Of a stretch of DNA of 64,000 bases, positions 1-64,000 are shown piece after piece. Below the pieces are notes generated by a model that was given only the letters and a program-made list of their open reading frames with translations, ran no database searches and was not told where the DNA came from. A program made the translations under genes and the position numbers. Source of the DNA: Bacilli bacterium. Its GTDB lineage: Bacteria > Bacillota_I > Bacilli_A > RF39 > UBA660. Location: assembly GCA_017612805.1 (NCBI GenBank), contig JAGAFD010000008.1:41413-105412 (forward strand), given 5' to 3'. The number at the start of each line of letters is the position of its first letter. The stretch's first letter is position 1.

Positions 1-1461
1 ACAATTGAGTTTATTTTAAATAAATTTAATATTACTTTTAAATATCGTTTTTTAATAATTATATTATTTTTATTATGTTTGTTATTTTTAACTAATTATC
101 CGGCTAGTTTATTAAGAGCAAGTTTATTTTATTTTTTATTACAATTAAATAAATGCTTTAAGTTAGTAGATAGTAGTAGTAAAGTTTTAAAATATGTTTT
201 GATTATTTTATTATTAATTGATAGTCATATTATCTTTAATTTAGGTTTTATATATAGCTATCTTTGTACTTATGTATTAGTTAATATAACGTATCCGAAG
301 AATAAGGTTTTATCTTTATTAAAGGTTAGTTTGATGACTTTTATAGCAACGGCATTAATTAATATCCTTTTGAACAATGAACTTAATATATTTAGCATCA
401 TATGTAATTTAATATTAGTTCCTTATATGACTTATTTATTATTACCGGTCTTGTTAATAAGCGTTATTATTCCTTATATTAATCCTTTTGTTAGTTTATT
501 AATTAATCTTTTTAACAAACTTAATTATTTATTTGATGCCATTACTATTTTTAAAGTAGTGATGCCTAAATATCATGTTTTCTTTTTAATTAGTTATTAT
601 ATTATTTTAATTATTTATTTAAAGCTTAAGAAAGGCTTAACATTATTATTGATTATTTTATTATTAATTAAGATAATGCCTTATTTTAATAATAGTTATG
701 AAATCTATTATTTGGATGTTGGTCAAGGGGATTCAACATTAATAAAATATCCTTATCAAGATAAAGTTATTCTGATTGACACTGGCGGTAAGATTAAGTT
801 TAATAATGATTTTACTTTTACTAAAAAGTATCAAGATATTGATAGTACTATAAAATTAATTAAGAGTTTAGGTTTTAAAAAGCTAGATTATTTAATAATT
901 ACCCATGGGGACTTTGACCATATGGGTGAAGTAATTAATTTAGTAGAAAGTTTTAAAGTGGATAAGGTTATCTTTAATTGTGGTGAATTTAATGAATTAG
1001 AGAGGAATTTAATTGATATTCTTGCAAAAAAACATATTCTTTATGAAATATGTATCAAAAAGCTTGATAATCTAACTTTTCTACAAACCCAGGAATTTGC
1101 TAACGAAAATGATAATAGTAATGTTATCTATACAGAAATCAATGGTTATAAGTTTATGTTTATGGGAGATGCTGGGGTTACTACTGAAAAAGAGATATTA
1201 AATAAATATAATTTATCTGATATAGATGTTTTAAAAGTAGGGCATCATGGATCTAAAACAAGTAGCAGTAAAACATTTATTAATAAAATGAATCCTAAAT
1301 ATTCCATTATTAGTGTTGGTAAAAATAATAGATATGGTCATCCAAATAAAGAAGTGTTAAATAGTTTAAAAGATTCAAAAATATATAGAACAGATCAGGA
1401 TGGTAGCATTATGTTTAAGATTAAAAATAATAAATTACAAATAGAAACATGTACACCGTAG
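1..1461 (+). CDS. comEC: ComEC/Rec2 DNA-uptake channel protein, 5'-truncated by the window edge
   Basis: The frame is open from nt 1, so the track start at 79 is an internal TTG. A polytopic membrane part is followed by a metallo-beta-lactamase domain (YYLDVGQGDSTLI, ILIDTGG, ITHGDFDHMGE, VGHHGSKTS). holA lies downstream, as in Bacilli. Confidence 0.85.
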   Translation, partial: TIEFILNKFNITFKYRFLIIILFLLCLLFLTNYPASLLRASLFYFLLQLNKCFKLVDSSSKVLKYVLIILLLIDSHIIFNLGFIYSYLCTYVLVNITYPKNKVLSLLKVSLMTFIATALINILLNNELNIFSIICNLILVPYMTYLLLPVLLISVIIPYINPFVSLLINLFNKLNYLFDAITIFKVVMPKYHVFFLISYYIILIIYLKLKKGLTLLLIILLLIKIMPYFNNSYEIYYLDVGQGDSTLIKYPYQDKVILIDTGGKIKFNNDFTFTKKYQDIDSTIKLIKSLGFKKLDYLIITHGDFDHMGEVINLVESFKVDKVIFNCGEFNELERNLIDILAKKHILYEICIKKLDNLTFLQTQEFANENDNSNVIYTEINGYKFMFMGDAGVTTEKEILNKYNLSDIDVLKVGHHGSKTSSSKTFINKMNPKYSIISVGKNNRYGHPNKEVLNSLKDSKIYRTDQDGSIMFKIKNNKLQIETCTP

Positions 1462-1473
1462 AAAGGAGTAGAT

Positions 1474-2364
1474 ATGAATTATTATAATGAAATAAAAGAA
1501 AATCTAATAAAAAGTGAAATATATGACAAAGCAAAGGATTATTCAAAAGATAGACATAAAGTTAGTGTATATTTTGAAACTGGCAAACTTTTAAGTGAAG
1601 CGGGTAAAGAATACGGTAAAAATATAATTAAACAATATTCTAAAAACCTAATGATAGAAGTTGGTAAAAAATATAATGAAAGAACACTTTATGGAATGAG
1701 AAAATTTTATGAAGTATTTAGCAATGAAAAATTGAACCCACTGGGTTCAAAATTGAGCTGGAGTCATTATAGAGAGTTAATTACAATTAAAAGCATTGAT
1801 GAAATTATATATTATATTTATATTTGTGAGAAGAACAACTTATCAAAAAGGCAATTACAAGAAAGAATAAAAAGTAAAGAATATGATAGATTAAGTAGTG
1901 AAACAAAAAATAAACTAATCACTAAAGAATCATTAAAAGTTAATGATTTAGTACCTAATCCAATAATTATAAAAACAAATAATAAGAAAGAAGAATTAAC
2001 TGAATATGCATTAAAGCAATCGATATTAAATAACTTAGATGATTTTTTAGTACAGTTGGGTATTTATTCTACCTATGTTGGTAATGAATATAAGATTAAA
2101 GTAGGTAATACATATAATTACATAGATTTACTTCTTTATAATATTAAATATAAGTGCTATGTGGTTGTAGAACTAAAAGTTACTGAACTAAAGAAAGAAC
2201 ATACAGGTCAAATTATGACATATATGAACTATATAGATAATAATATTAAAACTATTCAAGAAAATGATACAGTGGGTATTATTATCTGTAGGCAAGATAA
2301 TGAATATGTAATTAAATATTGTTCGGATGAAAGAATAATTGCTAGAGAATATGAATTAGTTTGA
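1474..2364 (+). CDS. YhcG/DUF1016-family PD-(D/E)XK nuclease
   Basis: GAAAGGAG RBS; the start is only 12 nt after the comEC stop. The N-terminal part looks YhcG-like (YG..I..YS, TLYGMRKFYEVF, KLSWSHYRELI). The C-terminal core is restriction-endonuclease-like (YIDLLLYN ... VVVELKV, i.e. D...ExK). Confidence 0.8.
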   Translation: MNYYNEIKENLIKSEIYDKAKDYSKDRHKVSVYFETGKLLSEAGKEYGKNIIKQYSKNLMIEVGKKYNERTLYGMRKFYEVFSNEKLNPLGSKLSWSHYRELITIKSIDEIIYYIYICEKNNLSKRQLQERIKSKEYDRLSSETKNKLITKESLKVNDLVPNPIIIKTNNKKEELTEYALKQSILNNLDDFLVQLGIYSTYVGNEYKIKVGNTYNYIDLLLYNIKYKCYVVVELKVTELKKEHTGQIMTYMNYIDNNIKTIQENDTVGIIICRQDNEYVIKYCSDERIIAREYELV

Positions 2365-2390
2365 TATAATAAATATAGGATGTGATTATA

Positions 2391-2945
2391 ATGGTAAACA
2401 TTTATAATGAAGGAGAAACAATTAAATGTTTTGATGGAACAAATATTCCTAAAATGAAAATAATTAATAATAGTGTATATAAAGTAATAGAAACTGACAA
2501 ATCATCAGTAGGAAAATCCGGCATTCCATTTATGGAACCTATTGTTATGGAATATGCAAGAAGAATGGGATTGCCGGCACCATTGGTTACTGATTTATTT
2601 GTTCAGAATGGTCAATATATTTTTGCAACCAAATTACTTGATTATGTTTCTGGAAAAAAACTGTTGGAAACATATCCAAATATAAAAGAAGATTTATTAC
2701 AATTAGCCGAACAATTAAGGCAAAAATATGAAAATTGTGGTTTAGTAAGAAAAATGGATTTAAAAGATATGCTTTTTAAAATTGAAAATGGTGAAATAAA
2801 AGATATAATTCCAGTAGATTTTGAAAGATTAAAATATAATGAGAAATTGAATTGGAATCTCATTTTTCAAATTTGTGAAGAGTGGAACATTGATTTACCA
2901 CAGCAATATATTGAAATAGGTAAAAGAAATAAGATTGTATTTTAA
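2391..2945 (+). CDS. Hypothetical protein, possibly a miniature protein-kinase-like fold (Bud32/RIO/APH-like)
   Basis: ATG 2391 follows TGATATAAT (2362-2370) and AGGA. The motif order resembles a kinase: VYKVIE (beta3-like), a hinge-like LLDYVSGKKL, MDLKDMLF (catalytic-loop-like) and IIPVDFERL (DFG-like). This is pattern-level only. Confidence 0.35.
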   Translation: MVNIYNEGETIKCFDGTNIPKMKIINNSVYKVIETDKSSVGKSGIPFMEPIVMEYARRMGLPAPLVTDLFVQNGQYIFATKLLDYVSGKKLLETYPNIKEDLLQLAEQLRQKYENCGLVRKMDLKDMLFKIENGEIKDIIPVDFERLKYNEKLNWNLIFQICEEWNIDLPQQYIEIGKRNKIVF

Positions 2946-2975
2946 CTGTAATTTTTATAATTGCAGTTTTTAATT
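2944..2975 (+). terminator. Putative intrinsic terminator
   Basis: AACTGTAAT/ATTGCAGTT hairpin with one G-U pair, followed by a T-rich run. It lies inside the N-terminal extension that the ORF track gives the next gene. Confidence 0.45.
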
Positions 2976-3053
2976 TTAAAAAAAGCAGAATATTCAAACA
3001 AACGTTTGCAAATAAATAATTGCTTGTTATCATTGATTTATAGGAGTGATAAC

Positions 3054-4034
3054 ATGAAAAAAGAAGGAACTTTTAAAGATAATATTGATGGGACAATTAA
3101 AAACGTTTATATCGGTGATAATAAAATTATTGAAATATCAGATTTATTTAATAATCAAAAACGTGATGTAGTATGTGTACCAACTCATAATTTTTGCTCA
3201 TTGGGATGTAAGATGTGTCATTTGACTAATAACAAATTAAATAAAAGTATGAATCCGATTTGCTATGATGATTTTATTGAATGTTTATTAGATTCTTTAA
3301 CTTATTTTGATCATAAAGAAAATTTACTTATTTCGTTTATGGGAGTTGGTGAGCCACAATTAAATTTAGCATTAATTAAAGATGTTTTTCTTAATGAGGA
3401 TATTATTAAGGAGGCGTGTCATTACAGAAATATTGGTTATTCGCTTTCGACAATGATGCCTTTTGATAATATTGATAAGTTAATTAGTATTGTTTATTCC
3501 AATAATATTCCGTTAAAGCTGCATTTTTCTCTTCATAGCCCCATTGATGAAAAGAGAAGCGAATTAATACCTGCTACTAAAGTAAATGTTAGGGATGCCC
3601 TTCAGTTATTAGCTGATTATCGAAAAATAATGAATCAAAATGAATTTATTAAAAAAGAATACGGGAAGTTTCATGATAATTATGATTTCATGGAAATACA
3701 TTATACTTTAATTGATAACGTGAATGATTCGGATGACGAATTAGCTTTGTTATATGATTTATTAAGCGAATTTAAAATTCCTATTAAGTTTATTAGCTTT
3801 AATCCTAAAGATGATTTAAAAAAGAGTAATAATGAAGAAAAATGGATAAAAAAATTAAGTGAAATTGAAGGATTAATTGTAAAAAGGTATTGCCCTCCAG
3901 GTAGAGAAGTTGGCTCTTCTTGTGGCGAATTTACAAAGCATTATTATCATGAAGAAATTGAAACGAAAGAAGAGTTAGCGGAATTTGAAAATTGGAAAAG
4001 AATTCATGAATTAAAATTAAAAAGGCAATATTAA
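3054..4034 (+). CDS. RlmN/Cfr-family radical SAM rRNA/tRNA methyl synthase-like enzyme, with a short N-terminus
   Basis: AGGAG lies 7 nt before ATG 3054. Family blocks are collinear: VCVPTHNFCSLGCKMC (mechanistic Cys plus CX3CX2C), ISFMGVGEP, LSTMMP, HFSLHSPIDEKRSELIP, IHYTLIDNVNDS, IKFISFNP and the C-terminal GSSCGEF. Confidence 0.75.
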   Translation: MKKEGTFKDNIDGTIKNVYIGDNKIIEISDLFNNQKRDVVCVPTHNFCSLGCKMCHLTNNKLNKSMNPICYDDFIECLLDSLTYFDHKENLLISFMGVGEPQLNLALIKDVFLNEDIIKEACHYRNIGYSLSTMMPFDNIDKLISIVYSNNIPLKLHFSLHSPIDEKRSELIPATKVNVRDALQLLADYRKIMNQNEFIKKEYGKFHDNYDFMEIHYTLIDNVNDSDDELALLYDLLSEFKIPIKFISFNPKDDLKKSNNEEKWIKKLSEIEGLIVKRYCPPGREVGSSCGEFTKHYYHEEIETKEELAEFENWKRIHELKLKRQY

Positions 4035-4043
4035 TTGCCTTTT
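4020..4043. terminator. Bidirectional intrinsic terminator shared by convergent genes
   Basis: Perfect palindrome AAAAGGCAAT-atta-ATTGCCTTTT flanked by an A-run and a T-run. Both stop codons lie inside the loop. Confidence 0.6.
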
Positions 4044-4618
4044 TTAATTAAACAATATGCTTTATCATCCTTTGTATCATATTCAAAAGAATATATTTCC
4101 TCACCAAAACCATCATTTATATAATTAACTAACTTCAACCAGCTATTATACATATCTTTGGCATTTTCTATATCAACACATTTACCAAAGAATTGACTCA
4201 TATTGGGATGTCTAGCAGTAGCATATAATATTTCTTGGATATGTTCTTTACAATTCATATCATGACCAATAATTACATCAAAATCATTAATAGTAGGGAC
4301 ATCATATATATGTCTTTTGTATGGTATTAAAACTTGTGAATGTAAGAATCTAGCATCATTAGCGATTGATTTAGGAACAAAAATGTTACCCCATTGATCT
4401 AAGTATCCATTCGCACCATTGATTCCCATATTATCAAGTTCGCTATATACTACTTTTTTAGATAATAAGTATTGATCATATTTTGTTAAATATTGTGACA
4501 TTGAGTTATTTGCAGGTTGAAATAACTCCAAAATTTTTGCATAATCATTAGGATTAAATCCTTGTGATTTTAAATAATCGTAGAATAATTCAGTTTTACT
4601 TAACACTTTCTTTTCCAC
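4031..4618 (-). CDS. Hypothetical cytoplasmic protein (195 aa)
   Basis: Long ORF with a GGGGGAAAT-type RBS region upstream of the ATG. I recognise no family motif. It is the only minus-strand gene in the comEC-holA insertion. Confidence 0.5.
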   Translation of the reverse strand: MEKKVLSKTELFYDYLKSQGFNPNDYAKILELFQPANNSMSQYLTKYDQYLLSKKVVYSELDNMGINGANGYLDQWGNIFVPKSIANDARFLHSQVLIPYKRHIYDVPTINDFDVIIGHDMNCKEHIQEILYATARHPNMSQFFGKCVDIENAKDMYNSWLKLVNYINDGFGEEIYSFEYDTKDDKAYCLIKKGN

Positions 4619-4723
4619 ATTATTTCCCCCTTTATTTGACTTGATATTCTAGCATATTTGTTCGCTTTTGTCAATTTAGCGTCTTATTTATCATTTGTGG
4701 TATAATTGAAATAGGTGATTTAT

Positions 4724-5161
4724 ATGCAAATAGTAATAGATGATTTGATAACTGATGAATTAAAAACTTATTTATTATCACAAGATGGTATAGATGAAGT
4801 AAATATAGCTAGAAAAGATTTTTTGGTGACATTGGATGTTAAATATAATGAAAAAATAACTCCTTATATTATAATGAAACATATTGAATTATTTCAAAAA
4901 AATAAGTTTCCGATTGTATTTGAATTTAATAAAGGACAATATCAAAATATCAAAGAATTAAAATATACTATTGATGATATGTGTTGCGAGTATTGTTATA
5001 AAGGTTTAGTTAAAGATTTATTTGATAATGAGTACATTAATGCTGTTAAGTCTAATTTTAAATATGATGAACCAGCTTTTAATATTGAATTTACTATTGA
5101 ATATGATAATAGTTACAGTGAAGATGATTTAATTAAATATATTAAAGATAAATATAGGTAA
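4724..5161 (+). CDS. Hypothetical protein with two ferredoxin/HMA-like halves; the second carries MCCEYC
   Basis: AGGTGA lies 5 nt before ATG 4724, and TGGTATAAT sits at 4698-4706. DDMCCEYCYKGLVKDL resembles the metal-binding loop of heavy-metal-associated domains. The assignment is weak. Confidence 0.35.
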   Translation: MQIVIDDLITDELKTYLLSQDGIDEVNIARKDFLVTLDVKYNEKITPYIIMKHIELFQKNKFPIVFEFNKGQYQNIKELKYTIDDMCCEYCYKGLVKDLFDNEYINAVKSNFKYDEPAFNIEFTIEYDNSYSEDDLIKYIKDKYR

Positions 5162-5247
5162 TTTTTATTAAGAAGTTTACATTATTATTTACATGTCTTT
5201 GATTTGGTAAATACATATATGCTATAATTTTAATGGTGGAATAAGAT

Positions 5248-6366
5248 ATGGATAATAAAGTTTTAGATAAAACTAAATTTAATATTTTTAATTTTTTATC
5301 TACTTTTGCACGTAGTTTAATTGAAATATTTATTGCTCTTTATTTATTTAATAATGGGTTTAGTATTAATGCTATTATTATTTTTTATTTATTTGAAAAC
5401 TTTTTTTCAATATTTTTATCTTATATCTTTGTTAGAATTGGTAAAAGCTTTCATTATGCCATTCCTATGTTTATAGGAATAACAGCATTTATTGGTTTAC
5501 AATTTTTATTAAAAAATTGCCATAATACATTTTATTTTATCTTATTGACTTCATTTATTTATGCTTTATATCGTCGTGGTTATTGGGTATCAAGAAGATT
5601 TTATATCACTAACATTATGCCCAAAAAGAAGTCTTCAGGATCATTTAGTATTATGATAGTTGTTGGACAGTTAGGTTCTATTTTTGCTGGTTATTTAGGT
5701 TCTTTATGCTTAGATAACTTAAATATATTATATTTAACGATTATATCTTCAATCTTACTTTTAATTAGTGTTATTCCATTAATCTTAATTAAATATGAAA
5801 AAACTAATGAACCAATTAATTTAATGGATAGTATTAAAAAATATAAAAAACCTAATTACTTAGCATTTTCATTATATGAACTTACTAATTTATTAGATTT
5901 TATCTTTCCAATATATATTGCAATCTATATTAAAAATACATATATGATGGCTGGAACAATTAATGCTATATCTAATATTGCTGTAATCATTTTTGTATTA
6001 CTTTATGGCCGTATTATTAAAAATAAAAACTACTTTGTATTAAGTAGTATCTTATTAATAATGGTTAGTTTATCAAAGTTATTTATGGCTAATATCTTTA
6101 TTTTAATTATCTATTTTGTTGATGGTTTAGTTAAAAAAATGCAAAACCAATCAGTAAACAAAATATATTTTGAAAACCAAGGTAATATGGATTATACCCA
6201 TTATAATTTAGTTTATCAAATTATTGAATCAACAATTAGAACCATAGTTGCTATTCCTTTGTTGTTTATTAATAATTTAAAAGTAATGATTGTGGTAGTT
6301 ATTATGGTAATAACTATTGAGCTAATTATTTATTTAATTATTAAAAAAGATGAAGTATTAAATTAG
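5248..6366 (+). CDS. Polytopic membrane protein, MFS-like transporter suspected
   Basis: About 10-12 hydrophobic segments across 372 aa, with a short basic loop (YRRGYWVSRRFY) after TM2-3, as in MFS proteins. There is no sharper motif. Confidence 0.4.
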   Translation: MDNKVLDKTKFNIFNFLSTFARSLIEIFIALYLFNNGFSINAIIIFYLFENFFSIFLSYIFVRIGKSFHYAIPMFIGITAFIGLQFLLKNCHNTFYFILLTSFIYALYRRGYWVSRRFYITNIMPKKKSSGSFSIMIVVGQLGSIFAGYLGSLCLDNLNILYLTIISSILLLISVIPLILIKYEKTNEPINLMDSIKKYKKPNYLAFSLYELTNLLDFIFPIYIAIYIKNTYMMAGTINAISNIAVIIFVLLYGRIIKNKNYFVLSSILLIMVSLSKLFMANIFILIIYFVDGLVKKMQNQSVNKIYFENQGNMDYTHYNLVYQIIESTIRTIVAIPLLFINNLKVMIVVVIMVITIELIIYLIIKKDEVLN

Positions 6367-6472
6367 TTAAAAATTACATATAATATAATACACTACTAGT
6401 TAGTGTTTAGATAGATTGGGAAATAGTTTTTATTTCCCTTTTTTTATTGTATAATTAAAGAGGTGAGCTTAC

Positions 6473-7357
6473 ATGAATTATTTAATTATGGGTAATTCAA
6501 ATCGGATTATTAAAGATGAAATAGCAAAGATTGTTAAAAATAATTTAAAAGAAGTTTTTAATTATAATGATTTGGATTTAAAAGATTTTATTATTGATAT
6601 TAATACGGTAGATCTATTTGATACGGATAAATACTTTGTAGTTTATGAAACTAAATTTAGTAAAGGTGATATAGAACTATTGCAACCAATACTAGATAAT
6701 CCAACTAGTAATCATATAATTTTTGTAAGTAATGAAAAAATAAGCAATAAATTAAATTTAGAAGTAATTGATTTAACTAATTTAAATTTTAAAGATTTTA
6801 AACCAATGGTACAAACGTATTTAAAAAAGTTTGGTTATAAAATTAGTGATAATGATTTGTTTTATATTATGGAAACTTGTTTATATAACTATGATTTAAT
6901 TTTAAATGAGATTGATAAATTAATGTTATATTATAGCAATCCATGTTTATTTAAAAGTGATGATATTAAAAAGATTGTAAGTCGTAATATTGTTGATAAT
7001 ACTAATAAGTTATTTTTAAGTATTTTAAAGAAAGACTACTTACAAATTGATAAGATTTATCGTGATTTAAGATTATTAAAGATTGATAATTATGCATTAA
7101 CGACAATCTTAGGTAAAAACTTTAGTGATTATTTAATGGTTTTAGAAATGAGTAAACGCGGTAATAGTAAAAAGGATATGGAAAGTGCAACGGGTTTAAA
7201 AACTTATACCATTGATAATTATTTAAAATATAGTAATGCTTTTGATATCGATACCGTTAAAGAAATTATTGTTGATTTAGCAAATATAGATTATTCATTA
7301 AAAATCGGGGATATGAAAGAAGATCACGCGTTAGATAAATTATTAATTGAAATATAA
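6473..7357 (+). CDS. holA: DNA polymerase III delta subunit
   Basis: GAGGTGA RBS. It sits downstream of comEC and has a delta-like N-terminus (YLIMGNS...) and C-terminal helical domain (LTTILGKNF...ATGLKTYTIDNYL...LANIDYSLKIG). Confidence 0.65.
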   Translation: MNYLIMGNSNRIIKDEIAKIVKNNLKEVFNYNDLDLKDFIIDINTVDLFDTDKYFVVYETKFSKGDIELLQPILDNPTSNHIIFVSNEKISNKLNLEVIDLTNLNFKDFKPMVQTYLKKFGYKISDNDLFYIMETCLYNYDLILNEIDKLMLYYSNPCLFKSDDIKKIVSRNIVDNTNKLFLSILKKDYLQIDKIYRDLRLLKIDNYALTTILGKNFSDYLMVLEMSKRGNSKKDMESATGLKTYTIDNYLKYSNAFDIDTVKEIIVDLANIDYSLKIGDMKEDHALDKLLIEI

Positions 7358-7385
7358 AAATACAAGGTTTAACCTTGTATTTTTT
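7356..7385. terminator. Bidirectional terminator between holA and rnhC
   Basis: AAAAATACAAGG-tttaa-CCTTGTATTTTT; both stop codons are adjacent to or inside the hairpin. Confidence 0.6.
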
Positions 7386-8301
7386 CAGTATTCTTAAAGT
7401 TTAGTTTAGCAATTTCATTTAATGTTTTTAATTGATCTTTATCATAGAATATTTTAGCAACTTTATCTACTTCATCAGATGCCCCTAGAGGAAGAATGGT
7501 GTTATATTTAGTAGATAATTCATGCATTTTCATTAAGAAGATGTAACGAGATATGACCGATGATGCGGCAACTGCTAAACATTTACTTTCACCTTTTGTA
7601 GTAAAGGTGATATTTCTTACTATTTCTTTAGCACCCGCTAAGTGTTCATAATATTTCTTTTCATAAACAAATTGATCAACAATAATCTTATCATAATCAA
7701 GATTGGGATTTTCTTTTAATAAATTACCTAGTGCTTTATTATGTAAGATAGCTTTAATTTTGTTCATGTTATATCCTTTAGCTTGCATTTCATTATAAGC
7801 TTTATTATCTAATATGAAGGTTGCATAAGGAATTTTTTTAATTAATAGAGGAGCAATCTTTTTAATTTGATCATCTGTTAATTTCTTACTATCTTTAACA
7901 CCTAGTTCATTTAAAAAACCCATATGACTTTTATTAACGTATGATGCAGTTACTACGATAGGTCCAAAGTAATCACCTGTTCCAACTTCATCAGAACCAA
8001 TGGTATTAATATTATAGTAAGTTATGGTATCCTTTTTATTTTCTTTTTTATCTTTTTTAGGATTTTCGTTTAAAACATCACGATTATTGAATCTTCTTTC
8101 TAAATCAATCCAGATATTAGCATCGATATCGGCACTAATGCCTTGAAACATGATTTTACCAGATTCATATAAAGTAATAACAGTATCAGCTTCTCTAGCT
8201 TGAAAAACACTATATGGAGGTTTTTTTAATACTTGTTTATCTTCGTAGTATTTTATTACTTTAGGTTTTAAATTATTGGATAGTTTAAATACGATTGTCA
8301 T
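7369..8301 (-). CDS. rnhC: Ribonuclease HIII
   Basis: IGSDEVGTGDYFGPIVV and DSKKLTD catalytic blocks, plus an N-terminal DUF3378-like KIMFQG segment. GGTGAT RBS sits before the internal ATG at 8301; the track start at 8346 is probably too long. Confidence 0.85.
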   Translation of the reverse strand: MTIVFKLSNNLKPKVIKYYEDKQVLKKPPYSVFQAREADTVITLYESGKIMFQGISADIDANIWIDLERRFNNRDVLNENPKKDKKENKKDTITYYNINTIGSDEVGTGDYFGPIVVTASYVNKSHMGFLNELGVKDSKKLTDDQIKKIAPLLIKKIPYATFILDNKAYNEMQAKGYNMNKIKAILHNKALGNLLKENPNLDYDKIIVDQFVYEKKYYEHLAGAKEIVRNITFTTKGESKCLAVAASSVISRYIFLMKMHELSTKYNTILPLGASDEVDKVAKIFYDKDQLKTLNEIAKLNFKNTEKIQG

Positions 8302-8392
8302 TAACATCACCAACTTCATTTTAACATAATCTTGTTTATTTTTCATTAATATTATTATATAATTAGTGTATATTAGTAAATGAAAGATAGGG

Positions 8393-9127
8393 ATGAATTC
8401 GATGGCTAATGTAATTGATGTAATTATTGTTTTAACTTTAATTATGGGCGTAGTACTTGGTTATAAATCAGGTTTCTTTAAAAGTTCTATTGAAGCTATT
8501 GGGGCAATAGCAGCAGTAATATTATCTTTTTATTTAAAGAACTTATTAGCACCAATTTTATTTAAGTTTTGTCCATTCTTTCATTTTAGTGGGGAATTTA
8601 AAGGTTTAACCGTATTGAATATTATTTTATATGAAGTAATTGCTTTCTTAATCATTTTTGCTTTATTGATTATTGTTGTTAAAGTGTTAGTTGAATTATC
8701 TGAAAAGTTTGAAAAAGTTTTAGATTTTACGATTATTTTAGGTATTCCATCAAAAATTCTAGGAGGGGTATTTGGTTTTATTGAAGCTTATTGTATTGTA
8801 TTTATTTTGTTATTTGTCTTTGCTCAATTATCTTTTTCTGCAATTGTATTACATGATTCTAAATTAACTAATCCAATATTATCACATACACCACTTTTAA
8901 GTAATATTACGAATAATTCTTATAGTGCTTTTAAAGAAGTATATAACATGCGTAAAAAGTATCGCAATAATAAAGATATTGAAGGTTATAACTTAGCTAG
9001 TTTGGATGTTATGTTAAAATATGAAATTGTAACCGTTGATGATGTTAAAGATTTAAAAAATCGTGGTAAATTGCAAATTAAAGGAATTGATAATGTTATC
9101 AATAAATATGAGGTGGAAAATGATTAA
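8393..9127 (+). CDS. cvpA: CvpA-family membrane protein
   Basis: The N-terminus (ANVIDVIIVLTLIMGVVLGYKSGFFKS) and four TM segments are typical of CvpA. It is divergent from rnhC, as in B. subtilis. Confidence 0.7.
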   Translation: MNSMANVIDVIIVLTLIMGVVLGYKSGFFKSSIEAIGAIAAVILSFYLKNLLAPILFKFCPFFHFSGEFKGLTVLNIILYEVIAFLIIFALLIIVVKVLVELSEKFEKVLDFTIILGIPSKILGGVFGFIEAYCIVFILLFVFAQLSFSAIVLHDSKLTNPILSHTPLLSNITNNSYSAFKEVYNMRKKYRNNKDIEGYNLASLDVMLKYEIVTVDDVKDLKNRGKLQIKGIDNVINKYEVEND

Positions 9128-9413
9128 TTATTTAGAAAATGAAAATGATTTTAGTAATATTGTTAAAGAAGGTTTAACATTAGTTGATTTTTATGCTGAT
9201 TGGTGTGGTCCTTGTAAATTATTAGGGGAAGAATTAGAAAAATTAGATAATATTAAGATTCTTAAAATCAATTGTGATATGTTTAATGAATTAGCATTAA
9301 AAAATGGGGTTATGTCAATACCAGCATTATTCTTATATAAAGATGGCGTAATTATTAAGCAAAGTGTTGGTTATAAAACAGTGGATGAATTAAAAGAATT
9401 TATTAAAGAATAG
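9120..9413 (+). CDS. trxA: Thioredoxin
   Basis: WCGPCK active site and MSIPAL (cis-Pro loop). GAGGTGG RBS sits before ATG 9120, giving an 8-nt overlap with the cvpA stop. Confidence 0.85.
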   Translation: MINYLENENDFSNIVKEGLTLVDFYADWCGPCKLLGEELEKLDNIKILKINCDMFNELALKNGVMSIPALFLYKDGVIIKQSVGYKTVDELKEFIKE

Positions 9414-9469
9414 AGTTTTCTCTATTTTTTTTAATGGCTTTTTTGGTATAATAATATTAGGTGATATTG

Positions 9470-12013
9470 ATGAATAAAATCGTTTTAGTTGATGGTAACA
9501 ATTTATTATTTAGAAGTTATTATGCTACGGCCTATACTGGTAATATTATGAAGAATTCGAAAGGCTTTCCAACGAATGCTTTATATGGCTTCTTAGGTAT
9601 GATGAATAAGATCATTAAAGAAGAAAATCCAACGTATATTATGGTAGCTTTTGATATTGGTAAAAACTTTAGAGTACAAAAGTATGAAGCTTATAAAGAT
9701 GGTAGAAGTAAGACACCAGAAGAATTAAAAATGCAAATGCCATATGCACGTAAGCTATTAAGTGCTATGGGAATTAAGTATTATGAATTAGAGCCTTATG
9801 AAGCAGATGATATTATTGGTACTTTTGCTAAAATGGTTAAAGAAAACAAAAACTTTGATGCAACGATTATTTCATCAGACAAAGATTTAATTCAACTTAT
9901 TGGTGATGGCGTTGATATTAAATTATTAAAACAAAAAGATTATATTCGTTATGATGAGGCTTCATTTAATGCAGAATGGGGTATTAAACCAATTAATATT
10001 ATTGATTATAAAGCGATAGCAGGTGATGCCTCTGATAATATTCCGGGTGTTAAAGGAATTGGTGATAAGGGAGCATTATCTTTACTTACTAAATATGAAA
10101 CTTTAGAAGGTGTTTATGAACATATTGATGAAATTACTGGTAAAACGAAAGAAAAGTTAGAAACTTCTAAAGAAGATGCCTTTATGTCTAAAGAGATTGC
10201 TACTATTTATCAAATGGTACCATTAGAGGCAAGTTTAGAAGATACCTTGTATAATCCAGCTAATAATAGTGAATTAAATGCATTACTAGAAGAATTAGAG
10301 TTTTATTCATTTATTAAGAAATTTGATGTTAAAAAAGAAGTTAAACCATTAGAAGTTAAAGAAATTCCTCAAAGTATTGATAACATTTGTAGTTATTATT
10401 TAGAACTTGATAGTGATAATTATCATACTGCTAATTTAATTGGGGCTTCGGTTACGGATAAGGAAGGCACCTATTATTTTGATAAAGATAATATTGATCA
10501 ATTAGTTAAATTAATTGATAATCATATTATTTATACCTATGATGAGAAGAAAAACATTAACGTTTTAAATCGCTTAGGATATAAACTAAATGGGGTTATT
10601 TTTGATACGATGTTAGCAGCTTATTTGCTTGAATATGAAACTAGTGATGACATTGCTACCCTTGCTAATCAATATGATTATAATTTAAAAACTTTAAGTG
10701 AAAACAAGAAAAATAAATTTGCGTTAATGATGGAAGATATTTGTAGTAAGAGTGAATTTATTTTTAAAACAAGAGATACTTTAGTTAAAGAATTAAAAAT
10801 GTTTGATATGTTTGATTTATATGAAAAGATTGAACATCCATTAATTAGTGTTTTAAGTAGTATGGAAATTGAAGGGGTTAATATTGATGTTGCTACCTTA
10901 AAAGATATGGCTGATACCATTAATGTTAAAGTTGAGTTATTAGCTCGTGACATTCATGATTTAACTGGTAGCGATTTTAATATTGATAGTCCGAAACAAT
11001 TAAGTGAAGTGTTATTTGATAAATTAAATTTACCAGATAAGAAAAAAGGTTCTACGGATATTAAAGTGTTAAAGAATTTAGAAGATTATCATCCTGTTAT
11101 TAAAAAGATTATTGAATATCGTAACTTGAAGAAATTATCTTCAACTTATTTAGAGGGTTTACAAAATACTGTTTATGAAGATGGGAAGATTCATACCATC
11201 TTTAAACAAGGTTTAACTAGAACAGGAAGACTATCTTCAGTTTCACCTAACTTACAAAATATTCCGGTTCGTGATGAAGAAGGAAGAAAGATTAGAAAAG
11301 CCTTTAAAGCCCGTAAAGGTTATAAGATTTTATCCGTTGATTATAGTCAAATTGAATTAAGGATTTTAGCACATATTTCTGGATGCCAAGAATTAATTGA
11401 TGCTTTTAATCATAATGAAGATATTCATACAAAGGTTGCATCTGATATTTATGGAGTTTCAATAAATGAAGTTACTAAATTAATGCGTAGTACTGCCAAA
11501 GCAGTTATCTTTGGTATTGTTTATGGTATTAGTGGGTTTGGTTTAGGGGAAAACTTACATATTAATCCAAAAGAAGCCAAAGCATTTATTGAAAAATATT
11601 ATGAACTATATCCAGGTGTTAAAAAATACATGGATAAGATTGTTCTTGAAGCTAAAGAAAACGGTTATGTAACAACGTTATATAATCGTCGCCGTAATAT
11701 AGATGAATTAAAGAGTACTAATTTCATGGTAAGACAAGCTGGGGAACGCATTGCCCTTAATACACCAATTCAAGGTACAGCAGCTGATATTATTAAATTA
11801 GCAATGATTAATGTATATAAAGCATTATCTTCAGCTTCGCTTGATGCTAAAATGTTAGTTCAAGTTCATGATGAATTAATCTTTGAAGTTAAAGAAAGTG
11901 ACTTAAAAGCTTTAGAAGCTTTAGTTACGAAAGAAATGATTAATGTTGCTTCATTATCCGTACCATTAATTGTGTCAGCATCATCTGGTGATGATTGGTT
12001 TGAAGCTAAATAA
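9470..12013 (+). CDS. polA: DNA polymerase I
   Basis: 5'-nuclease N-terminus (LVDGNNLLFRSYYA, EADDIIGT). Family A polymerase motifs are present: DYSQIELRILAH, RSTAKAVIFGIVYG and QVHDELIFE. AGGTGA RBS precedes ATG 9470. Confidence 0.92.
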   Translation: MNKIVLVDGNNLLFRSYYATAYTGNIMKNSKGFPTNALYGFLGMMNKIIKEENPTYIMVAFDIGKNFRVQKYEAYKDGRSKTPEELKMQMPYARKLLSAMGIKYYELEPYEADDIIGTFAKMVKENKNFDATIISSDKDLIQLIGDGVDIKLLKQKDYIRYDEASFNAEWGIKPINIIDYKAIAGDASDNIPGVKGIGDKGALSLLTKYETLEGVYEHIDEITGKTKEKLETSKEDAFMSKEIATIYQMVPLEASLEDTLYNPANNSELNALLEELEFYSFIKKFDVKKEVKPLEVKEIPQSIDNICSYYLELDSDNYHTANLIGASVTDKEGTYYFDKDNIDQLVKLIDNHIIYTYDEKKNINVLNRLGYKLNGVIFDTMLAAYLLEYETSDDIATLANQYDYNLKTLSENKKNKFALMMEDICSKSEFIFKTRDTLVKELKMFDMFDLYEKIEHPLISVLSSMEIEGVNIDVATLKDMADTINVKVELLARDIHDLTGSDFNIDSPKQLSEVLFDKLNLPDKKKGSTDIKVLKNLEDYHPVIKKIIEYRNLKKLSSTYLEGLQNTVYEDGKIHTIFKQGLTRTGRLSSVSPNLQNIPVRDEEGRKIRKAFKARKGYKILSVDYSQIELRILAHISGCQELIDAFNHNEDIHTKVASDIYGVSINEVTKLMRSTAKAVIFGIVYGISGFGLGENLHINPKEAKAFIEKYYELYPGVKKYMDKIVLEAKENGYVTTLYNRRRNIDELKSTNFMVRQAGERIALNTPIQGTAADIIKLAMINVYKALSSASLDAKMLVQVHDELIFEVKESDLKALEALVTKEMINVASLSVPLIVSASSGDDWFEAK

Positions 12014-12026
12014 GTAGGGGGTATAT

Positions 12027-12848
12027 ATGCCAGAATTAGCCGAAGTAGAAGTAGTAAGACAAAGACTATGTGATGAAGCTTTAAGAAAAAGAATTAAAGA
12101 AGTCATTATCAATTACGGTAAAACTATTGAAACTAATAAAGATGATTTTAAAAAACATTTAGTTAATCAAGCATTTGTTGATGTTAAAAGAAAAGGGAAG
12201 TATTTAATTTTTCAAACTAATGATTATGATATGGTAAGTCATCTCCGTATGGAAGGCAGATATTATTATAAAGATAGTAGTGATGAGGTTTTAAAACATG
12301 AGCATGTTATCTTTAGATTTGATAATGGTAAAGATTTAAGATATTATGATTCCCGTAAGTTTGGTAGAATAGCTTTACTTCCTAAAAACGCTTATATGGA
12401 ATATCCGGGTATTAAAAAACTAGGTTTAGATGCCAATGATCCAAGTTTAACTAAAGAATACTTATATGAGAAACTAAAAAATAAAAAATTAGCTATTAAA
12501 ACTAGTTTGTTAGATCAAAGTATTATTGCCGGTTTAGGAAATATTTATGTTAACGAAGTACTTTTCTTAGCGCATATCGATCCGAGAATTAGTAGTGATA
12601 AGATTACTTTAAAAGACTGTGAACATATTATTAAATATGCTAAAGAAGTATTAGATGAGTCAATTAAATTTAAAGGAACAACCATTCATAGTTTTGAATC
12701 TTCTTTAGGAGTAACGGGTGGTTATCAAGAAAAACTTAAGGTTCATGGAAGAGCTAATGAAGAATGTGTACAATGTAAAACAAAAATTTTAAAAATTAAA
12801 GTTAATGGTCGAGGAACTTATTATTGTCCTAGATGTCAAAAAAGCTAA
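12027..12848 (+). CDS. mutM: Formamidopyrimidine-DNA glycosylase
   Basis: MPELAEVE N-terminus, an H2TH region (GLGNIYVNEVLF) and a C-terminal zinc finger (CVQC...YYCPRCQ). polA-mutM synteny. Confidence 0.88.
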   Translation: MPELAEVEVVRQRLCDEALRKRIKEVIINYGKTIETNKDDFKKHLVNQAFVDVKRKGKYLIFQTNDYDMVSHLRMEGRYYYKDSSDEVLKHEHVIFRFDNGKDLRYYDSRKFGRIALLPKNAYMEYPGIKKLGLDANDPSLTKEYLYEKLKNKKLAIKTSLLDQSIIAGLGNIYVNEVLFLAHIDPRISSDKITLKDCEHIIKYAKEVLDESIKFKGTTIHSFESSLGVTGGYQEKLKVHGRANEECVQCKTKILKIKVNGRGTYYCPRCQKS

Positions 12849-12929
12849 CTATAAAATAGTTAGTTTTTTGTTGTTTTGTATTATACTTGTATGTTATTAT
12901 AATTTATGTTTCTTAGGGGAGGATTATTT

Positions 12930-13373
12930 ATGGAAAAGAATTCTTATAAAATTATTGGGATTGTTAATTATTTTGATGTTATTCCATCATCAGTATTTAC
13001 GGTTTTAGAAGGTGAAGATGGAAATTATTATTTAGGCTTTTGGAATGCTGATAATAAAGATCCAGATCATTGTTATATTGCTTCTATTGAACCATTATAT
13101 GATAACTTTTATGATAAAATTGTTTATTTAAAAGACCTTAATGTTCAAGCAGAAAGCCTACAAGAAAGGTATTGTATTGGTGATATTGTTCCAGTTGCTA
13201 TTCAAACAAGTGATACGGATGTTTATATTGGTCGTTTAGATAAATATTTGGCATTTTTAATTGACTATCAAACTAAATGTAGTGATCAATCTAGAACTTG
13301 TCAAGAGTGGATTGCTGATGAGATAGCTCATACTAAATTATTAGTTAATGAAATGAATAATAGGAAGAATTAA
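12930..13373 (+). CDS. Hypothetical protein (147 aa)
   Basis: GGGGAGG RBS before ATG 12930. Terminators flank it on both sides. No family recognised. Confidence 0.5.
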   Translation: MEKNSYKIIGIVNYFDVIPSSVFTVLEGEDGNYYLGFWNADNKDPDHCYIASIEPLYDNFYDKIVYLKDLNVQAESLQERYCIGDIVPVAIQTSDTDVYIGRLDKYLAFLIDYQTKCSDQSRTCQEWIADEIAHTKLLVNEMNNRKN

Positions 13374-13431
13374 TCTTCTTTTTTATTTGTTTAAATTGGG
13401 TTTCTTTGATAAAATAATGGTGGTGTTATAA

Positions 13432-15228
13432 ATGAAGCAAGAAAATATTAGAAATTTTTCCATTATTGCCCATATTGATCATGGTAAAAGTACCTTAGCT
13501 GATCGTATTTTGGAATTAACGGGAAATGTATCAAAGTATGAAATGAAAGATCAATTACTTGATAGTATGGATCTGGAACGTGAACGTGGAATTACGATTA
13601 AGTTAAATGCTGTAGCTCTTAAATATCATTATGAAAATGATGATTATTTGCTTAATTTAATTGATACTCCCGGTCATGTCGATTTTTCTTATGAAGTATC
13701 AAGAAGTCTGGCTGCTTGTGAAGGAGCAATCTTACTAGTCGATGCGGCACAAGGTATAGAGGCCCAAACATTAGCTAATCTTTATTTAGCATTAGAAAAT
13801 AATTTAACCATTATACCGGTTATTAATAAAATTGATTTACCTAATGCGGATATTCCTAAACGTTTAGAAGAATTACATGAAACTTTAGGTTTTAATGAAA
13901 GTGATGTCATTTTATGTTCTGGTAAAACTGGTGAAGGGGTTTTAGAACTATTAGATGCAATTATTAAAAGAATACCTGCTCCAATAGTTGATAATACTAA
14001 ACCTGCTAGAGCTTTAATCTTTGATAGTTATTTTGATGCTTATCGTGGGGTTATTGCTCATGTAAGAGTTGTTGATGGTGTTTTTAAAGTTAAAGATAAA
14101 ATTAAAATGATGTCTACTAATCATGAATATGAAATTGTATCTTTAGGGGTTAATACTCCTAAAGAAGTTTTAAAAGATGAATTAAGAAGTGGGGAAGTTG
14201 GATTTATTTGCGCTTCGATTAAAGATATTGAAAATGTAAAAGTAGGAGATACAATTACTACCGTATCTAAACCAGCTATGGAAGTCTTACCAGGTTATAA
14301 ACCAATGAAACCAATGGTATATAGTGGCTTATTTCCAATTGAGCCAAATAAGTTTGAAGCGTTAAAAGAAGCATTAGAAAAATTAAAGTTAAATGATGCT
14401 GCACTTACTTTTGAACCAGAAACATCCGCCGCATTAGGGTTTGGTTTTAGAACTGGTTTCTTAGGATTATTACACATGGATGTTATCTTAACGCGTATTG
14501 AACGTGAATTTGGAATTGAAATGATTGCAACATCACCATCTGTTATTTATGAAGTATTAAAAACTAATGGTGAGATTGAATTAATTGATTCACCAAATAA
14601 AATGCCTGATAAAACTTATATTAAAGAAATTAGAGAACCATATATTAAAACTAATATTTTTGTACCAACAGAATACATTGGACCAATTATGGAATTATGT
14701 CAAGATAAGCGCGGTATTTATTTAAGTATGGATTATATTAATTCAACAAGAGTAAATATTCATTATGAAATACCACTTTCGGAAATTGTTTATGACTTTT
14801 TTGATAAATTAAAAAGTATGACGAAAGGTTATGCATCATTTGATTATGAAATATCTGGTTATAAGCCAAGTGATTTGTTACGCATGGATATCTTAATTAA
14901 TGGTGATCCAGTAGATGCATTATGTTTAATTGTTCATAAAGATTTTGCTTATGCACGTGGTTCTAAAATTGTTAAGAGCTTAAGAGAAATTATTCCTCGT
15001 CAAATGTTTCAAGTACCAATTCAAGCATCAATTGGTACTAAGGTAATCGCCCGTGAAAATATTTCTGCTTTAAAGAAAGATGTTTTAGCAAAATGTTACG
15101 GTGGGGACGTATCTCGTAAAAGGAAATTATTAGAAAAACAAAAAGAAGGAAAGAAAAGGATGAAAATGGTTGGTTCAGTTGAAGTACCTCAAGAAGCTTT
15201 CTTAACCATTTTAAAGACGGATAAATAA
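13432..15228 (+). CDS. lepA: Elongation factor 4
   Basis: [26 protein letters not shown] and NKIDL GTPase motifs, plus the LepA-specific C-terminal domain ([25 protein letters not shown]). Confidence 0.95.
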
Positions 15229-16310
15229 TGAAAGCCGTTTATATTCATATTCCTTTTTGTAAAAAAATATGTTCTTATTGTGATTTTTGTAAATTATTAA
15301 TTAATGATGCTTGGGTTAATGATTATTTAAAAGCATTAGCTTATGAAATTGATGAATACTATAATAAAGATTTAGTTAAATCAATATATATTGGTGGGGG
15401 AACCCCAAGTGCTTTAAATATTCGGGAATTAAAGATGTTATTTGAAATCATTAAAATATTTAATAAAGCCCCTAATTGTGAATTTACTTTTGAATGTAAC
15501 TTAAGTGATATCAATGATATTTTATTAAAAATATTAAAAGAAAATGGGGTTAATCGGATTAGTATTGGCATTGAATCTTTTAATGAAAGAATGCTTGATT
15601 TAATGAATCGACAAGCTTCATTTAATGATGCTTTAAATAAGATTAATTTATGTCGTTATTATGGTATTAATAATATTAATATTGATTTAATTTATGGTAT
15701 TGAAGGGCAAACCCTTAACGAATTAAAAGAAGATGTAAAATTATTCTTAAAACTCCCAGTAACTCATATTAGTACTTATTCTTTAATTGTTGAAGATAAC
15801 ACGGTCTTTAAAATGAAAGGAATTGGTAATGTTTTAGAAGAGCTGGAGTATAAGATGTATACGCATATTGTTGATAGCTTAAAAAGTAAAGGTTTTAAAC
15901 ATTATGAGGTATCTAATTTTAGTAAGGAAGGATTTGAATCAATTCATAATTTAACTTATTGGCATAATGAGGAGTATTATGGTTTTGGTTTAAATGCATC
16001 CGGTTTTATTGGCTCTATTCGTTATACTAATACGGATAATATTAAAAAATATATTGCTAAAGAATACGATAGGACGACGAATATTTTAACAACTAAACAA
16101 ATGATGGATGATGAAATAATGTTAGGATTTCGTTTAATGAATGGTATTGATATTCATGAGTTTAATGATAAATATCAAACGGATATTTATAATGAATATC
16201 CGATTCAAGCTTTAATTAATAATCGCGATTTAATTTTAAAAGATAATCGCTTATATATTAATCCTAATCGGATTTATGTTATGAATAATATCTTACTTAA
16301 AATGCTTTAG
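15228..16310 (+). CDS. hemW: HemW-like radical SAM heme chaperone (HemN paralogue)
   Basis: YIHIPFCKKICSYCDF cluster motif and GGGTPS. TAATG overlap with lepA, which is conserved synteny. Confidence 0.85.
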   Translation: MKAVYIHIPFCKKICSYCDFCKLLINDAWVNDYLKALAYEIDEYYNKDLVKSIYIGGGTPSALNIRELKMLFEIIKIFNKAPNCEFTFECNLSDINDILLKILKENGVNRISIGIESFNERMLDLMNRQASFNDALNKINLCRYYGINNINIDLIYGIEGQTLNELKEDVKLFLKLPVTHISTYSLIVEDNTVFKMKGIGNVLEELEYKMYTHIVDSLKSKGFKHYEVSNFSKEGFESIHNLTYWHNEEYYGFGLNASGFIGSIRYTNTDNIKKYIAKEYDRTTNILTTKQMMDDEIMLGFRLMNGIDIHEFNDKYQTDIYNEYPIQALINNRDLILKDNRLYINPNRIYVMNNILLKML

Positions 16311-16352
16311 TATAAAAAATAATTTTTATTAAAAACTAATAATGGTGATAAG

Positions 16353-16829
16353 ATGAAAAAAGTTTTATTAATCATTATTAGTTTTTTTGTGTTTAATATA
16401 AAAGTTTATGCTAATGAAAAACCTTATTTGGATAGTTTAGAAATCATGAATGGAGTTAATACCTTAAGTTTTGATAAGATGAATAATTTATATACTATTA
16501 ATGTTTATGAAGATATTGATGCCTTAGATATTAGTTATAAAGTAAAAGAAGAAATCGATGTTTCAATAATTGGTAATGAACTTATTAAGAAAGTTAATGA
16601 TGTTTATATTAACTTGGCCCATGATGATGAAGTCAATTCTTATCATTTGATCGTAAATAAAATTGATAATACTAAAAGGGTTATGGCTTATGAAACAAAA
16701 GGGGAAGAAGATAGTGATAATCCGGTGGTAAAAACAAGTATTGTTTTTGCAAGTATTATAATAAATGGGTTAATGTTAGTTATTTTATTTCATAAAAAAA
16801 ATCCTAAAAAGGATTTATTTATAAAATAG
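16353..16829 (+). CDS. Secreted, C-terminally membrane-anchored protein with a cadherin-like beta-sandwich-type domain
   Basis: Signal peptide ending VYA|NE. An LDSLEI..G...LSF.....LYTINV......LDISYKV pattern. One C-terminal TM followed by a KK tail. Confidence 0.4.
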   Translation: MKKVLLIIISFFVFNIKVYANEKPYLDSLEIMNGVNTLSFDKMNNLYTINVYEDIDALDISYKVKEEIDVSIIGNELIKKVNDVYINLAHDDEVNSYHLIVNKIDNTKRVMAYETKGEEDSDNPVVKTSIVFASIIINGLMLVILFHKKNPKKDLFIK

Positions 16830-17519
16830 TTTTAAATATGTTTCATAAGCTTTAATACTATTTTTATTAATATAATTTTTACTCGTTAATTGATGCTCTT
16901 TTAAGAAGGTATCAATTAGCTTTTGAGTAAAATAAGGATTTCTGATTAGAAATGGCCCAATCAATAAAGTACCATAGAAGTTTTTATAGTTAAATCCTTC
17001 ACCATGTTTATGAGGATGATAACCATTACCATGAATGACTTTAAATAAATTACTATCATAGTTTTTAAATGCTACTTGGTGATTTAAAAAACCGATAATT
17101 TTTTGATTGTTTTGATCTTTATATAATTGTTCACCAACGGTTCTAAATGGGGTTTCTTTAGCATCATAATTAAATAATTGCGTACATTTAATAACTTCTT
17201 TATTTAGGGTAGTATATGTATTACCAAATAAGATATTAGCATTACCAGTTGCAATAATGTATTTATTATCGGCAAGATATTTTTTAAGATCTTTTTGATA
17301 TTTATTTAAATCATTAATACAAAGAAGAATGTTTTCTTCGGTTCCAGAACCAACATAAATTAAATCATAATCATTAAATTTAATATTTTCATTAATGGTT
17401 TTAAAATCGATTTGATAATCAATCTTATTATTTTCTAAATAATCTTTTATTGCTAAGATATTACCATTTTCACCATAAAGGTTTAATAAATCATAATATA
17501 AATGAACTATTTTAATCAT
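16815..17519 (-). CDS. gatD: GatD-like subunit of lipid II isoglutaminyl synthase; glutaminase catalytic residues apparently absent
   Basis: Collinear with staphylococcal GatD: LNLYGENGNILAI, DLIYVGSGTEE, IIGFLNH, EGFNYKNFYGTLLIGPFLIRN. 8-nt overlap with the upstream murT. Gly92 and Ile187 occupy the positions where the Cys and His nucleophile pair are expected. Confidence 0.75.
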   Translation of the reverse strand: MIKIVHLYYDLLNLYGENGNILAIKDYLENNKIDYQIDFKTINENIKFNDYDLIYVGSGTEENILLCINDLNKYQKDLKKYLADNKYIIATGNANILFGNTYTTLNKEVIKCTQLFNYDAKETPFRTVGEQLYKDQNNQKIIGFLNHQVAFKNYDSNLFKVIHGNGYHPHKHGEGFNYKNFYGTLLIGPFLIRNPYFTQKLIDTFLKEHQLTSKNYINKNSIKAYETYLKLFYK

Positions 17520-18855
17520 GTAAATCCTCCTTTAGGATTTGTTTAATATTGTAAGTCATATCAAAGCAAACCATGGTATAAATAGGAGTACCTATCTTTT
17601 TAAGTAATGTTTTTAAATCGGTTAATTCTTCAACTAATACAATTTTTTTATGATCAATATTTGCTAATTCTAAGCGATTTAAAATATCATATTTAAATCG
17701 CCCAATAACAAAGATTTTATCAATATTTTTATCATTTAATAATTCAAATTCTACATCATATAACCAAGATAGATCATTATATTTATATCTTCTAGATACA
17801 TTATCAAATCCTAAGATAACACTTTTATGGCCTTTAGTATTAGTAATATACTTTAGTGATTGATAATAACTTAGGGCATTTTCATTTTTGCTTTCTAACA
17901 TAATAAATGGTTGATCTTGATAATGATAGATGTTACCGCGTTTTGATTTTAATTCTTTATTATTAAGTTCTTTAATAATGTCTTTTTCATTAATACCTAT
18001 TTCACTTAGGGTTGCGTAAGCAGCAAGGGTTGCATAAACGGTATATAATTGATCTTTAGTAATATGAATATCATTTTTATTAATTTTTACTTTTTGATTA
18101 TTTAAATCAACGTCTTGTGCAACATACTTTAATGGGTTTCTTTTAAAGTTACAGTTTGGACAATAATAATCTCCCATTTGACCATAATGATAGAAATTAT
18201 AAACTAATTTGGTATGACACTTAGGACAATATTGATGATCTAAGTTATTAATAACTGGTTTTTTAAAAGAACTAGTGGTTTTATCAATACCATATTTTGT
18301 AATATGACATTTTGTATTAGTAGCAAAAGTGTTAACTACTGGATCGTCACCATTTATAATTAATTTAGTATAATTAGTAATTTTTCTAAAGATGAATTCA
18401 CCAATTGAATCAACGGTACCACTACGAGCTGGTTGATCACGCGTAATATTGGTGATAACTAAATGGGTTATACAATCTTTAGGGAAGGCCATATGAATAT
18501 GTCTTTCATCAGCTTCCAATAATAAAACATCTGCTTTCATTCTCCCGAAGATATTGCAGTTATTTAAAATAATAGTACATAAAGCACGAACGCCATTAGA
18601 ACCACTATTATTAAATACTACTTTATAACCTAAATTAGTTAATGCATTATAAATTAAATTACATGTTGATCCTTTACCAGATGAACCGGTTACAACAATA
18701 AAGTATTTAGGATATTTGATTTTAGTTAGAATTCGGCGGTTTAAATTAAAGGTAATACTACCGGGATAAACACTACCGTTTTTATGTGCCATATGGCACA
18801 CAAAGGAAATTAATTTATTTAAGATAATTAAAAATGCTCGATACATTATATTCAC
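17512..18855 (-). CDS. murT: MurT, Mur-ligase-like subunit of lipid II isoglutaminyl synthase
   Basis: Mur ligase P-loop (VVTGSSGKGS), a Cys4 ribbon (CPKC...CPNC) typical of MurT, and a C-terminal DUF1727-like part. Paired with gatD. Confidence 0.8.
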   Translation of the reverse strand: MNIMYRAFLIILNKLISFVCHMAHKNGSVYPGSITFNLNRRILTKIKYPKYFIVVTGSSGKGSTCNLIYNALTNLGYKVVFNNSGSNGVRALCTIILNNCNIFGRMKADVLLLEADERHIHMAFPKDCITHLVITNITRDQPARSGTVDSIGEFIFRKITNYTKLIINGDDPVVNTFATNTKCHITKYGIDKTTSSFKKPVINNLDHQYCPKCHTKLVYNFYHYGQMGDYYCPNCNFKRNPLKYVAQDVDLNNQKVKINKNDIHITKDQLYTVYATLAAYATLSEIGINEKDIIKELNNKELKSKRGNIYHYQDQPFIMLESKNENALSYYQSLKYITNTKGHKSVILGFDNVSRRYKYNDLSWLYDVEFELLNDKNIDKIFVIGRFKYDILNRLELANIDHKKIVLVEELTDLKTLLKKIGTPIYTMVCFDMTYNIKQILKEDLHD

Positions 18856-18962
18856 CTACAAATTATTATAGCATAAAATCTTTATTAATAAATAATAGAA
18901 TGTTTTGTCGAAAGTATTTTTTTAATAAAAAATCTTTGATAAATTTATTTTGGGTGATAAAG

Positions 18963-19169
18963 ATGGAAATGTTTTATAAGAGAGATACGTTATTTGTAAA
19001 TATTAATAATGATGATCATTTTAAAGGAAAAATCTTTAATGTATTAGATGATTATGATATTGAAAATATTGTCATTAATATTATTGGAACCCTTGATGAT
19101 TCTAAAGAATTAGATGATTTCATAAATGAATATCATGATAAATATAGTGGACATTTAACGGTTCGTTAA
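18963..19169 (+). CDS. Small acidic hypothetical protein (68 aa)
   Basis: GGGTGA RBS before ATG 18963. The longer track ORF (from 18834) overlaps the murT start region and is unlikely to be real. Confidence 0.35.
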   Translation: MEMFYKRDTLFVNINNDDHFKGKIFNVLDDYDIENIVINIIGTLDDSKELDDFINEYHDKYSGHLTVR

Positions 19170-19177
19170 TTATTTTA

Positions 19178-19206
19178 TTGACTATTATGGATTATTTAAA
19201 TATAAT
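19178..19206 (+). promoter_or_regulatory. Sigma-A-type promoter
   Basis: TTGACT (19178-19183), a 17-nt spacer and TATAAT (19201-19206), about 24 nt before ATG 19230. Confidence 0.55.
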
Positions 19207-19229
19207 CGTAATAGAGAGTAGGTTTTTTG

Positions 19230-19781
19230 ATGGATTATAATAGAGAAAAGAATGGTAAAAGAACCTTATTAATTGCTCTTAGCTGTTGCTTAATGATTTT
19301 AATTGCGGTTGCATCTTCATATGCTTATTATATGACACAATTAAATGTCCATGAACCACAATCAGTAATTATTAAAACTAAAGAGTTAGGAATTATTTAT
19401 AATGATGGTAAATCAATTGTTTTAAATAACGCTTTACCTGGTCAAACAATTATTAAAACTATAACAATTCAAAATACTGGTAATATGACAATGAGTTATG
19501 ATATAAGTTTTATTGATGTTGTTAATGAATTTAGTAATACAACGGATTTAGTATATAGTGTAGTGGGTGATAGTAATACGCCGACGGTTAATCCAGCAAT
19601 TAGTAATGCCACTTTTCCAGTTGCTGCTGGTACAATACTAAATGATGTAAATATTCCAGCTGATGGGCTTCATACTTATACGATTACGCTTACTTATTTA
19701 AATCGTGATGAAAGTCAAAATGTTGATATGGGAAAAATGCTTTCAGCAACGCTTAATGTAACGGATATTAAAGAAGTGTAA
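19230..19781 (+). CDS. Secreted protein with a TasA/camelysin-like (SipW-cognate-type) signal region
   Basis: Basic N-terminus, a TM segment, then AVASSYAYYMTQ, which resembles the ...G(T/S)YA(Y/F)F(T/S)D signature. The downstream beta-rich part contains LPGQTIIKTITIQNTGNMTMSY. Confidence 0.4.
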   Translation: MDYNREKNGKRTLLIALSCCLMILIAVASSYAYYMTQLNVHEPQSVIIKTKELGIIYNDGKSIVLNNALPGQTIIKTITIQNTGNMTMSYDISFIDVVNEFSNTTDLVYSVVGDSNTPTVNPAISNATFPVAAGTILNDVNIPADGLHTYTITLTYLNRDESQNVDMGKMLSATLNVTDIKEV

Positions 19782-19943
19782 TATATTTAAATAAAAGATT
19801 GATTATTCAATCTTTTTTTGATACAATAAATCTGGCTTTAAAAAAGCAAATAAGCATGTTTATTGAGTTTACTGGCGAGTGCCGAAGAGGTGTTAGTAAA
19901 TGTTGATGTAAGCAGGTGATAAAAACGAAGGAGGGATTTTTTT

Positions 19944-20906
19944 ATGGCCGTTGTTTCTATGAGTTATTTATTAGAAGCAGGAGTTCAATTTGGTCATCAA
20001 ACCAAAAGATGGAATCCAAAAATGAAGGAGTATATTTTTACTTCAAGAGATGATATTTATATTATCGATTTACAAAAAACCCAAGATTTAATGGAAGTTG
20101 CTTATAATGCAATTAATGAAATTGCTAAAAATGGTGGTACTTTCTTATTTGTTGGTACAAAAAAACAAGCACAAGAAGTTGCTAAAGAAGAAGCTGAAAG
20201 AAGTAATTCATTCTACGTAACTGAAAGATGGTTAGGTGGAACATTAACTAACTTCAGAACTATTAGAAGTAGAGTTAAAAGATTAGAACAAATCGAAGAA
20301 ATGGAAAAGAATGGTACTTTAGATCTTTTACCTAAAAAAGAAGCTATTGGATTAAAGAAAGAATACGATAAATTAAATAAAGTTTTATGTGGTATTCGTG
20401 GAATGGTTAAATTACCTCAAGCATTAATTATCGTTGATCCTAAGAAGGAAATTAATGCCATCCGTGAAGCACGTAAATTAAATATACCAGTATTTGGATT
20501 AGTTGATACTAACTGTGATCCAGATGACGTTGATTATGTAATTCCTGGTAATGATGATGCTGTTCGTTCAGTAAAAGTTATTTTAGGTGTTTTAGCTAAC
20601 GCTATTTGTGAACCTAATGGTTTAGAAATCGTTGATTATATTACTGAAGATGATAAAACAACTGAAAAAGAAGTAAAAGCTGAAAAAACTGAAAAAGTTG
20701 CTGAAGAAAAAGTTGTTGAAGAAAAAGCTGAAGTAAAAGAAGAAGTTAAAGAAGAAAAACCTAAAAAAGAAACTAAAAAAGAAGCAAAAACTGTAGATTA
20801 TGCTGCTATGAATTTAACTGAATTAAAAGCTTTATGTAAAGAACAAGGAATTAAAGGTTATTCATCTTTAAAGAAAGATGAAATCATTGCATTATTAAAT
20901 AAATAA
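19944..20906 (+). CDS. rpsB: 30S ribosomal protein S2 with a roughly 85-aa C-terminal extension
   Basis: [30 protein letters not shown] and [22 protein letters not shown] blocks. After about aa 235 comes a K/E-rich tail and a terminal helix-extended-helix motif. Confidence 0.95.
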
Positions 20907-20923
20907 GAAAGGATTATATAGAT

Positions 20924-21805
20924 ATGGAAATTACTGCATTAATGGTTAAAGAGCTTCGTGAAAAAACTGGAGCTGGAATGTTAGATTGTAAAAAAGCTTT
21001 AACTGAAGCTAATGGTGATATGGAAAAAGCTATTGATTGGTTAAGAGAAAAAGGTATCGCTAAAGCTGATAAAAAAGCTAGTCGTATTGCTGCTGAAGGT
21101 TTAGCACAAATCTTCATTGATGGTAATAAAGCAGTTGTTATTGAAGTAAATTCTGAAACTGATTTCGTTTCTAAGAATAGCGAATTTACTGATATGCTTA
21201 ATGCAATTGGTAATGCGGTTTTAAAATCTAATGCTACTACTTTAGAAGAAGCTTTAGAAGTTGAAACTGATGGCCAAGGTAAAGTTAGCGAATTAATCGT
21301 TAATAAAACAGCTAAGATTGGTGAAAAATTATCTTTCCGTAGAGTTGAAGTAGTTCAAAAAACTGATGAAGAAGTATTTGGTTCTTATTTACATATGGGT
21401 GGTAAGATTGCTACATTAATCGTTTGTGATGGAACTACTGAAGAAGTAGCTAAAGATGTTGCAATGCAAGCTGCTGCGATGAAACCACTTTACTTACAAG
21501 AAAGTGATGTACCTGAAGAAGAAGTAGCTCGTGAAAGAGAAGTATTGACTGAACAAGCTATGAATGAAGGTAAACCAAAAGAAATTGCTGAAAAAATGGT
21601 TGAAGGTCGTATTAAAAAATTCTTTAAAGAAATTTGTTTAGTAGATCAAGCATTTATTAAAGATGGTGACATCGATGTTAAAACTTACGTTAAAAACAAC
21701 GGTGGAACAGTTATTAAAATGGTTAGATACGAAGTAGGCGAAGGTATGGAAAAAAGAGAAGATAACTTTGCTGAAGAAGTAATGAATCAAGTAAACGGTA
21801 ATTAA
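20924..21805 (+). CDS. tsf: Elongation factor Ts
   Basis: N-terminal UBA-like domain ([34 protein letters not shown]) and an EF-Ts dimerisation core. Confidence 0.95.
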
Positions 21806-21900
21806 TTACCGTTTTTCTTTTTCGTAAATTTTACATAATTTGTAAAACTATTATTAAGATTAAGCTAAAATTTGATATAATAGATTTGTAGGTGATTTTT

Positions 21901-22491
21901 ATGAAGAAAGCAATCCGCTATGTAATTTATGTAATTTTATTTGCAGTTATTATCTTTTTATTTATTTATATTGGAACTTATGATTTTAAAAATAAGAATT
22001 TAAAAGATAATGATATTGTGGCATCAAAGTTTAGTTATATTAATAGTGATAACAAGTATTATATGGCTGATATTGGTGATATTAATAAGATTCTTGATGG
22101 ATCAGGAGCTATTTTACTTGCTAATCCAAGTAATGTGTGGGCAGATAAATATGCAAGTGTTTTAAATGAAGCGGCATTAAAAACAAATATTAAAAAAATA
22201 GCCGTATGTGATATAACGATTGATCGTATTCAAAATAGTAAAAAATATCAAAACTTATTAAAAAAACTTGATCAATATGTAATTTATGATGATTTAGGTA
22301 AAGGCCATATTTATATGCCAACATTTATTTTAGTTAAAGATAAAAAAATTATTTATATTGATAATGAAACATCACAAACTTTAAAAACTGATGCTGTTGA
22401 TACGTATTGGAGCGATGATGCTAAGAGTAATAAAATAAATATCTTTGTTGAAAAAATAAATGAATATTTAGAGGTTGATAGTAATGAATGA
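21901..22491 (+). CDS. N-terminally membrane-anchored hypothetical protein (196 aa)
   Basis: TGATATAAT promoter-like element and AGGTGA RBS. One TM segment and then a soluble domain. No family recognised. Confidence 0.5.
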   Translation: MKKAIRYVIYVILFAVIIFLFIYIGTYDFKNKNLKDNDIVASKFSYINSDNKYYMADIGDINKILDGSGAILLANPSNVWADKYASVLNEAALKTNIKKIAVCDITIDRIQNSKKYQNLLKKLDQYVIYDDLGKGHIYMPTFILVKDKKIIYIDNETSQTLKTDAVDTYWSDDAKSNKINIFVEKINEYLEVDSNE

Positions 22492-23245
22492 AGAAGGTAA
22501 GAGTAAAGTATTTTTTAGTTTATTCTTTATTGTAATTGTATTATTAGTTGGCGCTGGTACATATTTTTTATATTTTAATAAACCAACTAAAAAAGAAAAA
22601 ATCATTAATAGTGCTAATAAAGTAAAAGTTGATAAGAAAAAAGATTTTATATATTATGAAGGCGTTGATGTTTTATCAACGGAATTGGCTTTAATATATA
22701 AATATCCAGTTATTAACTTTAAAGGTGATGACATTAAAAAACTTAATGAGCAACTAAAAGCCGATGAAGAAGCTTTAAAAGATAAAGTAGTTAAATTAGA
22801 TAGTATTTCTGATGAAGAAAAAAGTAGGGCTTTATATACTGATGATAATATTTATAGTGCGGTTGTTCATGAATATAAAACTTATACTTATGATAAATAT
22901 TTAAGTTTAGTAGTTAGAGAATATACATATAATTGTACTGGAACACCAAGTTTAAATAAATTTAGTGCCTATGTATTTGATATAACAACTGGTACTTATT
23001 TAAAACAAAGCGAATTATTAAAAGAACGCGATGTTTTATTTAGTAAAATTCAAAGTGAAGTAAGAAATCATTTAACAAATAATCCAATAAATATTAATGA
23101 AGATGAAGAATTAGATATTGATAAAACTATTGCTGGTTTAAATGAAAGTGCAACGATATTCATTGATACCGATGGTTATATTAATGTAGAGTTTATTGCA
23201 AAAACGAATAATAGTAATTATAATGATAGTATAAAACTTAAATAA
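22484..23245 (+). CDS. N-terminally membrane-anchored hypothetical protein (253 aa), possibly DUF3298/DUF4163-like
   Basis: 8-nt overlap with the upstream gene. One TM segment. The segment LSLVVREYTYNCTGTPSLNKFSAYVFDITTGTYLKQSELL weakly recalls the RsiV/PdaC-type domain. Confidence 0.45.
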   Translation: MNEEGKSKVFFSLFFIVIVLLVGAGTYFLYFNKPTKKEKIINSANKVKVDKKKDFIYYEGVDVLSTELALIYKYPVINFKGDDIKKLNEQLKADEEALKDKVVKLDSISDEEKSRALYTDDNIYSAVVHEYKTYTYDKYLSLVVREYTYNCTGTPSLNKFSAYVFDITTGTYLKQSELLKERDVLFSKIQSEVRNHLTNNPININEDEELDIDKTIAGLNESATIFIDTDGYINVEFIAKTNNSNYNDSIKLK

Positions 23246-23255
23246 GGAGAAAGTT

Positions 23256-23798
23256 ATGGAATTTGATATTATTGATACAGAATTAAAGATGGATAAAGCT
23301 ATTGAAAACTTAGAAAGTAGATTAACAACAATTCGTGCTGGTCGTGCTAATCCGGCAATGTTAAATGGAATTATGGTTGAAGCTTATGGTGTTTTAAATC
23401 CAATAAATGCTTTAGCAAATATTTCCGTTGTTGATGCTCGTCAATTATTTATTAAACCTTTTGATAAATCAACAATGAAAGATATTGAAAAAGCGATCTT
23501 TGAAGCTAATTTAGGAATCAATCCAACAAATAATGGTGAAGTAGTTATTCTAACCGTTCCTGAATTAACTGAAGATAAACGAAGAGACTATGTAAAACAA
23601 GCTAAAACTATTGGCGAAGAAGCCAAAATTGCTTTACGTAATATTAGACAAGATGCTAATAATGTTATTAAGAAAATGGAATTGCCAGAAGATCAAGAAA
23701 AAGCTAATTTAGAAGATGTTCAAGAATTAATCAATAAATATAATGCAAAAGTTGATCAAATCATGAAAGATAAAGAAAACGAACTTATGGCAATATAA
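23256..23798 (+). CDS. frr: Ribosome recycling factor
   Basis: L..IR.GRANP.ML..I.VE.YG and LT.E.R...VK blocks. 180 aa. Confidence 0.92.
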   Translation: MEFDIIDTELKMDKAIENLESRLTTIRAGRANPAMLNGIMVEAYGVLNPINALANISVVDARQLFIKPFDKSTMKDIEKAIFEANLGINPTNNGEVVILTVPELTEDKRRDYVKQAKTIGEEAKIALRNIRQDANNVIKKMELPEDQEKANLEDVQELINKYNAKVDQIMKDKENELMAI

Positions 23799-23853
23799 GA
23801 TTGTGAAAATATTTATTATATGATAATATATTTTTAGGAAGGAAAGATGATTA

Positions 23854-24441
23854 ATGAGTTTATTAGGCGGAACAATTGCAACTATTTTAATAGTTGGTGG
23901 AATTGCTTTAGTAGCAATTATTGTATTATTAATTATTTTTGTAATTGGCATTTACAACAATATTGTTAAAGCAAAAATGAAAGTAGATAATCAATTTGCT
24001 CAAATTGATGTTCAATTAAAGAAACGTTTTGATTTAATTCCAAATATTGTTGAAACAGTTAAAGGTTATGCTAAACATGAATCTGAAACTTTAGAAAATG
24101 TTATTAAAGCTAGAAATACTTATTTAACTGCAACATCTCCAGAAGAAAAATTAGAAGCTAATAATCAAGTTACTCAAGCGATGAATAAGTTATTTGCTTT
24201 AGCTGAAAGTTATCCTGATTTAAAAGCTAATACTAACTACTTAGAATTACAAGACACTTTAAAAGAAACTGAAGATAAGATTGCATATGCTCGTCAATTC
24301 TATAACGATGCCGTTATGAAATACAATCGTTTAGTAATGACTATTCCAAGTAATATAGTAGCAATGATCTTTGGATTCAAAGCTATTAATTATTTAGAAG
24401 CTACATCTGAAGAAAGACAAAACGTAAAAGTACAATTCTAA
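23854..24441 (+). CDS. lemA: LemA-family membrane protein
   Basis: One N-terminal TM, then YNNIV..K..VDNQFAQIDVQLKRRFDLIPN.VETVKGYA.HE and YP.LKAN..Y..LQ..L..TE.KIA.AR..YN. Confidence 0.8.
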   Translation: MSLLGGTIATILIVGGIALVAIIVLLIIFVIGIYNNIVKAKMKVDNQFAQIDVQLKKRFDLIPNIVETVKGYAKHESETLENVIKARNTYLTATSPEEKLEANNQVTQAMNKLFALAESYPDLKANTNYLELQDTLKETEDKIAYARQFYNDAVMKYNRLVMTIPSNIVAMIFGFKAINYLEATSEERQNVKVQF

Positions 24442-24498
24442 TTGTACTTTTTTTCATATTATAAAATATTTTTCATAATAATTATTATGGAGGTTGTT

Positions 24499-25065
24499 AT
24501 GGAAAATATTATTAGTTTTAAAAAAGAGGTAAAGTTTAATACATTTATTTATGAAATAAATGATATTCACCTAGATTTAGATTATCAGGTAAATAATTAT
24601 GTAATTGATGGATTTTATATTATTAATGGTGATTATAAAGATAGTGAAATAAAAGTAGGCTTTGAACCATTTGATTATAAAATACCTTTTTCGATTGAAT
24701 TAGATAATAATATTGTACTAGATACATTAACTTTTAATATTGATGATTTTAATTATGAGTTTAAAGATAATATTTTGACTTTAAAAATTGATAATTTAAT
24801 TACTTATGAAGAATATGAAGAAGTAGAAGAAGATTTATTTAAAACCCCAGATGATGACTTAAGAGTAGACGAGGTTGATCTTGAAGAAAAGGTTATTGCG
24901 GATATTGAAGATGGCTTTATAACTTATAAAGTTCATGTAGTTAAAGAAAATGAAACTTTAGATGAAATTGCACTACTTTATAATGTATCCAAAAGTACCA
25001 TTCTACTTTATAACAAAGATGAATTTAAGAGTGGAATAAAGTTAATTATTCCAAATGAAGAGTAG
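24499..25065 (+). CDS. LysM-domain protein with SpoVID/SipL-like architecture
   Basis: GGAGG RBS before ATG 24499. An N-terminal beta-rich domain, an acidic linker (EEYEEVEEDLF) and a C-terminal LysM (YKVHVVKENETLDEIALLYNVSKSTILLYN). It is followed by a CotS/YsxE-like gene, as spoVID-ysxE is arranged in B. subtilis. Confidence 0.5.
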   Translation: MENIISFKKEVKFNTFIYEINDIHLDLDYQVNNYVIDGFYIINGDYKDSEIKVGFEPFDYKIPFSIELDNNIVLDTLTFNIDDFNYEFKDNILTLKIDNLITYEEYEEVEEDLFKTPDDDLRVDEVDLEEKVIADIEDGFITYKVHVVKENETLDEIALLYNVSKSTILLYNKDEFKSGIKLIIPNEE

Positions 25066-25873
25066 ATTAGCATACATTGGTAATGTTAAAGTAAAAAATA
25101 ATGAAGTATATAAAAAAAGTAATCAAAAAGTAATTGATTTAATTAATTATTTAGATAATAAAGGCTTTAATTATCTACCAAATTATCGTTTTAATAATGA
25201 TTTTATTACTTATGATTATATTGATGATTTAGCAATATCAAATGAAGAGAAAGCTTTAGAATTAATTAAAACGTTAGCAATATTGCATCATAAAACGAGT
25301 TATTATAAAGAAATTACGCAAGAAGATATTAGAAGGATCTATGATAAATATCAAAATCATTTAAAATATTATTTAATTTATTTTAAGAATTATTTTGATA
25401 AAAAAATTGATAATGAATTTTATCAACCTGACGAATTATTACTATTAAATAATTATACAATCATTAATGATTATTTAAATTTAGGTTTATCATATTTAGA
25501 AGAGTGGTTTAATAAAGTAAGTAAACTTAATAGTGTTCGTTTATCCTTAATTCATAATAATGTTAATTTGGAGCATTTAATAATTAATCAAAATAACTAT
25601 TTAATTAGCTATGATCATGCTATGTTTGATTTATCAATTATTGATTTAGTATTATTTTATGTTAAATATTATGATCAATTTGATTTTATAAAGTTATTTC
25701 TTGAATATCAAAATATTGATCATTTAGAACCAGAAGAAATCTTATTATTAAAAGTATTATTAATCATTAATTTTAAATATGAAGATGATTTAGATATCTT
25801 AGGTAATACGAAACAAAATACAATCTTTATATCTTATTTAAATCGGGTTTTAAAAATAATAAAGACATTTTAA
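25055..25873 (+). CDS. CotS/YsxE-family kinase-fold protein, probably non-catalytic
   Basis: Phosphotransferase-fold order: ...LAILHHKT..., LIHNNVNLEHLII in place of HGDxxxxN, then LISYDHAMFD. Overlaps the upstream LysM gene by 11 nt. Confidence 0.55.
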   Translation: MKSRLAYIGNVKVKNNEVYKKSNQKVIDLINYLDNKGFNYLPNYRFNNDFITYDYIDDLAISNEEKALELIKTLAILHHKTSYYKEITQEDIRRIYDKYQNHLKYYLIYFKNYFDKKIDNEFYQPDELLLLNNYTIINDYLNLGLSYLEEWFNKVSKLNSVRLSLIHNNVNLEHLIINQNNYLISYDHAMFDLSIIDLVLFYVKYYDQFDFIKLFLEYQNIDHLEPEEILLLKVLLIINFKYEDDLDILGNTKQNTIFISYLNRVLKIIKTF

Positions 25874-25893
25874 ATGTCTTTTTTTAATTAGTG

Positions 25894-25902
25894 TGTTATA
25901 AT
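25894..25902 (+). promoter_or_regulatory. Extended -10 promoter element (TGTTATAAT)
   Basis: TGtTATAAT lies 22 nt upstream of ATG 25924, directly after the terminator hairpin at 25861-25882. The same nonamer precedes several other genes, for example at 60590-60598. Confidence 0.4.
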
Positions 25903-25923
25903 AATTGTGAAAGTAGGATAGCT

Positions 25924-27669
25924 ATGAATAAGAAGGGCTTTATGTTTGCTGAAACAATCATTGTTATAACGGTTTTAATCACGGCATTATTATTGATATA
26001 TGCTTCTTTTATTAATGTCTTAAATAATGAGAAAAAACGTGTTTATTATGATGATGTAGCTTATATATATCGAACTATTTATTTAAAAGACTTTTTTGAA
26101 AAGAATAATACAGCCGTTTTATTTGAAGGGGTTAATGAATCGGGTATTATTCGTTTTAATTGCGGCTATCAAGGATTTATTGATGATTATGGAGTATCTG
26201 GAGTTAATACTTCAGCTTTCTGTGAGTCATTATTATCTTCATTACATGTCGATAATTTATATATGACTAATTATAATATTAGTGACTATAAGAGTTGTCC
26301 AAACTTTGTTGATCATCATACTACTTTAACGGTTTCGGCTATGTGTCGTCGTTTGGAAAATATGATGGATGATAATACTTATGGATATTTAAAAACGTTA
26401 CGTAGTTATGGTGATGATAGTAAAGCAATTTTAGGTTATCGTATTATTGCAGTTTATAAAAATACGGTTTTAAATAAACAATTATGTGCTGGAACTAATT
26501 GTCAAGAACAAACTTATGTTGAGAATTACTTTGGTTCATTAAAAGTTAATGAAATTCATGCCGAAAATAAAGTTAAAAACGTTGTTGTAAATATTACTAA
26601 TGGTTCAACGGCGGTTAAAGATATTAATATTGTTGCTGGTCGTAAGTTACAAATGAGTGTTTCAGCTAGTAGTGGATACAAAACGTCTAATGCTGCAATA
26701 TCTTGTACGAATGGTCAAACGGGAACGATTTCTAGTGATGGTAAATATTTTGTTATCAATAAAGTTACGAATAATTCTGTTTGTACGGTGGTATTCCCAC
26801 CAACATGCTCAACTGCATTAAATACTACTTGGGATTTTAGTTATACGGGAGCATCACAAACTTTTACGGCACCTTGTCGTGGATCTTATCAAATTGATTT
26901 ATATGGTGCTCAAGGTGGTAATTCTGGTGGTAAGGGTGCTTATACAACCGGAACAATTAATATTGATGCTAATCAAAAATTCTATTTATTTATTGGCGGA
27001 ACCAATGGCTATAATGGTGGTGCTGCGGGTGGTATTTATCAATATGATAGTAGCGGTGGTGGAGCGTCTGATGTTCGTTTAGCTAACGATATTAATAATT
27101 TAAACTCTCGTATCATGGTTGCTGCTGGTGGCGGTGGAGCTTTAATTAATGGCTCACTAAAAGCCGGTGGTGGTAATGGTGGTGCAGTATACGGTGGTAG
27201 TGGCGGTATTAAATTCTATGATAATGGTTGCGGTACCGAATATGTTATGTGTACGGCATGTGACTCTACTTCGCTTGGTGATATTACTTGTGCTTCTGGT
27301 GATGATTGTGGTTGCATTTCCCGTAAAAATGCTGGTGGAAATCAAAGTAAAGGCGGAAACGGAGTTCACTTTATGAAATATAAAGCGGCTAATACTTACA
27401 CGTTATCATCTTCAGCTGATGGTAAATTTGGTTTTGGTGGCAGTCCAGGTGGTGGCGGTGGCTTCTACGGTGGCGGTGGAGCAATTATCGCAGGTAATGT
27501 TTATTATGGCGCTGCCGGAGGATCATCTTGTATTAATGGTAGTTTAAATGTTATTGAAAACCAAGTTGATTGTTCAACTAATACTTTTAAATTTAATGAT
27601 ATTACCCTTACTGCTGGTAATAATACCGGAAATGGTAAGGCAACAATTAAATTAATTAGTTCTTATTAA
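25924..27669 (+). CDS. Type IV prepilin-leader protein with a divergent InlB B-repeat-like module and a large glycine-rich C-terminal domain
   Basis: MNKKG|FMFAETIIVITVLITALLL has Gly at -1, Glu at +5 and a hydrophobic helix. The middle module ends NSVCTVVF. The C-terminal half carries FSYTGASQTFTAP..GSYQIDLYGAQGGNSGGKGAY, FYLFIGG, GGGASDVRL and RIMVAAGGGGA, as in bacterial glycine-rich domain proteins. Confidence 0.7.
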   Translation: MNKKGFMFAETIIVITVLITALLLIYASFINVLNNEKKRVYYDDVAYIYRTIYLKDFFEKNNTAVLFEGVNESGIIRFNCGYQGFIDDYGVSGVNTSAFCESLLSSLHVDNLYMTNYNISDYKSCPNFVDHHTTLTVSAMCRRLENMMDDNTYGYLKTLRSYGDDSKAILGYRIIAVYKNTVLNKQLCAGTNCQEQTYVENYFGSLKVNEIHAENKVKNVVVNITNGSTAVKDINIVAGRKLQMSVSASSGYKTSNAAISCTNGQTGTISSDGKYFVINKVTNNSVCTVVFPPTCSTALNTTWDFSYTGASQTFTAPCRGSYQIDLYGAQGGNSGGKGAYTTGTINIDANQKFYLFIGGTNGYNGGAAGGIYQYDSSGGGASDVRLANDINNLNSRIMVAAGGGGALINGSLKAGGGNGGAVYGGSGGIKFYDNGCGTEYVMCTACDSTSLGDITCASGDDCGCISRKNAGGNQSKGGNGVHFMKYKAANTYTLSSSADGKFGFGGSPGGGGGFYGGGGAIIAGNVYYGAAGGSSCINGSLNVIENQVDCSTNTFKFNDITLTAGNNTGNGKATIKLISSY

Positions 27670-27845
27670 AAAGGCCATAAGATTTTATATAAACAAACAA
27701 TTAATAAAAATACTTCAATTAACAAAACAATGATATTGAAGCGAAAAGGAAGAATAAGGGTTATTATAGCTTGGTAAAAGATTAGCATAACTAGTAAGCC
27801 AGCTAGTATTACCGTAAAGAAACCCTTGGGACGGTTTTGATACAT
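27666..27845 (-). CDS. Small two-TM hydrophobic protein (59 aa), absent from the ORF track
   Basis: AGGTGAT RBS lies 4 nt before the ATG (complement of 27843-27845). Sequence: MYQNRPKGFFTVILAGLLVMLIFYQAIITLILPFRFNIIVLLIEVFLLIVCLYKILWPF. Its stop overlaps the stop of the convergent pilin-like gene. Confidence 0.45.
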   Translation of the reverse strand: MYQNRPKGFFTVILAGLLVMLIFYQAIITLILPFRFNIIVLLIEVFLLIVCLYKILWPF

Positions 27846-27905
27846 ATAATCACCTATGATATTATATGTATCATCAAAAAAGATAATTACGAAAGAAGGT
27901 AAGTT

Positions 27906-28523
27906 ATGAATAATAAAGGTATGACACTAGCGGAAATTATTGTTAGTGTGGCTTTAATTTCGATCGTTTTAATATTCTTAATGAAATTACTTACAACCTT
28001 ACGTTATGATGAGAATTTTACTAATTATGAAAAGAATAATGCAATTAATCGTTCTGAAATAATTAAAGCAGTGCAAACGGATTTAATGACTTATCAATTA
28101 TTTGATTTAAAAGATGAATCAAATTCAGTATCTGGTACTGGTAAAGCAGTATTACACTTTGTTTATGCTGATACTGATCGTACTAATCGTTATTTGGTAA
28201 TTGAAAGTGCTAAGATATCTTATTGTGCAACTACCAGTTGTAATGGGGCAAATGATCGCATTTGGGTTTTAAATAAGAGTAAAGCGGATGTTACTTACGT
28301 AACAGATTGTATTAAATATGATTATGATATAACTACTAGTAGTCAATATTATTGGTTAAAATTGGTGGTTAAACTAGATAGTAAAGGCGCCGTTGATAAT
28401 ACTATTGATGATATTGAAATCTTCTATTTAGGGGAAAAAGGAGCCGACTTTAATAATTCCCATATTCCACAACCAAGTGATTTATATTTGGGTAAACATA
28501 CTAGTGGCGCATGCACAAATTAA
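27906..28523 (+). CDS. Type IV prepilin-leader (pseudopilin-like) protein, 205 aa
   Basis: MNNKG|MTLAEIIVSVALISIVLIFL (Gly -1, Glu +5), followed by a small Cys-containing globular domain. GAAGG RBS. Confidence 0.65.
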   Translation: MNNKGMTLAEIIVSVALISIVLIFLMKLLTTLRYDENFTNYEKNNAINRSEIIKAVQTDLMTYQLFDLKDESNSVSGTGKAVLHFVYADTDRTNRYLVIESAKISYCATTSCNGANDRIWVLNKSKADVTYVTDCIKYDYDITTSSQYYWLKLVVKLDSKGAVDNTIDDIEIFYLGEKGADFNNSHIPQPSDLYLGKHTSGACTN

Positions 28524-29318
28524 ACTTTTAATAATTTGATGAATTAAATAAGTATTATAAAGGTGTTGGTTATTTATAATACTTTTTATTTGGCAGTTGA
28601 TTGCAATACCTAAGAATGATGCTAAAAAGGCGATATTAAAAGGATTAGTAAAATAATTTAGACCATTAGTGATTTCAATATTGCCAATAATAAATTGATT
28701 AAAATGATAATAACTTAGTATTACGATGAAAATATTACTAATGATAATAATACTTAAAATATTTAGCATCACTTTAAAATTATCGGTAATAATATTGATT
28801 AGATTTTTATTATCAACTTGATTGTTTTTTAAAACGATATTGGATGGTTTAATAATTATAAATGATATTAAAGCATATGTGTAGTTTAATAGTAGAATAA
28901 ATATAATCATTTTAATGTTAGTATTAGCAATTTTAATAAAGAATAGGGGATTAATGAAAGTTCCACAAATAACTAATTTTTGATAATCATTTTTACTAAT
29001 TAATAATTGGTGATAAGCTTTTTGATAAATTAGCGTAGAAGTTGGAGAACCACTAATTATTCCTAATAAAAAGATTGGTATTACTTGACCATCAAATTTA
29101 AAGATTCTATTAAATATTTTGTTAATAAATTTCGGTATTATTAAATCAACGCGATTATTAATTAATAATTCGGTAATTATTAGTATTGGATAGATACTGG
29201 GTATTAAAAATTTTTCCCATAACAAAAAACTAATGGCTATCGAATTAGTAATTAAGTCTTTATTTTTAAATAAAATTATTAGTGTCAATAATAAGGTGAG
29301 ATTAACTATTTTTTTCAT
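28482..29318 (-). CDS. ylbJ: YlbJ-like integral membrane protein (nucleoside-recognition/Gate-domain type), short version
   Basis: Collinear blocks with B. subtilis YlbJ as I recall it: W...IPSIYPILIITELLI, GIISGSPTS and NPLFFI. It lies next to ylbL, as in Bacilli. Confidence 0.5.
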   Translation of the reverse strand: MKKIVNLTLLLTLIILFKNKDLITNSIAISFLLWEKFLIPSIYPILIITELLINNRVDLIIPKFINKIFNRIFKFDGQVIPIFLLGIISGSPTSTLIYQKAYHQLLISKNDYQKLVICGTFINPLFFIKIANTNIKMIIFILLLNYTYALISFIIIKPSNIVLKNNQVDNKNLINIITDNFKVMLNILSIIIISNIFIVILSYYHFNQFIIGNIEITNGLNYFTNPFNIAFLASFLGIAINCQIKSIINNQHLYNTYLIHQIIKSLICACATSMFTQI

Positions 29319-29352
29319 TTAACCTCCGTTATTTGATATAATAGATTGGGTG

Positions 29353-30369
29353 ATGGATATGTTTAAAAAAGCATTTAGATATATATTAAACTTTATTAAA
29401 GAAAATATTGTTTTATTAATAATTATTGCGGTTATTTTAATTCTTAATCAAATTAAGTTACCTTATAGTATTAATATGCCTGGGGGAGCTACTAATTTAA
29501 ATGATCGTTATAAGATTGAAAATAGTTATAAGATTAAAGGTAGTATTAATATGGCTTATGTATCAAGCTTAAAAGCTAATCCGATATCTTATATTGCTGC
29601 ATTAATTATTCCTTCATGGGATTTAGAAAAGCTAGAAGAATATACGTTAGAAAATGAAGGCGAAAAAGATTATTTAAACCGTGGTAAAAAGAATTTAGAA
29701 GAATCAATTAATGTTGCTAAAATAGTTGCATTAAGAGCTGCTGGTTATGAGATTAATATTAAAACAACTTCACTAGTAGTTACTTATTTAACGGAAGAAG
29801 CTAATACCGATTTAATGATTAATGATGAAATCATTGCTTTTGATAATCAAGTAATTGAAAGTTTTGAACAAATTAAGGATATTGTTGAAGCTAAAAAAGT
29901 TAATGATGTTATTAAAATTAAAGTTATTCGTGATGGTAAAGAAAAACTTTGTAGTGCGAAAGTTTATCAATATGAAGGTAATTTATATATTGGAATGATG
30001 GCTACTTCAAAATACGAATATGAAAGTAACTTGAATGTTAAGTTTATTTATGAAGATGAAGAATATGGACCATCTGGGGGTTTAATGAATACTTTAGCAA
30101 TTTATAATGCAATTACTAAAGAAGATATTACTCATGGTAAAAAGATCATTGGTACGGGAACCATTGACATTGATGGTAATGTTGGTGCAGTTGGTGGTAT
30201 TAAATATAAATTAATTGGCGCTAATAAAAAGAAATGTGATATATTTATAGTACCATCAGCTAATTATGATGAAGCAATGAAAATTAAAAAGAAACATAAA
30301 TTAAAAATTAAGGTAGTAAAAGTGGCTACTTTTGACGAAGCCAAAAACTATTTAGAAGGAATGAAGTAA
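29353..30369 (+). CDS. ylbL: YlbL/SepM-family PDZ plus Lon-like (S16) serine protease
   Basis: TGATATAAT at 29334-29342. One TM, a PDZ-like middle part (NDEIIAFDNQVI...VIKIKVIRDGKE) and a Lon C-terminal domain (GPSGGLMNTLAIYN, IGTGTIDIDGNVGAVGGIKYKL). The start could instead be ATG 29359. Confidence 0.8.
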   Translation: MDMFKKAFRYILNFIKENIVLLIIIAVILILNQIKLPYSINMPGGATNLNDRYKIENSYKIKGSINMAYVSSLKANPISYIAALIIPSWDLEKLEEYTLENEGEKDYLNRGKKNLEESINVAKIVALRAAGYEINIKTTSLVVTYLTEEANTDLMINDEIIAFDNQVIESFEQIKDIVEAKKVNDVIKIKVIRDGKEKLCSAKVYQYEGNLYIGMMATSKYEYESNLNVKFIYEDEEYGPSGGLMNTLAIYNAITKEDITHGKKIIGTGTIDIDGNVGAVGGIKYKLIGANKKKCDIFIVPSANYDEAMKIKKKHKLKIKVVKVATFDEAKNYLEGMK

Positions 30370-30371
30370 TA

Positions 30372-31244
30372 ATGAAAAAAATGATTTATTTATTCTTTAA
30401 GGGATTTATTATGGGAATTGCTAATATTATTCCGGGAGTATCGGGTGGAACTTTAGCAATTATCTTAGGTATATATGAAGATTTTATTAATGCAATTAGT
30501 CATTTCTTTAGTGATTTTAAGAAAAACATTTTATTCTTATTACCAGTATTTTTGGGAATGGGAGTAGCAATATTATCAATGAGTAATGTAATATCTTTTT
30601 CTTATAAACATATTCCGATCGCTACAACCTTATTTTTTGTCGGTTTAGTATTAGGAGGAATTCCTTTATTAACTAAAAAGTTAAAAGAAAGTAAAGGCAA
30701 TAAAAAGAGTATTATTAATTATTTAATATTTGTGTTAACTTTTGCTTTAGTTATCTTTATGGCATTAGCTGATACCATCTTTAGTGGTATTGGTGATATT
30801 AATTTAACCAAGATTACAATCATTAAAGGAATCATTTTATTTTTTGTCGGTATTATTGCAGCTGGAACCATGGTTATTCCTGGAGTATCTGGTTCTTTAG
30901 TATTAATGTTATTAGGCTTTTATTATCCAATTATCGATACGATTAAAGATTTAATACATTTTAATCATTTATTTAGTAATGTTATTGTATTAGGTATCTT
31001 TGGGATTGGTGTTTTAGTAGGAATAATTGGGATTTCTAAATTATTTGAATATTTATTTAAAAAGCAAGAAACCAAAACTTATTTTGGTGTACTAGGATTT
31101 ATTTATGCATCAATACTAGCAATTCCTTATTCGGCATTACATAGTTTAGAAATAAAGTTTCATTATTATGAAATAATTATTGCTATTTTATTATTTATTT
31201 TAGGAATGGTAATTGCTTATTTTCTTGGTGATAAAAAAGATTAA
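30372..31244 (+). CDS. DUF368-family membrane protein (family implicated in undecaprenyl-phosphate recycling)
   Basis: Duplicated signature: GIANIIPGVSGGTLAIILGIYE and MVIPGVSGSLVLMLLGFY. About 8 TM segments. Confidence 0.8.
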   Translation: MKKMIYLFFKGFIMGIANIIPGVSGGTLAIILGIYEDFINAISHFFSDFKKNILFLLPVFLGMGVAILSMSNVISFSYKHIPIATTLFFVGLVLGGIPLLTKKLKESKGNKKSIINYLIFVLTFALVIFMALADTIFSGIGDINLTKITIIKGIILFFVGIIAAGTMVIPGVSGSLVLMLLGFYYPIIDTIKDLIHFNHLFSNVIVLGIFGIGVLVGIIGISKLFEYLFKKQETKTYFGVLGFIYASILAIPYSALHSLEIKFHYYEIIIAILLFILGMVIAYFLGDKKD

Positions 31245-31303
31245 TAAAATGATAGCTATCTGCTAGAATTTGTTTTATAATGATTATGATAGGAAGTGTA
31301 CTT

Positions 31304-31831
31304 ATGGATTTTAGAGATATCGTAGAATTTTTTAAAGACGCTTTTAAATACATTGCTGTTGTCATAGTAGTATTATTGTTATTTATTTTTGTAATGGGAT
31401 TGCAACAAATAGTTGGTCCATCGATGGAACCTAATTTAAAAGAAGGCGATATCTTAATCGTTAATAAACTTTTATATCATATTGGTAAAATTAAACGTAA
31501 TGATATTGTAGTAATTACCGAAGAAGAAAAATATATGGTAAAAAGAGTGGTTGGCCTTCCGGGAGAACATATTGAATATAAAGATAATTACGTTTATGTT
31601 GATGGGGAAAAATATCGCGAAACATTTATTGATACTGAGAAAGTAAAAACTGAGGATTTTAAGTTAGAAGATCTCGGTTATGATAAGATTCCTGAAGGGA
31701 TGTATTTAGTATTAGGGGATAACCGTGAGAACTCAAAAGATAGTCGTGATTATGGTTTAGTTCCTAAAAAACAAATTGTTGGTAAAGCTTGGCTTAGAAT
31801 ATGGCCTTTTAATAAAATAAGATTTTTTTAA
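31304..31831 (+). CDS. lepB: Signal peptidase I (bacterial LepB/SipS type)
   Basis: GPSMEPNL (Ser box), VKRVVGLPGE (Lys box) and GDNRENSKDSRDYG. AGGAAG RBS before ATG 31304. Confidence 0.88.
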   Translation: MDFRDIVEFFKDAFKYIAVVIVVLLLFIFVMGLQQIVGPSMEPNLKEGDILIVNKLLYHIGKIKRNDIVVITEEEKYMVKRVVGLPGEHIEYKDNYVYVDGEKYRETFIDTEKVKTEDFKLEDLGYDKIPEGMYLVLGDNRENSKDSRDYGLVPKKQIVGKAWLRIWPFNKIRFF

Positions 31832-31840
31832 GAAAAATGA

Positions 31841-31868
31841 CGAAAATAGTAGACTATTTTCGCTTTTT
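31841..31868 (+). terminator. Intrinsic terminator after lepB
   Basis: CGAAAATA-gtagac-TATTTTCG followed by CTTTTT. Confidence 0.6.
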
Positions 31869-31904
31869 GGCATATAATCATTAGTAATGAAAGGCATATT
31901 ATAT

Positions 31905-32017
31905 ATTTTATAAAAAGGCAAAACTACGGAAACGTAGCGACGCAAAGCTTTAGAACCTAAAATTATAATTATGGTAGTCAGCTGCATTTATACATAACGT
32001 ATAGATGCTTTTTTATT
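31905..32017 (+). promoter_or_regulatory. Class I c-di-GMP (GEMM-I) riboswitch with an intrinsic-terminator expression platform
   Basis: GGCAAAAC-UACG-GAAA-CGUA-GCGACGCAAAGC...CCUAAA...GGUAGUCAGC matches the invariant aptamer blocks. It is followed by a 10-bp hairpin (31984-31993 with 31999-32008) and a T6 run, then AAAGGAG and ATG 32037. Confidence 0.8.
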
Positions 32018-32036
32018 AGAAAAAGGAGTGTTTTTG

Positions 32037-34523
32037 ATGAACAAAAAGGTAATTTTTGGTACTGCAATATTCATTATCGCTGGTTTATTTATGTTTACAT
32101 TTGCCAACCCTAATGAAAAAGTATCAAAAGAAAAGGCTTCTAAACAAACTGTTAAAGAAGTCAGCAATGAGACATCCAGTGAAGAGTCTAAGAAAGAAGA
32201 AACTAAGAAGGAGGAGGCTACTAGCACAAATACTTCTACAACTACAACAAGAAGAACTACTGCTAGAAGAACTACAACTACTACAACTACTACAACAACT
32301 ACAACTAATCCAGTTGCACCAGTTGTAAATCCAGTTGTACCTCAAACACCAGCACAAGAAACATTAGTAAACCCAACTAATACTAATAATGATGCTGAAG
32401 ACAAAGCTAAGAAGGAAGCTGAAGAATTAGCTAACTACAAAGAAGCAGCAAAGAAAGAATTAGCTGAATATAAAAAGGATGAAAATTATTCAGATATCAA
32501 TACTGCTGCTGTAACTACTATTAAAACTGATGGTAGTGATGCAATTGATGCAGCTAAGACTAAAGATGAAGTTGATCAAGCTTTACAAGATGCTAAAGAT
32601 TTAATTGATGCTCTAGATACTGAAGCACCAGTTCTTACTATCGCTGATGATGAAGTAGTATATCAAAAAGTTGGTAAAGCTAATTTAAATAACTACACTG
32701 TAACTGATAATGTATCTTCAAAAGATAAAATTGTTGTTACTATTAGTGTTACTAAAGATGGCAGAAAAGTTAATGAAGTAAACTACAATTCGGTAGGTAC
32801 TTATGCGGTTTCATATACTGCTACTGATGAAGCAGGTAATGTTGCAAAAGCTGTTTTAAATATTAAGGTTAAAGCTGTTAAAGCTGAAAGCTTAGTTTTA
32901 ATGGCTGATGGTGAAGATGTAACTAATGTTACTGATTCTTACTGGGTTAATGACCCTGTTAAAACAATTAGTGTTTATGTTAAATATAATAATGGATCAA
33001 CTAAAAAGTTAAGCAAAATGAATTGTAATGCAGCTTTATTCATCTGCATTGGTGATTATACTGAAACCGGTATTTTATCAACTGCTCATGAAACATTTGG
33101 TAATGCTACGGTAACTTATAGTTATAAAGGTTTAACAGCTAAATATAATTACAATGTTAAAGCTAAAAAAGTAATTTCTTTAACGGTTACGGGAAACAAA
33201 GCTGAATACTTCCAAAATGAAGCATTTGGTATTACGGTTACTGCTAAATGGAATGATAATACTGAAGAAGTAGTTACTAACTATAGGATTGCTGGTAATA
33301 CTAAAAATGTTGGTAAAAACCAAACAGCATTAATTACTTATGGTGGCTTTACAACAACATTTAAATATAATGTTATCGCAAGACAAATTACATCACTTGT
33401 TGTTACATTAAATAAAGATACCTATATTGCTGGTCAAAACCTTGACATTAAAAGCGTTGTAGCTAAATGGAATGATAATACGGAAGAAGTAGTTAATGGT
33501 TATACTGTTAATGCTAATACCAATAAGATTGGTAATCACACTGGTTATGTTACATACAAAGGTATTAATGGAGAATTTAATTACAAAGTTATTCCAAGAA
33601 GAGTATTATCTCTAGAAGTTACTGGAAATAAAGCTACATATATTCAAAATGAAGCATTTGGTATTACAGTTAAAGCTAAATGGAATGATAATACGGAAGA
33701 AGTAGTTACTAATTATTCAATTAATAATAATACTAAGACTGTTAAAAATCATCAAACTGCAGTAGTTAGTTATGGTGGTGCAACAACATCATTTACTTAT
33801 GATGTTATTGCTAGAAAAATTACATCTTTACAAGTAACTTTAAATAAAGATACTTATGTAAAAGGTCAAAAAATCGATATTAAGAGCGTTGTTGCTATAT
33901 GGAATGACGGATCTGAAGAAACAATTACTAAATACTCAGTTAGTGGAAATACTAATGTTGTAGCTAATAACCAAAAAGGTTATGTTACTTATAATGGTAT
34001 TAAAGGTGAATTTAAGTATAATGTAATTGAGAAAAAAATTGTTTCATTAAGTGTTACTGCACCTACTAATGACTATATTAAAGGTGATAAATTTAATCTT
34101 ACTGTAAAAGCTAAATGGAATGATGGTTCTGAAGAAGTAGTTACTAATTATACGGTTAGTGGAGATACTAATAAAGTAGGCCTTGACCAAACAGCAACTA
34201 TTAGTTATAAAGGTGTTACTGCTACATATACATATGATGTTAAACATGAATTGCATTTAGTTCATTCTTGGTTTACTGCTGATTACTATCTAGAATTTAA
34301 AGATAGTGTTAACGTAGCAAGTATTGTATATTACAATAAAAACGGTGGAAGTAGTGATGTACCTTTAACTCGTATTCAAGGTAAGAAAATTTATATTAAT
34401 CCAACAATCTATGCTTTCTTACATAATATGGATGGAACTAATAGTAATGAAAAACTTGTTGTAACTATTTATGAAAATGGTAAGAAAGTAAGTTATACTT
34501 ATAAAAAAGCTATTAGTGATTAA
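32037..34523 (+). CDS. Secreted surface protein/adhesin: Thr-rich linker, helical region, DUF5011/HYR-like Ig domain and about 6 Big_3-like Ig repeats
   Basis: Signal peptide (MNKKVIFGTAIFIIAGLFMFTFA|NP) and a TTTTRRTTARRTTTTTTTTTTTTN tract. DTEAPVL...VGTYAVSYTATDEAGN module. Repeated ...VTAKWNDNTEEVVTNY...VG..Q.A.ITYGG....F.Y.V units. No LPXTG motif seen. Confidence 0.75.
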   Translation: MNKKVIFGTAIFIIAGLFMFTFANPNEKVSKEKASKQTVKEVSNETSSEESKKEETKKEEATSTNTSTTTTRRTTARRTTTTTTTTTTTTNPVAPVVNPVVPQTPAQETLVNPTNTNNDAEDKAKKEAEELANYKEAAKKELAEYKKDENYSDINTAAVTTIKTDGSDAIDAAKTKDEVDQALQDAKDLIDALDTEAPVLTIADDEVVYQKVGKANLNNYTVTDNVSSKDKIVVTISVTKDGRKVNEVNYNSVGTYAVSYTATDEAGNVAKAVLNIKVKAVKAESLVLMADGEDVTNVTDSYWVNDPVKTISVYVKYNNGSTKKLSKMNCNAALFICIGDYTETGILSTAHETFGNATVTYSYKGLTAKYNYNVKAKKVISLTVTGNKAEYFQNEAFGITVTAKWNDNTEEVVTNYRIAGNTKNVGKNQTALITYGGFTTTFKYNVIARQITSLVVTLNKDTYIAGQNLDIKSVVAKWNDNTEEVVNGYTVNANTNKIGNHTGYVTYKGINGEFNYKVIPRRVLSLEVTGNKATYIQNEAFGITVKAKWNDNTEEVVTNYSINNNTKTVKNHQTAVVSYGGATTSFTYDVIARKITSLQVTLNKDTYVKGQKIDIKSVVAIWNDGSEETITKYSVSGNTNVVANNQKGYVTYNGIKGEFKYNVIEKKIVSLSVTAPTNDYIKGDKFNLTVKAKWNDGSEEVVTNYTVSGDTNKVGLDQTATISYKGVTATYTYDVKHELHLVHSWFTADYYLEFKDSVNVASIVYYNKNGGSSDVPLTRIQGKKIYINPTIYAFLHNMDGTNSNEKLVVTIYENGKKVSYTYKKAISD
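33171..34250 (+). repeat. In-frame tandem repeat: a 432-nt two-domain unit in 2 full copies plus one extra half unit
   Basis: Units start at 33171 and 33603, exactly 432 nt apart, with long identical stretches (for example caaaatgaagcatttggtattac, gctaaatggaatgataata). A third A-type module runs from 34035 to about 34250. Confidence 0.8.
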
Positions 34524-34537
34524 TAGTAAATAATTGT

Positions 34538-34570
34538 CAAAAATATCAAGATATTTCTTGATATTTTTTT
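34538..34570 (+). terminator. Intrinsic terminator after the adhesin gene
   Basis: AAATATCAAG-atattt-CTTGATATTT followed by a T-run. Confidence 0.65.
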
Positions 34571-34603
34571 ATGTTTTTAGTAAGATTTAATTAAGGTGAG
34601 AAT

Positions 34604-34993
34604 ATGGCTTATATTAAATATAAAGAATTAACAAAGTATTTTAATTTTGATCAAGAAATTAGTGTTAATAATTTGCCAACTTATGTAACGGATTATTTAC
34701 TTCCTAATGAAGCAATTTATAAAGCATATAAGACTACTAGAGATAAAGGAATATTTACTGATAAAAGGATGATTTTATTTGATGTTAATCCTCTTACCCA
34801 TAGTAAAAAAATTCATATTATTTCTTATGAATCAATTTCTTCAGGAGCAGTTTTATTTAAATTAACGAGTGGGGCAATCTTATTATCATTTGATAGTGGT
34901 TATCAACTAAAACTTAATTTTATTCATTTAAAAGCTTTGAATAAAACTGAACTAAGAAAGTTATTTTCTTATATTATGAGTCGAACTAAATAA
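34604..34993 (+). CDS. Bacterial PH-domain (YokE/bPH-like) protein
   Basis: LLPNEAIYKAYKTTRDKGIFTDKRMILFD, then beta strands ending in a C-terminal helix. 129 aa. AAGGTGAG RBS. Confidence 0.5.
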   Translation: MAYIKYKELTKYFNFDQEISVNNLPTYVTDYLLPNEAIYKAYKTTRDKGIFTDKRMILFDVNPLTHSKKIHIISYESISSGAVLFKLTSGAILLSFDSGYQLKLNFIHLKALNKTELRKLFSYIMSRTK

Positions 34994-35061
34994 AGATTAG
35001 TGAGCTAATCTTTTTTTTATGTTATAATTATTTTAGATGATAGTAAAAAGGAGTAACAATC

Positions 35062-35562
35062 ATGGATAATAACAATAATTTTTATAATTTTGGTTCTTCG
35101 GCAAATGACGATATGGATAAAGCGAAAGCTTTAGCTGAATCTTTAAATAATGTTGAATATAAAAGGCGCCATGGAAGTAAAAAGAAGAGTATTATTTTTG
35201 GTTTAATAGCAACTCTTACTGGTTTTTATTGGGTGTTTATTCTTCTTTTTTTACTTATTATGTTTCAAATAGATTATTTAAGAACTGGCGATCCATCAGG
35301 AGCTTCTGGACTTTATCTTCTTTATTATGGCCTTTGGTTTTCTTTTTGCATACCTGTTTCAATAGTTTGTGCTTTAATAGCGGTATCTAATGATGTTAAC
35401 GTTATTAGTTCAATTGGCCTTTATAGTTCGTTACATTTAGCTATTTTACATTTAGCTCTTTGGTTTTGCCGTTATAATATGTTTAGATTTGTTCTTATAA
35501 TAATTATGTTACTCTTACTAATTTTCTTATTCCTAAGATGGTTAAAAAAGAGGCAGAATTAA
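35062..35562 (+). CDS. Hypothetical membrane protein (166 aa, 4 TM)
   Basis: AAAGGAG RBS. A polar N-terminus followed by four hydrophobic segments. The gene is flanked by near-identical terminator-promoter cassettes. Confidence 0.5.
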   Translation: MDNNNNFYNFGSSANDDMDKAKALAESLNNVEYKRRHGSKKKSIIFGLIATLTGFYWVFILLFLLIMFQIDYLRTGDPSGASGLYLLYYGLWFSFCIPVSIVCALIAVSNDVNVISSIGLYSSLHLAILHLALWFCRYNMFRFVLIIIMLLLLIFLFLRWLKKRQN

Positions 35563-35600
35563 GGATTAGTTATCTAATCTTTTTTTATGCATATAATTAA

Positions 35601-37514
35601 TTGGTGATGGTTATTAAACAGATTAATAATCGAATTAAGGTTGTTTTATTAATAATCTTTGTTATTAGTATGATATTAATTATTAAAGTATTTTATATTG
35701 AAGTTTTTTCTTATCAAAAGTTGCATAAATTAGCTAATGACTTATGGAGTAGAAATTTACCAATAACGGCTGACCGGGGTTTAATTATGGATCGTAATGG
35801 AAAGGTGCTTGCTGGTAATATTACTAAGACTACTTTAGTATTAATTCCTAATCAGATTAAGAATAAAGAGGAAGTCACTAAAAACTTAGCACGAATATTA
35901 GACGTTAGTTATGATGAAATGAAGAAACATGTTTTTAAAAACACTTCGATTGAAAGGGTTCATCCTGATGGTCGAAGATTAGATTTTACAGTTGCTGATC
36001 AGATTAATAGTTTAAATTATGATGGGGTTTATTTACTTAAAGAATCGGTTAGGAATTATCCTTATAATAATTTGCTTTCCCATGTTTTAGGATTTACTGG
36101 TATTGATAATCAAGGCTTATCGGGTTTAGAACTTTTATATGATGATTATTTAAAAGGGGTAGATGGTTCAATAAAGTATTATTCTGATGGTAAAGGAGCT
36201 CGTTTAACTCATCCGGAAGTTTATAATGAACCGGTTAATGGGATGAATCTTTATTTAACTATTGATATTGATATTCAAGCATCAATTGAACGTGAGTTAG
36301 ATAATGTAATTGCTAAATATAATCCGGAACATGCCTTAATTATTGTTGAAGATCCTAATACCGGTGAGATATTAGGGATGGCTTCACGACCAAATTTTAA
36401 TCCAAATTATTATCAAAATTATAAAAGCGAGGTAATTAACCGTAATTTACCCATTTGGATGACTTTTGAACCAGGTTCAACTTTTAAAATTATTACATTA
36501 GCGGCAGCAATCGAAGAAGGCAAAGTTAATCTTTTTGAGGATCATTATTATGATACGGGTTCAATTAGGGTTGCAAATGCCAAAATTAAATGTTGGAAAC
36601 CGGGTGGCCATGGTTATGAATCTTTTTTAAATGTTGTTGAAAATTCATGTAATCCGGGGTTTGTTGTATTAGGCGAGCGATTAGGGAAAGAAACTTTATT
36701 TCGTTATATTAATGCTTTTGGATTTGGTAGTAAAACAAATATTGATTTAAATGGTGAAGAAGATGGAATTTTATTTAACTTAGATAAAGTAGGTCCAGTG
36801 GAACTAGCTACAACCGCTTTTGGCCAAGGTATTAGTGTTACACCTATTCAACAAATTAATGCGGTTAGTGCAGTTATAAATGGTGGTAATTTATTAAAAC
36901 CTTACGTTATCAAAATGGTGGTAGATCCTGTTTCTAATAATATCTTATATGAAAATAAAAAAACGCTTATCAAAGACCATATTATTAGCGAAAATACTTC
37001 TAAATTAGTTAAGTTTGCGTTAGAAAGTGTTGTTGCAAATGGAACGGGAAGGAATGCATATTTAGAAAATTATCGGGTAGGTGGTAAAACAGGTACCGCC
37101 CAAAAGGTAGAAAATGGTCATTATTTATATGGTAATTATATTTTGTCATTTATGGGATTTATGCCAGCGGATAAACCAGAAGTTGTCGTTTATGTGGCTA
37201 TCGATAATCCTAAAGGGGTAATTCAATATGGCGGAACGGTATCAGCACCTGTTGCTAAAAACGTTTTACAAGATATAGCTAGTATTTTAAAAATGGATAA
37301 AGATATATCCGGAATGCCGAAAGTTTATAATTGGTATGAAAGTAAGTATGTTATCTTACCGGATGTAACGGGATTAAGTAAGGATGAGGCGTTAAAAAAG
37401 TTAAAAGGTTTTAGTATCAGTTATGTTGGTAGTGGTAGTAGTATTATCAATCAAAATCCGGTGGGAAACAGTTATGTTTTAGAAGGTAGTAATGTTAAAT
37501 TAATGCTTAATTAG
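35601..37514 (+). CDS. Class B penicillin-binding protein (PBP2B/SpoVD-type transpeptidase) with one C-terminal PASTA domain
   Basis: N-terminal TM and dimerisation domain. Motifs GSTFK, ENSCN (SxN) and KTGTA. PASTA: LPDVTGLSKDEALKKL...NPVGNSYVLEGSNVKLML. The start is uncertain, with TTG 35601, GTG 35604 and ATG 35607 sitting immediately after TATAAT at 35593-35598. Confidence 0.85.
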   Translation: MVMVIKQINNRIKVVLLIIFVISMILIIKVFYIEVFSYQKLHKLANDLWSRNLPITADRGLIMDRNGKVLAGNITKTTLVLIPNQIKNKEEVTKNLARILDVSYDEMKKHVFKNTSIERVHPDGRRLDFTVADQINSLNYDGVYLLKESVRNYPYNNLLSHVLGFTGIDNQGLSGLELLYDDYLKGVDGSIKYYSDGKGARLTHPEVYNEPVNGMNLYLTIDIDIQASIERELDNVIAKYNPEHALIIVEDPNTGEILGMASRPNFNPNYYQNYKSEVINRNLPIWMTFEPGSTFKIITLAAAIEEGKVNLFEDHYYDTGSIRVANAKIKCWKPGGHGYESFLNVVENSCNPGFVVLGERLGKETLFRYINAFGFGSKTNIDLNGEEDGILFNLDKVGPVELATTAFGQGISVTPIQQINAVSAVINGGNLLKPYVIKMVVDPVSNNILYENKKTLIKDHIISENTSKLVKFALESVVANGTGRNAYLENYRVGGKTGTAQKVENGHYLYGNYILSFMGFMPADKPEVVVYVAIDNPKGVIQYGGTVSAPVAKNVLQDIASILKMDKDISGMPKVYNWYESKYVILPDVTGLSKDEALKKLKGFSISYVGSGSSIINQNPVGNSYVLEGSNVKLMLN

Positions 37515-37600
37515 GTTGTAAAAATAATGTAAAAATAGCTTGTGATAGACCTAATTATAATTATTATGTAGTATAATATTTTTGAAGAGAAGGTGATTAT

Positions 37601-38593
37601 ATGCTTATATTAGCTAAAGCAGCAATGGCAATGATGCTTGGCTTTATAATTGCATTACTAGTTGGATTAGTAGCTATTCCTTTATTAAGAAGATTAAAAT
37701 TTGGTCAAATAGTTTCAAGAACTATATCGAAGAGTCATTTAGTTAAGGATGGTACCCCAACAATGGGTGGAGTTATCTTTATTATTCCAACATTTGTTAG
37801 TATGTTAATCTTATACTTAAATGGAAGTATTAAATTATCATCTAATTTAATTATTGTATTAACAGTCTTTTTATCTTATGCCATTTTAGGTGGTATAGAT
37901 GATTTAAAAAAGATAATTGAAAAGAATAATCATGGTTTAACCGTTTTATTTAAATTTCTTATGCAAACAGTTATAGCCCTTATTTTCTTCTTTATCTTTA
38001 TGCGTAATGGTGGTTCTACAACGTTAGTTATTAGTTCTTTAGGTATTGAAATACCTTTTGGATGGACTTATGGTTTATTTATTTTATTTACGTTAGTAGG
38101 TTCATCAAATGCCGTTAACATTACTGATGGGCTAGATGGTTTAGCTGGTGGTTTATCAGCAATTGCTTTCTTTGCTTTTGGTTTAATTGCATGGAATACT
38201 GGTTGGTTAGAAGGATATCAAGAAATCGCTATTTTCTGTTTTATCTTAGTTGGTAGTTTACTTGGTTTCTTAATCTTTAATTCGCATCCTGCTAAAGTAT
38301 TTATGGGTGATTTAGGAAGTTTATCATTAGGCGCTGCACTTGCGGCAATTGCGATTGTTACACGTCATGAATTATCATTAATTTTAATTGGTGGGGTATT
38401 TATTGTTGAAACGTTAAGTAGTTTAATTCAAATAATTGCGATTCGTCGTTTCCATAAAAAAGTATTTAAAATGGCACCGTTACATCATGATTTTGAACAA
38501 CGTGGTTGGAATGAATCAGACATTGTTAAATTATTCTATGTTGTTGGATTAATCTTAGCAATGGCCGCTATTACATATGGTGTATGGTTATAG
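37601..38593 (+). CDS. mraY: Phospho-N-acetylmuramoyl-pentapeptide transferase
   Basis: K.GTPTMGG, NAVN.TDGLDGLA, FMGD.GSL.LG and APLHHHFE-like (APLHHDFE) motifs. Confidence 0.95.
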   Translation: MLILAKAAMAMMLGFIIALLVGLVAIPLLRRLKFGQIVSRTISKSHLVKDGTPTMGGVIFIIPTFVSMLILYLNGSIKLSSNLIIVLTVFLSYAILGGIDDLKKIIEKNNHGLTVLFKFLMQTVIALIFFFIFMRNGGSTTLVISSLGIEIPFGWTYGLFILFTLVGSSNAVNITDGLDGLAGGLSAIAFFAFGLIAWNTGWLEGYQEIAIFCFILVGSLLGFLIFNSHPAKVFMGDLGSLSLGAALAAIAIVTRHELSLILIGGVFIVETLSSLIQIIAIRRFHKKVFKMAPLHHDFEQRGWNESDIVKLFYVVGLILAMAAITYGVWL

Positions 38594-38636
38594 AAGTATT
38601 TAGTTATACTTCTTTTTTTATGTCATAAAATTTATT

Positions 38637-39719
38637 ATGAAAGAAAAACAATTAATTATATTTAGTTTCTTAAGCCTTTCAATAATTGGTTTAGTAATGA
38701 TTTATTCATCAAGTTATATTTGGGCTTTATATAAATATAATAACCAATATAAGTTTTTATTTAACCAATTAATCTTTTTTATATTGGGTTTATTTTTATT
38801 GCTCATAGTTTATAAAATGGATCTAAATATAATTAAACGTTATAGTAATCACTTATTAATTTTAGCAATTATTCTATTAGGATTAGTATTAATACCAGGG
38901 GTAGGAATAGTTCGTAATGGGAGTAGAAGTTGGTTTGGAATAGCATCGTTTGGCATTCAACCTAGCGAGTTAGCTAAATTAGCTTTAATTATTTATACAG
39001 CAAAATATTTAAGTTTGAATTATTCAGTAATGAAAAATATTAAAAAAGGTTTAATACCCATCTTAATAGTGATTTTTCTATTCTTTGGTTTAATTATGTT
39101 AGAACCAGATTTTGGTAGTGGTTTTATTTTAGTAGCATCGATTATTGGCATGCTATTTATTGGTAATACGAGGTTGTCATTTTTTACTTACTCGGCTTTA
39201 TTTGGGATGTTGGGAATTAGTGGTTTAGTATTAGTAGCTCCTTATCGTATGGCAAGAATTATATCTTTTCTAAATCCTTGGAGTGATCCTTTAGGAACCG
39301 GCTTTCAAATCATTCAATCCCTTTATGCAATTGGCCCGGGTGGTTTATTTGGGCAAGGTTTTATGAATTCTATCCAAAAGCATTTTTACCTCCCTGAACC
39401 GCAAACAGATTTTATATTTGCTATTATTGCTGAAGAATTTGGTTTTGTAGGCATTCTAGTAATAGTTTCTTTATTTTTTATTATTTTTTATGCCGCCATG
39501 AGAATTGCTTTTAAGGAACATGATTTGTTTAAAAAATATTTAGTATTTGGTTTAGCTTTTAATATTATTTTTCAAGCATTTTTAAATTTAGGGGTAGTGA
39601 TTGGATTGTTACCAGTTACCGGAGTAACGCTGCCTTTTATTTCTTATGGTGGTTCGAGTTTAATTATTAGTATATTAGAAATTGGCTTAATTCTTAATAT
39701 TTCTTGTGATTTAAAGTGA
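38637..39719 (+). CDS. ftsW: SEDS-family peptidoglycan polymerase FtsW/SpoVE
   Basis: GSRSWF..G.F.IQPSELAK, PDFGS, LPEPQTDFIFA and GLLPVTGVTLPFISYGGSS. Confidence 0.9.
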   Translation: MKEKQLIIFSFLSLSIIGLVMIYSSSYIWALYKYNNQYKFLFNQLIFFILGLFLLLIVYKMDLNIIKRYSNHLLILAIILLGLVLIPGVGIVRNGSRSWFGIASFGIQPSELAKLALIIYTAKYLSLNYSVMKNIKKGLIPILIVIFLFFGLIMLEPDFGSGFILVASIIGMLFIGNTRLSFFTYSALFGMLGISGLVLVAPYRMARIISFLNPWSDPLGTGFQIIQSLYAIGPGGLFGQGFMNSIQKHFYLPEPQTDFIFAIIAEEFGFVGILVIVSLFFIIFYAAMRIAFKEHDLFKKYLVFGLAFNIIFQAFLNLGVVIGLLPVTGVTLPFISYGGSSLIISILEIGLILNISCDLK

Positions 39720-39756
39720 TTTGTGGTAGTATATAGAACAACTGTGAGGGGTTTTT

Positions 39757-40713
39757 ATGAAACATATTAATGTTTTATATACTTTAGATCATAAATATCT
39801 TCGTTACATGCTTGCTTCTTTGTATTCCGTTTTGATTAGTAATAAAGATTTAAATGTTACTTTTCATATTATAGCGGATGGCTTTACAAAGGAAGATTTT
39901 AAGTTAGTTGATCAAGTAGTTAGTAGTTTTGATAACGCTGATGTTTGTTTTTATGATTTTAATTTGATTAAAGATTTAATTTTTAAATATCATATTCCTG
40001 CATGGCGTGAATCTTATGTTTCGAATGCTCGTTTATTTTTTGATGAATGTATTAAGAATGTTGATAATTTATTGTATTTAGATTCCGATACCTTAGTGGT
40101 TGATTCTCTGGCGGGTTTAGGTGCTTATGAAGGCGCTATTAACATGGTTCGTGATTCGATGTCTACTACCTATTGGAAGGGTTTAGATGATACTTTAAAT
40201 GCTTATTATAATTCTGGTGTTTTATGGGTTAATATGGATAAATGGCATGAAAAGGGTTGTTATGATAAATTAATAAAAACGATGGAAAAGAAAACGGATT
40301 ATCAATTTCCCGATCAAGATATTATTAATTTAGCTTTAAGAAATGATATTAATACTTTACCAGCTAATTATGATTTATTAGCAACTGATGCTTATTTTGG
40401 CATAAACCAATTATTAAGATTTTATAAGCATTGTCATATTTCTAGATACTCTAAAAAAGAAATGAAAGATGCTAGAAAAAATCCTATAATTTTACACAGC
40501 ATTTCAATTTATGGATGGCAAGGTTGGATGCTTGATACGATACATCCTTATGGTAAGTATTATCAAGAATACTATGAAGCATTAGGCTTTTCGTTAGAAG
40601 AAAGTAATCGCCATAAAATTGTTAATAAAGATTTATATAATTTTTATATTCGCGCTAAGTTTATGTGTCCTGATGAAATAAAAAAGAACGTTAAAAAGCT
40701 ATTATTTAAATAG
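39757..40713 (+). CDS. Family 8 glycosyltransferase (GspA/LPS glycosyltransferase-like)
   Basis: LYLDSDTLVV (DxD), YYNSGVLWVNMDKW and FPDQDIINL. Confidence 0.8.
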   Translation: MKHINVLYTLDHKYLRYMLASLYSVLISNKDLNVTFHIIADGFTKEDFKLVDQVVSSFDNADVCFYDFNLIKDLIFKYHIPAWRESYVSNARLFFDECIKNVDNLLYLDSDTLVVDSLAGLGAYEGAINMVRDSMSTTYWKGLDDTLNAYYNSGVLWVNMDKWHEKGCYDKLIKTMEKKTDYQFPDQDIINLALRNDINTLPANYDLLATDAYFGINQLLRFYKHCHISRYSKKEMKDARKNPIILHSISIYGWQGWMLDTIHPYGKYYQEYYEALGFSLEESNRHKIVNKDLYNFYIRAKFMCPDEIKKNVKKLLFK

Positions 40714-40824
40714 CTTTTTATATGTAAAAATATTTGGTTATTTGTGTAAAATATTGATGCAATGTTTTTAAAAATTTTATATAATTAAAGAGGTGTGGGT
40801 TAACACAAAATGGAGGAGTAAAAA

Positions 40825-42051
40825 ATGATAAAAAATATTATTGTTGGTCAATCTGGTGGGCCTACTGCAGTAATTAATTCTAGTATTGCAGGTGTTTATA
40901 AGAAAGCTAAAGAAATGGGCGTTGAAAACGTATATGGCATGGTATATGGTATTGAAGGATTCTTGCAAGAAAACATTATTAATTTAGATGATTATTTTAA
41001 AGATGAAGAGAATTTTGAATTGTTAAAAAGAACCCCAAGTGCCTTTTTAGGTTCTTGTCGTTATAAATTACCTAAAGTAGAAGATAATCAAGAAGTTTAT
41101 GAAAAAATCTTTGATATTTTAGAAAAGCATGAAATTGATGCATTATTCTATACTGGTGGTAATGATTCAATGGATACTATTAAAATGTTAAGTGATTATG
41201 CTCGTGATAATAATAAACCACAATTATTTATGGGCGTTCCTAAAACTATTGATAATGACTTACCAATTACGGATCATTGTCCAGGTTATGGTTCTGCTAT
41301 CAAATATGTAGCTACATCAATTAAGGAAGTTATTCGTGATAATGCTTCGTTTGGTATTAATAAACCAACTGTTTTAATTATTGAAATTATGGGTCGTCAT
41401 GCTGGTTGGTTAACTTGTGGGGCTGCTTTAGCTAAAGGTGATGATTGTGAAGGTGTTGATGCAATTTATTTACCTGAAGAAGATTTTGATATGGATGAAT
41501 TTAAAGGCCGTGTTAAAGATTTAGCTAGTAAAAAGAAGAGCGTTGTTATTGCTATTTCTGAAGGTATTCATGATAGTACTGGTAAATTTATCTGTGAATT
41601 AGATAATGATAATAAAGCTGTTGATGCTTTTGGCCATAAACAATTATCTGGTAGTGCCGTTACGCTAGCAAATATTATTAATCGTGAAACAGGATTAAAA
41701 ACCCGTGCAATTGAACTTTCTACTTTACAAAGAGCGGCAACACATATTGCATCATTAACAGATATTAATGAAGCAATGGAAAGTGGTGCTCGTGCAGTTG
41801 AAGCCGTATTTAATGGTGAAACTGGTAAGATGGCTACCATTATTCGTAAGAATAGTAATCCATATGAAGTAAGTTATGAAGTATATGATATTCATGATAT
41901 TGCTAACGTTGAAAAGAAAGTACCACTTGAATGGATTGATTCAGAAAATAAACAAATGAACCAAGCTTATTTAGAATATGCAAGACCATTAATTATGGGT
42001 GAATTAACTCCTATTTTTGAAAATGGTTTACCTAAACATATAGTAAGATAG
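40825..42051 (+). CDS. pfp: 6-phosphofructokinase, predicted to be pyrophosphate-dependent
   Basis: GQSGGPTAVINSS, GGNDS (Asp at the position that is Gly in ATP-PFKs), VPKTIDNDL (Lys instead of Gly) and MGRHAGWL. It has its own promoter region and terminator. Confidence 0.8.
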   Translation: MIKNIIVGQSGGPTAVINSSIAGVYKKAKEMGVENVYGMVYGIEGFLQENIINLDDYFKDEENFELLKRTPSAFLGSCRYKLPKVEDNQEVYEKIFDILEKHEIDALFYTGGNDSMDTIKMLSDYARDNNKPQLFMGVPKTIDNDLPITDHCPGYGSAIKYVATSIKEVIRDNASFGINKPTVLIIEIMGRHAGWLTCGAALAKGDDCEGVDAIYLPEEDFDMDEFKGRVKDLASKKKSVVIAISEGIHDSTGKFICELDNDNKAVDAFGHKQLSGSAVTLANIINRETGLKTRAIELSTLQRAATHIASLTDINEAMESGARAVEAVFNGETGKMATIIRKNSNPYEVSYEVYDIHDIANVEKKVPLEWIDSENKQMNQAYLEYARPLIMGELTPIFENGLPKHIVR

Positions 42052-42068
42052 TAATATCTTACTTTTTA
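42043..42068 (+). terminator. Intrinsic terminator after pfp
   Basis: GTAAGATA-gtaa-TATCTTAC followed by TTTTTAC. The stop codon lies inside the 5' arm. Confidence 0.6.
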
Positions 42069-42138
42069 CTTGACATAATTTACAATAAAATAAAGATATT
42101 TTTGAATATTAATAGTATAATTATATTAGGTGGTTAAA

Positions 42139-43233
42139 TTGAAAATTATCGTTACTGCTGGGGGAACTGGTGGACATATCTATCCAGCCTTAGCAATTAT
42201 TAATAAATTTAAGGAACATGATAAGAATACGGAAGTGCTTTATATTGGTACGCATAACCGTATGGAAAAAGATATTGTTCCGGCAACAGGGATTCCTTAT
42301 GAAGCCTTAGAAATCTATGGTTTATCTAAAACCAATTTAATTCGTGATGTAAAAAATGTTTTCTTAATTAATAAAGCTTATAAAAAATGTTTAGCATTAA
42401 TGAAAGAATTCAAACCTGATGTAGTTATTGGGGTAGGTGGTTATGTAACTTATCCAGTTTTAAAAGCGGCTAAGAAATTAAAAATTAAAACTTTCATTCA
42501 TGAACAAAATACCATTCCTGGTAAAGCCAATTTAGCAATTTCTAAATATGCGGATATTGTAGGTGTTTCTTTTGAAGCTTCTAAAGATAAATTCCATAAT
42601 AAGAATATCAAGTTTACTGGAAATCCTTGTGGTGAAAATGCTAAAAATATGGAAAATTATGATAAAACTAAATTAGGTTTTAATAAAGATAAAAAATTAA
42701 TTGTCGTAGTAGCTGGTTCTTTAGGAAGCAAAACAATCAATAATTCAATGAAGAATTTTATTTCTAATTGTGGTAAAGAACCATTTGAAGTTTTATATAT
42801 TACTGGTAATGGTTTATATAATGATTTCGTAAATAATTTGGAAATTCCAAGTAATGTTAAAGTATTACCATATTTTGATAATTTACCAAGAATTTTAAAA
42901 AGTGCTGATTGCTTAGTTACCAGAGCTGGTGCTTCGACGATTAGTGAGATTATTGCATTACATATTCCTTCAATATTAATTCCATCACCGTATGTTGCAA
43001 ATAATCATCAATATTATAATGCTCTTGCTTTAGAAAATAAAAACGCATGTTTAATGATTGAAGAAAAGAATCTTGATGATACAATCTTAAAAGAAAAAAT
43101 TAATGCAATTATTGATGATTTAAAAGTTAGAACGGCAATTATTGATAATTTAAAAAAACTAGATAATATTAATTCTAGTGAAACAATCTATCAAATTATT
43201 AAAGATATGGTGATAAATAATGAATCTAAGTGA
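42139..43233 (+). CDS. murG: UDP-N-acetylglucosamine--lipid I transferase
   Basis: AGGTGG RBS lies 5 nt before TTG 42139; the track gives GTG 42130. GGTGGH.YPALA and RAGAST..E motifs. Confidence 0.9.
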   Translation: MKIIVTAGGTGGHIYPALAIINKFKEHDKNTEVLYIGTHNRMEKDIVPATGIPYEALEIYGLSKTNLIRDVKNVFLINKAYKKCLALMKEFKPDVVIGVGGYVTYPVLKAAKKLKIKTFIHEQNTIPGKANLAISKYADIVGVSFEASKDKFHNKNIKFTGNPCGENAKNMENYDKTKLGFNKDKKLIVVVAGSLGSKTINNSMKNFISNCGKEPFEVLYITGNGLYNDFVNNLEIPSNVKVLPYFDNLPRILKSADCLVTRAGASTISEIIALHIPSILIPSPYVANNHQYYNALALENKNACLMIEEKNLDDTILKEKINAIIDDLKVRTAIIDNLKKLDNINSSETIYQIIKDMVINNESK

Positions 43234-44089
43234 TTATGGGAATGTTTTAGAAAATATTTCATTAAAAGATTATAATACGTTTAAAATTAATAGTTTAGTT
43301 AAAGATTTAATTATTGTTAATGATGAAAATAAATTAGCTGAATTAATTAAAAACTTAGACCAATACTTTATTATTGGTAATGGTAGTAATATTATTTTAT
43401 ACAATGATCATTATGATTATCCTTTTATTAAATTAGATTTTAAAGATATTAAGGTTTTTGATGATAATACGGTTTATGTTGGAGCCTCTGTTTTACCAAT
43501 AGTTTTAATTCATGAGTTATATAAATATGGTTTAGGTGGTTTAGAATGGGCATCTGGAATTCCTGGTACAATGGGTGGCATGGTATATGGTAATGCTGGA
43601 GCTTATAACGAAGAAATTAAAGACTTTATTAAAAGTATTAAAGTATTAGATAAAGAAACTTATGAAATAAGTGAAATGGGTGTTGAGGAAGCTAGGTTTA
43701 GTTATCGCGATTCCATTTTTAAGGAAAACAAAAAATATATTATTTTAGGAGTTACTTTATTACTAAAAGAAATTAATATTGAATCTTCAAAAGAATTAAT
43801 TCAAGATCGTTTAAATCGAAGATTAGCTTCGCAACCACTTGAGTATCCTTCAGCTGGTTCAGTGTTTAGAAATCCGGAAAATGATTTTGCTGGGCGTTTA
43901 ATTGAAGATAATGGTTTTAAAGGTTATCATGTAAATGATGCTTATGTATCTGAAAAACATGCCAACTTCATCGTTAATAAAGGAAATGCTACTGGCTATG
44001 ATATAATTAATTTAATTAATGATATCAAAGCTAAAGTTAAGAGTGAAAATAATGTTGATTTAATATTAGAACAAGAAATTATTAAATAG
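43220..44089 (+). CDS. murB: UDP-N-acetylenolpyruvoylglucosamine reductase
   Basis: FAD-binding N-terminus (GNGSNI), G.PGT.GG.V..NAGAYG-like, SAGS.FRNP and KHANFIVN. Overlaps the murG end by 14 nt. Confidence 0.9.
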   Translation: MNLSDYGNVLENISLKDYNTFKINSLVKDLIIVNDENKLAELIKNLDQYFIIGNGSNIILYNDHYDYPFIKLDFKDIKVFDDNTVYVGASVLPIVLIHELYKYGLGGLEWASGIPGTMGGMVYGNAGAYNEEIKDFIKSIKVLDKETYEISEMGVEEARFSYRDSIFKENKKYIILGVTLLLKEINIESSKELIQDRLNRRLASQPLEYPSAGSVFRNPENDFAGRLIEDNGFKGYHVNDAYVSEKHANFIVNKGNATGYDIINLINDIKAKVKSENNVDLILEQEIIK

Positions 44090-44101
44090 GTAGGTTAAAT
44101 C

Positions 44102-44815
44102 ATGAAAGAAAAAAAGAATAAAAAGCATAGAAAATTAAAAGTAAGATATCTGGTATATCTCTTTTTAATTATGGTATTTAGTGGTCTAGCAGTTTTATAT
44201 TATTTTAAAATGCCTGTTAAAAATATTTATATTAAAGGTAATAGTATTGCTAGTGATTATGATATTTTACTTAGTTCTAATTTAAAAGATTATCCAAGAC
44301 TATTTAAATATAGTACGAAAAATATTAAAAAAGAGATTTTAAAAAATCCGATTATTAATAATGTTAAAGTTAAAAAATGTATAACAGGTAAAATCGTTAT
44401 TGAAGTATCTGAAAATAAATTTTTATTCTTTGATCGTAATACTAATTTAGTGGTATTATCTCACAATGTTAAAATATCACCAGATAGTAAATATGAAGCG
44501 TTAATTCCAACTCTTATTAATTATGTTCCAAATGATATTTATCTTGACTTTGTAACGGATTTTGATAGAATAAAGCCATCAATAATTAGTATGATTAGTG
44601 AGATTGAATATAAGCCACTTTATTCTGGAGAAAATATCATTGATGCAAAACGATTTTTGTTACGGATGAATGATGGTAATGAAGTTTATATTAATACCGT
44701 TAATATTGAACAATTAAATAACTATCCAAGTTTTTATGCTTCTTTAGAAGATAAAAAAGGGGTATTAAATTTAGATTCATCGACTAAAGAAAACTTTTTA
44801 TTTAAACCTTTCTAA
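44102..44815 (+). CDS. divIB: Cell division protein DivIB/FtsQ
   Basis: Basic N-terminus, one TM, a POTRA-like VKNIYIKGNS...I...P.I..V.V.K....I.IEV.E and position after murB. Confidence 0.7.
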   Translation: MKEKKNKKHRKLKVRYLVYLFLIMVFSGLAVLYYFKMPVKNIYIKGNSIASDYDILLSSNLKDYPRLFKYSTKNIKKEILKNPIINNVKVKKCITGKIVIEVSENKFLFFDRNTNLVVLSHNVKISPDSKYEALIPTLINYVPNDIYLDFVTDFDRIKPSIISMISEIEYKPLYSGENIIDAKRFLLRMNDGNEVYINTVNIEQLNNYPSFYASLEDKKGVLNLDSSTKENFLFKPF

Positions 44816-44828
44816 GGAAGTGAATTAA

Positions 44829-45437
44829 ATGAAAATAGATTATCAAAAAGAATTAGAAGAATTAATTACGAAATTAGATAAAAGACCAAGGGTGTTATTA
44901 CATTCTTGCTGTGGTCCTTGTTCTACACAAGTAATTAATTTTTTAATACCTTATTTTGATATTACCGTTTTATATTATAATCCGAATATTGAACCAAAAG
45001 CCGAGTATTTAAAGCGCAAGAATGAACAAATTAAGTTTATTAATGAATATAAAGGGGACTTTAAAATAAACTTTATGGATTGTGATTATGATAACGAAGC
45101 ATACTTAAGTTGCGTAGTTGGCTTAGAAAATGAGCCCGAAGGGGGAGCACGTTGTAGTAAGTGTTTTATGTTAAGACTTGACAAGACTGCTACATTAGCT
45201 TTACAACATAATTTTGATTATTTTGGCACTACATTGACAGTAAGTCCACACAAGAATAGTCAAGTAATTAACAGAATCGGCTTTGAAATAGCTGATAAAT
45301 ATGGCATTAAATTTTTACCAGGAGACTTTAAAAAGAACGATGGTTACTTGAAAAGCATCGCATATAGTAAAGAATATAATTTGTATCGCCAAGATTATTG
45401 TGGTTGTCACTTTTCTAACTGGCATTTAGACAAATAA
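44829..45437 (+). CDS. queH: Epoxyqueuosine reductase QueH (DUF208)
   Basis: LLHSCCGPCS, YYNPNI.P..EY..R, RC..C...RL, TLTVSPHKN and YRQDYCGC. Confidence 0.85.
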   Translation: MKIDYQKELEELITKLDKRPRVLLHSCCGPCSTQVINFLIPYFDITVLYYNPNIEPKAEYLKRKNEQIKFINEYKGDFKINFMDCDYDNEAYLSCVVGLENEPEGGARCSKCFMLRLDKTATLALQHNFDYFGTTLTVSPHKNSQVINRIGFEIADKYGIKFLPGDFKKNDGYLKSIAYSKEYNLYRQDYCGCHFSNWHLDK

Positions 45438-45517
45438 TTGACATAAATATAAGATATTATACGATTTTTGTTTAAAAGAAATAGGGGTTTGTAGTATAAT
45501 AAAATTGTGGTGGTAAT

Positions 45518-46072
45518 ATGCGCGAATATTTTATAAATGCATTATCTTTTATATCTTCGTTATCAAGTGCTGACTTTGTATTCTTTGGCGCAATGATTAT
45601 ATTATTAATTTTAATTTTAGTTATGATTTATATTATTAAAATCAATTACGCTAATGAAGATACAATTCCAGAAGTTGCTGTTACTAATCAAGAAGCCGTT
45701 CCAGTTAACATTTATGTTGAAGAAGAAAAAAAGGAACCTACTGATGAAGAGTTAGCAATTATTGATCTTGATTCACTAACTAATAAATTAAGTAGTGAAG
45801 CTGAAAATAATTTTGATTATGATTCATTAACCGAATATGAAAGAATGCAAGAAGAAGAAGCAATTATTAGTTATGATGAATTAGTTAATAAAGAACGCAA
45901 TGCTAAAAAGAATTTAGAATATACTTCTGAACTTGAAATTACTCCTGATTTAAAAGTTAAACAAGTTGATATTAACAGTTTAAATGAACCTAGTAAAAAA
46001 ACTATTACTATTAATGTTGATGAAGAAGAAACTTTCTTAAACACATTAAAGATGTTACAAAACAACCTATAA
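45518..46072 (+). CDS. Membrane-anchored acidic hypothetical protein (184 aa)
   Basis: One TM near the N-terminus followed by an E/D-rich soluble region. A terminator hairpin (CAACC-tataa-GGTTG) overlaps the stop. Confidence 0.5.
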   Translation: MREYFINALSFISSLSSADFVFFGAMIILLILILVMIYIIKINYANEDTIPEVAVTNQEAVPVNIYVEEEKKEPTDEELAIIDLDSLTNKLSSEAENNFDYDSLTEYERMQEEEAIISYDELVNKERNAKKNLEYTSELEITPDLKVKQVDINSLNEPSKKTITINVDEEETFLNTLKMLQNNL

Positions 46073-46135
46073 GGTTGCTTTTTTATTGAATAAGAAAATA
46101 AATTGTTTTATAATTTATTTAGATGGGGTGTTTTT

Positions 46136-46708
46136 ATGGTAAATGAAGTATTAAATGACGACCAAAAGAAAGCTTTATTAGAAAAACTTAAAAAAAGTAT
46201 TGAAGAGTTAAATAAACATTTAGTTTTAGATGATAACTTCTTATTTTCAAATACTAAAATTGAAAATAAGGCAGTCGACAAACTTCATCAATTAACAACA
46301 ATTATTGGTGATACAACGGATGTTAATATAGATGAAGTACATGAGTTTACTAAATGGATTAATCCTAAAATAATGACTTATATGTTTCGTTTAAGCATTA
46401 TTAATTGTGGTTATGGTGGTTTATCCAACGTTAGTAAAACTATTATCGAATTAAATAAAGATCAAATTCTAGATTACCGTTTTCTTTTTGATAAGGAACT
46501 AGTTCCATACTATCGTTATTTTGCACAATTCAATGATTATGGTGCAATTGGTTATCTTTTTGATAAACGTGGTATTAATGAAGCTGATGCTTATGATTTT
46601 AAACGTTTTATTAATGAATTATCTTCTGAACAATATGAAGAGTTTTTAAACGGTATGGAAGAAGGAGATTACGAAAAAGTATTTCATTTTAGAGCTCATA
46701 ATAAATAG
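46136..46708 (+). CDS. Hypothetical cytoplasmic protein (190 aa)
   Basis: GATGGGG RBS region before ATG 46136. No family recognised. Confidence 0.5.
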   Translation: MVNEVLNDDQKKALLEKLKKSIEELNKHLVLDDNFLFSNTKIENKAVDKLHQLTTIIGDTTDVNIDEVHEFTKWINPKIMTYMFRLSIINCGYGGLSNVSKTIIELNKDQILDYRFLFDKELVPYYRYFAQFNDYGAIGYLFDKRGINEADAYDFKRFINELSSEQYEEFLNGMEEGDYEKVFHFRAHNK

Positions 46709-46739
46709 TTATGAGTTTTTTTAAGAAAGGAGCTGGCAT

Positions 46740-48011
46740 ATGAAATTAAATATTATAACTTTAGGTTGTAAGGTTAATGCTTATGAAAGTGAATTTATCA
46801 AGTCACTTTTTTTAAGTAATGGTTATCTTTATACTGATTGTTTAAGTGATGCTGATGTAATTGTAATTAATACGTGTAGTGTTACTAATCAAGCTGATCA
46901 AAAAAGTGCTAAAATGATTCGCCATGCTCGTAAAGAAAATAACCATGCAGTATTAGTTGTTTGTGGTTGTTCAGCGGAATATAAAAGAGAAGAATATACT
47001 AATTTAGATATTGATATATTGATTGGAACTAAGGATAAGAGTCATATTTTAGAATATGTTAATGTTTTTTTAAATAAACATGAAAAGTTTGTTCAATTTA
47101 GTGATGATATGCATCCTTCATTTGAAAATATGGCAATTAGTTCATTTTCTGCAAAAACTAGAGCTTTTGTAAAAATTCAAGATGGTTGTAATAACTTTTG
47201 CAGTTATTGTGTAATTCCATATTTAAGAAAAGGTATTCGTTCAAAAGATTTTGATGAGACCGTTTGTGAAATTAAAGCTTTAGTTAATAATGGCTTTAAA
47301 GAAGTGGTATTAACGGGTATTCATACGGGTAGTTATTATAACAATGGGCATGATTTAACCGATTTAATTCATGAAATTAGTAAGATTGATGGTTTAGAAT
47401 TAATTCGTATTTCATCAATTGAAATAACTGAGTTATCTGATAAATTTTTAGAAGAATTTAAGAATAATAACAAGATTTGTAATCATTTACATGTTCCAAT
47501 TCAAAGTGGTTCTAATGAAATTTTAAAACTAATGAATCGTAAATATCAAAAAGATTATTTTATTGATAAAATTAATTTGTTAAGAACTTTAAAAGCCGAT
47601 TTAAATGTTACAACTGATTGTATTGTTGGTTTTCCTGGTGAATCTGAAGAATTATTTAATGAAACATTAGAAACAATTAAAAAGATTAATTTTTCCAAAG
47701 TACATGTATTCCCATATTCAAAAAGAAATGGTACAGTTGCCGCTAGTTTACCTAATCAAGTAGATGGTAAGACGTTAAAAGAACGTACTTTAAAATTAAT
47801 TAGATTAAGTGATGAATTAAATCTTTCTTATAACAAAACTTTTATTGGCAAGACGGTTAGAGTATTAATTGAAACTACCGGGACAGAATCAGTTGGTCAT
47901 ACGGCTAATTATTTAAAAGTAATTGTAAAAGATTCTTTAGAACATAACCATTTTTATGATGTTTTAATAACTGATTGTGATAGTGAAGCGGTTTATGGAG
48001 TTTTAAAATGA
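46740..48011 (+). CDS. mtaB: MiaB/MtaB-family radical SAM methylthiotransferase (MtaB/YqeV-like by size)
   Basis: N-terminal UPF0004 Cys triad (GCKVN, NTCSVT, CGC), the radical SAM motif GCNNFCSYCVIP and a C-terminal TRAM-like domain. Confidence 0.8.
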   Translation: MKLNIITLGCKVNAYESEFIKSLFLSNGYLYTDCLSDADVIVINTCSVTNQADQKSAKMIRHARKENNHAVLVVCGCSAEYKREEYTNLDIDILIGTKDKSHILEYVNVFLNKHEKFVQFSDDMHPSFENMAISSFSAKTRAFVKIQDGCNNFCSYCVIPYLRKGIRSKDFDETVCEIKALVNNGFKEVVLTGIHTGSYYNNGHDLTDLIHEISKIDGLELIRISSIEITELSDKFLEEFKNNNKICNHLHVPIQSGSNEILKLMNRKYQKDYFIDKINLLRTLKADLNVTTDCIVGFPGESEELFNETLETIKKINFSKVHVFPYSKRNGTVAASLPNQVDGKTLKERTLKLIRLSDELNLSYNKTFIGKTVRVLIETTGTESVGHTANYLKVIVKDSLEHNHFYDVLITDCDSEAVYGVLK

Positions 48012-50176
48012 CTTATATTAAAGGCAGAGTAAGACAACTTATTTATGAGGGCTCGAATGGTTATAAAATTGGTTTATTTAAAGTAAAAGATACTGATGAT
48101 GCTGAGGTTCAAGATTTTTTAAACCGTACAATTACTTTTACCGGAACATTTATGGATTTGAACTTCGATGATTATTATGAGTTTAATGGTCATTATGGAT
48201 ATCATGAACGTTATGGGCATCAATTTATTGTTAGCTCTTATAATCGTATTTTACCTGATTCTAAAGATGCTTTAGTTGAGTTTTTAACTAGTGATTTAAT
48301 TAAAGGCTGTGGGTTAAAAACGGCTTATAAAATCGTTGATAAACTAGGTCTTGATGCTTTAAATAAAATTAAAGAAAACCCCAATGTATTACTTAGTATA
48401 GATGGCTTATCAGAAAAGAAAGCATCAAAGATATATGAAAGTATCCTAGCTTATAGTAGTGTTGATGAAACAGTATTAAAATTACAAGAATATGGTTTTT
48501 CAATTAAAGAAGCTACCACCTTAATTAATAACTATAGTGATAAAATATTAGATATTGTTAAAGAAGATATTTATTCATTAGTAGAAGACGTTACATTTAA
48601 TAAGTTAGATAAAATTTATTTAGATAAACTAAATAATAATCTTGATTTAAGAAGTAAAGCTTGTATTATTGAAGCTTTAAAAAGAATGGAATTTAATAGT
48701 GGTTCGACTTATCAAGAATTTGCTAAATTAAACTTATTTGTTAATGATGAATTTGATTTAAATATGGATGATGTCGCACTCGATAATTATTTGGAAGAAT
48801 TAATTAATGATGGGTTGGTAATTAATGATAATAATCATTATTATTTAGAAAAAACCTTTGAAGATGAAAGATATATTGCTCATGCTTTGCATGATATTTC
48901 TAGTTATCATTTAAAAATTGCTAATTATTCGGATATTAAAGATTTAGAGGATAGTTTAGGCATTAAATATAATGAAGAACAACAAAATGCAATTGTCTCA
49001 TCTCTTAATAATAGTATTACGATTATTAGTGGCGGGCCAGGGGTTGGTAAAACTACAATTGTTGATGCAATTGTTAAATTGTATATTAAAAATTTAGGTT
49101 TAAATAATGAACAAATTTTAAGTGATATTGCGCTTTTAGCGCCAACGGGTAGAGCGGCAAAAAGAATGAGTGAAAAGACGAATTTGCCAGCAACTACCAT
49201 TCATCGCTTTTTAAAATGGAATAAAGAAAATAATGAATTTTCAGTTAACGAATATAATAAGAATTATCATAAATTAGTTATTGTTGATGAAATGAGTATG
49301 ATTGATAATGCACTATTTGCATCACTATTAAAAGGATTAACTAATCATATAACATTAGTTTTAGTAGGGGATTATTTTCAATTACCTTCCGTTGGTGCTG
49401 GTAATGTATTAAGGGATTTAATTCTTTCTAATAAATTTAATTATTGTCCTTTAACAATGATTTATCGTCAAACAAATAATTCTTATATTCCAATTCTTGC
49501 GAGTGAAATAAAAGATCATAATTTAGAATTAGATTTTAAAACCCAAAGAGATGATTATAACTTTATTGAAACCAAGAATTATCAAATTAAGAGTACTTTA
49601 AAAAAAGTTATTGATATTGCTAAAGAAAAAGGTTATAACGAAAATGATATTCAGGTTTTAGCACCACTTTATAAAGGGGAAAATGGGATTGATAATTTAA
49701 ATATCATGTTAAGGGATATTTTTAATCCAGAAGTAAAAAACGAGTTAAAATTTAATGATGTTATTTATAAAGAAGACGATAAAGTATTACAATTAGTAAA
49801 TGATCCGGATAATAACGTTTATAATGGTGATATTGGTTATATTAAACATATTGATTTAGTCAAAAAAGAAGTTACGATTAATTTTTTGGGTAATTACATT
49901 ATTTATAAAAAGGATGAATTAGTTAATATTAAGCATGCTTATGCCATATCTATTCATAAGAGTCAAGGTAGTGAGTTTAACTTTGTTATTATTCCTATTA
50001 GTCATTCTTATAGTCGAATGCTTTATAATAAGTTATTATATACTGCTGTATCGCGTGGTAAAAAAAGCATTATTATGATTGGGGAAGGCGATGCTTTCTT
50101 AAATGCTATTAGCAATGACTATGCTTCTAACCGTAATACCGGCTTAATTAGTTTTTTAGAAGTATATTTTAAATAA
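48008..50176 (+). CDS. recD2: RecD2-type SF1B DNA helicase (YrrC)
   Basis: ATGA overlap with mtaB. Walker A (ISGGPGVGKTT), LAPTGRAAKRM, VIVDEMSMID, GD..QLPSVG.G and AISIHKSQGSEF. Confidence 0.9.
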   Translation: MTYIKGRVRQLIYEGSNGYKIGLFKVKDTDDAEVQDFLNRTITFTGTFMDLNFDDYYEFNGHYGYHERYGHQFIVSSYNRILPDSKDALVEFLTSDLIKGCGLKTAYKIVDKLGLDALNKIKENPNVLLSIDGLSEKKASKIYESILAYSSVDETVLKLQEYGFSIKEATTLINNYSDKILDIVKEDIYSLVEDVTFNKLDKIYLDKLNNNLDLRSKACIIEALKRMEFNSGSTYQEFAKLNLFVNDEFDLNMDDVALDNYLEELINDGLVINDNNHYYLEKTFEDERYIAHALHDISSYHLKIANYSDIKDLEDSLGIKYNEEQQNAIVSSLNNSITIISGGPGVGKTTIVDAIVKLYIKNLGLNNEQILSDIALLAPTGRAAKRMSEKTNLPATTIHRFLKWNKENNEFSVNEYNKNYHKLVIVDEMSMIDNALFASLLKGLTNHITLVLVGDYFQLPSVGAGNVLRDLILSNKFNYCPLTMIYRQTNNSYIPILASEIKDHNLELDFKTQRDDYNFIETKNYQIKSTLKKVIDIAKEKGYNENDIQVLAPLYKGENGIDNLNIMLRDIFNPEVKNELKFNDVIYKEDDKVLQLVNDPDNNVYNGDIGYIKHIDLVKKEVTINFLGNYIIYKKDELVNIKHAYAISIHKSQGSEFNFVIIPISHSYSRMLYNKLLYTAVSRGKKSIIMIGEGDAFLNAISNDYASNRNTGLISFLEVYFK

Positions 50177-50210
50177 AATAGTCAATCCTAGTATTAAGGA
50201 GTGATTATTT

Positions 50211-50360
50211 GTGAAAAACAGCACATATTTTGCATTAGGAACTATTATGGGAGGGTTGATGTCATTAGGATCAGTTTATTTAATGAATAAAGATACCGTT
50301 GATAAAGCCGTTAAGAAAAAAGTTAAAGATGCAAAAAATATGATTGAAAATATGAAATAG
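50211..50360 (+). CDS. Small membrane protein (49 aa, YtxH-like layout), absent from the ORF track
   Basis: AGGAG lies 8 nt before GTG 50211. Sequence: MKNSTYFALGTIMGGLMSLGSVYLMNKDTVDKAVKKKVKDAKNMIENMK. A terminator hairpin (TAGTAC-ata-GTACTA) overlaps the stop. Confidence 0.45.
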   Translation: MKNSTYFALGTIMGGLMSLGSVYLMNKDTVDKAVKKKVKDAKNMIENMK

Positions 50361-50396
50361 TACATAGTACTATTTTATTTTGGCATAATATTAAAT

Positions 50397-51461
50397 ATGA
50401 AAAAGTATATGAATGAAGATATTTTAATATTAATTAAAAAAATATTAAAACTGGTTTATTTGATTTTGATTATATTTAGTGTTTTAGGAATATGTCATAT
50501 TTTTCGCAGTTATGGCATTGATAGTTTATTATGTCAAATATTCAAAATAGTAACTCCTTTTGTTATTGGGTTTATTATTGCGTGGTTATTAAAACCGATT
50601 TTAGATAAATTAAAAGTATTTAAAATACCTAATGTTTTAGGCTGTATTTTAATATATACTTTTTTCTTTTTATTGATTTTTTTGTTAATTAAGTTTATTA
50701 TCCCTAATACTTATCATGAGCTTGGGAATATGAAAGATATTATTGATAATAGCATTAAGGAATTAAATATTATTTTATTAAAAGTATTTAAAAATGAAGC
50801 TTATGTTGCAAAAATCAATAAGTTTTTAATTAGTTTTATGGCCTCATATAAGCCAAATATGATTGAATTTACGACTAGTTGCATAAATGTATTTATTCAG
50901 GGTTTAATGGGATTAGTAATTGGTTTATATACTTTAATTAATTATGATGAAATGAATGCTTTTTTCTTAAGTTTATTTAAGAAAAAATATCAAGATTTTA
51001 TAAGTAACATAATTTCTAAAATATCTCATACTGCTAGGCTATGTGTTCGGGGTTCTTTAATAGTTTCTTTTTTAGTATTTGTTAGTTCTTTTATAGTTTT
51101 TTCTTTTTTACGTATTCCGCATGCTTTTATATACGCCCTATTTTGTGGTATTACGGATATTATTCCTTATTTGGGACCATATATTGGTGGTATTCCGGTA
51201 ACTTTAGTAGCGTTTTCAGTTTCTTCAAAATTAGGTTTTATGACAATTATTGGTTGTATTTTAGTACAAAATTTAGAAAATTATTTTTATGGTCCGATTA
51301 TTCTTTCAAAAGAAGCTAAATTAAATCCGGTATTAATTATCTTTGGTCTCTTGCTATTTGGGAACCTTTTTGGTATAATTGGTTTAATTATTGCAACCCC
51401 GATTATGTCGATATTACGGGTTATAATAATTGAATATCAACTATTTATAAATAATCGATGA
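50397..51461 (+). CDS. AI-2E family transporter (PerM/UPF0118)
   Basis: About 8 TM segments and the family signature around GITDIIPYLGPYIGGIPV. Confidence 0.8.
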   Translation: MKKYMNEDILILIKKILKLVYLILIIFSVLGICHIFRSYGIDSLLCQIFKIVTPFVIGFIIAWLLKPILDKLKVFKIPNVLGCILIYTFFFLLIFLLIKFIIPNTYHELGNMKDIIDNSIKELNIILLKVFKNEAYVAKINKFLISFMASYKPNMIEFTTSCINVFIQGLMGLVIGLYTLINYDEMNAFFLSLFKKKYQDFISNIISKISHTARLCVRGSLIVSFLVFVSSFIVFSFLRIPHAFIYALFCGITDIIPYLGPYIGGIPVTLVAFSVSSKLGFMTIIGCILVQNLENYFYGPIILSKEAKLNPVLIIFGLLLFGNLFGIIGLIIATPIMSILRVIIIEYQLFINNR

Positions 51462-51486
51462 TATCGAATGGTAATTATTAATGTTT

Positions 51487-51640
51487 TAAAGAGAGTTAGT
51501 GGTTGGTGGAAACTAATAAACAGGAATAATTATAGCGCTGTCGATGGAGATTAATCGGATTTATCCGTTATCAATTAATTAAGTTAAAGTAAGGATGGTA
51601 CCGTCTTTTATGACTCCTTTTTAGTATCATTCTTTTTTTA
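51487..51640 (+). promoter_or_regulatory. T-box leader, probably Ala-specific, with terminator
   Basis: AGAGAG (51490-51495) at the Stem I base and a distal GGUUGGUGGAA loop. The candidate specifier is GCG/GCU (51535-51539), followed by UCGAUGGAGA. The T-box core is AAGGAUGGUACCGUC. Terminator: GGAUGGUAC (51593-51601) pairs with GUAUCAUUC (51624-51632), followed by U7. Confidence 0.72.
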
Positions 51641-51655
51641 TTGGAGGGATAAAAC

Positions 51656-52189
51656 ATGAAGGTTTATGTTTTAGTAGGTAAGAGTGGTTCTGGTAAAACA
51701 TCAGTTGCTAAAATAATATCTGAGTATTATGAAGCTAAGAACAAGAAAGCCGTAATTACGGGTTTTAGTGATTATTTAAAGTTATATGCTCATATTATGT
51801 TAGGGTATGATTTTAAAGAAGAAACTAAACCTAGAACATTTTTACAAGAATTTGGTTCTTATATTAGAACGGATTTAAAAATGAATGATATGTTAGCATC
51901 TCGTTTGCTTACGGATATTGATATTTATAAACATTTTTATGATGCGGTGATTATTAATGATGCTAGATTACCAGAAGAAGTAAATTTTATGAAAAATCAT
52001 TTAAATGATCTTAAAGTAATCAAAGTATCAGGAAGAATGAATCAAAAGCTTACTTTAGAGCAATTAGGACATGAAACCGAAACCCGCGTTGATGAAGTTA
52101 ATAATTTTGATTATTTTATTACGAATGATGGCAATTATAGTGGTTTAAGAGCTAGAGTTGTATCAATTTTAGAGGGAGAAGATATTTAA
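51656..52189 (+). CDS. P-loop NTPase resembling phage-type deoxynucleoside monophosphate kinases
   Basis: Walker A (LVGKSGSGKTS), LQEFGSYIR, VIINDARLPEE and HETE blocks in dNMP-kinase order. The stop overlaps the alaS start (TAATG). Confidence 0.5.
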   Translation: MKVYVLVGKSGSGKTSVAKIISEYYEAKNKKAVITGFSDYLKLYAHIMLGYDFKEETKPRTFLQEFGSYIRTDLKMNDMLASRLLTDIDIYKHFYDAVIINDARLPEEVNFMKNHLNDLKVIKVSGRMNQKLTLEQLGHETETRVDEVNNFDYFITNDGNYSGLRARVVSILEGEDI

Positions 52190-53928
52190 TGAATTTGAAA
52201 GATTTATATATTAATTTTTTTATTAGTAAAGGCCATAAACAAATTCCTAGTGCTCCAGTAGTACCAGAAAATGATCCATCAGTATTATTTAATACAGCTG
52301 GAATGCAACCATTAATTCCTTATTTGATGGGCCAACCTCATCCTTATGGAACGAGATTATGTGACTATCAAAAATGTATTCGTACTAATGATTTAGATGT
52401 TATTGGTGATACTTATCATCATACTTTTTTTGAAATGTTAGGTAATTGGTCTTTAGGCGATTACTTTAAAAAAGAAGCAATTACTTGGAGTTATGAATTC
52501 TTAACCGAAGTTTTAAATATTCCAACTGATAGACTTGCTGTTACGGTATTTGGCGGTAACGATCTAATTCCGTTTGATAAGGAAGCACATGATTTATGGG
52601 CAAGTTTAGGAATTAGTGAAGGACATATAGCCCAAACGGTTGAAGATAATTTCTGGATTGCTGGTGATGTTGGACCATGTGGTTCGGATACGGAAATGTT
52701 TTATTTTCGAAGTAATGATCCAATTCCTGAAGTATTTGATCCTGAAGATAATCGTTGGGTAGAAATTTGGAATGATGTTTTCATGCAATTTGAAAAACAT
52801 GCCGATGGATCAATTACAGAATTACCTAAAAAGAATGTTGATACCGGAATGGGTGTTGAAAGAGCCGTTTCGGTTTTAGAAGGTGTTAATGATAATTATT
52901 TATCAAGTATTTGGAAAGATGTTATTGATTTAATTTGCAAAATTAGTGGTAAAGAATATGCGGGTAATGAAGAAAGTATGCGCATTATTGCGGATCATAT
53001 GCGTACCGCTGTATTCATAAGTGCTGATTATAGTGGAATTAAACCAAGTAATGTTGGTCAAGGTTATATTTTAAGAAGATTAATTAGACGTGCTATTAGA
53101 CATGCTAAAAAATTAGGTATTTTAATTAATGGTGATTGGGAACAAAGAATCGCGGAATTGATTATTAGTAAATATGCTACATATTATCAAGAATTAATTG
53201 ATAATAAAAATGTGGTATTAGAAGTACTAAAAAATGAAAAAGAAAAATTTAATCGTACTCTGGAAAAAGGTTTAAGAGAATTTGAAAAAGTATCCGATAA
53301 AGATATTGATGGGGTTACGGCTTTCCATTTATTTGATACTTATGGTTTCCCAATTGAACTTACGATTGAACTTGCTAGTGAACGTGGTTTAAATGTTGAT
53401 GTTGCTGGTTTTAATGCTAAGTTTAAAGAACATCAAGAACTATCAAGAACAGCTTCCCAAGGTCAATTTAAAGGTGGCTTAGGTGGTAATGGGGAAGTTG
53501 AAACTAAATACCATACCGCAACGCATTTATTAAATGCTGCATTAAAACAAGTTGTTGGTCCAGATGTTCATCAAAAAGGCTCTAATATTACTGCTGAAAG
53601 AATGCGTTTTGACTTTAGCTGTGATCATAAATTAAGCGATGAAGAAAAAACACAAGCAGAAAACCTTGTTAATGAATGGATTAATGCTGGTTTAGAAGTT
53701 AAACGTATTGAAATGCCTAAACAAGATGCCATTGCTAGTGGTGCAGAATGTATGTTTATTGAAAAATATCCCGATATTGTATCAGTTTATGTAATTGGTG
53801 ATGGTATTTCTAAAGAATTATGTGGTGGGCCACATGTTGCTAATACTTCGGAATTAGGCCATTTTAAAATTGTTAAAGAAGAAGCTTCTTCTGCAGGTGT
53901 TCGAAGAATTAAAGCCGTTTTAGAATAG
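52189..53928 (+). CDS. alaS: Alanine--tRNA ligase, short form (579 aa) ending after the editing domain
   Basis: F..KGH...PS..VVP..DPS.LF.NAGM, RTNDLD.IG....HHTFFEMLGNWS.GDYFK, the editing-domain motifs HTATHLL and CGGPHV, and an end at ...SAGVRRIKAVLE. Synteny with ireB-ruvX-mltG. Confidence 0.9.
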   Translation: MNLKDLYINFFISKGHKQIPSAPVVPENDPSVLFNTAGMQPLIPYLMGQPHPYGTRLCDYQKCIRTNDLDVIGDTYHHTFFEMLGNWSLGDYFKKEAITWSYEFLTEVLNIPTDRLAVTVFGGNDLIPFDKEAHDLWASLGISEGHIAQTVEDNFWIAGDVGPCGSDTEMFYFRSNDPIPEVFDPEDNRWVEIWNDVFMQFEKHADGSITELPKKNVDTGMGVERAVSVLEGVNDNYLSSIWKDVIDLICKISGKEYAGNEESMRIIADHMRTAVFISADYSGIKPSNVGQGYILRRLIRRAIRHAKKLGILINGDWEQRIAELIISKYATYYQELIDNKNVVLEVLKNEKEKFNRTLEKGLREFEKVSDKDIDGVTAFHLFDTYGFPIELTIELASERGLNVDVAGFNAKFKEHQELSRTASQGQFKGGLGGNGEVETKYHTATHLLNAALKQVVGPDVHQKGSNITAERMRFDFSCDHKLSDEEKTQAENLVNEWINAGLEVKRIEMPKQDAIASGAECMFIEKYPDIVSVYVIGDGISKELCGGPHVANTSELGHFKIVKEEASSAGVRRIKAVLE

Positions 53929-54059
53929 TGTAACATATTTGTAAAATATACATTATATTTACGAAGACTTGATATAAGAAAAATGCTTATTTTAAAGCAT
54001 TTTTTTATATTGAATAAAACTAATTCTTTTGTTAAAATATACATAGTAGGTGATAAGTT

Positions 54060-54302
54060 ATGGATGAAAGAACAAATGTATATGACGTTAAAGAAATTAA
54101 GCGTGAAGATTTAGTTAATACTTTAAAAGAAATCTGCGAAATTTTAAAAGAACGTGGTTATGATCCATTAAGTCAAATAACTGGTTATTTAATTAGTGGT
54201 GATCCAGGTTATATTACTACCTACAAAGATGCTCGTCATAAATTATGTATTATTGATCGTGTTGATATCGTAAGTGTCTTATTAGAAATGGCATTAAAAT
54301 GA
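54060..54302 (+). CDS. ireB: IreB-family regulatory phosphoprotein (UPF0297/YrzL)
   Basis: L.E.GY.P..QI.GYL.SGDP.YI....DAR signature. 80 aa. Confidence 0.85.
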   Translation: MDERTNVYDVKEIKREDLVNTLKEICEILKERGYDPLSQITGYLISGDPGYITTYKDARHKLCIIDRVDIVSVLLEMALK

Positions 54303-54724
54303 GAGCGTTAGGACTAGATTTAGGAACTAAAACATTAGGGGTAGCAATTACTGATCGGACTAATACTTTAGTAAGTCCTTTAAAAACGATTATTTATTCT
54401 AATACTGATGAATTGATTAAAGAAGTCAAACGAATTGTTTTAGAATATGGAATCACGGATTTAGTATTAGGTTTACCGAAGAACATGGATGGTTCACTTG
54501 GTTTTGCTGCTGATCGTTCAATGAAGTTTTATGAAGAATTAAAAAATAATTTTGATTTAAATATTCATTTAATTGATGAAAGATTATCAACCGTTGAAGC
54601 TGAACGTATTTTAATTGATAACGCGGACATGAGTCGTGGTAAAAGAAAAAAAGTGATTGATTCAGTGGCAGCGATGATTATTTTAGAAAATTATATTAAA
54701 AAGGAGAAGAATAAAAATGAGTAA
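54299..54724 (+). CDS. ruvX: YqgF/RuvX putative pre-16S rRNA nuclease
   Basis: LGLDLGTKTLGVAI.D, GLPKNMDGS and DERLST. ATGA overlap with ireB. Confidence 0.9.
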   Translation: MRALGLDLGTKTLGVAITDRTNTLVSPLKTIIYSNTDELIKEVKRIVLEYGITDLVLGLPKNMDGSLGFAADRSMKFYEELKNNFDLNIHLIDERLSTVEAERILIDNADMSRGKRKKVIDSVAAMIILENYIKKEKNKNE

Positions 54725-55025
54725 CAAAGGGAAAATTACATTAGTAAATAAAGAAGGTAAAGAAGTAGAATTTGATGTATTATTTACTTTTGATTCTGAT
54801 GATAGTAAAAAGAGTTATATCGTATATACTGATAATGCTTTAGATGAAGCTGGTAATGTAAAAGTATATGCTTCTACTTATGATAAAAGCCAAGAAAATC
54901 CCGAATTAAAAGAAATTGAAACTCAAGAAGAATGGGATATTATTTCAGATATTTTACATAAACTTGAAACTAAAGTTAAAAATGGTGAAATTACTGTTCC
55001 AGACGATACTGAAGACGGAGAATAG
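54717..55025 (+). CDS. DUF1292 (YrzB-like) protein
   Basis: ...G.E.EF.VL..F......SYIVYTD......G...VYAS.Y pattern plus synteny. Confidence 0.8.
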   Translation: MSNKGKITLVNKEGKEVEFDVLFTFDSDDSKKSYIVYTDNALDEAGNVKVYASTYDKSQENPELKEIETQEEWDIISDILHKLETKVKNGEITVPDDTEDGE

Positions 55026-55027
55026 TT

Positions 55028-56077
55028 ATGAAGAAGAAAATAATAATTGCTAGTGTTTCAGTAGTACTAGTTATTTTAGCAATCATTATTTTTTTTGTTG
55101 GCTTCTATTTTGGAAATTTAAAACCAGTTAATATTAATGATACTAATAAAGTTACTTTTACGGTTGAAGCTGGAACAAGTATTAAACAATTAATTGATAA
55201 TTTAGATCAACAAGATTTAATTAATAATCGTTATGTTGGTTACATTTATGTAAAGATTAATAAAGTAACAAATATTCAAGCTGGCGAATATTCCTTAAGA
55301 AAAAATATGAGCTTAAAAGAAATAATGGATATTATTTGTAATGGTCGTGCTAATATTGATACTGTTACCATTCAATTTATTGAAGGTAAACGCTTAACGA
55401 GATATGTTAGCGATATTACAAAGAAATTTGATTATACGGAACAAGATATTTTAAAAGTATTAGATGATACGGATTTTTTAAATGAATGTATTAACAAATA
55501 TTGGTTTATTAGTGATGATATTAAAAATACTAAGTTGTATTATCCGTTAGAGGGTTACTTATTTGCTGATACTTATACTTTTTATAGTAATGCATCTATT
55601 AAAGATATTATCTTTAAGATGTTAGATACGATGGCTACTAAATTAGAACCTTATCGTACGCAAATCGAAGATTCCGATTTATCAGTTCATGAAATATTAA
55701 CGTTAGCTTCAATTATTGAACTTGAAGGAAATTCTAAAGAAGATCGTGCTACTATTAGCCAAGTATTCCAAAAACGTTTAAAAATTGGTATGACATTAGG
55801 TAGTGATGTTACGACTTATTATGCGGCTAAGAAAGCGTTATCAGAATCTTTAACCCAAGCTGAATTAGACGCATGTAATAATTATAATACGCGTGGTACT
55901 TGTGTAAGTGGCCTTCCTGTTGGACCAATTGCCACACCATCTTTAGAAAGTATCGATGCGGTATTTAATCCAAGTGCAACTGATTATTTATATTTTGTTG
56001 CTGATAGTGCTGGTAAAGTTTATTTTGCATCAGATTCTACTGGACACTTAAATAATGTTCGTGAACATATGAACTAA
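55028..56077 (+). CDS. mltG: Endolytic murein transglycosylase MltG (YceG-like)
   Basis: N-terminal TM, a LysM-like fold and LASIIELEG (catalytic Glu context). YNTR...GLP.GPI..PS..SI.A..NP. Confidence 0.9.
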   Translation: MKKKIIIASVSVVLVILAIIIFFVGFYFGNLKPVNINDTNKVTFTVEAGTSIKQLIDNLDQQDLINNRYVGYIYVKINKVTNIQAGEYSLRKNMSLKEIMDIICNGRANIDTVTIQFIEGKRLTRYVSDITKKFDYTEQDILKVLDDTDFLNECINKYWFISDDIKNTKLYYPLEGYLFADTYTFYSNASIKDIIFKMLDTMATKLEPYRTQIEDSDLSVHEILTLASIIELEGNSKEDRATISQVFQKRLKIGMTLGSDVTTYYAAKKALSESLTQAELDACNNYNTRGTCVSGLPVGPIATPSLESIDAVFNPSATDYLYFVADSAGKVYFASDSTGHLNNVREHMN

Positions 56078-56164
56078 ATTTATTAAAACTTGCAAAATTT
56101 ATGGAAAATGTTATAATTAAAAAGTCCCCAAATTTTATTGGGCATCATATATTAAAATAGAAGG

Positions 56165-56773
56165 TTGTGTATTAAATTGAAAGATTTAATTATGGAAATG
56201 GAAGAATATGCTAAGGATAACAATGTTCCAATAATAGAGAAAAAATCCATTGCCTATATAATGAAATTAATCAAAAAACAAAACATAAAGAATATTTTAG
56301 AGATTGGTAGTGCCATTGGTTATTCAGCAATTTTAATGGCTTCTTGTGATAATGATATTAATGTAACGACAATCGAAAGAGATGAAGTTCGTTACATGGA
56401 ATGTTTAAAAAATGTTAAGAAAGCAAACATGCAAGATCGTATTAATGTTGTTTACCAAGATGCACTAGATATAAATTTAGTTGATGTAAGTTATGATTTA
56501 ATTTTTATTGATGCTGCGAAGGGTCAATATACTAACTTTTTTGAAAAATTTAAATTTTTCTTAAAACCAGGTGGAATTATTATTTCTGATAATCTAAAAT
56601 TCCATGGTTATGTTGGTAATAAAGATGAAATTGAATCTAAGAATCTTCGTCAATTAGTTGGTAAATTAGAAAACTATATCGATTTTCTTAAAAACAATGA
56701 TGAATTTGATACCGAATTTATCGATATTGGTGATGGTTTATCAATTAGTATAAGGAAAGATGACAATGTCTAA
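56165..56773 (+). CDS. trmR: Class I SAM-dependent O-methyltransferase, YrrM/TrmR-like
   Basis: ILEIGSAIGYSAILMA (SAM motif I), FIDAAK and synteny with the yrrN/yrrO homologues. The start is uncertain (TTG 56165, TTG 56177 or ATG 56192). Confidence 0.75.
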   Translation: MCIKLKDLIMEMEEYAKDNNVPIIEKKSIAYIMKLIKKQNIKNILEIGSAIGYSAILMASCDNDINVTTIERDEVRYMECLKNVKKANMQDRINVVYQDALDINLVDVSYDLIFIDAAKGQYTNFFEKFKFFLKPGGIIISDNLKFHGYVGNKDEIESKNLRQLVGKLENYIDFLKNNDEFDTEFIDIGDGLSISIRKDDNV

Positions 56774-57575
56774 TTATCTTGTATTAATAAATAACTTAGA
56801 TAATTTTAATGAAATTAAGGAATTAGGTTACACTAATTTCCTTTTTGCGTTAAAGGAATATAGTATTGGTTATAATGCTATCGAAGTTGAGGAGATTAAT
56901 AAATTATCGGGTAATAAATATTTATTAATTAATCGTATTTTAGATAGTAGAGAAATTCGTTTATTAGAGGATTTATTAGTTAGTTTAACTGATATAAAAG
57001 GTTTAGTGTTTGAAGATCTAGGAATTCTAAAGATTGTTAAAAAACATAATTTACCTTTAGAATTAATATATTTTCATAATCATGCTGGTACTAATTATGA
57101 AACGATTAATTTTTGGTTAAATGAAGGGATGGATAGTGTTTTAATATCTAATGAAATTACTGCATCCGAAATTAATGAAATCACTAGTAAAGCTAACAAG
57201 CCATTAGTGTTAATGGTTTTTGGTCATAATCAAATTATGTATTCAAGAAGGAGTTTATTAACTAATTATGCTAAGTATCATCAAATTGATAAAAAAGATA
57301 AGTTAGCCCTAGAAACTAATAATAATCATTTTATTGTGTTAGAACAAGAATATGGTACGGTTTTTTATACGAAGAATATTTATAATTATTTTAGTTTAAA
57401 AAATGGTCAATATCGTTTTATGTTGGTTAATACCGTTTTATTATCACGTGAAGAAGAATTAAAAGTATTAAAAGATATCAAAAACGAAGATTATACTTTT
57501 AATTATTTAGATACATCAGAAGGTTTTTTAAATACGAAAACGATCTTTAAATTAGGAGGTAAGAGTAATGAATAA
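56760..57575 (+). CDS. Peptidase U32-family protein, YrrN-like
   Basis: The size and position match B. subtilis yrrN, with TIM-barrel-like alternation. Overlaps both neighbouring genes. Confidence 0.6.
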   Translation: MTMSNYLVLINNLDNFNEIKELGYTNFLFALKEYSIGYNAIEVEEINKLSGNKYLLINRILDSREIRLLEDLLVSLTDIKGLVFEDLGILKIVKKHNLPLELIYFHNHAGTNYETINFWLNEGMDSVLISNEITASEINEITSKANKPLVLMVFGHNQIMYSRRSLLTNYAKYHQIDKKDKLALETNNNHFIVLEQEYGTVFYTKNIYNYFSLKNGQYRFMLVNTVLLSREEELKVLKDIKNEDYTFNYLDTSEGFLNTKTIFKLGGKSNE

Positions 57576-58773
57576 AGTTGAACTTTTAGCTCCAGCCGGG
57601 GATTTAACAAGATTAAAAATCGCTTTTTTATATGGCGCTGATGCCGTTTATGTTGGTGGTAGAGATTTTTCACTTCGTGCTAATGCTACTAATTTTTCAA
57701 TTGATGAATTAAAAGAGGCTGTTTTATATGCGCATTCATTAAATAAAAAAGTATATGTTACGGTAAATATTGTCTTTCATAATGAAGACTTAGCAGGTTT
57801 AAGAGAATATTTAGAAAAGCTTGCTAATATTAATGTGGATGCTATTATTGTTTCTGATCCATGTGTAATAAAGCTAGTAAATGATTATAAAATTCCTTTA
57901 GAAATTCATTTATCGACGCAAGAATCAACGCTTAATGATTATCATGCATCATTAATGAAAGATTTAGGAGTTACTCGAATTGTTTTAGCTAGAGAAGCAA
58001 ATCGCGATACTATAAAGCAAATTAAAGATACTACTAATCTTGATTTAGAAGCATTTATTCATGGTGCTATGTGTGTTTCTTTTAGTGGTCGTTGTGTTTT
58101 ATCAAATATTTGTACTAATCGTGATTCTAATCGTGGCGGATGTGCACAAATATGTCGTTGGGATTTTAATAATGAAACAAATCCTCAAGACCCTGATTTT
58201 ACCATGACACCCAAAGATTTAAATATGATTCCATATATTAAAGAAATGATTGATGTGGGAATAAATTCTTTTAAAGTAGAAGGAAGAATGCGCTCTAATT
58301 ATTATGTGGCAACGGTTATTAATACATATCGTAAATTAATAGATAAGATTTTAGATAATAGTTTAACCGAATCTGAAAGTCGCTATTACTTAGCAATTTT
58401 AAATCGTTGTGCTAACCGTGAATCAACGCCACAATTCTTTCATGAACTTCCCGGGGTTAATGAACAATACTTTAATGGCCGTGAAGAAATTTCTAATCAA
58501 GATTTCTTAGGAATTGTTATTGGTTATAATCATGAAAAGAAACGAATAATATTAGAAGAAAGAAATTATTTTAAAAAAGGTGATGTGGTTGAGATATTTG
58601 GACCTAACCTTGATGCAACTACATTTGTGATTGATGAGATCTATGATGAAGATGAAAACTTAATCGATGTATGTCGTCATCCCCGTATGATTGTTGAAAT
58701 TCCTTACGAAAAAGAAGTTTTAGAAGATAGTATGATTCGTCTAAAAACAATTGACAAAAAAGACTATTTATAG
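57568..58773 (+). CDS. Peptidase U32-family protein, YrrO-like
   Basis: ELLAPAG, the U32 signature EAFIHGAMCVSFSGRCVLS and a further Cys cluster (GGCAQICRW). Confidence 0.85.
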   Translation: MNKVELLAPAGDLTRLKIAFLYGADAVYVGGRDFSLRANATNFSIDELKEAVLYAHSLNKKVYVTVNIVFHNEDLAGLREYLEKLANINVDAIIVSDPCVIKLVNDYKIPLEIHLSTQESTLNDYHASLMKDLGVTRIVLAREANRDTIKQIKDTTNLDLEAFIHGAMCVSFSGRCVLSNICTNRDSNRGGCAQICRWDFNNETNPQDPDFTMTPKDLNMIPYIKEMIDVGINSFKVEGRMRSNYYVATVINTYRKLIDKILDNSLTESESRYYLAILNRCANRESTPQFFHELPGVNEQYFNGREEISNQDFLGIVIGYNHEKKRIILEERNYFKKGDVVEIFGPNLDATTFVIDEIYDEDENLIDVCRHPRMIVEIPYEKEVLEDSMIRLKTIDKKDYL

Positions 58774-58809
58774 TATCATTTTGTTTGTTATTTTATTGAG
58801 GTGAATTTA

Positions 58810-59274
58810 ATGGAAAACAATATAATTTTAACCCCAGAAGGTTATTTAGAATTAGAACAAGAATTAAATTATTTAAAGAATGAAAAACGTCCTGAAGTTA
58901 TTACGGCTTTAAAAGAAGCACGTGCTCAAGGCGATTTATCTGAAAATGCTGACTACGATGCAGCAAGAGATGAACAAGCAAAGGTTGAAGGACGTATTAA
59001 ACAATTAGAATATCAACTTGAACATTCAACTATTACTGATAATGCTAAGAAAGATAGTGTTGCTATTGGTACTACTGTAACAGTATTATATGTTGAAGAA
59101 GGCGATGAAGAAGTATATCAAATCGTTGGTTCACTTGAAGCTGATCCATTTGAAAATAAGATTTCTAATGAAAGTCCAATTGGTGCTGCTATTATGGGTA
59201 AAAAAGTTGGCGATGTAATTAGTGTTGATAGTCCAAATGGTGCTTACGATATTAAAATTACTAAAATTGCATAA
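58810..59274 (+). CDS. greA: Transcription elongation factor GreA
   Basis: LT.EG...L..EL..L....RPEV...L..AR..GDLSENA.YDAA...Q and a C-terminal ISN.SP.G.A..GKKVGD. Confidence 0.92.
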   Translation: MENNIILTPEGYLELEQELNYLKNEKRPEVITALKEARAQGDLSENADYDAARDEQAKVEGRIKQLEYQLEHSTITDNAKKDSVAIGTTVTVLYVEEGDEEVYQIVGSLEADPFENKISNESPIGAAIMGKKVGDVISVDSPNGAYDIKITKIA

Positions 59275-59288
59275 TTATGCAATTTTTT
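59263..59288 (+). terminator. Intrinsic terminator after greA
   Basis: AATTGCAT-aatt-ATGCAATT followed by TTTT. The stop codon lies in the loop. Confidence 0.55.
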
Positions 59289-59308
59289 ACAAATAGAAGG
59301 AGATAAAT

Positions 59309-60550
59309 ATGAAAAACGTACATACAATTGATGTTGAATTAACTAAAGAAGAATGGAGCGAATGCTTAGATAAAGCGTTCAAAAAACAAAGCAAAGAAGT
59401 TAAAATTGATGGTTTTAGAAAAGGTACCGCTCCTAAAGATATGTTCATTAAAAAATTTGGTATTGAAGTGTTATATAATGACGCAGTTGATGAAGCCATT
59501 AATTTAAAATTTGGTAAAGCAATTGTTGATTCTAAATTAATTCCAATTATTGAACCTAAAATTGATATTAAAAAGATTAGTGATACTAATTTTGCATTTA
59601 CTATTACCGTTATAACTAAACCAGAAGTTAAATTAGGGGAATATAAAAACTTAAAAGTTAAAAAAGAAACTGCTAAAGTTACTAAAGAAGAAATTGATGA
59701 AGAAATCAAAAATTTAAGAAATCAATATGCTGAAATTAAACCTAAAACTGAAGGAAAGATTAAAGCTGGTGATACTGCTGTTATTGACTTTGAAGGTGTT
59801 GTTGATGGTAAAGTTTTAGATGGTGGTACTGGTAAGAATTATCCTTTAGAAATTGGTTCTAACACATTTATTCCTGGCTTTGAAGATGGTCTAGTTGATA
59901 TGTGTGTTAACGAAGAAAAAGAACTTAATTTAAAATTCCCAGAAAACTATACTGAAGAATTAAAAAATAAAGATGTTACATTCAAAGTAAAAGTAGTAGA
60001 TATTAAAGAAAGAGTATTACCTGAAATGAATGAAGATTTCTTCTTAGATTTAGGTATGGAAGATGTTAAATCTGAAGCTGATTTAAAGAAACATATTGAA
60101 GAAGAAATCAAAAAACATAAAGAAGCTCATATTGAAGATGAATATGTTGAAGCTTGTTTAGATAAAGCTTTAAAGAATGCGAAGATTGAAATTAATGAAG
60201 AAATTATTGATGAAGAAGTTCATCGTATGATTCATCAATTTGAAGAACAATTAAAAATGCAAGGTTTAAATATGGAACAATATGCCGCATTTACTGGTAT
60301 GACTCATGAAAAAATGCATGAACAAATGGAACCTGAAGCTAAAAAGCGTGTTGGTTATCGTTTCTTAATTGATAAAGTTGCTGAAACTGAAAAAATTGAA
60401 CCAACTGATAAAGAAGTAAAAGAACATCTTAAAAAATTAGCTTCTGATTACGGAACTACGGAAGAAGAAATCACTAAAATGTATGGTGATTTAGAAGTAG
60501 TTAAATATGATTTAAAAATGTATAAAGCTATTGATGTTATTAAAAGCTAG
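59309..60550 (+). CDS. tig: Trigger factor
   Basis: N-terminal ribosome-binding GFRKGTAPK (GFRxGxxP) and an FKBP domain (DFEGVVDGKVLDGGTGKNYPLEIGSNTFIPGFEDGL). Confidence 0.92.
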   Translation: MKNVHTIDVELTKEEWSECLDKAFKKQSKEVKIDGFRKGTAPKDMFIKKFGIEVLYNDAVDEAINLKFGKAIVDSKLIPIIEPKIDIKKISDTNFAFTITVITKPEVKLGEYKNLKVKKETAKVTKEEIDEEIKNLRNQYAEIKPKTEGKIKAGDTAVIDFEGVVDGKVLDGGTGKNYPLEIGSNTFIPGFEDGLVDMCVNEEKELNLKFPENYTEELKNKDVTFKVKVVDIKERVLPEMNEDFFLDLGMEDVKSEADLKKHIEEEIKKHKEAHIEDEYVEACLDKALKNAKIEINEEIIDEEVHRMIHQFEEQLKMQGLNMEQYAAFTGMTHEKMHEQMEPEAKKRVGYRFLIDKVAETEKIEPTDKEVKEHLKKLASDYGTTEEEITKMYGDLEVVKYDLKMYKAIDVIKS

Positions 60551-60567
60551 ATATCTAGCTTTTTTTA
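60542..60567 (+). terminator. Intrinsic terminator after tig
   Basis: AAAAGCTAG-atat-CTAGCTTTT followed by a T-run. Confidence 0.65.
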
Positions 60568-60589
60568 TTTGCTTATTTATTAGCGATAA

Positions 60590-60598
60590 TGTTATAAT
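60590..60598 (+). promoter_or_regulatory. Extended -10 promoter element (TGTTATAAT)
   Basis: TGtTATAAT, with TTGCTT 18 nt upstream as a weak -35. It lies 28 nt before ATG 60626. Confidence 0.45.
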
Positions 60599-60625
60599 AA
60601 CTGTATGGTATAGGATAGTGATGAT

Positions 60626-63600
60626 ATGAAGAAAAATTATAAAGGATTTACTTTAACAGAGATGCTAGCTGTTATCGTTATATTAGGAGTTATTGCCTTA
60701 ATTGCGATTCCGTCTTCCTTTGCAATATCTGCACGTATCCAAATTCGTATGTATTGTACGAAAATTGAAGGTATTATTAAAAGTGCTGAATTATATGCTG
60801 ATGACCATTTTGATGAGATTAAATTAGGAATGATATCGAGTGTATCGGCTAAAGATTTAGTTGATTATGGTTATCTTAAAAAAGATGAGGGTGCTCCATC
60901 AGGGGTTTATTTAATGGATCCTCGTGATAATTCTAAAAACTTGGATGCTTATACCTTTAAATTAACGATTTCTAATAATCGTGCTAAAGCTAATTTAAAT
61001 CAAGAAAATTATCACTTTTTATGTGGTGAAGATAAATTAAAAGATAATAAAGATCCTTCATGTTTATATAAAGGTGAATCAACTACTTGGACCAAAAACA
61101 ATCGTACGATAACGATTTCTTGTTATGATGTTGGGGCAGGATGTAAGAGTGCGGATGTTACTAAAACTTTTAGTACTACTACTAAAACATCTAGTTATAG
61201 TGCAACGGTTAGAGACTGGGTAGGTAATACTTTTAGTTGTTCAAAAACATTAAATGTTTATGTAGATAAAACGGCACCAACTTACCAAATCACTGGTGAG
61301 GCAAGTTCGGCTACCAATTGGTCAAATAAAAGAACTATTATTGTTAAATGTGTTGATAATGATTCAGGATGTGTTACAGAAGATCAATATTTCTATTATG
61401 GTTTAAATGCATCTGATAGTTCTAAACGTAATGTTAATACCGAAGATATTACTTTTACGGTTAAAGATAAAGCCGGTAACTCTAAGAGTTATACCGTTAA
61501 TGTTAAAGTTTATACGGATGTTGATAATCCAACTTGTAGTTATAGTGGTGAATCAACTACATGGACCAATGAAAATCGTTCTGTTCAAATAACTTGTAAT
61601 GATTCTCGCAGTGGCTGTAAAACTGCTTCAAGATCAATTACTATTAATACTTCTCAAGCTACTGAATTATTAAATTTTGTTGCTCAAGATAATGCTGGTA
61701 ATCAAACTGATTGTACTAAAACCTTAAATATTTATGTAGATAAAACAGCCCCTCAAATGGGAACTGTTACCCGTTCTGCAGATACAACTACTATTCCAGT
61801 TACGGATAATGCGGCATTAAAGAAATATGAAATATATGATTCTTCTGATGTTAAAGTAGCATCGGGAAATTTAAGTGGTACAAGTGCAAATATTTCTTTT
61901 GTTCAAAGAACGTCAGGTACTTATAAATTAAAAGTTTATGACGTAGCAACCAATGTATTAACGAAAAACTTCACTGTACCACAACTTAAAGTAACTTTCA
62001 AAGTAAATAATGCTAGTTATGGTAGTGTTACTAATGGTTCTAAGAATGCTGATTATGGTTCTGATGCATCAACAACTTTTACAGCAGCAACTGGTTATCA
62101 TTATGCTAGTGTTTCAGGAACGGGTTGTTCAGTATCAGGAACCACCGTTACAGCAACTAATGTTACGAATAATGTAACTTGTACTGTTACTTTTGCGATT
62201 AATACTTATACGGTTTCATTTAAATCAAATAATACCGGAATGGGTACCGTTACGGATGCTTCAAAAACAGTTAATCATGGTTCTAGTGGTGAAACAACCT
62301 TTACTGCTAAGTCTGGTTATAAATATTCAAGTGTTTCAGGAACGGGTTGTACAGTATCAGGAACTACGGTTACTGCTTCAAATGTAACTGGTAATGTAAC
62401 TTGTACGGTTACCTTTACCACAATTCCTTATACAATTACTTATAATTTAAATGGTGGTTCGGTAGCAACAGCTAACCCAACTTCTTATAATGTTGGTACG
62501 GCCGCATTTACCTTAAATAATCCAACAAAGACTGGTCATACTTTTGCGGGATGGTCTGGAACGGGATTAACTGGAACTACCAATACTTCGGTAACTGTTG
62601 CTAAAGGTTCAACCGGTAACCGAACTTATACCGCAAACTGGACCGTTAACAATTATAAATTAGATTTAAACGGTTTACTTGATGGTACTGCTGGTGGTAA
62701 TATTTCTGGTTATGGTACGGCGGACGTTTATATTAATGGTACTTTAAAATCAAATGATGCTGCCGATTACTGTACGGAATGGCCTTATGGTACAACTTAT
62801 GAAATTAAGGATATCAAAGCTACCGTTGGTCATAAATATGAAGGAGTTTCTGCTGGTGCTACTAGTGGTACAATTGGTGCTGGAAATGTTTCCGTTCAAT
62901 TAAAATTTTCAACAAAGAGTATTACATGTACTGCTGGAAGTTATTTACCGGCTAATAAAGATGCTTGTGCAACTTGCGAAGCTGGTTATTATTGTCCTGG
63001 TGGAACATGGACATATAATGGTAACTTAAGAGGACGTGGCCAATGTCCAGCTGGTTCTTATGCTGCTGCTGGTAAGAGTGCATGTACGGCTTGTCAAGGT
63101 AATACTTCTACTGCAGGAGCAAGTTCATGTGGTACATCATGTGGTAAATCTAACGTAGCTTCATGGAATACTGCTTCTTGGAGTTCATCAAATAATACTG
63201 TTTCAAATGTATGTAGTATTAAAACATGTAAGAGTGGATTTACTTTACAAAGCAATACTTGTGTTGATAAAACGGCACCAACCGTTCCATCAACTTTCCA
63301 ATTATATAATCCAGTTATTAAAAATGGTTCTGCTTCATTTAGTTTAAAAGCTGCCGGATCAACAGATGCAACTACCATAACATATCAAGTTTATATTAAT
63401 GGTAGTTGGAAAAATATGTCTGGTGGTATATATAATGGTACTTTAAGTAAAGGTCAAGATTACTGGATGTATGCACGTGCTTGTGATACTTCAAGTAACT
63501 GTTCTGGTAATTCAATCGGTATTCATATGGCTCCTAAAACCTTATATATCTGGCAATTATATCAATACATGCGTTCTATTGATGGTTCAACGATTATTGG

Positions 63601-63898
63601 TCAACCAAGTGATAATGAAATTGCTGTTAATATGGGTAATGCTAAGATGGCTCAAAATGCGAAGAATATGTATATGTCTACCGAAGCTAAGACCTATTGG
63701 AATAATTTAGGTGCGACCCAAACCGTTAGAAACTTATATCGTGGTATCTTAGGTCGTGATGCTGATTCTGGTGGATTAACTAACAATACATCTTACTATA
63801 ATACCAATGGTTTAGAAAGAACTTTATTAATCTTTGTTAACTCAGATGAAGCTCAAGCAATCTATAATTATTGGGGTATGGGAACTGGTAAACTTTAA
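60626..63898 (+). CDS. 1090-aa multidomain protein with a type IV pilin N-terminus: Ig/OmpL47-like modules, InlB B-repeat modules, a Cys-rich module and a DUF4214-like tail
   Basis: MKKNYKG|FTLTEMLAVIVILGVIALIAIP is the classic GFxxxE pilin helix. Three ...GESTTWT..NR...I.C.D..SGC...YVDKTAP modules follow. Two modules end NVT.NVTCTVTF. One Listeria-Bacteroides-type repeat (YTITYNLNGG...TGHTFAGWSG...YTANW). CxxGxY...CxxC Cys-rich repeats. The C-terminus has LYRGILGRDADSGGL. Confidence 0.75.
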   Translation: MKKNYKGFTLTEMLAVIVILGVIALIAIPSSFAISARIQIRMYCTKIEGIIKSAELYADDHFDEIKLGMISSVSAKDLVDYGYLKKDEGAPSGVYLMDPRDNSKNLDAYTFKLTISNNRAKANLNQENYHFLCGEDKLKDNKDPSCLYKGESTTWTKNNRTITISCYDVGAGCKSADVTKTFSTTTKTSSYSATVRDWVGNTFSCSKTLNVYVDKTAPTYQITGEASSATNWSNKRTIIVKCVDNDSGCVTEDQYFYYGLNASDSSKRNVNTEDITFTVKDKAGNSKSYTVNVKVYTDVDNPTCSYSGESTTWTNENRSVQITCNDSRSGCKTASRSITINTSQATELLNFVAQDNAGNQTDCTKTLNIYVDKTAPQMGTVTRSADTTTIPVTDNAALKKYEIYDSSDVKVASGNLSGTSANISFVQRTSGTYKLKVYDVATNVLTKNFTVPQLKVTFKVNNASYGSVTNGSKNADYGSDASTTFTAATGYHYASVSGTGCSVSGTTVTATNVTNNVTCTVTFAINTYTVSFKSNNTGMGTVTDASKTVNHGSSGETTFTAKSGYKYSSVSGTGCTVSGTTVTASNVTGNVTCTVTFTTIPYTITYNLNGGSVATANPTSYNVGTAAFTLNNPTKTGHTFAGWSGTGLTGTTNTSVTVAKGSTGNRTYTANWTVNNYKLDLNGLLDGTAGGNISGYGTADVYINGTLKSNDAADYCTEWPYGTTYEIKDIKATVGHKYEGVSAGATSGTIGAGNVSVQLKFSTKSITCTAGSYLPANKDACATCEAGYYCPGGTWTYNGNLRGRGQCPAGSYAAAGKSACTACQGNTSTAGASSCGTSCGKSNVASWNTASWSSSNNTVSNVCSIKTCKSGFTLQSNTCVDKTAPTVPSTFQLYNPVIKNGSASFSLKAAGSTDATTITYQVYINGSWKNMSGGIYNGTLSKGQDYWMYARACDTSSNCSGNSIGIHMAPKTLYIWQLYQYMRSIDGSTIIGQPSDNEIAVNMGNAKMAQNAKNMYMSTEAKTYWNNLGATQTVRNLYRGILGRDADSGGLTNNTSYYNTNGLERTLLIFVNSDEAQAIYNYWGMGTGKL
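61985..62422 (+). repeat. Two tandem 72-74-codon modules with DNA-level similarity inside the giant pilin-like gene
   Basis: agtgtttcaggaacgggttgt.cagtatcaggaac...aatgtaacttgtac.gtta.cttt occurs twice, about 221 nt apart (near 62108 and 62329). Confidence 0.7.
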
Positions 63899-63904
63899 TA
63901 GATA

Positions 63905-63934
63905 AGAAAAGATAGTAATATCTTTTCTTTTTTT
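63905..63934 (+). terminator. Intrinsic terminator after the giant pilin-like gene
   Basis: AGAAAAGATA-gtaa-TATCTTTTCT followed by T6. Confidence 0.7.
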
Positions 63935-64000
63935 GTGTAAAATTATGTCAAAATTGTAGACAATAATTAAATTTTCTTTATAATAACTAATTAGTTGGTG

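Follow-up and report, generated by a model that had tools for sequence, protein, structure and literature searches.

A 1090-residue modular pilin from a large family of giant pilins in uncultured low-GC gut bacteria

We describe a 1090-residue protein in which sequence profiles and structure prediction place a complete, normal-sized pilin module, consisting of a ~50-residue helix and a small β head, at residues 1 to ~135. Uncultured low-GC gut bacteria harbour a large, hitherto undescribed family of giant pilins, of which the protein is a member, and it takes the known modular pilins (Raynaud et al. 2021) to an extreme without being a separate kind of protein. It is probably processed by a PilD-type peptidase and carried as a minor pilin on a type IV filament, where it would act as an adhesin. 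A preliminary description of the same DNA had likewise proposed a complete pilin with a long multidomain passenger, probably a minor or tip pilin adhesin, and this proposal fits all of the evidence, with the gene lying outside a pilus operon.

The window, meaning the whole 64,000-nucleotide stretch of DNA that was analysed, carries the gene between tig and lon, and the open reading frame is exactly as first described. The gene and its flanking signals are as follows:

60542..60563, + strand: intrinsic terminator of the upstream tig, a 9-bp stem followed by a T-run (terminator scan; -6.5 kcal/mol)
60590..60598, + strand: putative extended -10 element TGTTATAAT (read from the sequence, consensus match only)
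60612-60615, + strand: AGGA Shine-Dalgarno, 3' of the extended -10 (also read by eye)
60626..63898, + strand: coding sequence of the giant modular prepilin, 1090 aa, ATG start (open reading frame translation and HMM scans)
63898..63938, + strand: terminator-like hairpin and T-run after the stop codon (folding against shuffles)

The consensus -10 element, the tig terminator and the 3' hairpin (-12.5 kcal/mol, z = -4.68, with 0 of 200 shuffles equally stable) agree with the initial view of a monocistronic gene with its own promoter and with terminators on both sides. The -10 element is missing from the hexamer scan list because a good -35 is absent. An identical 1090-aa protein is present on 8 contigs from several samples, and compared with the 96% identical relative P0001 the C-terminal tail is the fastest-changing part (85% identity there).

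The pilin module comprises two features:

60626..60646, + strand: class III leader MKKNYKG, aa 1-7, with predicted cleavage after Gly7 (PF07963, TIGR02532, alignment to solved pilins)
60647..61045, + strand: mature pilin module, aa 8-140, with the α1 helix to ~60, a small β-sheet head and a Cys44/Cys133 pair (AF2, homology, PDB profile)

The N-terminus (MKKNYKG/FTLTEMLAVIVILGVIALIAIP) has the type IV pilin signature of a short basic leader with a final Gly, Phe+1, Glu+5 and a stretch of about 20 hydrophobic residues, and the class III prepilin signal with Glu+5 that had been recognised by eye exceeds the curated cut-offs of both PF07963 (29.2 bits, cut-off 21.2) and TIGR02532 (26.3 bits, cut-off 16.3). 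Neither F8 (Phe+1) nor E12 (Glu+5) varies across 72 relatives, in which G7 is at least 90% conserved, and GFxxxE with a leader of 3-8 residues is kept in 149 of the 150 closest representative clusters. The AF2 model of the module features a helix at 10-60 and strands at 101-124, with pLDDT about 80-88. The same module is found in many pilins of 104-160 aa, including a stand-alone 139-aa pilin with 41% identity to aa 3-133 of the giant protein (E = 3e-23), and 45 of the 150 closest representative clusters with the pilin module are below 170 aa. When the module profile was compared with the PDB, all 22 hits were type IV pilins or pseudopilins; PilE1 of S. sanguinis and PilE of Neisseria matched past the helix, to profile position 99-103, and the mature Phe1 of solved pilins aligned with F8. 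A Foldseek search of the isolated module against the PDB returned no significant match, and the assignment of the pilin fold thus rests on secondary structure and sequence profiles. The 1090-aa protein contains no LPXTG-like motif and its sole hydrophobic segment is at aa 5-40, which leaves the pilin helix as the only anchor. A sortase-anchored adhesin was considered and rejected, as the C-terminal LPXTG, hydrophobic segment and basic tail were not found.

The passenger of ~950 residues consists of the following modules:

61052..61753, + strand: three tandem four-Cys Ig-like modules, aa 143-218, 217-301 and 301-376 (custom HMM, AF2)
61754..61981, + strand: Ig/FN3-like β-sandwich, aa 377-452 (AF2 pLDDT >90, all-β; no Pfam hit)
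61982..62425, + strand: two divergent InlB B-repeat modules, aa 453-600 (PF18998, 2 stretches)
62426..62650, + strand: Listeria-Bacteroides repeat (Flg_new), aa 601-675 (PF09479, TIGR02543)
62651..63271, + strand: central segment, with a β-rich domain at aa 676-767 and a 12-Cys module at aa 768-882 (low pLDDT)
63272..63535, + strand: FN3-like β-sandwich, aa 883-970 (AF2 strands 890-968, pLDDT 65-88)
63536..63895, + strand: helical DUF4214-like C-terminal tail, aa 971-1090 (PF13946, AF2 helical)

The first modules scored 90.8, 48.6 and 88.2 bits with a custom HMM and were modelled with pLDDT >90. They had been described as three OmpL47/Ig-like modules ending in YVDKTAP; three modules were indeed found and two of them end so, but the middle one ends in YTDVDNP, and the OmpL47 label was dropped, having no HMM support and no such model in the NCBIfam output. 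In Pfam these modules stay below the cut-offs of DUF7743 (22.7 vs 27 bits), HYR (16.9 vs 21.7) and Big_3_3 (14.8 vs 27), and some relatives just pass that of DUF7743. For the remaining modules the first assignments stood up well: the two InlB B-repeats reach 37 bits with PF18998 (cut-off 23.6, scanned as a segment), the single Listeria-Bacteroides repeat 34.9 bits with PF09479 (cut-off 27) and 39.2 with TIGR02543 (cut-off 20.95), and the DUF4214-like tail, also scanned as a segment, 24.1 bits with PF13946, just over the cut-off of 23.2, while both the Ig/FN3 and the FN3-like modules are β-sandwiches in the AF2 model. Foldseek matched the FN3 domain 1k85 somewhere in the full model. Segment scans of aa 676-767 and of the Cys-rich aa 768-882 gave no significant HMM hit, and pLDDT is low in both. 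Together with the Flg_new repeat this central segment forms a variable cassette (aa 601-882) that is only 18-37% identical in relatives with flanks at 60-90% identity, and aa 516-787 are 56-58% identical in proteins carrying different pilin modules. HMM scans and Foldseek detected no DNA-binding domain in the passenger.

Residues 145-600 are modelled as a tandem array of β-sandwiches (pLDDT >90), and Foldseek paired the full model with extender regions of the giant adhesins MpIBP (4p99), SiiE (2yn3) and GhpA (9flw; E = 2e-7 to 5e-6), with which it shares a predicted rod of tandem β-sandwich domains. Those adhesins leave the cell by type I secretion, are stabilised by Ca2+ and have their anchor in the outer membrane; in the giant protein, which comes from a monoderm, a pilin helix provides the anchor and the modules have four Cys each instead.

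The protein is not a one-off but one of a family of hundreds of proteins, 600-2590 aa in length, that combine the pilin module with a family-specific four-Cys Ig-like module. Prepilins make up 133 of the 143 four-Cys module carriers recovered with the custom HMM, and an independent, module-only metagenome scan found the prepilin signal in 26 of 32 open reading frames with an assessable N-terminus; a few family members have genuine Sec-type signals, which look quite different. In the 150 closest clusters, 41% of the pilin-module carriers are at least 500 aa and 28 of the 150 at least 800 aa. Family genes are dispersed among housekeeping genes, with up to six per 23 kb (locus L031), and the proteins are mosaic and differ between strains. 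NCBI lists members as 'type II secretion system protein', 'prepilin-type ... domain-containing protein' or 'hypothetical protein'. The preliminary description cautioned that its idea would lose novelty if homologues were routinely encoded inside canonical pilus operons; all homologues examined lie outside such operons, and this objection therefore falls away.

The size of the protein had been implied to be without precedent, which is too strong, as modular pilins are an established category of >1,200 proteins in 264 architectures, the largest noted having 860 aa (Raynaud et al. 2021, PMC8179133). In accordance with the definition of this category, PF09479, PF18998 and PF13946 are all located C-terminal to the pilin module. 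The InterPro census behind these numbers, in which the 860-residue extreme is a Candidatus Falkowbacteria protein, likewise combines IPR012902 with non-pilus domains and notes multi-domain cases (PMC8179133); the giant family differs in being longer, as the clusters of at least 800 aa indicate. Since most family modules lack database signatures, a signature-based census would miss most of the architecture.

The closest characterised counterparts are PilB and PilC of S. sanguinis, modular pilins that have been shown experimentally to be pilus-borne adhesins (PMC8179133). The giant protein shares with them the class III signal with Glu5, the small pilin module, the short linker and added adhesive domains without a specific tie to pili (PMC8179133; PMC9934059), as well as the monoderm host and the proposed role of a pilus-presented adhesin. 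PilB and PilC, however, carry one extra module, are ~50 kDa in size and are encoded in the pil operon, once per genome, whereas the giant protein has ~11 modules and 115 kDa and is encoded alone between tig and lon, and its family is multi-paralogue, mosaic, up to 2,590 aa long and equipped with a family-specific four-Cys Ig-like stalk module. Location in a pil operon, typical of the S. sanguinis modular pilins though not part of the definition, was found neither for the giant gene nor for the homologues examined.

CofB (ETEC), TcpB (V. cholerae), ComZ (Thermus) and GspK (type II secretion), which are ~330-550 aa long and encoded in their operons, similarly combine a pilin module with extra β-rich domains. 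These proteins sit at the tip, with a role in assembly initiation or as adapters (summarised in PMC8179133). In a filament, the Glu5 of a subunit forms a pair with the N-terminal amine of its upper neighbour, and Glu5 is missing from the subunit that caps the tip complex (PMC10191384); in the giant family Glu5 is invariant, and the giant protein is hence unlikely to be the Glu5-less cap. As in the PilC/PilY1 tip adhesins of type IVa pili, a large modular adhesin on a type IV pilus would have a variable effector on a conserved carrier (PMC8179133), with the difference that PilY1 is a non-pilin docking via a β-propeller on the minor-pilin complex, while the carrier of the giant protein is itself a pilin.

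As the preliminary description had it, tig is a neighbour and no pilus machinery is close by: no T2SSE, T2SSF or Peptidase_A24 was seen in the window or in the ~10 kb on either side of it (~84 kb). A survey that covered about 0.9 Mb of sequence at ~47 separate sites found no peptidase, ATPase or platform gene within +/-10 kb of the other family loci except in the L043/L078 species. PilB-, PilC- and PilD-type genes, themselves dispersed, are present in a related lineage that also has the gene family and whose family protein is ~30% identical to the 1090-aa protein: they encode a 659-aa T2SSE (PilB-sized), a 495-aa T2SSF and a full A24 prepilin peptidase with A24_N_bact and Peptidase_A24. ComG-type components are smaller than these T2SSE and T2SSF proteins. 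The window itself contains three prepilin paralogues, the giant protein included, and the other two are:

25924..27669, + strand: second modular prepilin, 581 aa, MNKKG/FMFAE..., with an ALK/LTK glycine-rich domain (HMM scans, synteny)
27906..28523, + strand: small prepilin, 205 aa, MNNKG/MTLAE... (PF07963 21.7 bits; TIGR02532 18.0 bits)

The former is homologous and syntenic to a 198-aa pilin-like gene adjoining the T2SSE ATPase in L078 and the latter is syntenic with a 202-aa gene of L078, so that the ATPase-adjacent block of two pilin-like genes in L078 is syntenic with 25.9-30.4 kb of the window. Both prepilin-type genes had been overlooked in the preliminary description. The genes comEA and comEC sit at and just before the window start.

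We propose that the architecture of leader, ~50-residue α1, β head pinned by Cys44-Cys133, short linker and ~950-residue passenger would function as follows. Sec would insert the protein, with the α1N helix as membrane anchor, and a PilD-type peptidase would then, to judge from the conservation of the motif, cut after Gly7 and probably N-methylate Phe1. A PilB/PilC-type machine encoded elsewhere would pull the pilin module from the membrane and dock it in the filament beneath a further pilin, as part of a tip complex or at sparse positions on the shaft, from where the thin Ig-like stalk could reach outward by tens of nanometres. The variable central cassette and the distal modules would bind gut ligands and the protein would thereby act as an adhesin. 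Across the lineage as a whole, the scattered genes with their own promoters and mosaic, strain-variable passengers may constitute an exchangeable repertoire of pilus-displayed adhesins. To our knowledge, no pilin of such size (115 kDa) has so far been shown in a filament.

The strongest alternative, which we nevertheless judge rather unlikely, is display without a long pilus, in which the peptidase-cleaved protein would be held in the membrane by its α1N helix or in a short pseudopilus stub, and an Ig-like stalk of tens of nanometres would span the wall and present the distal domains. The prepilin route would then serve for general surface anchoring, as in archaeal class III proteins, in place of sortase and LPXTG. 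Such display would suit the dispersed monocistronic genes with many paralogues (three in the window, six in 23 kb of L031), the large share of long proteins among the closest module carriers, the lack of co-localised assembly genes and the pilin helix as only anchor, and the modelled stalk could cross a Gram-positive wall, making a filament unnecessary. Against it speak the retention of the whole pilin head, homologous to stand-alone pilins, and the invariant Glu+5, which in the literature serves filament docking and not cleavage (PMC10191384), as does the fact that characterised modular pilins are borne on filaments (PMC8179133). Archaeal class III non-pilins, such as the 'bindosome' sugar-binding proteins of Sulfolobus, are many and diverse, with dispersed genes, and a prepilin-type N-terminus is common among them. 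They share the signal peptide alone, whereas the giant family keeps the whole pilin head and Glu5. The earlier suggestion of a leader used for general export as in archaea is thus weakened, because homology to stand-alone pilins covers the whole module and Glu+5 never varies, and a non-pilin class III substrate of the archaeal type was rejected in view of the complete pilin module.

An accessory pilin of the Com pilus, handled by ComG and ComC and involved in DNA uptake or Com pilus targeting rather than general adhesion, appears improbable. The presence of comEA and comEC at the window start and the vertical inheritance of comG reported in Erysipelotrichales (PMC12786226) would agree with it, as would a weak, N-terminal-only NCBIfam similarity to ComGC (24.4 bits vs a cut-off of 75), ComGD (19.1 vs 70) and ComGE (21.2 vs 49), but these equivalog scores are far under the cut-offs, the machinery of the related lineage has a PilB-sized ATPase and a peptidase with A24_N_bact, and the passenger is adhesin-like with no DNA-binding domain detected. 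Even less credible is an uncleaved signal-anchor, that is, a merely prepilin-like N-terminus acting as plain type II membrane anchor of a Sec-exported adhesin. It would agree with the failure to find a peptidase gene in the ~84 kb of the genome that was covered, but a generic anchor would hardly account for the conservation of Gly-1, Phe+1 and Glu+5 in hundreds of diverged relatives, the module has homologues among bona fide pilins, a full A24 peptidase is encoded in a relative, and the rare family members with true Sec-type signals bear little resemblance to the rest.

Type IV pili are usually pictured as one major pilin with a few operon-encoded minor pilins. If the reading as a filament-borne minor pilin is true, abundant but uncultured gut commensals of humans and ruminants display a large and rapidly evolving assortment of adhesins, 600-2,590 residues long, on a pilus scaffold, and the idea of the modular pilin is extended far past the characterised 50-kDa cases. 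The finding also poses a mechanical problem, the assembly of a 115-kDa subunit and its passage, folded passenger included, through the Gram-positive wall. In practical terms, the four-Cys Ig-like module and the pilin module can be used for annotating hundreds of 'hypothetical' or 'type II secretion system protein' entries. More tentatively, the type IV filament pathway may be the main surface-display platform in a clade of uncultured low-GC gut Bacilli, in which one dispersed PilB/PilC/PilD machine would serve dozens of independently transcribed giant pilin genes, with passengers shuffled by recombination anchored in the conserved 5' signal/α1N region, resulting in a strain-specific 'pilin display library' in the role of sortase/LPXTG proteins. 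The strain-variable cassettes are candidate determinants of host and substrate specificity in gut colonisation.

The preliminary description had assigned the gene under study a class III prepilin signal, a promoter of its own and terminators on both sides, and sequence features matching all of these were located in the window.

60542-60563, tig terminator, upstream of the gene
60590-60598, extended -10 element TGTTATAAT, upstream of the gene
60626-63898, + strand, coding sequence of the 1090-aa giant modular prepilin, N-terminus MKKNYKGFTLTEMLAVIVILGVIALIAIP

The stop codon is followed by a strong AT-rich hairpin with a T-run (-12.5 kcal/mol, z = -4.7), and lon, mutS, nusB and xseAB are encoded downstream of the window. 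The N-terminus scored above the curated thresholds of both models of the prokaryotic N-terminal methylation motif (PF07963, 29.2 bits against a cut-off of 21.2; TIGR02532, 26.3 against 16.3). Eight contigs from several samples encode exactly this protein, and we therefore regard the gene as real and conserved.

Sequence homology is the decisive evidence for the predicted pilin module. Residues 3-133, the Cys pair of the module among them, align with a free-standing 139-aa pilin from the genome of a relative (41% identity, E = 3e-23), and a PDB profile search with the module matched solely type IV pilins and pseudopilins. Among them were Neisseria PilE and S. sanguinis PilE1 (E = 4e-11), whose alignments extend past the helix. 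F8 of the query falls on the residue that is mature Phe1 in pilins of known structure. The AF2 model, based on a 72-sequence family alignment, featured an α-helix at residues 10-60 and a small β head reaching to about residue 132 (pLDDT about 80-88), and a separate model of aa 1-142 agreed with it. Foldseek returned no significant match for the isolated module, and the pilin assignment is thus based on sequence profiles and secondary structure.

The roughly 950-aa passenger was resolved into the following segments, from the N- to the C-terminal side.

aa 143-218, 217-301 and 301-376, three four-Cys Ig-like modules (HMM built for this analysis)
after the four-Cys modules, an Ig/FN3-like sandwich
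two divergent InlB B-repeats (PF18998, 37 bits, scanned as a segment)
one Listeria-Bacteroides repeat (PF09479 and TIGR02543 above cut-off)
a β-rich segment, then a 12-Cys segment (low pLDDT and no HMM match for either)
C-terminal to the 12-Cys segment, an FN3-like sandwich
a helical C-terminal tail, DUF4214 (24.1 bits, cut-off 23.2)

The modules initially read from the sequence were thereby retained, namely the three Cys-containing Ig-like modules, both kinds of repeat, the Ig/FN3-like and FN3-like sandwiches and DUF4214, except that the OmpL47 label of the Cys modules stayed below threshold and had no HMM support. Scores were also under threshold for an Ephrin-receptor-like or cEGF identity of the Cys-rich module and for DUF7601 at aa 676-767. 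The repeats were delimited with the purpose-built HMM after self-BLAST of the protein had given no off-diagonal matches. Residues 145-600 were modelled at pLDDT > 90, and with the full model Foldseek found generic tandem-Ig adhesins only, these being the extender regions of the giant adhesins MpIBP, SiiE and GhpA. Neither an LPXTG motif nor a second hydrophobic segment was found in the protein, which leaves the pilin helix as its sole anchor.

A homology search gave 581 matches, and about 105 of the top 120 were proteins of 600-1700 aa with a prepilin N-terminus. No sequence of the 72-member alignment departs from Phe+1 or Glu+5, and Gly-1 reaches at least 90% conservation. When the pilin module served as query of an exhaustive profile search, 12,361 representative clusters were retrieved with E <= 1e-10. 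Among the best 150 of these, GFxxxE is kept in 149 and the longest protein has 2,590 aa.

Protein lengths in the best 150 of the 12,361 clusters
under 170 aa, 45 clusters
170-300 aa, 26 clusters
300-500 aa, 18 clusters
500-800 aa, 33 clusters
800-1200 aa, 24 clusters
1200 aa or more, 4 clusters

This spread indicates that one pilin module is used in two ways, by itself in ordinary pilins and as the carrier of a passenger. The four-Cys module, about 76 aa long, occurs 618 times in 143 proteins (1-14 copies each), 133 of which have the strict prepilin motif. As an independent test, JGI metagenomes were scanned with the Cys-module alignment alone, the 72-sequence family alignment being too diverse for this use; the scan yielded 43 loci, in samples of human gut, sheep and rumen, and of the 32 ORFs whose N-terminus could be assessed, 26 begin with a prepilin signal. 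A search of genome contigs with the whole protein gave only passenger-domain matches, in Clostridia MAGs. Some prepilin carriers (among others the homologues P0059, P0071, P0074 and P0104, and the human-gut locus L078 at 18438-20327) bear domains best known from animals, namely thrombospondin type 1 repeats (PF00090, PF19028, PF19030), HYR (PF02494) or the glycine-rich domain of ALK/LTK type (PF12810).

Passenger cassettes have evidently been exchanged between carriers, as judged from sequence comparisons. Identity between the query and its closest relatives is uneven along the protein, at 60-80% in the stalk modules, up to 90% in FN3 and up to 80% at the DUF4214 end, and merely 18-37% in the central segment (aa 601-882), and aa 516-787 recur at 56-58% identity in proteins whose pilin modules share only about 30%; both patterns point to cassette swapping. 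Two human-gut strains, represented by the contig L043 (30% GC) and by L078, have identical PilC proteins (100%) and share 97.8% DNA identity up to a point some 140 nt inside the giant-prepilin gene, where similarity ends. At this same position they encode wholly different giant prepilins, of 771 aa in L043 (8756-11071) and of 629, 168 and 640 aa in L078 (18438-21488).

The window (source organism GC 27%) consists of housekeeping genes throughout, for cell-wall synthesis, translation and DNA repair. Together with a Peptidase_S55 protein in the downstream flank, which we read as the sporulation protease SpoIVB, the wall-synthesis genes mark the organism as a walled, probably spore-forming bacterium. 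As had been noticed from the sequence near the gene, genes for a pilus ATPase (T2SSE), platform protein (T2SSF) and prepilin peptidase (A24) are lacking from the window, and the same holds for 10 kb on either side. Two further prepilin-type genes, absent from the preliminary description, lie in the window.

25924-27669, + strand, 581-aa modular prepilin with an ALK/LTK glycine-rich domain (PF12810, 93 bits)
27906-28523, + strand, 205-aa pilin, prepilin-type gene

An ORF at 32028-34523 (+) is preceded, at a distance of about 40 nt, by a c-di-GMP-I riboswitch (window 31907-31989, +; RF01051, 69.8 bits, E = 1e-11). Its 831-aa product has no Pfam match, combines a Sec-type signal or anchor with a Thr-rich linker and seven or more tandem Ig-like repeats of about 90 aa each, and is probably a surface adhesin under c-di-GMP control. 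TIGR04090, the model for SipW-dependent biofilm matrix proteins, matches a 184-aa protein (19227-19781, +) weakly and below threshold (18.5 bits, cut-off 60), and a type I signal peptidase gene (Peptidase_S26; 31280-31831, +) is located 12 kb from this protein's gene.

On long contigs the homologues are likewise wedged among housekeeping genes (ftsK/engB; U32 peptidase/RNase J; NlpC/U32 peptidase), and the closest stand-alone small pilin is encoded between engB and engA. The rumen MAG contig L031 (5760-23375) holds six prepilin genes in 23 kb beside gyrB and gyrA (670, 683, 1124, 1034, 184 and 747 aa, two with the ALK/LTK glycine-rich domain), with no assembly genes at this locus, and none of the 43 metagenome loci contained a PilB- or PilT-type ATPase. 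Assembly machinery was found in the related lineage. At 312-2566, L043 has genes for a T2SSF platform protein (180 bits) and for a complete prepilin peptidase (A24_N_bact and Peptidase_A24), 6-8 kb upstream of the 771-aa family member, with six housekeeping genes in between. Another 10 kb upstream, as seen in L078 and L079, comes a 659-aa T2SSE ATPase whose neighbours are two small pilin-like genes, a gene for a membrane protein and one for a PDZ-Lon_C protease, so that the machinery itself is split in this lineage (L078 1-12261; L043 312-2566), with unrelated genes between its two parts. The ATPase-adjacent block of L078 is syntenic with 25.9-30.4 kb of the window (blastp E = 2e-11, 5e-7, 2e-4 and 3e-49), the 581-aa and 205-aa prepilin genes corresponding to the two small pilin-like genes, and this synteny makes the 581-aa glycine-rich prepilin the counterpart of a pilin-like gene of 198 aa. 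In the window the block has no ATPase gene upstream of it, and a GxGD[VI]K motif scan together with tblastn for PilB, PilT, PilC and PilD located machinery only in L043 and another locus, L024, and none in the window. As the machinery is dispersed in relatives, we consider the missing nearby assembly genes a lineage trait and not evidence of absent machinery.

We favour, with some reserve, the reading that the 1090-aa protein is a modular minor pilin, processed by prepilin peptidase and built into a type IV filament, which would act as an adhesin on a long Ig-like stalk. Its leader would be cleaved, its N-terminus methylated, and the product would polymerise and bind a ligand. The N-terminus of the subunit above is the pairing partner of Glu5, and in tip complexes the cap subunit is devoid of this residue (PMC10191384). 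The invariant Glu5 therefore suggests docking under another pilin, and counts against a cap role and against a mere membrane anchor. The main rival, display of the passenger from its pilin anchor with no long filament, appears unlikely. Less likely again is a role specific to a Com pilus. The genes comEA (SLBB/HHH_3) and comEC (Competence and Lactamase_B), at and just before the window start (window 79-1461, +, and 7300-9988 of the flanking locus L030), indicate that the organism probably has a DNA-uptake apparatus; no comG or comC was seen. An uncleaved anchor is very improbable, the family-wide Glu5 speaking against it.

The protein fits the definition of a modular pilin, a class already established, with 264 architectures among more than 1,200 proteins, the most extreme being an 860-aa protein (Raynaud et al. 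2021, PMC8179133), and including S. sanguinis PilB and PilC, shown by experiment to be adhesins (PMC8179133). A literature search found no published description of the giant-prepilin family, whose members have generic database names; the TANB77 'conserved pilin' paper concerns an unrelated Tad-type cluster. Compared with the characterised modular pilins, the family is larger (proteins as long as 2,590 aa; about 11 modules in the query), has a four-Cys stalk module of its own, is expanded into many dispersed, monocistronic paralogues, and is mosaic, varying at the strain level. We thus rate it as a variant of the already known modular pilins that is itself new.
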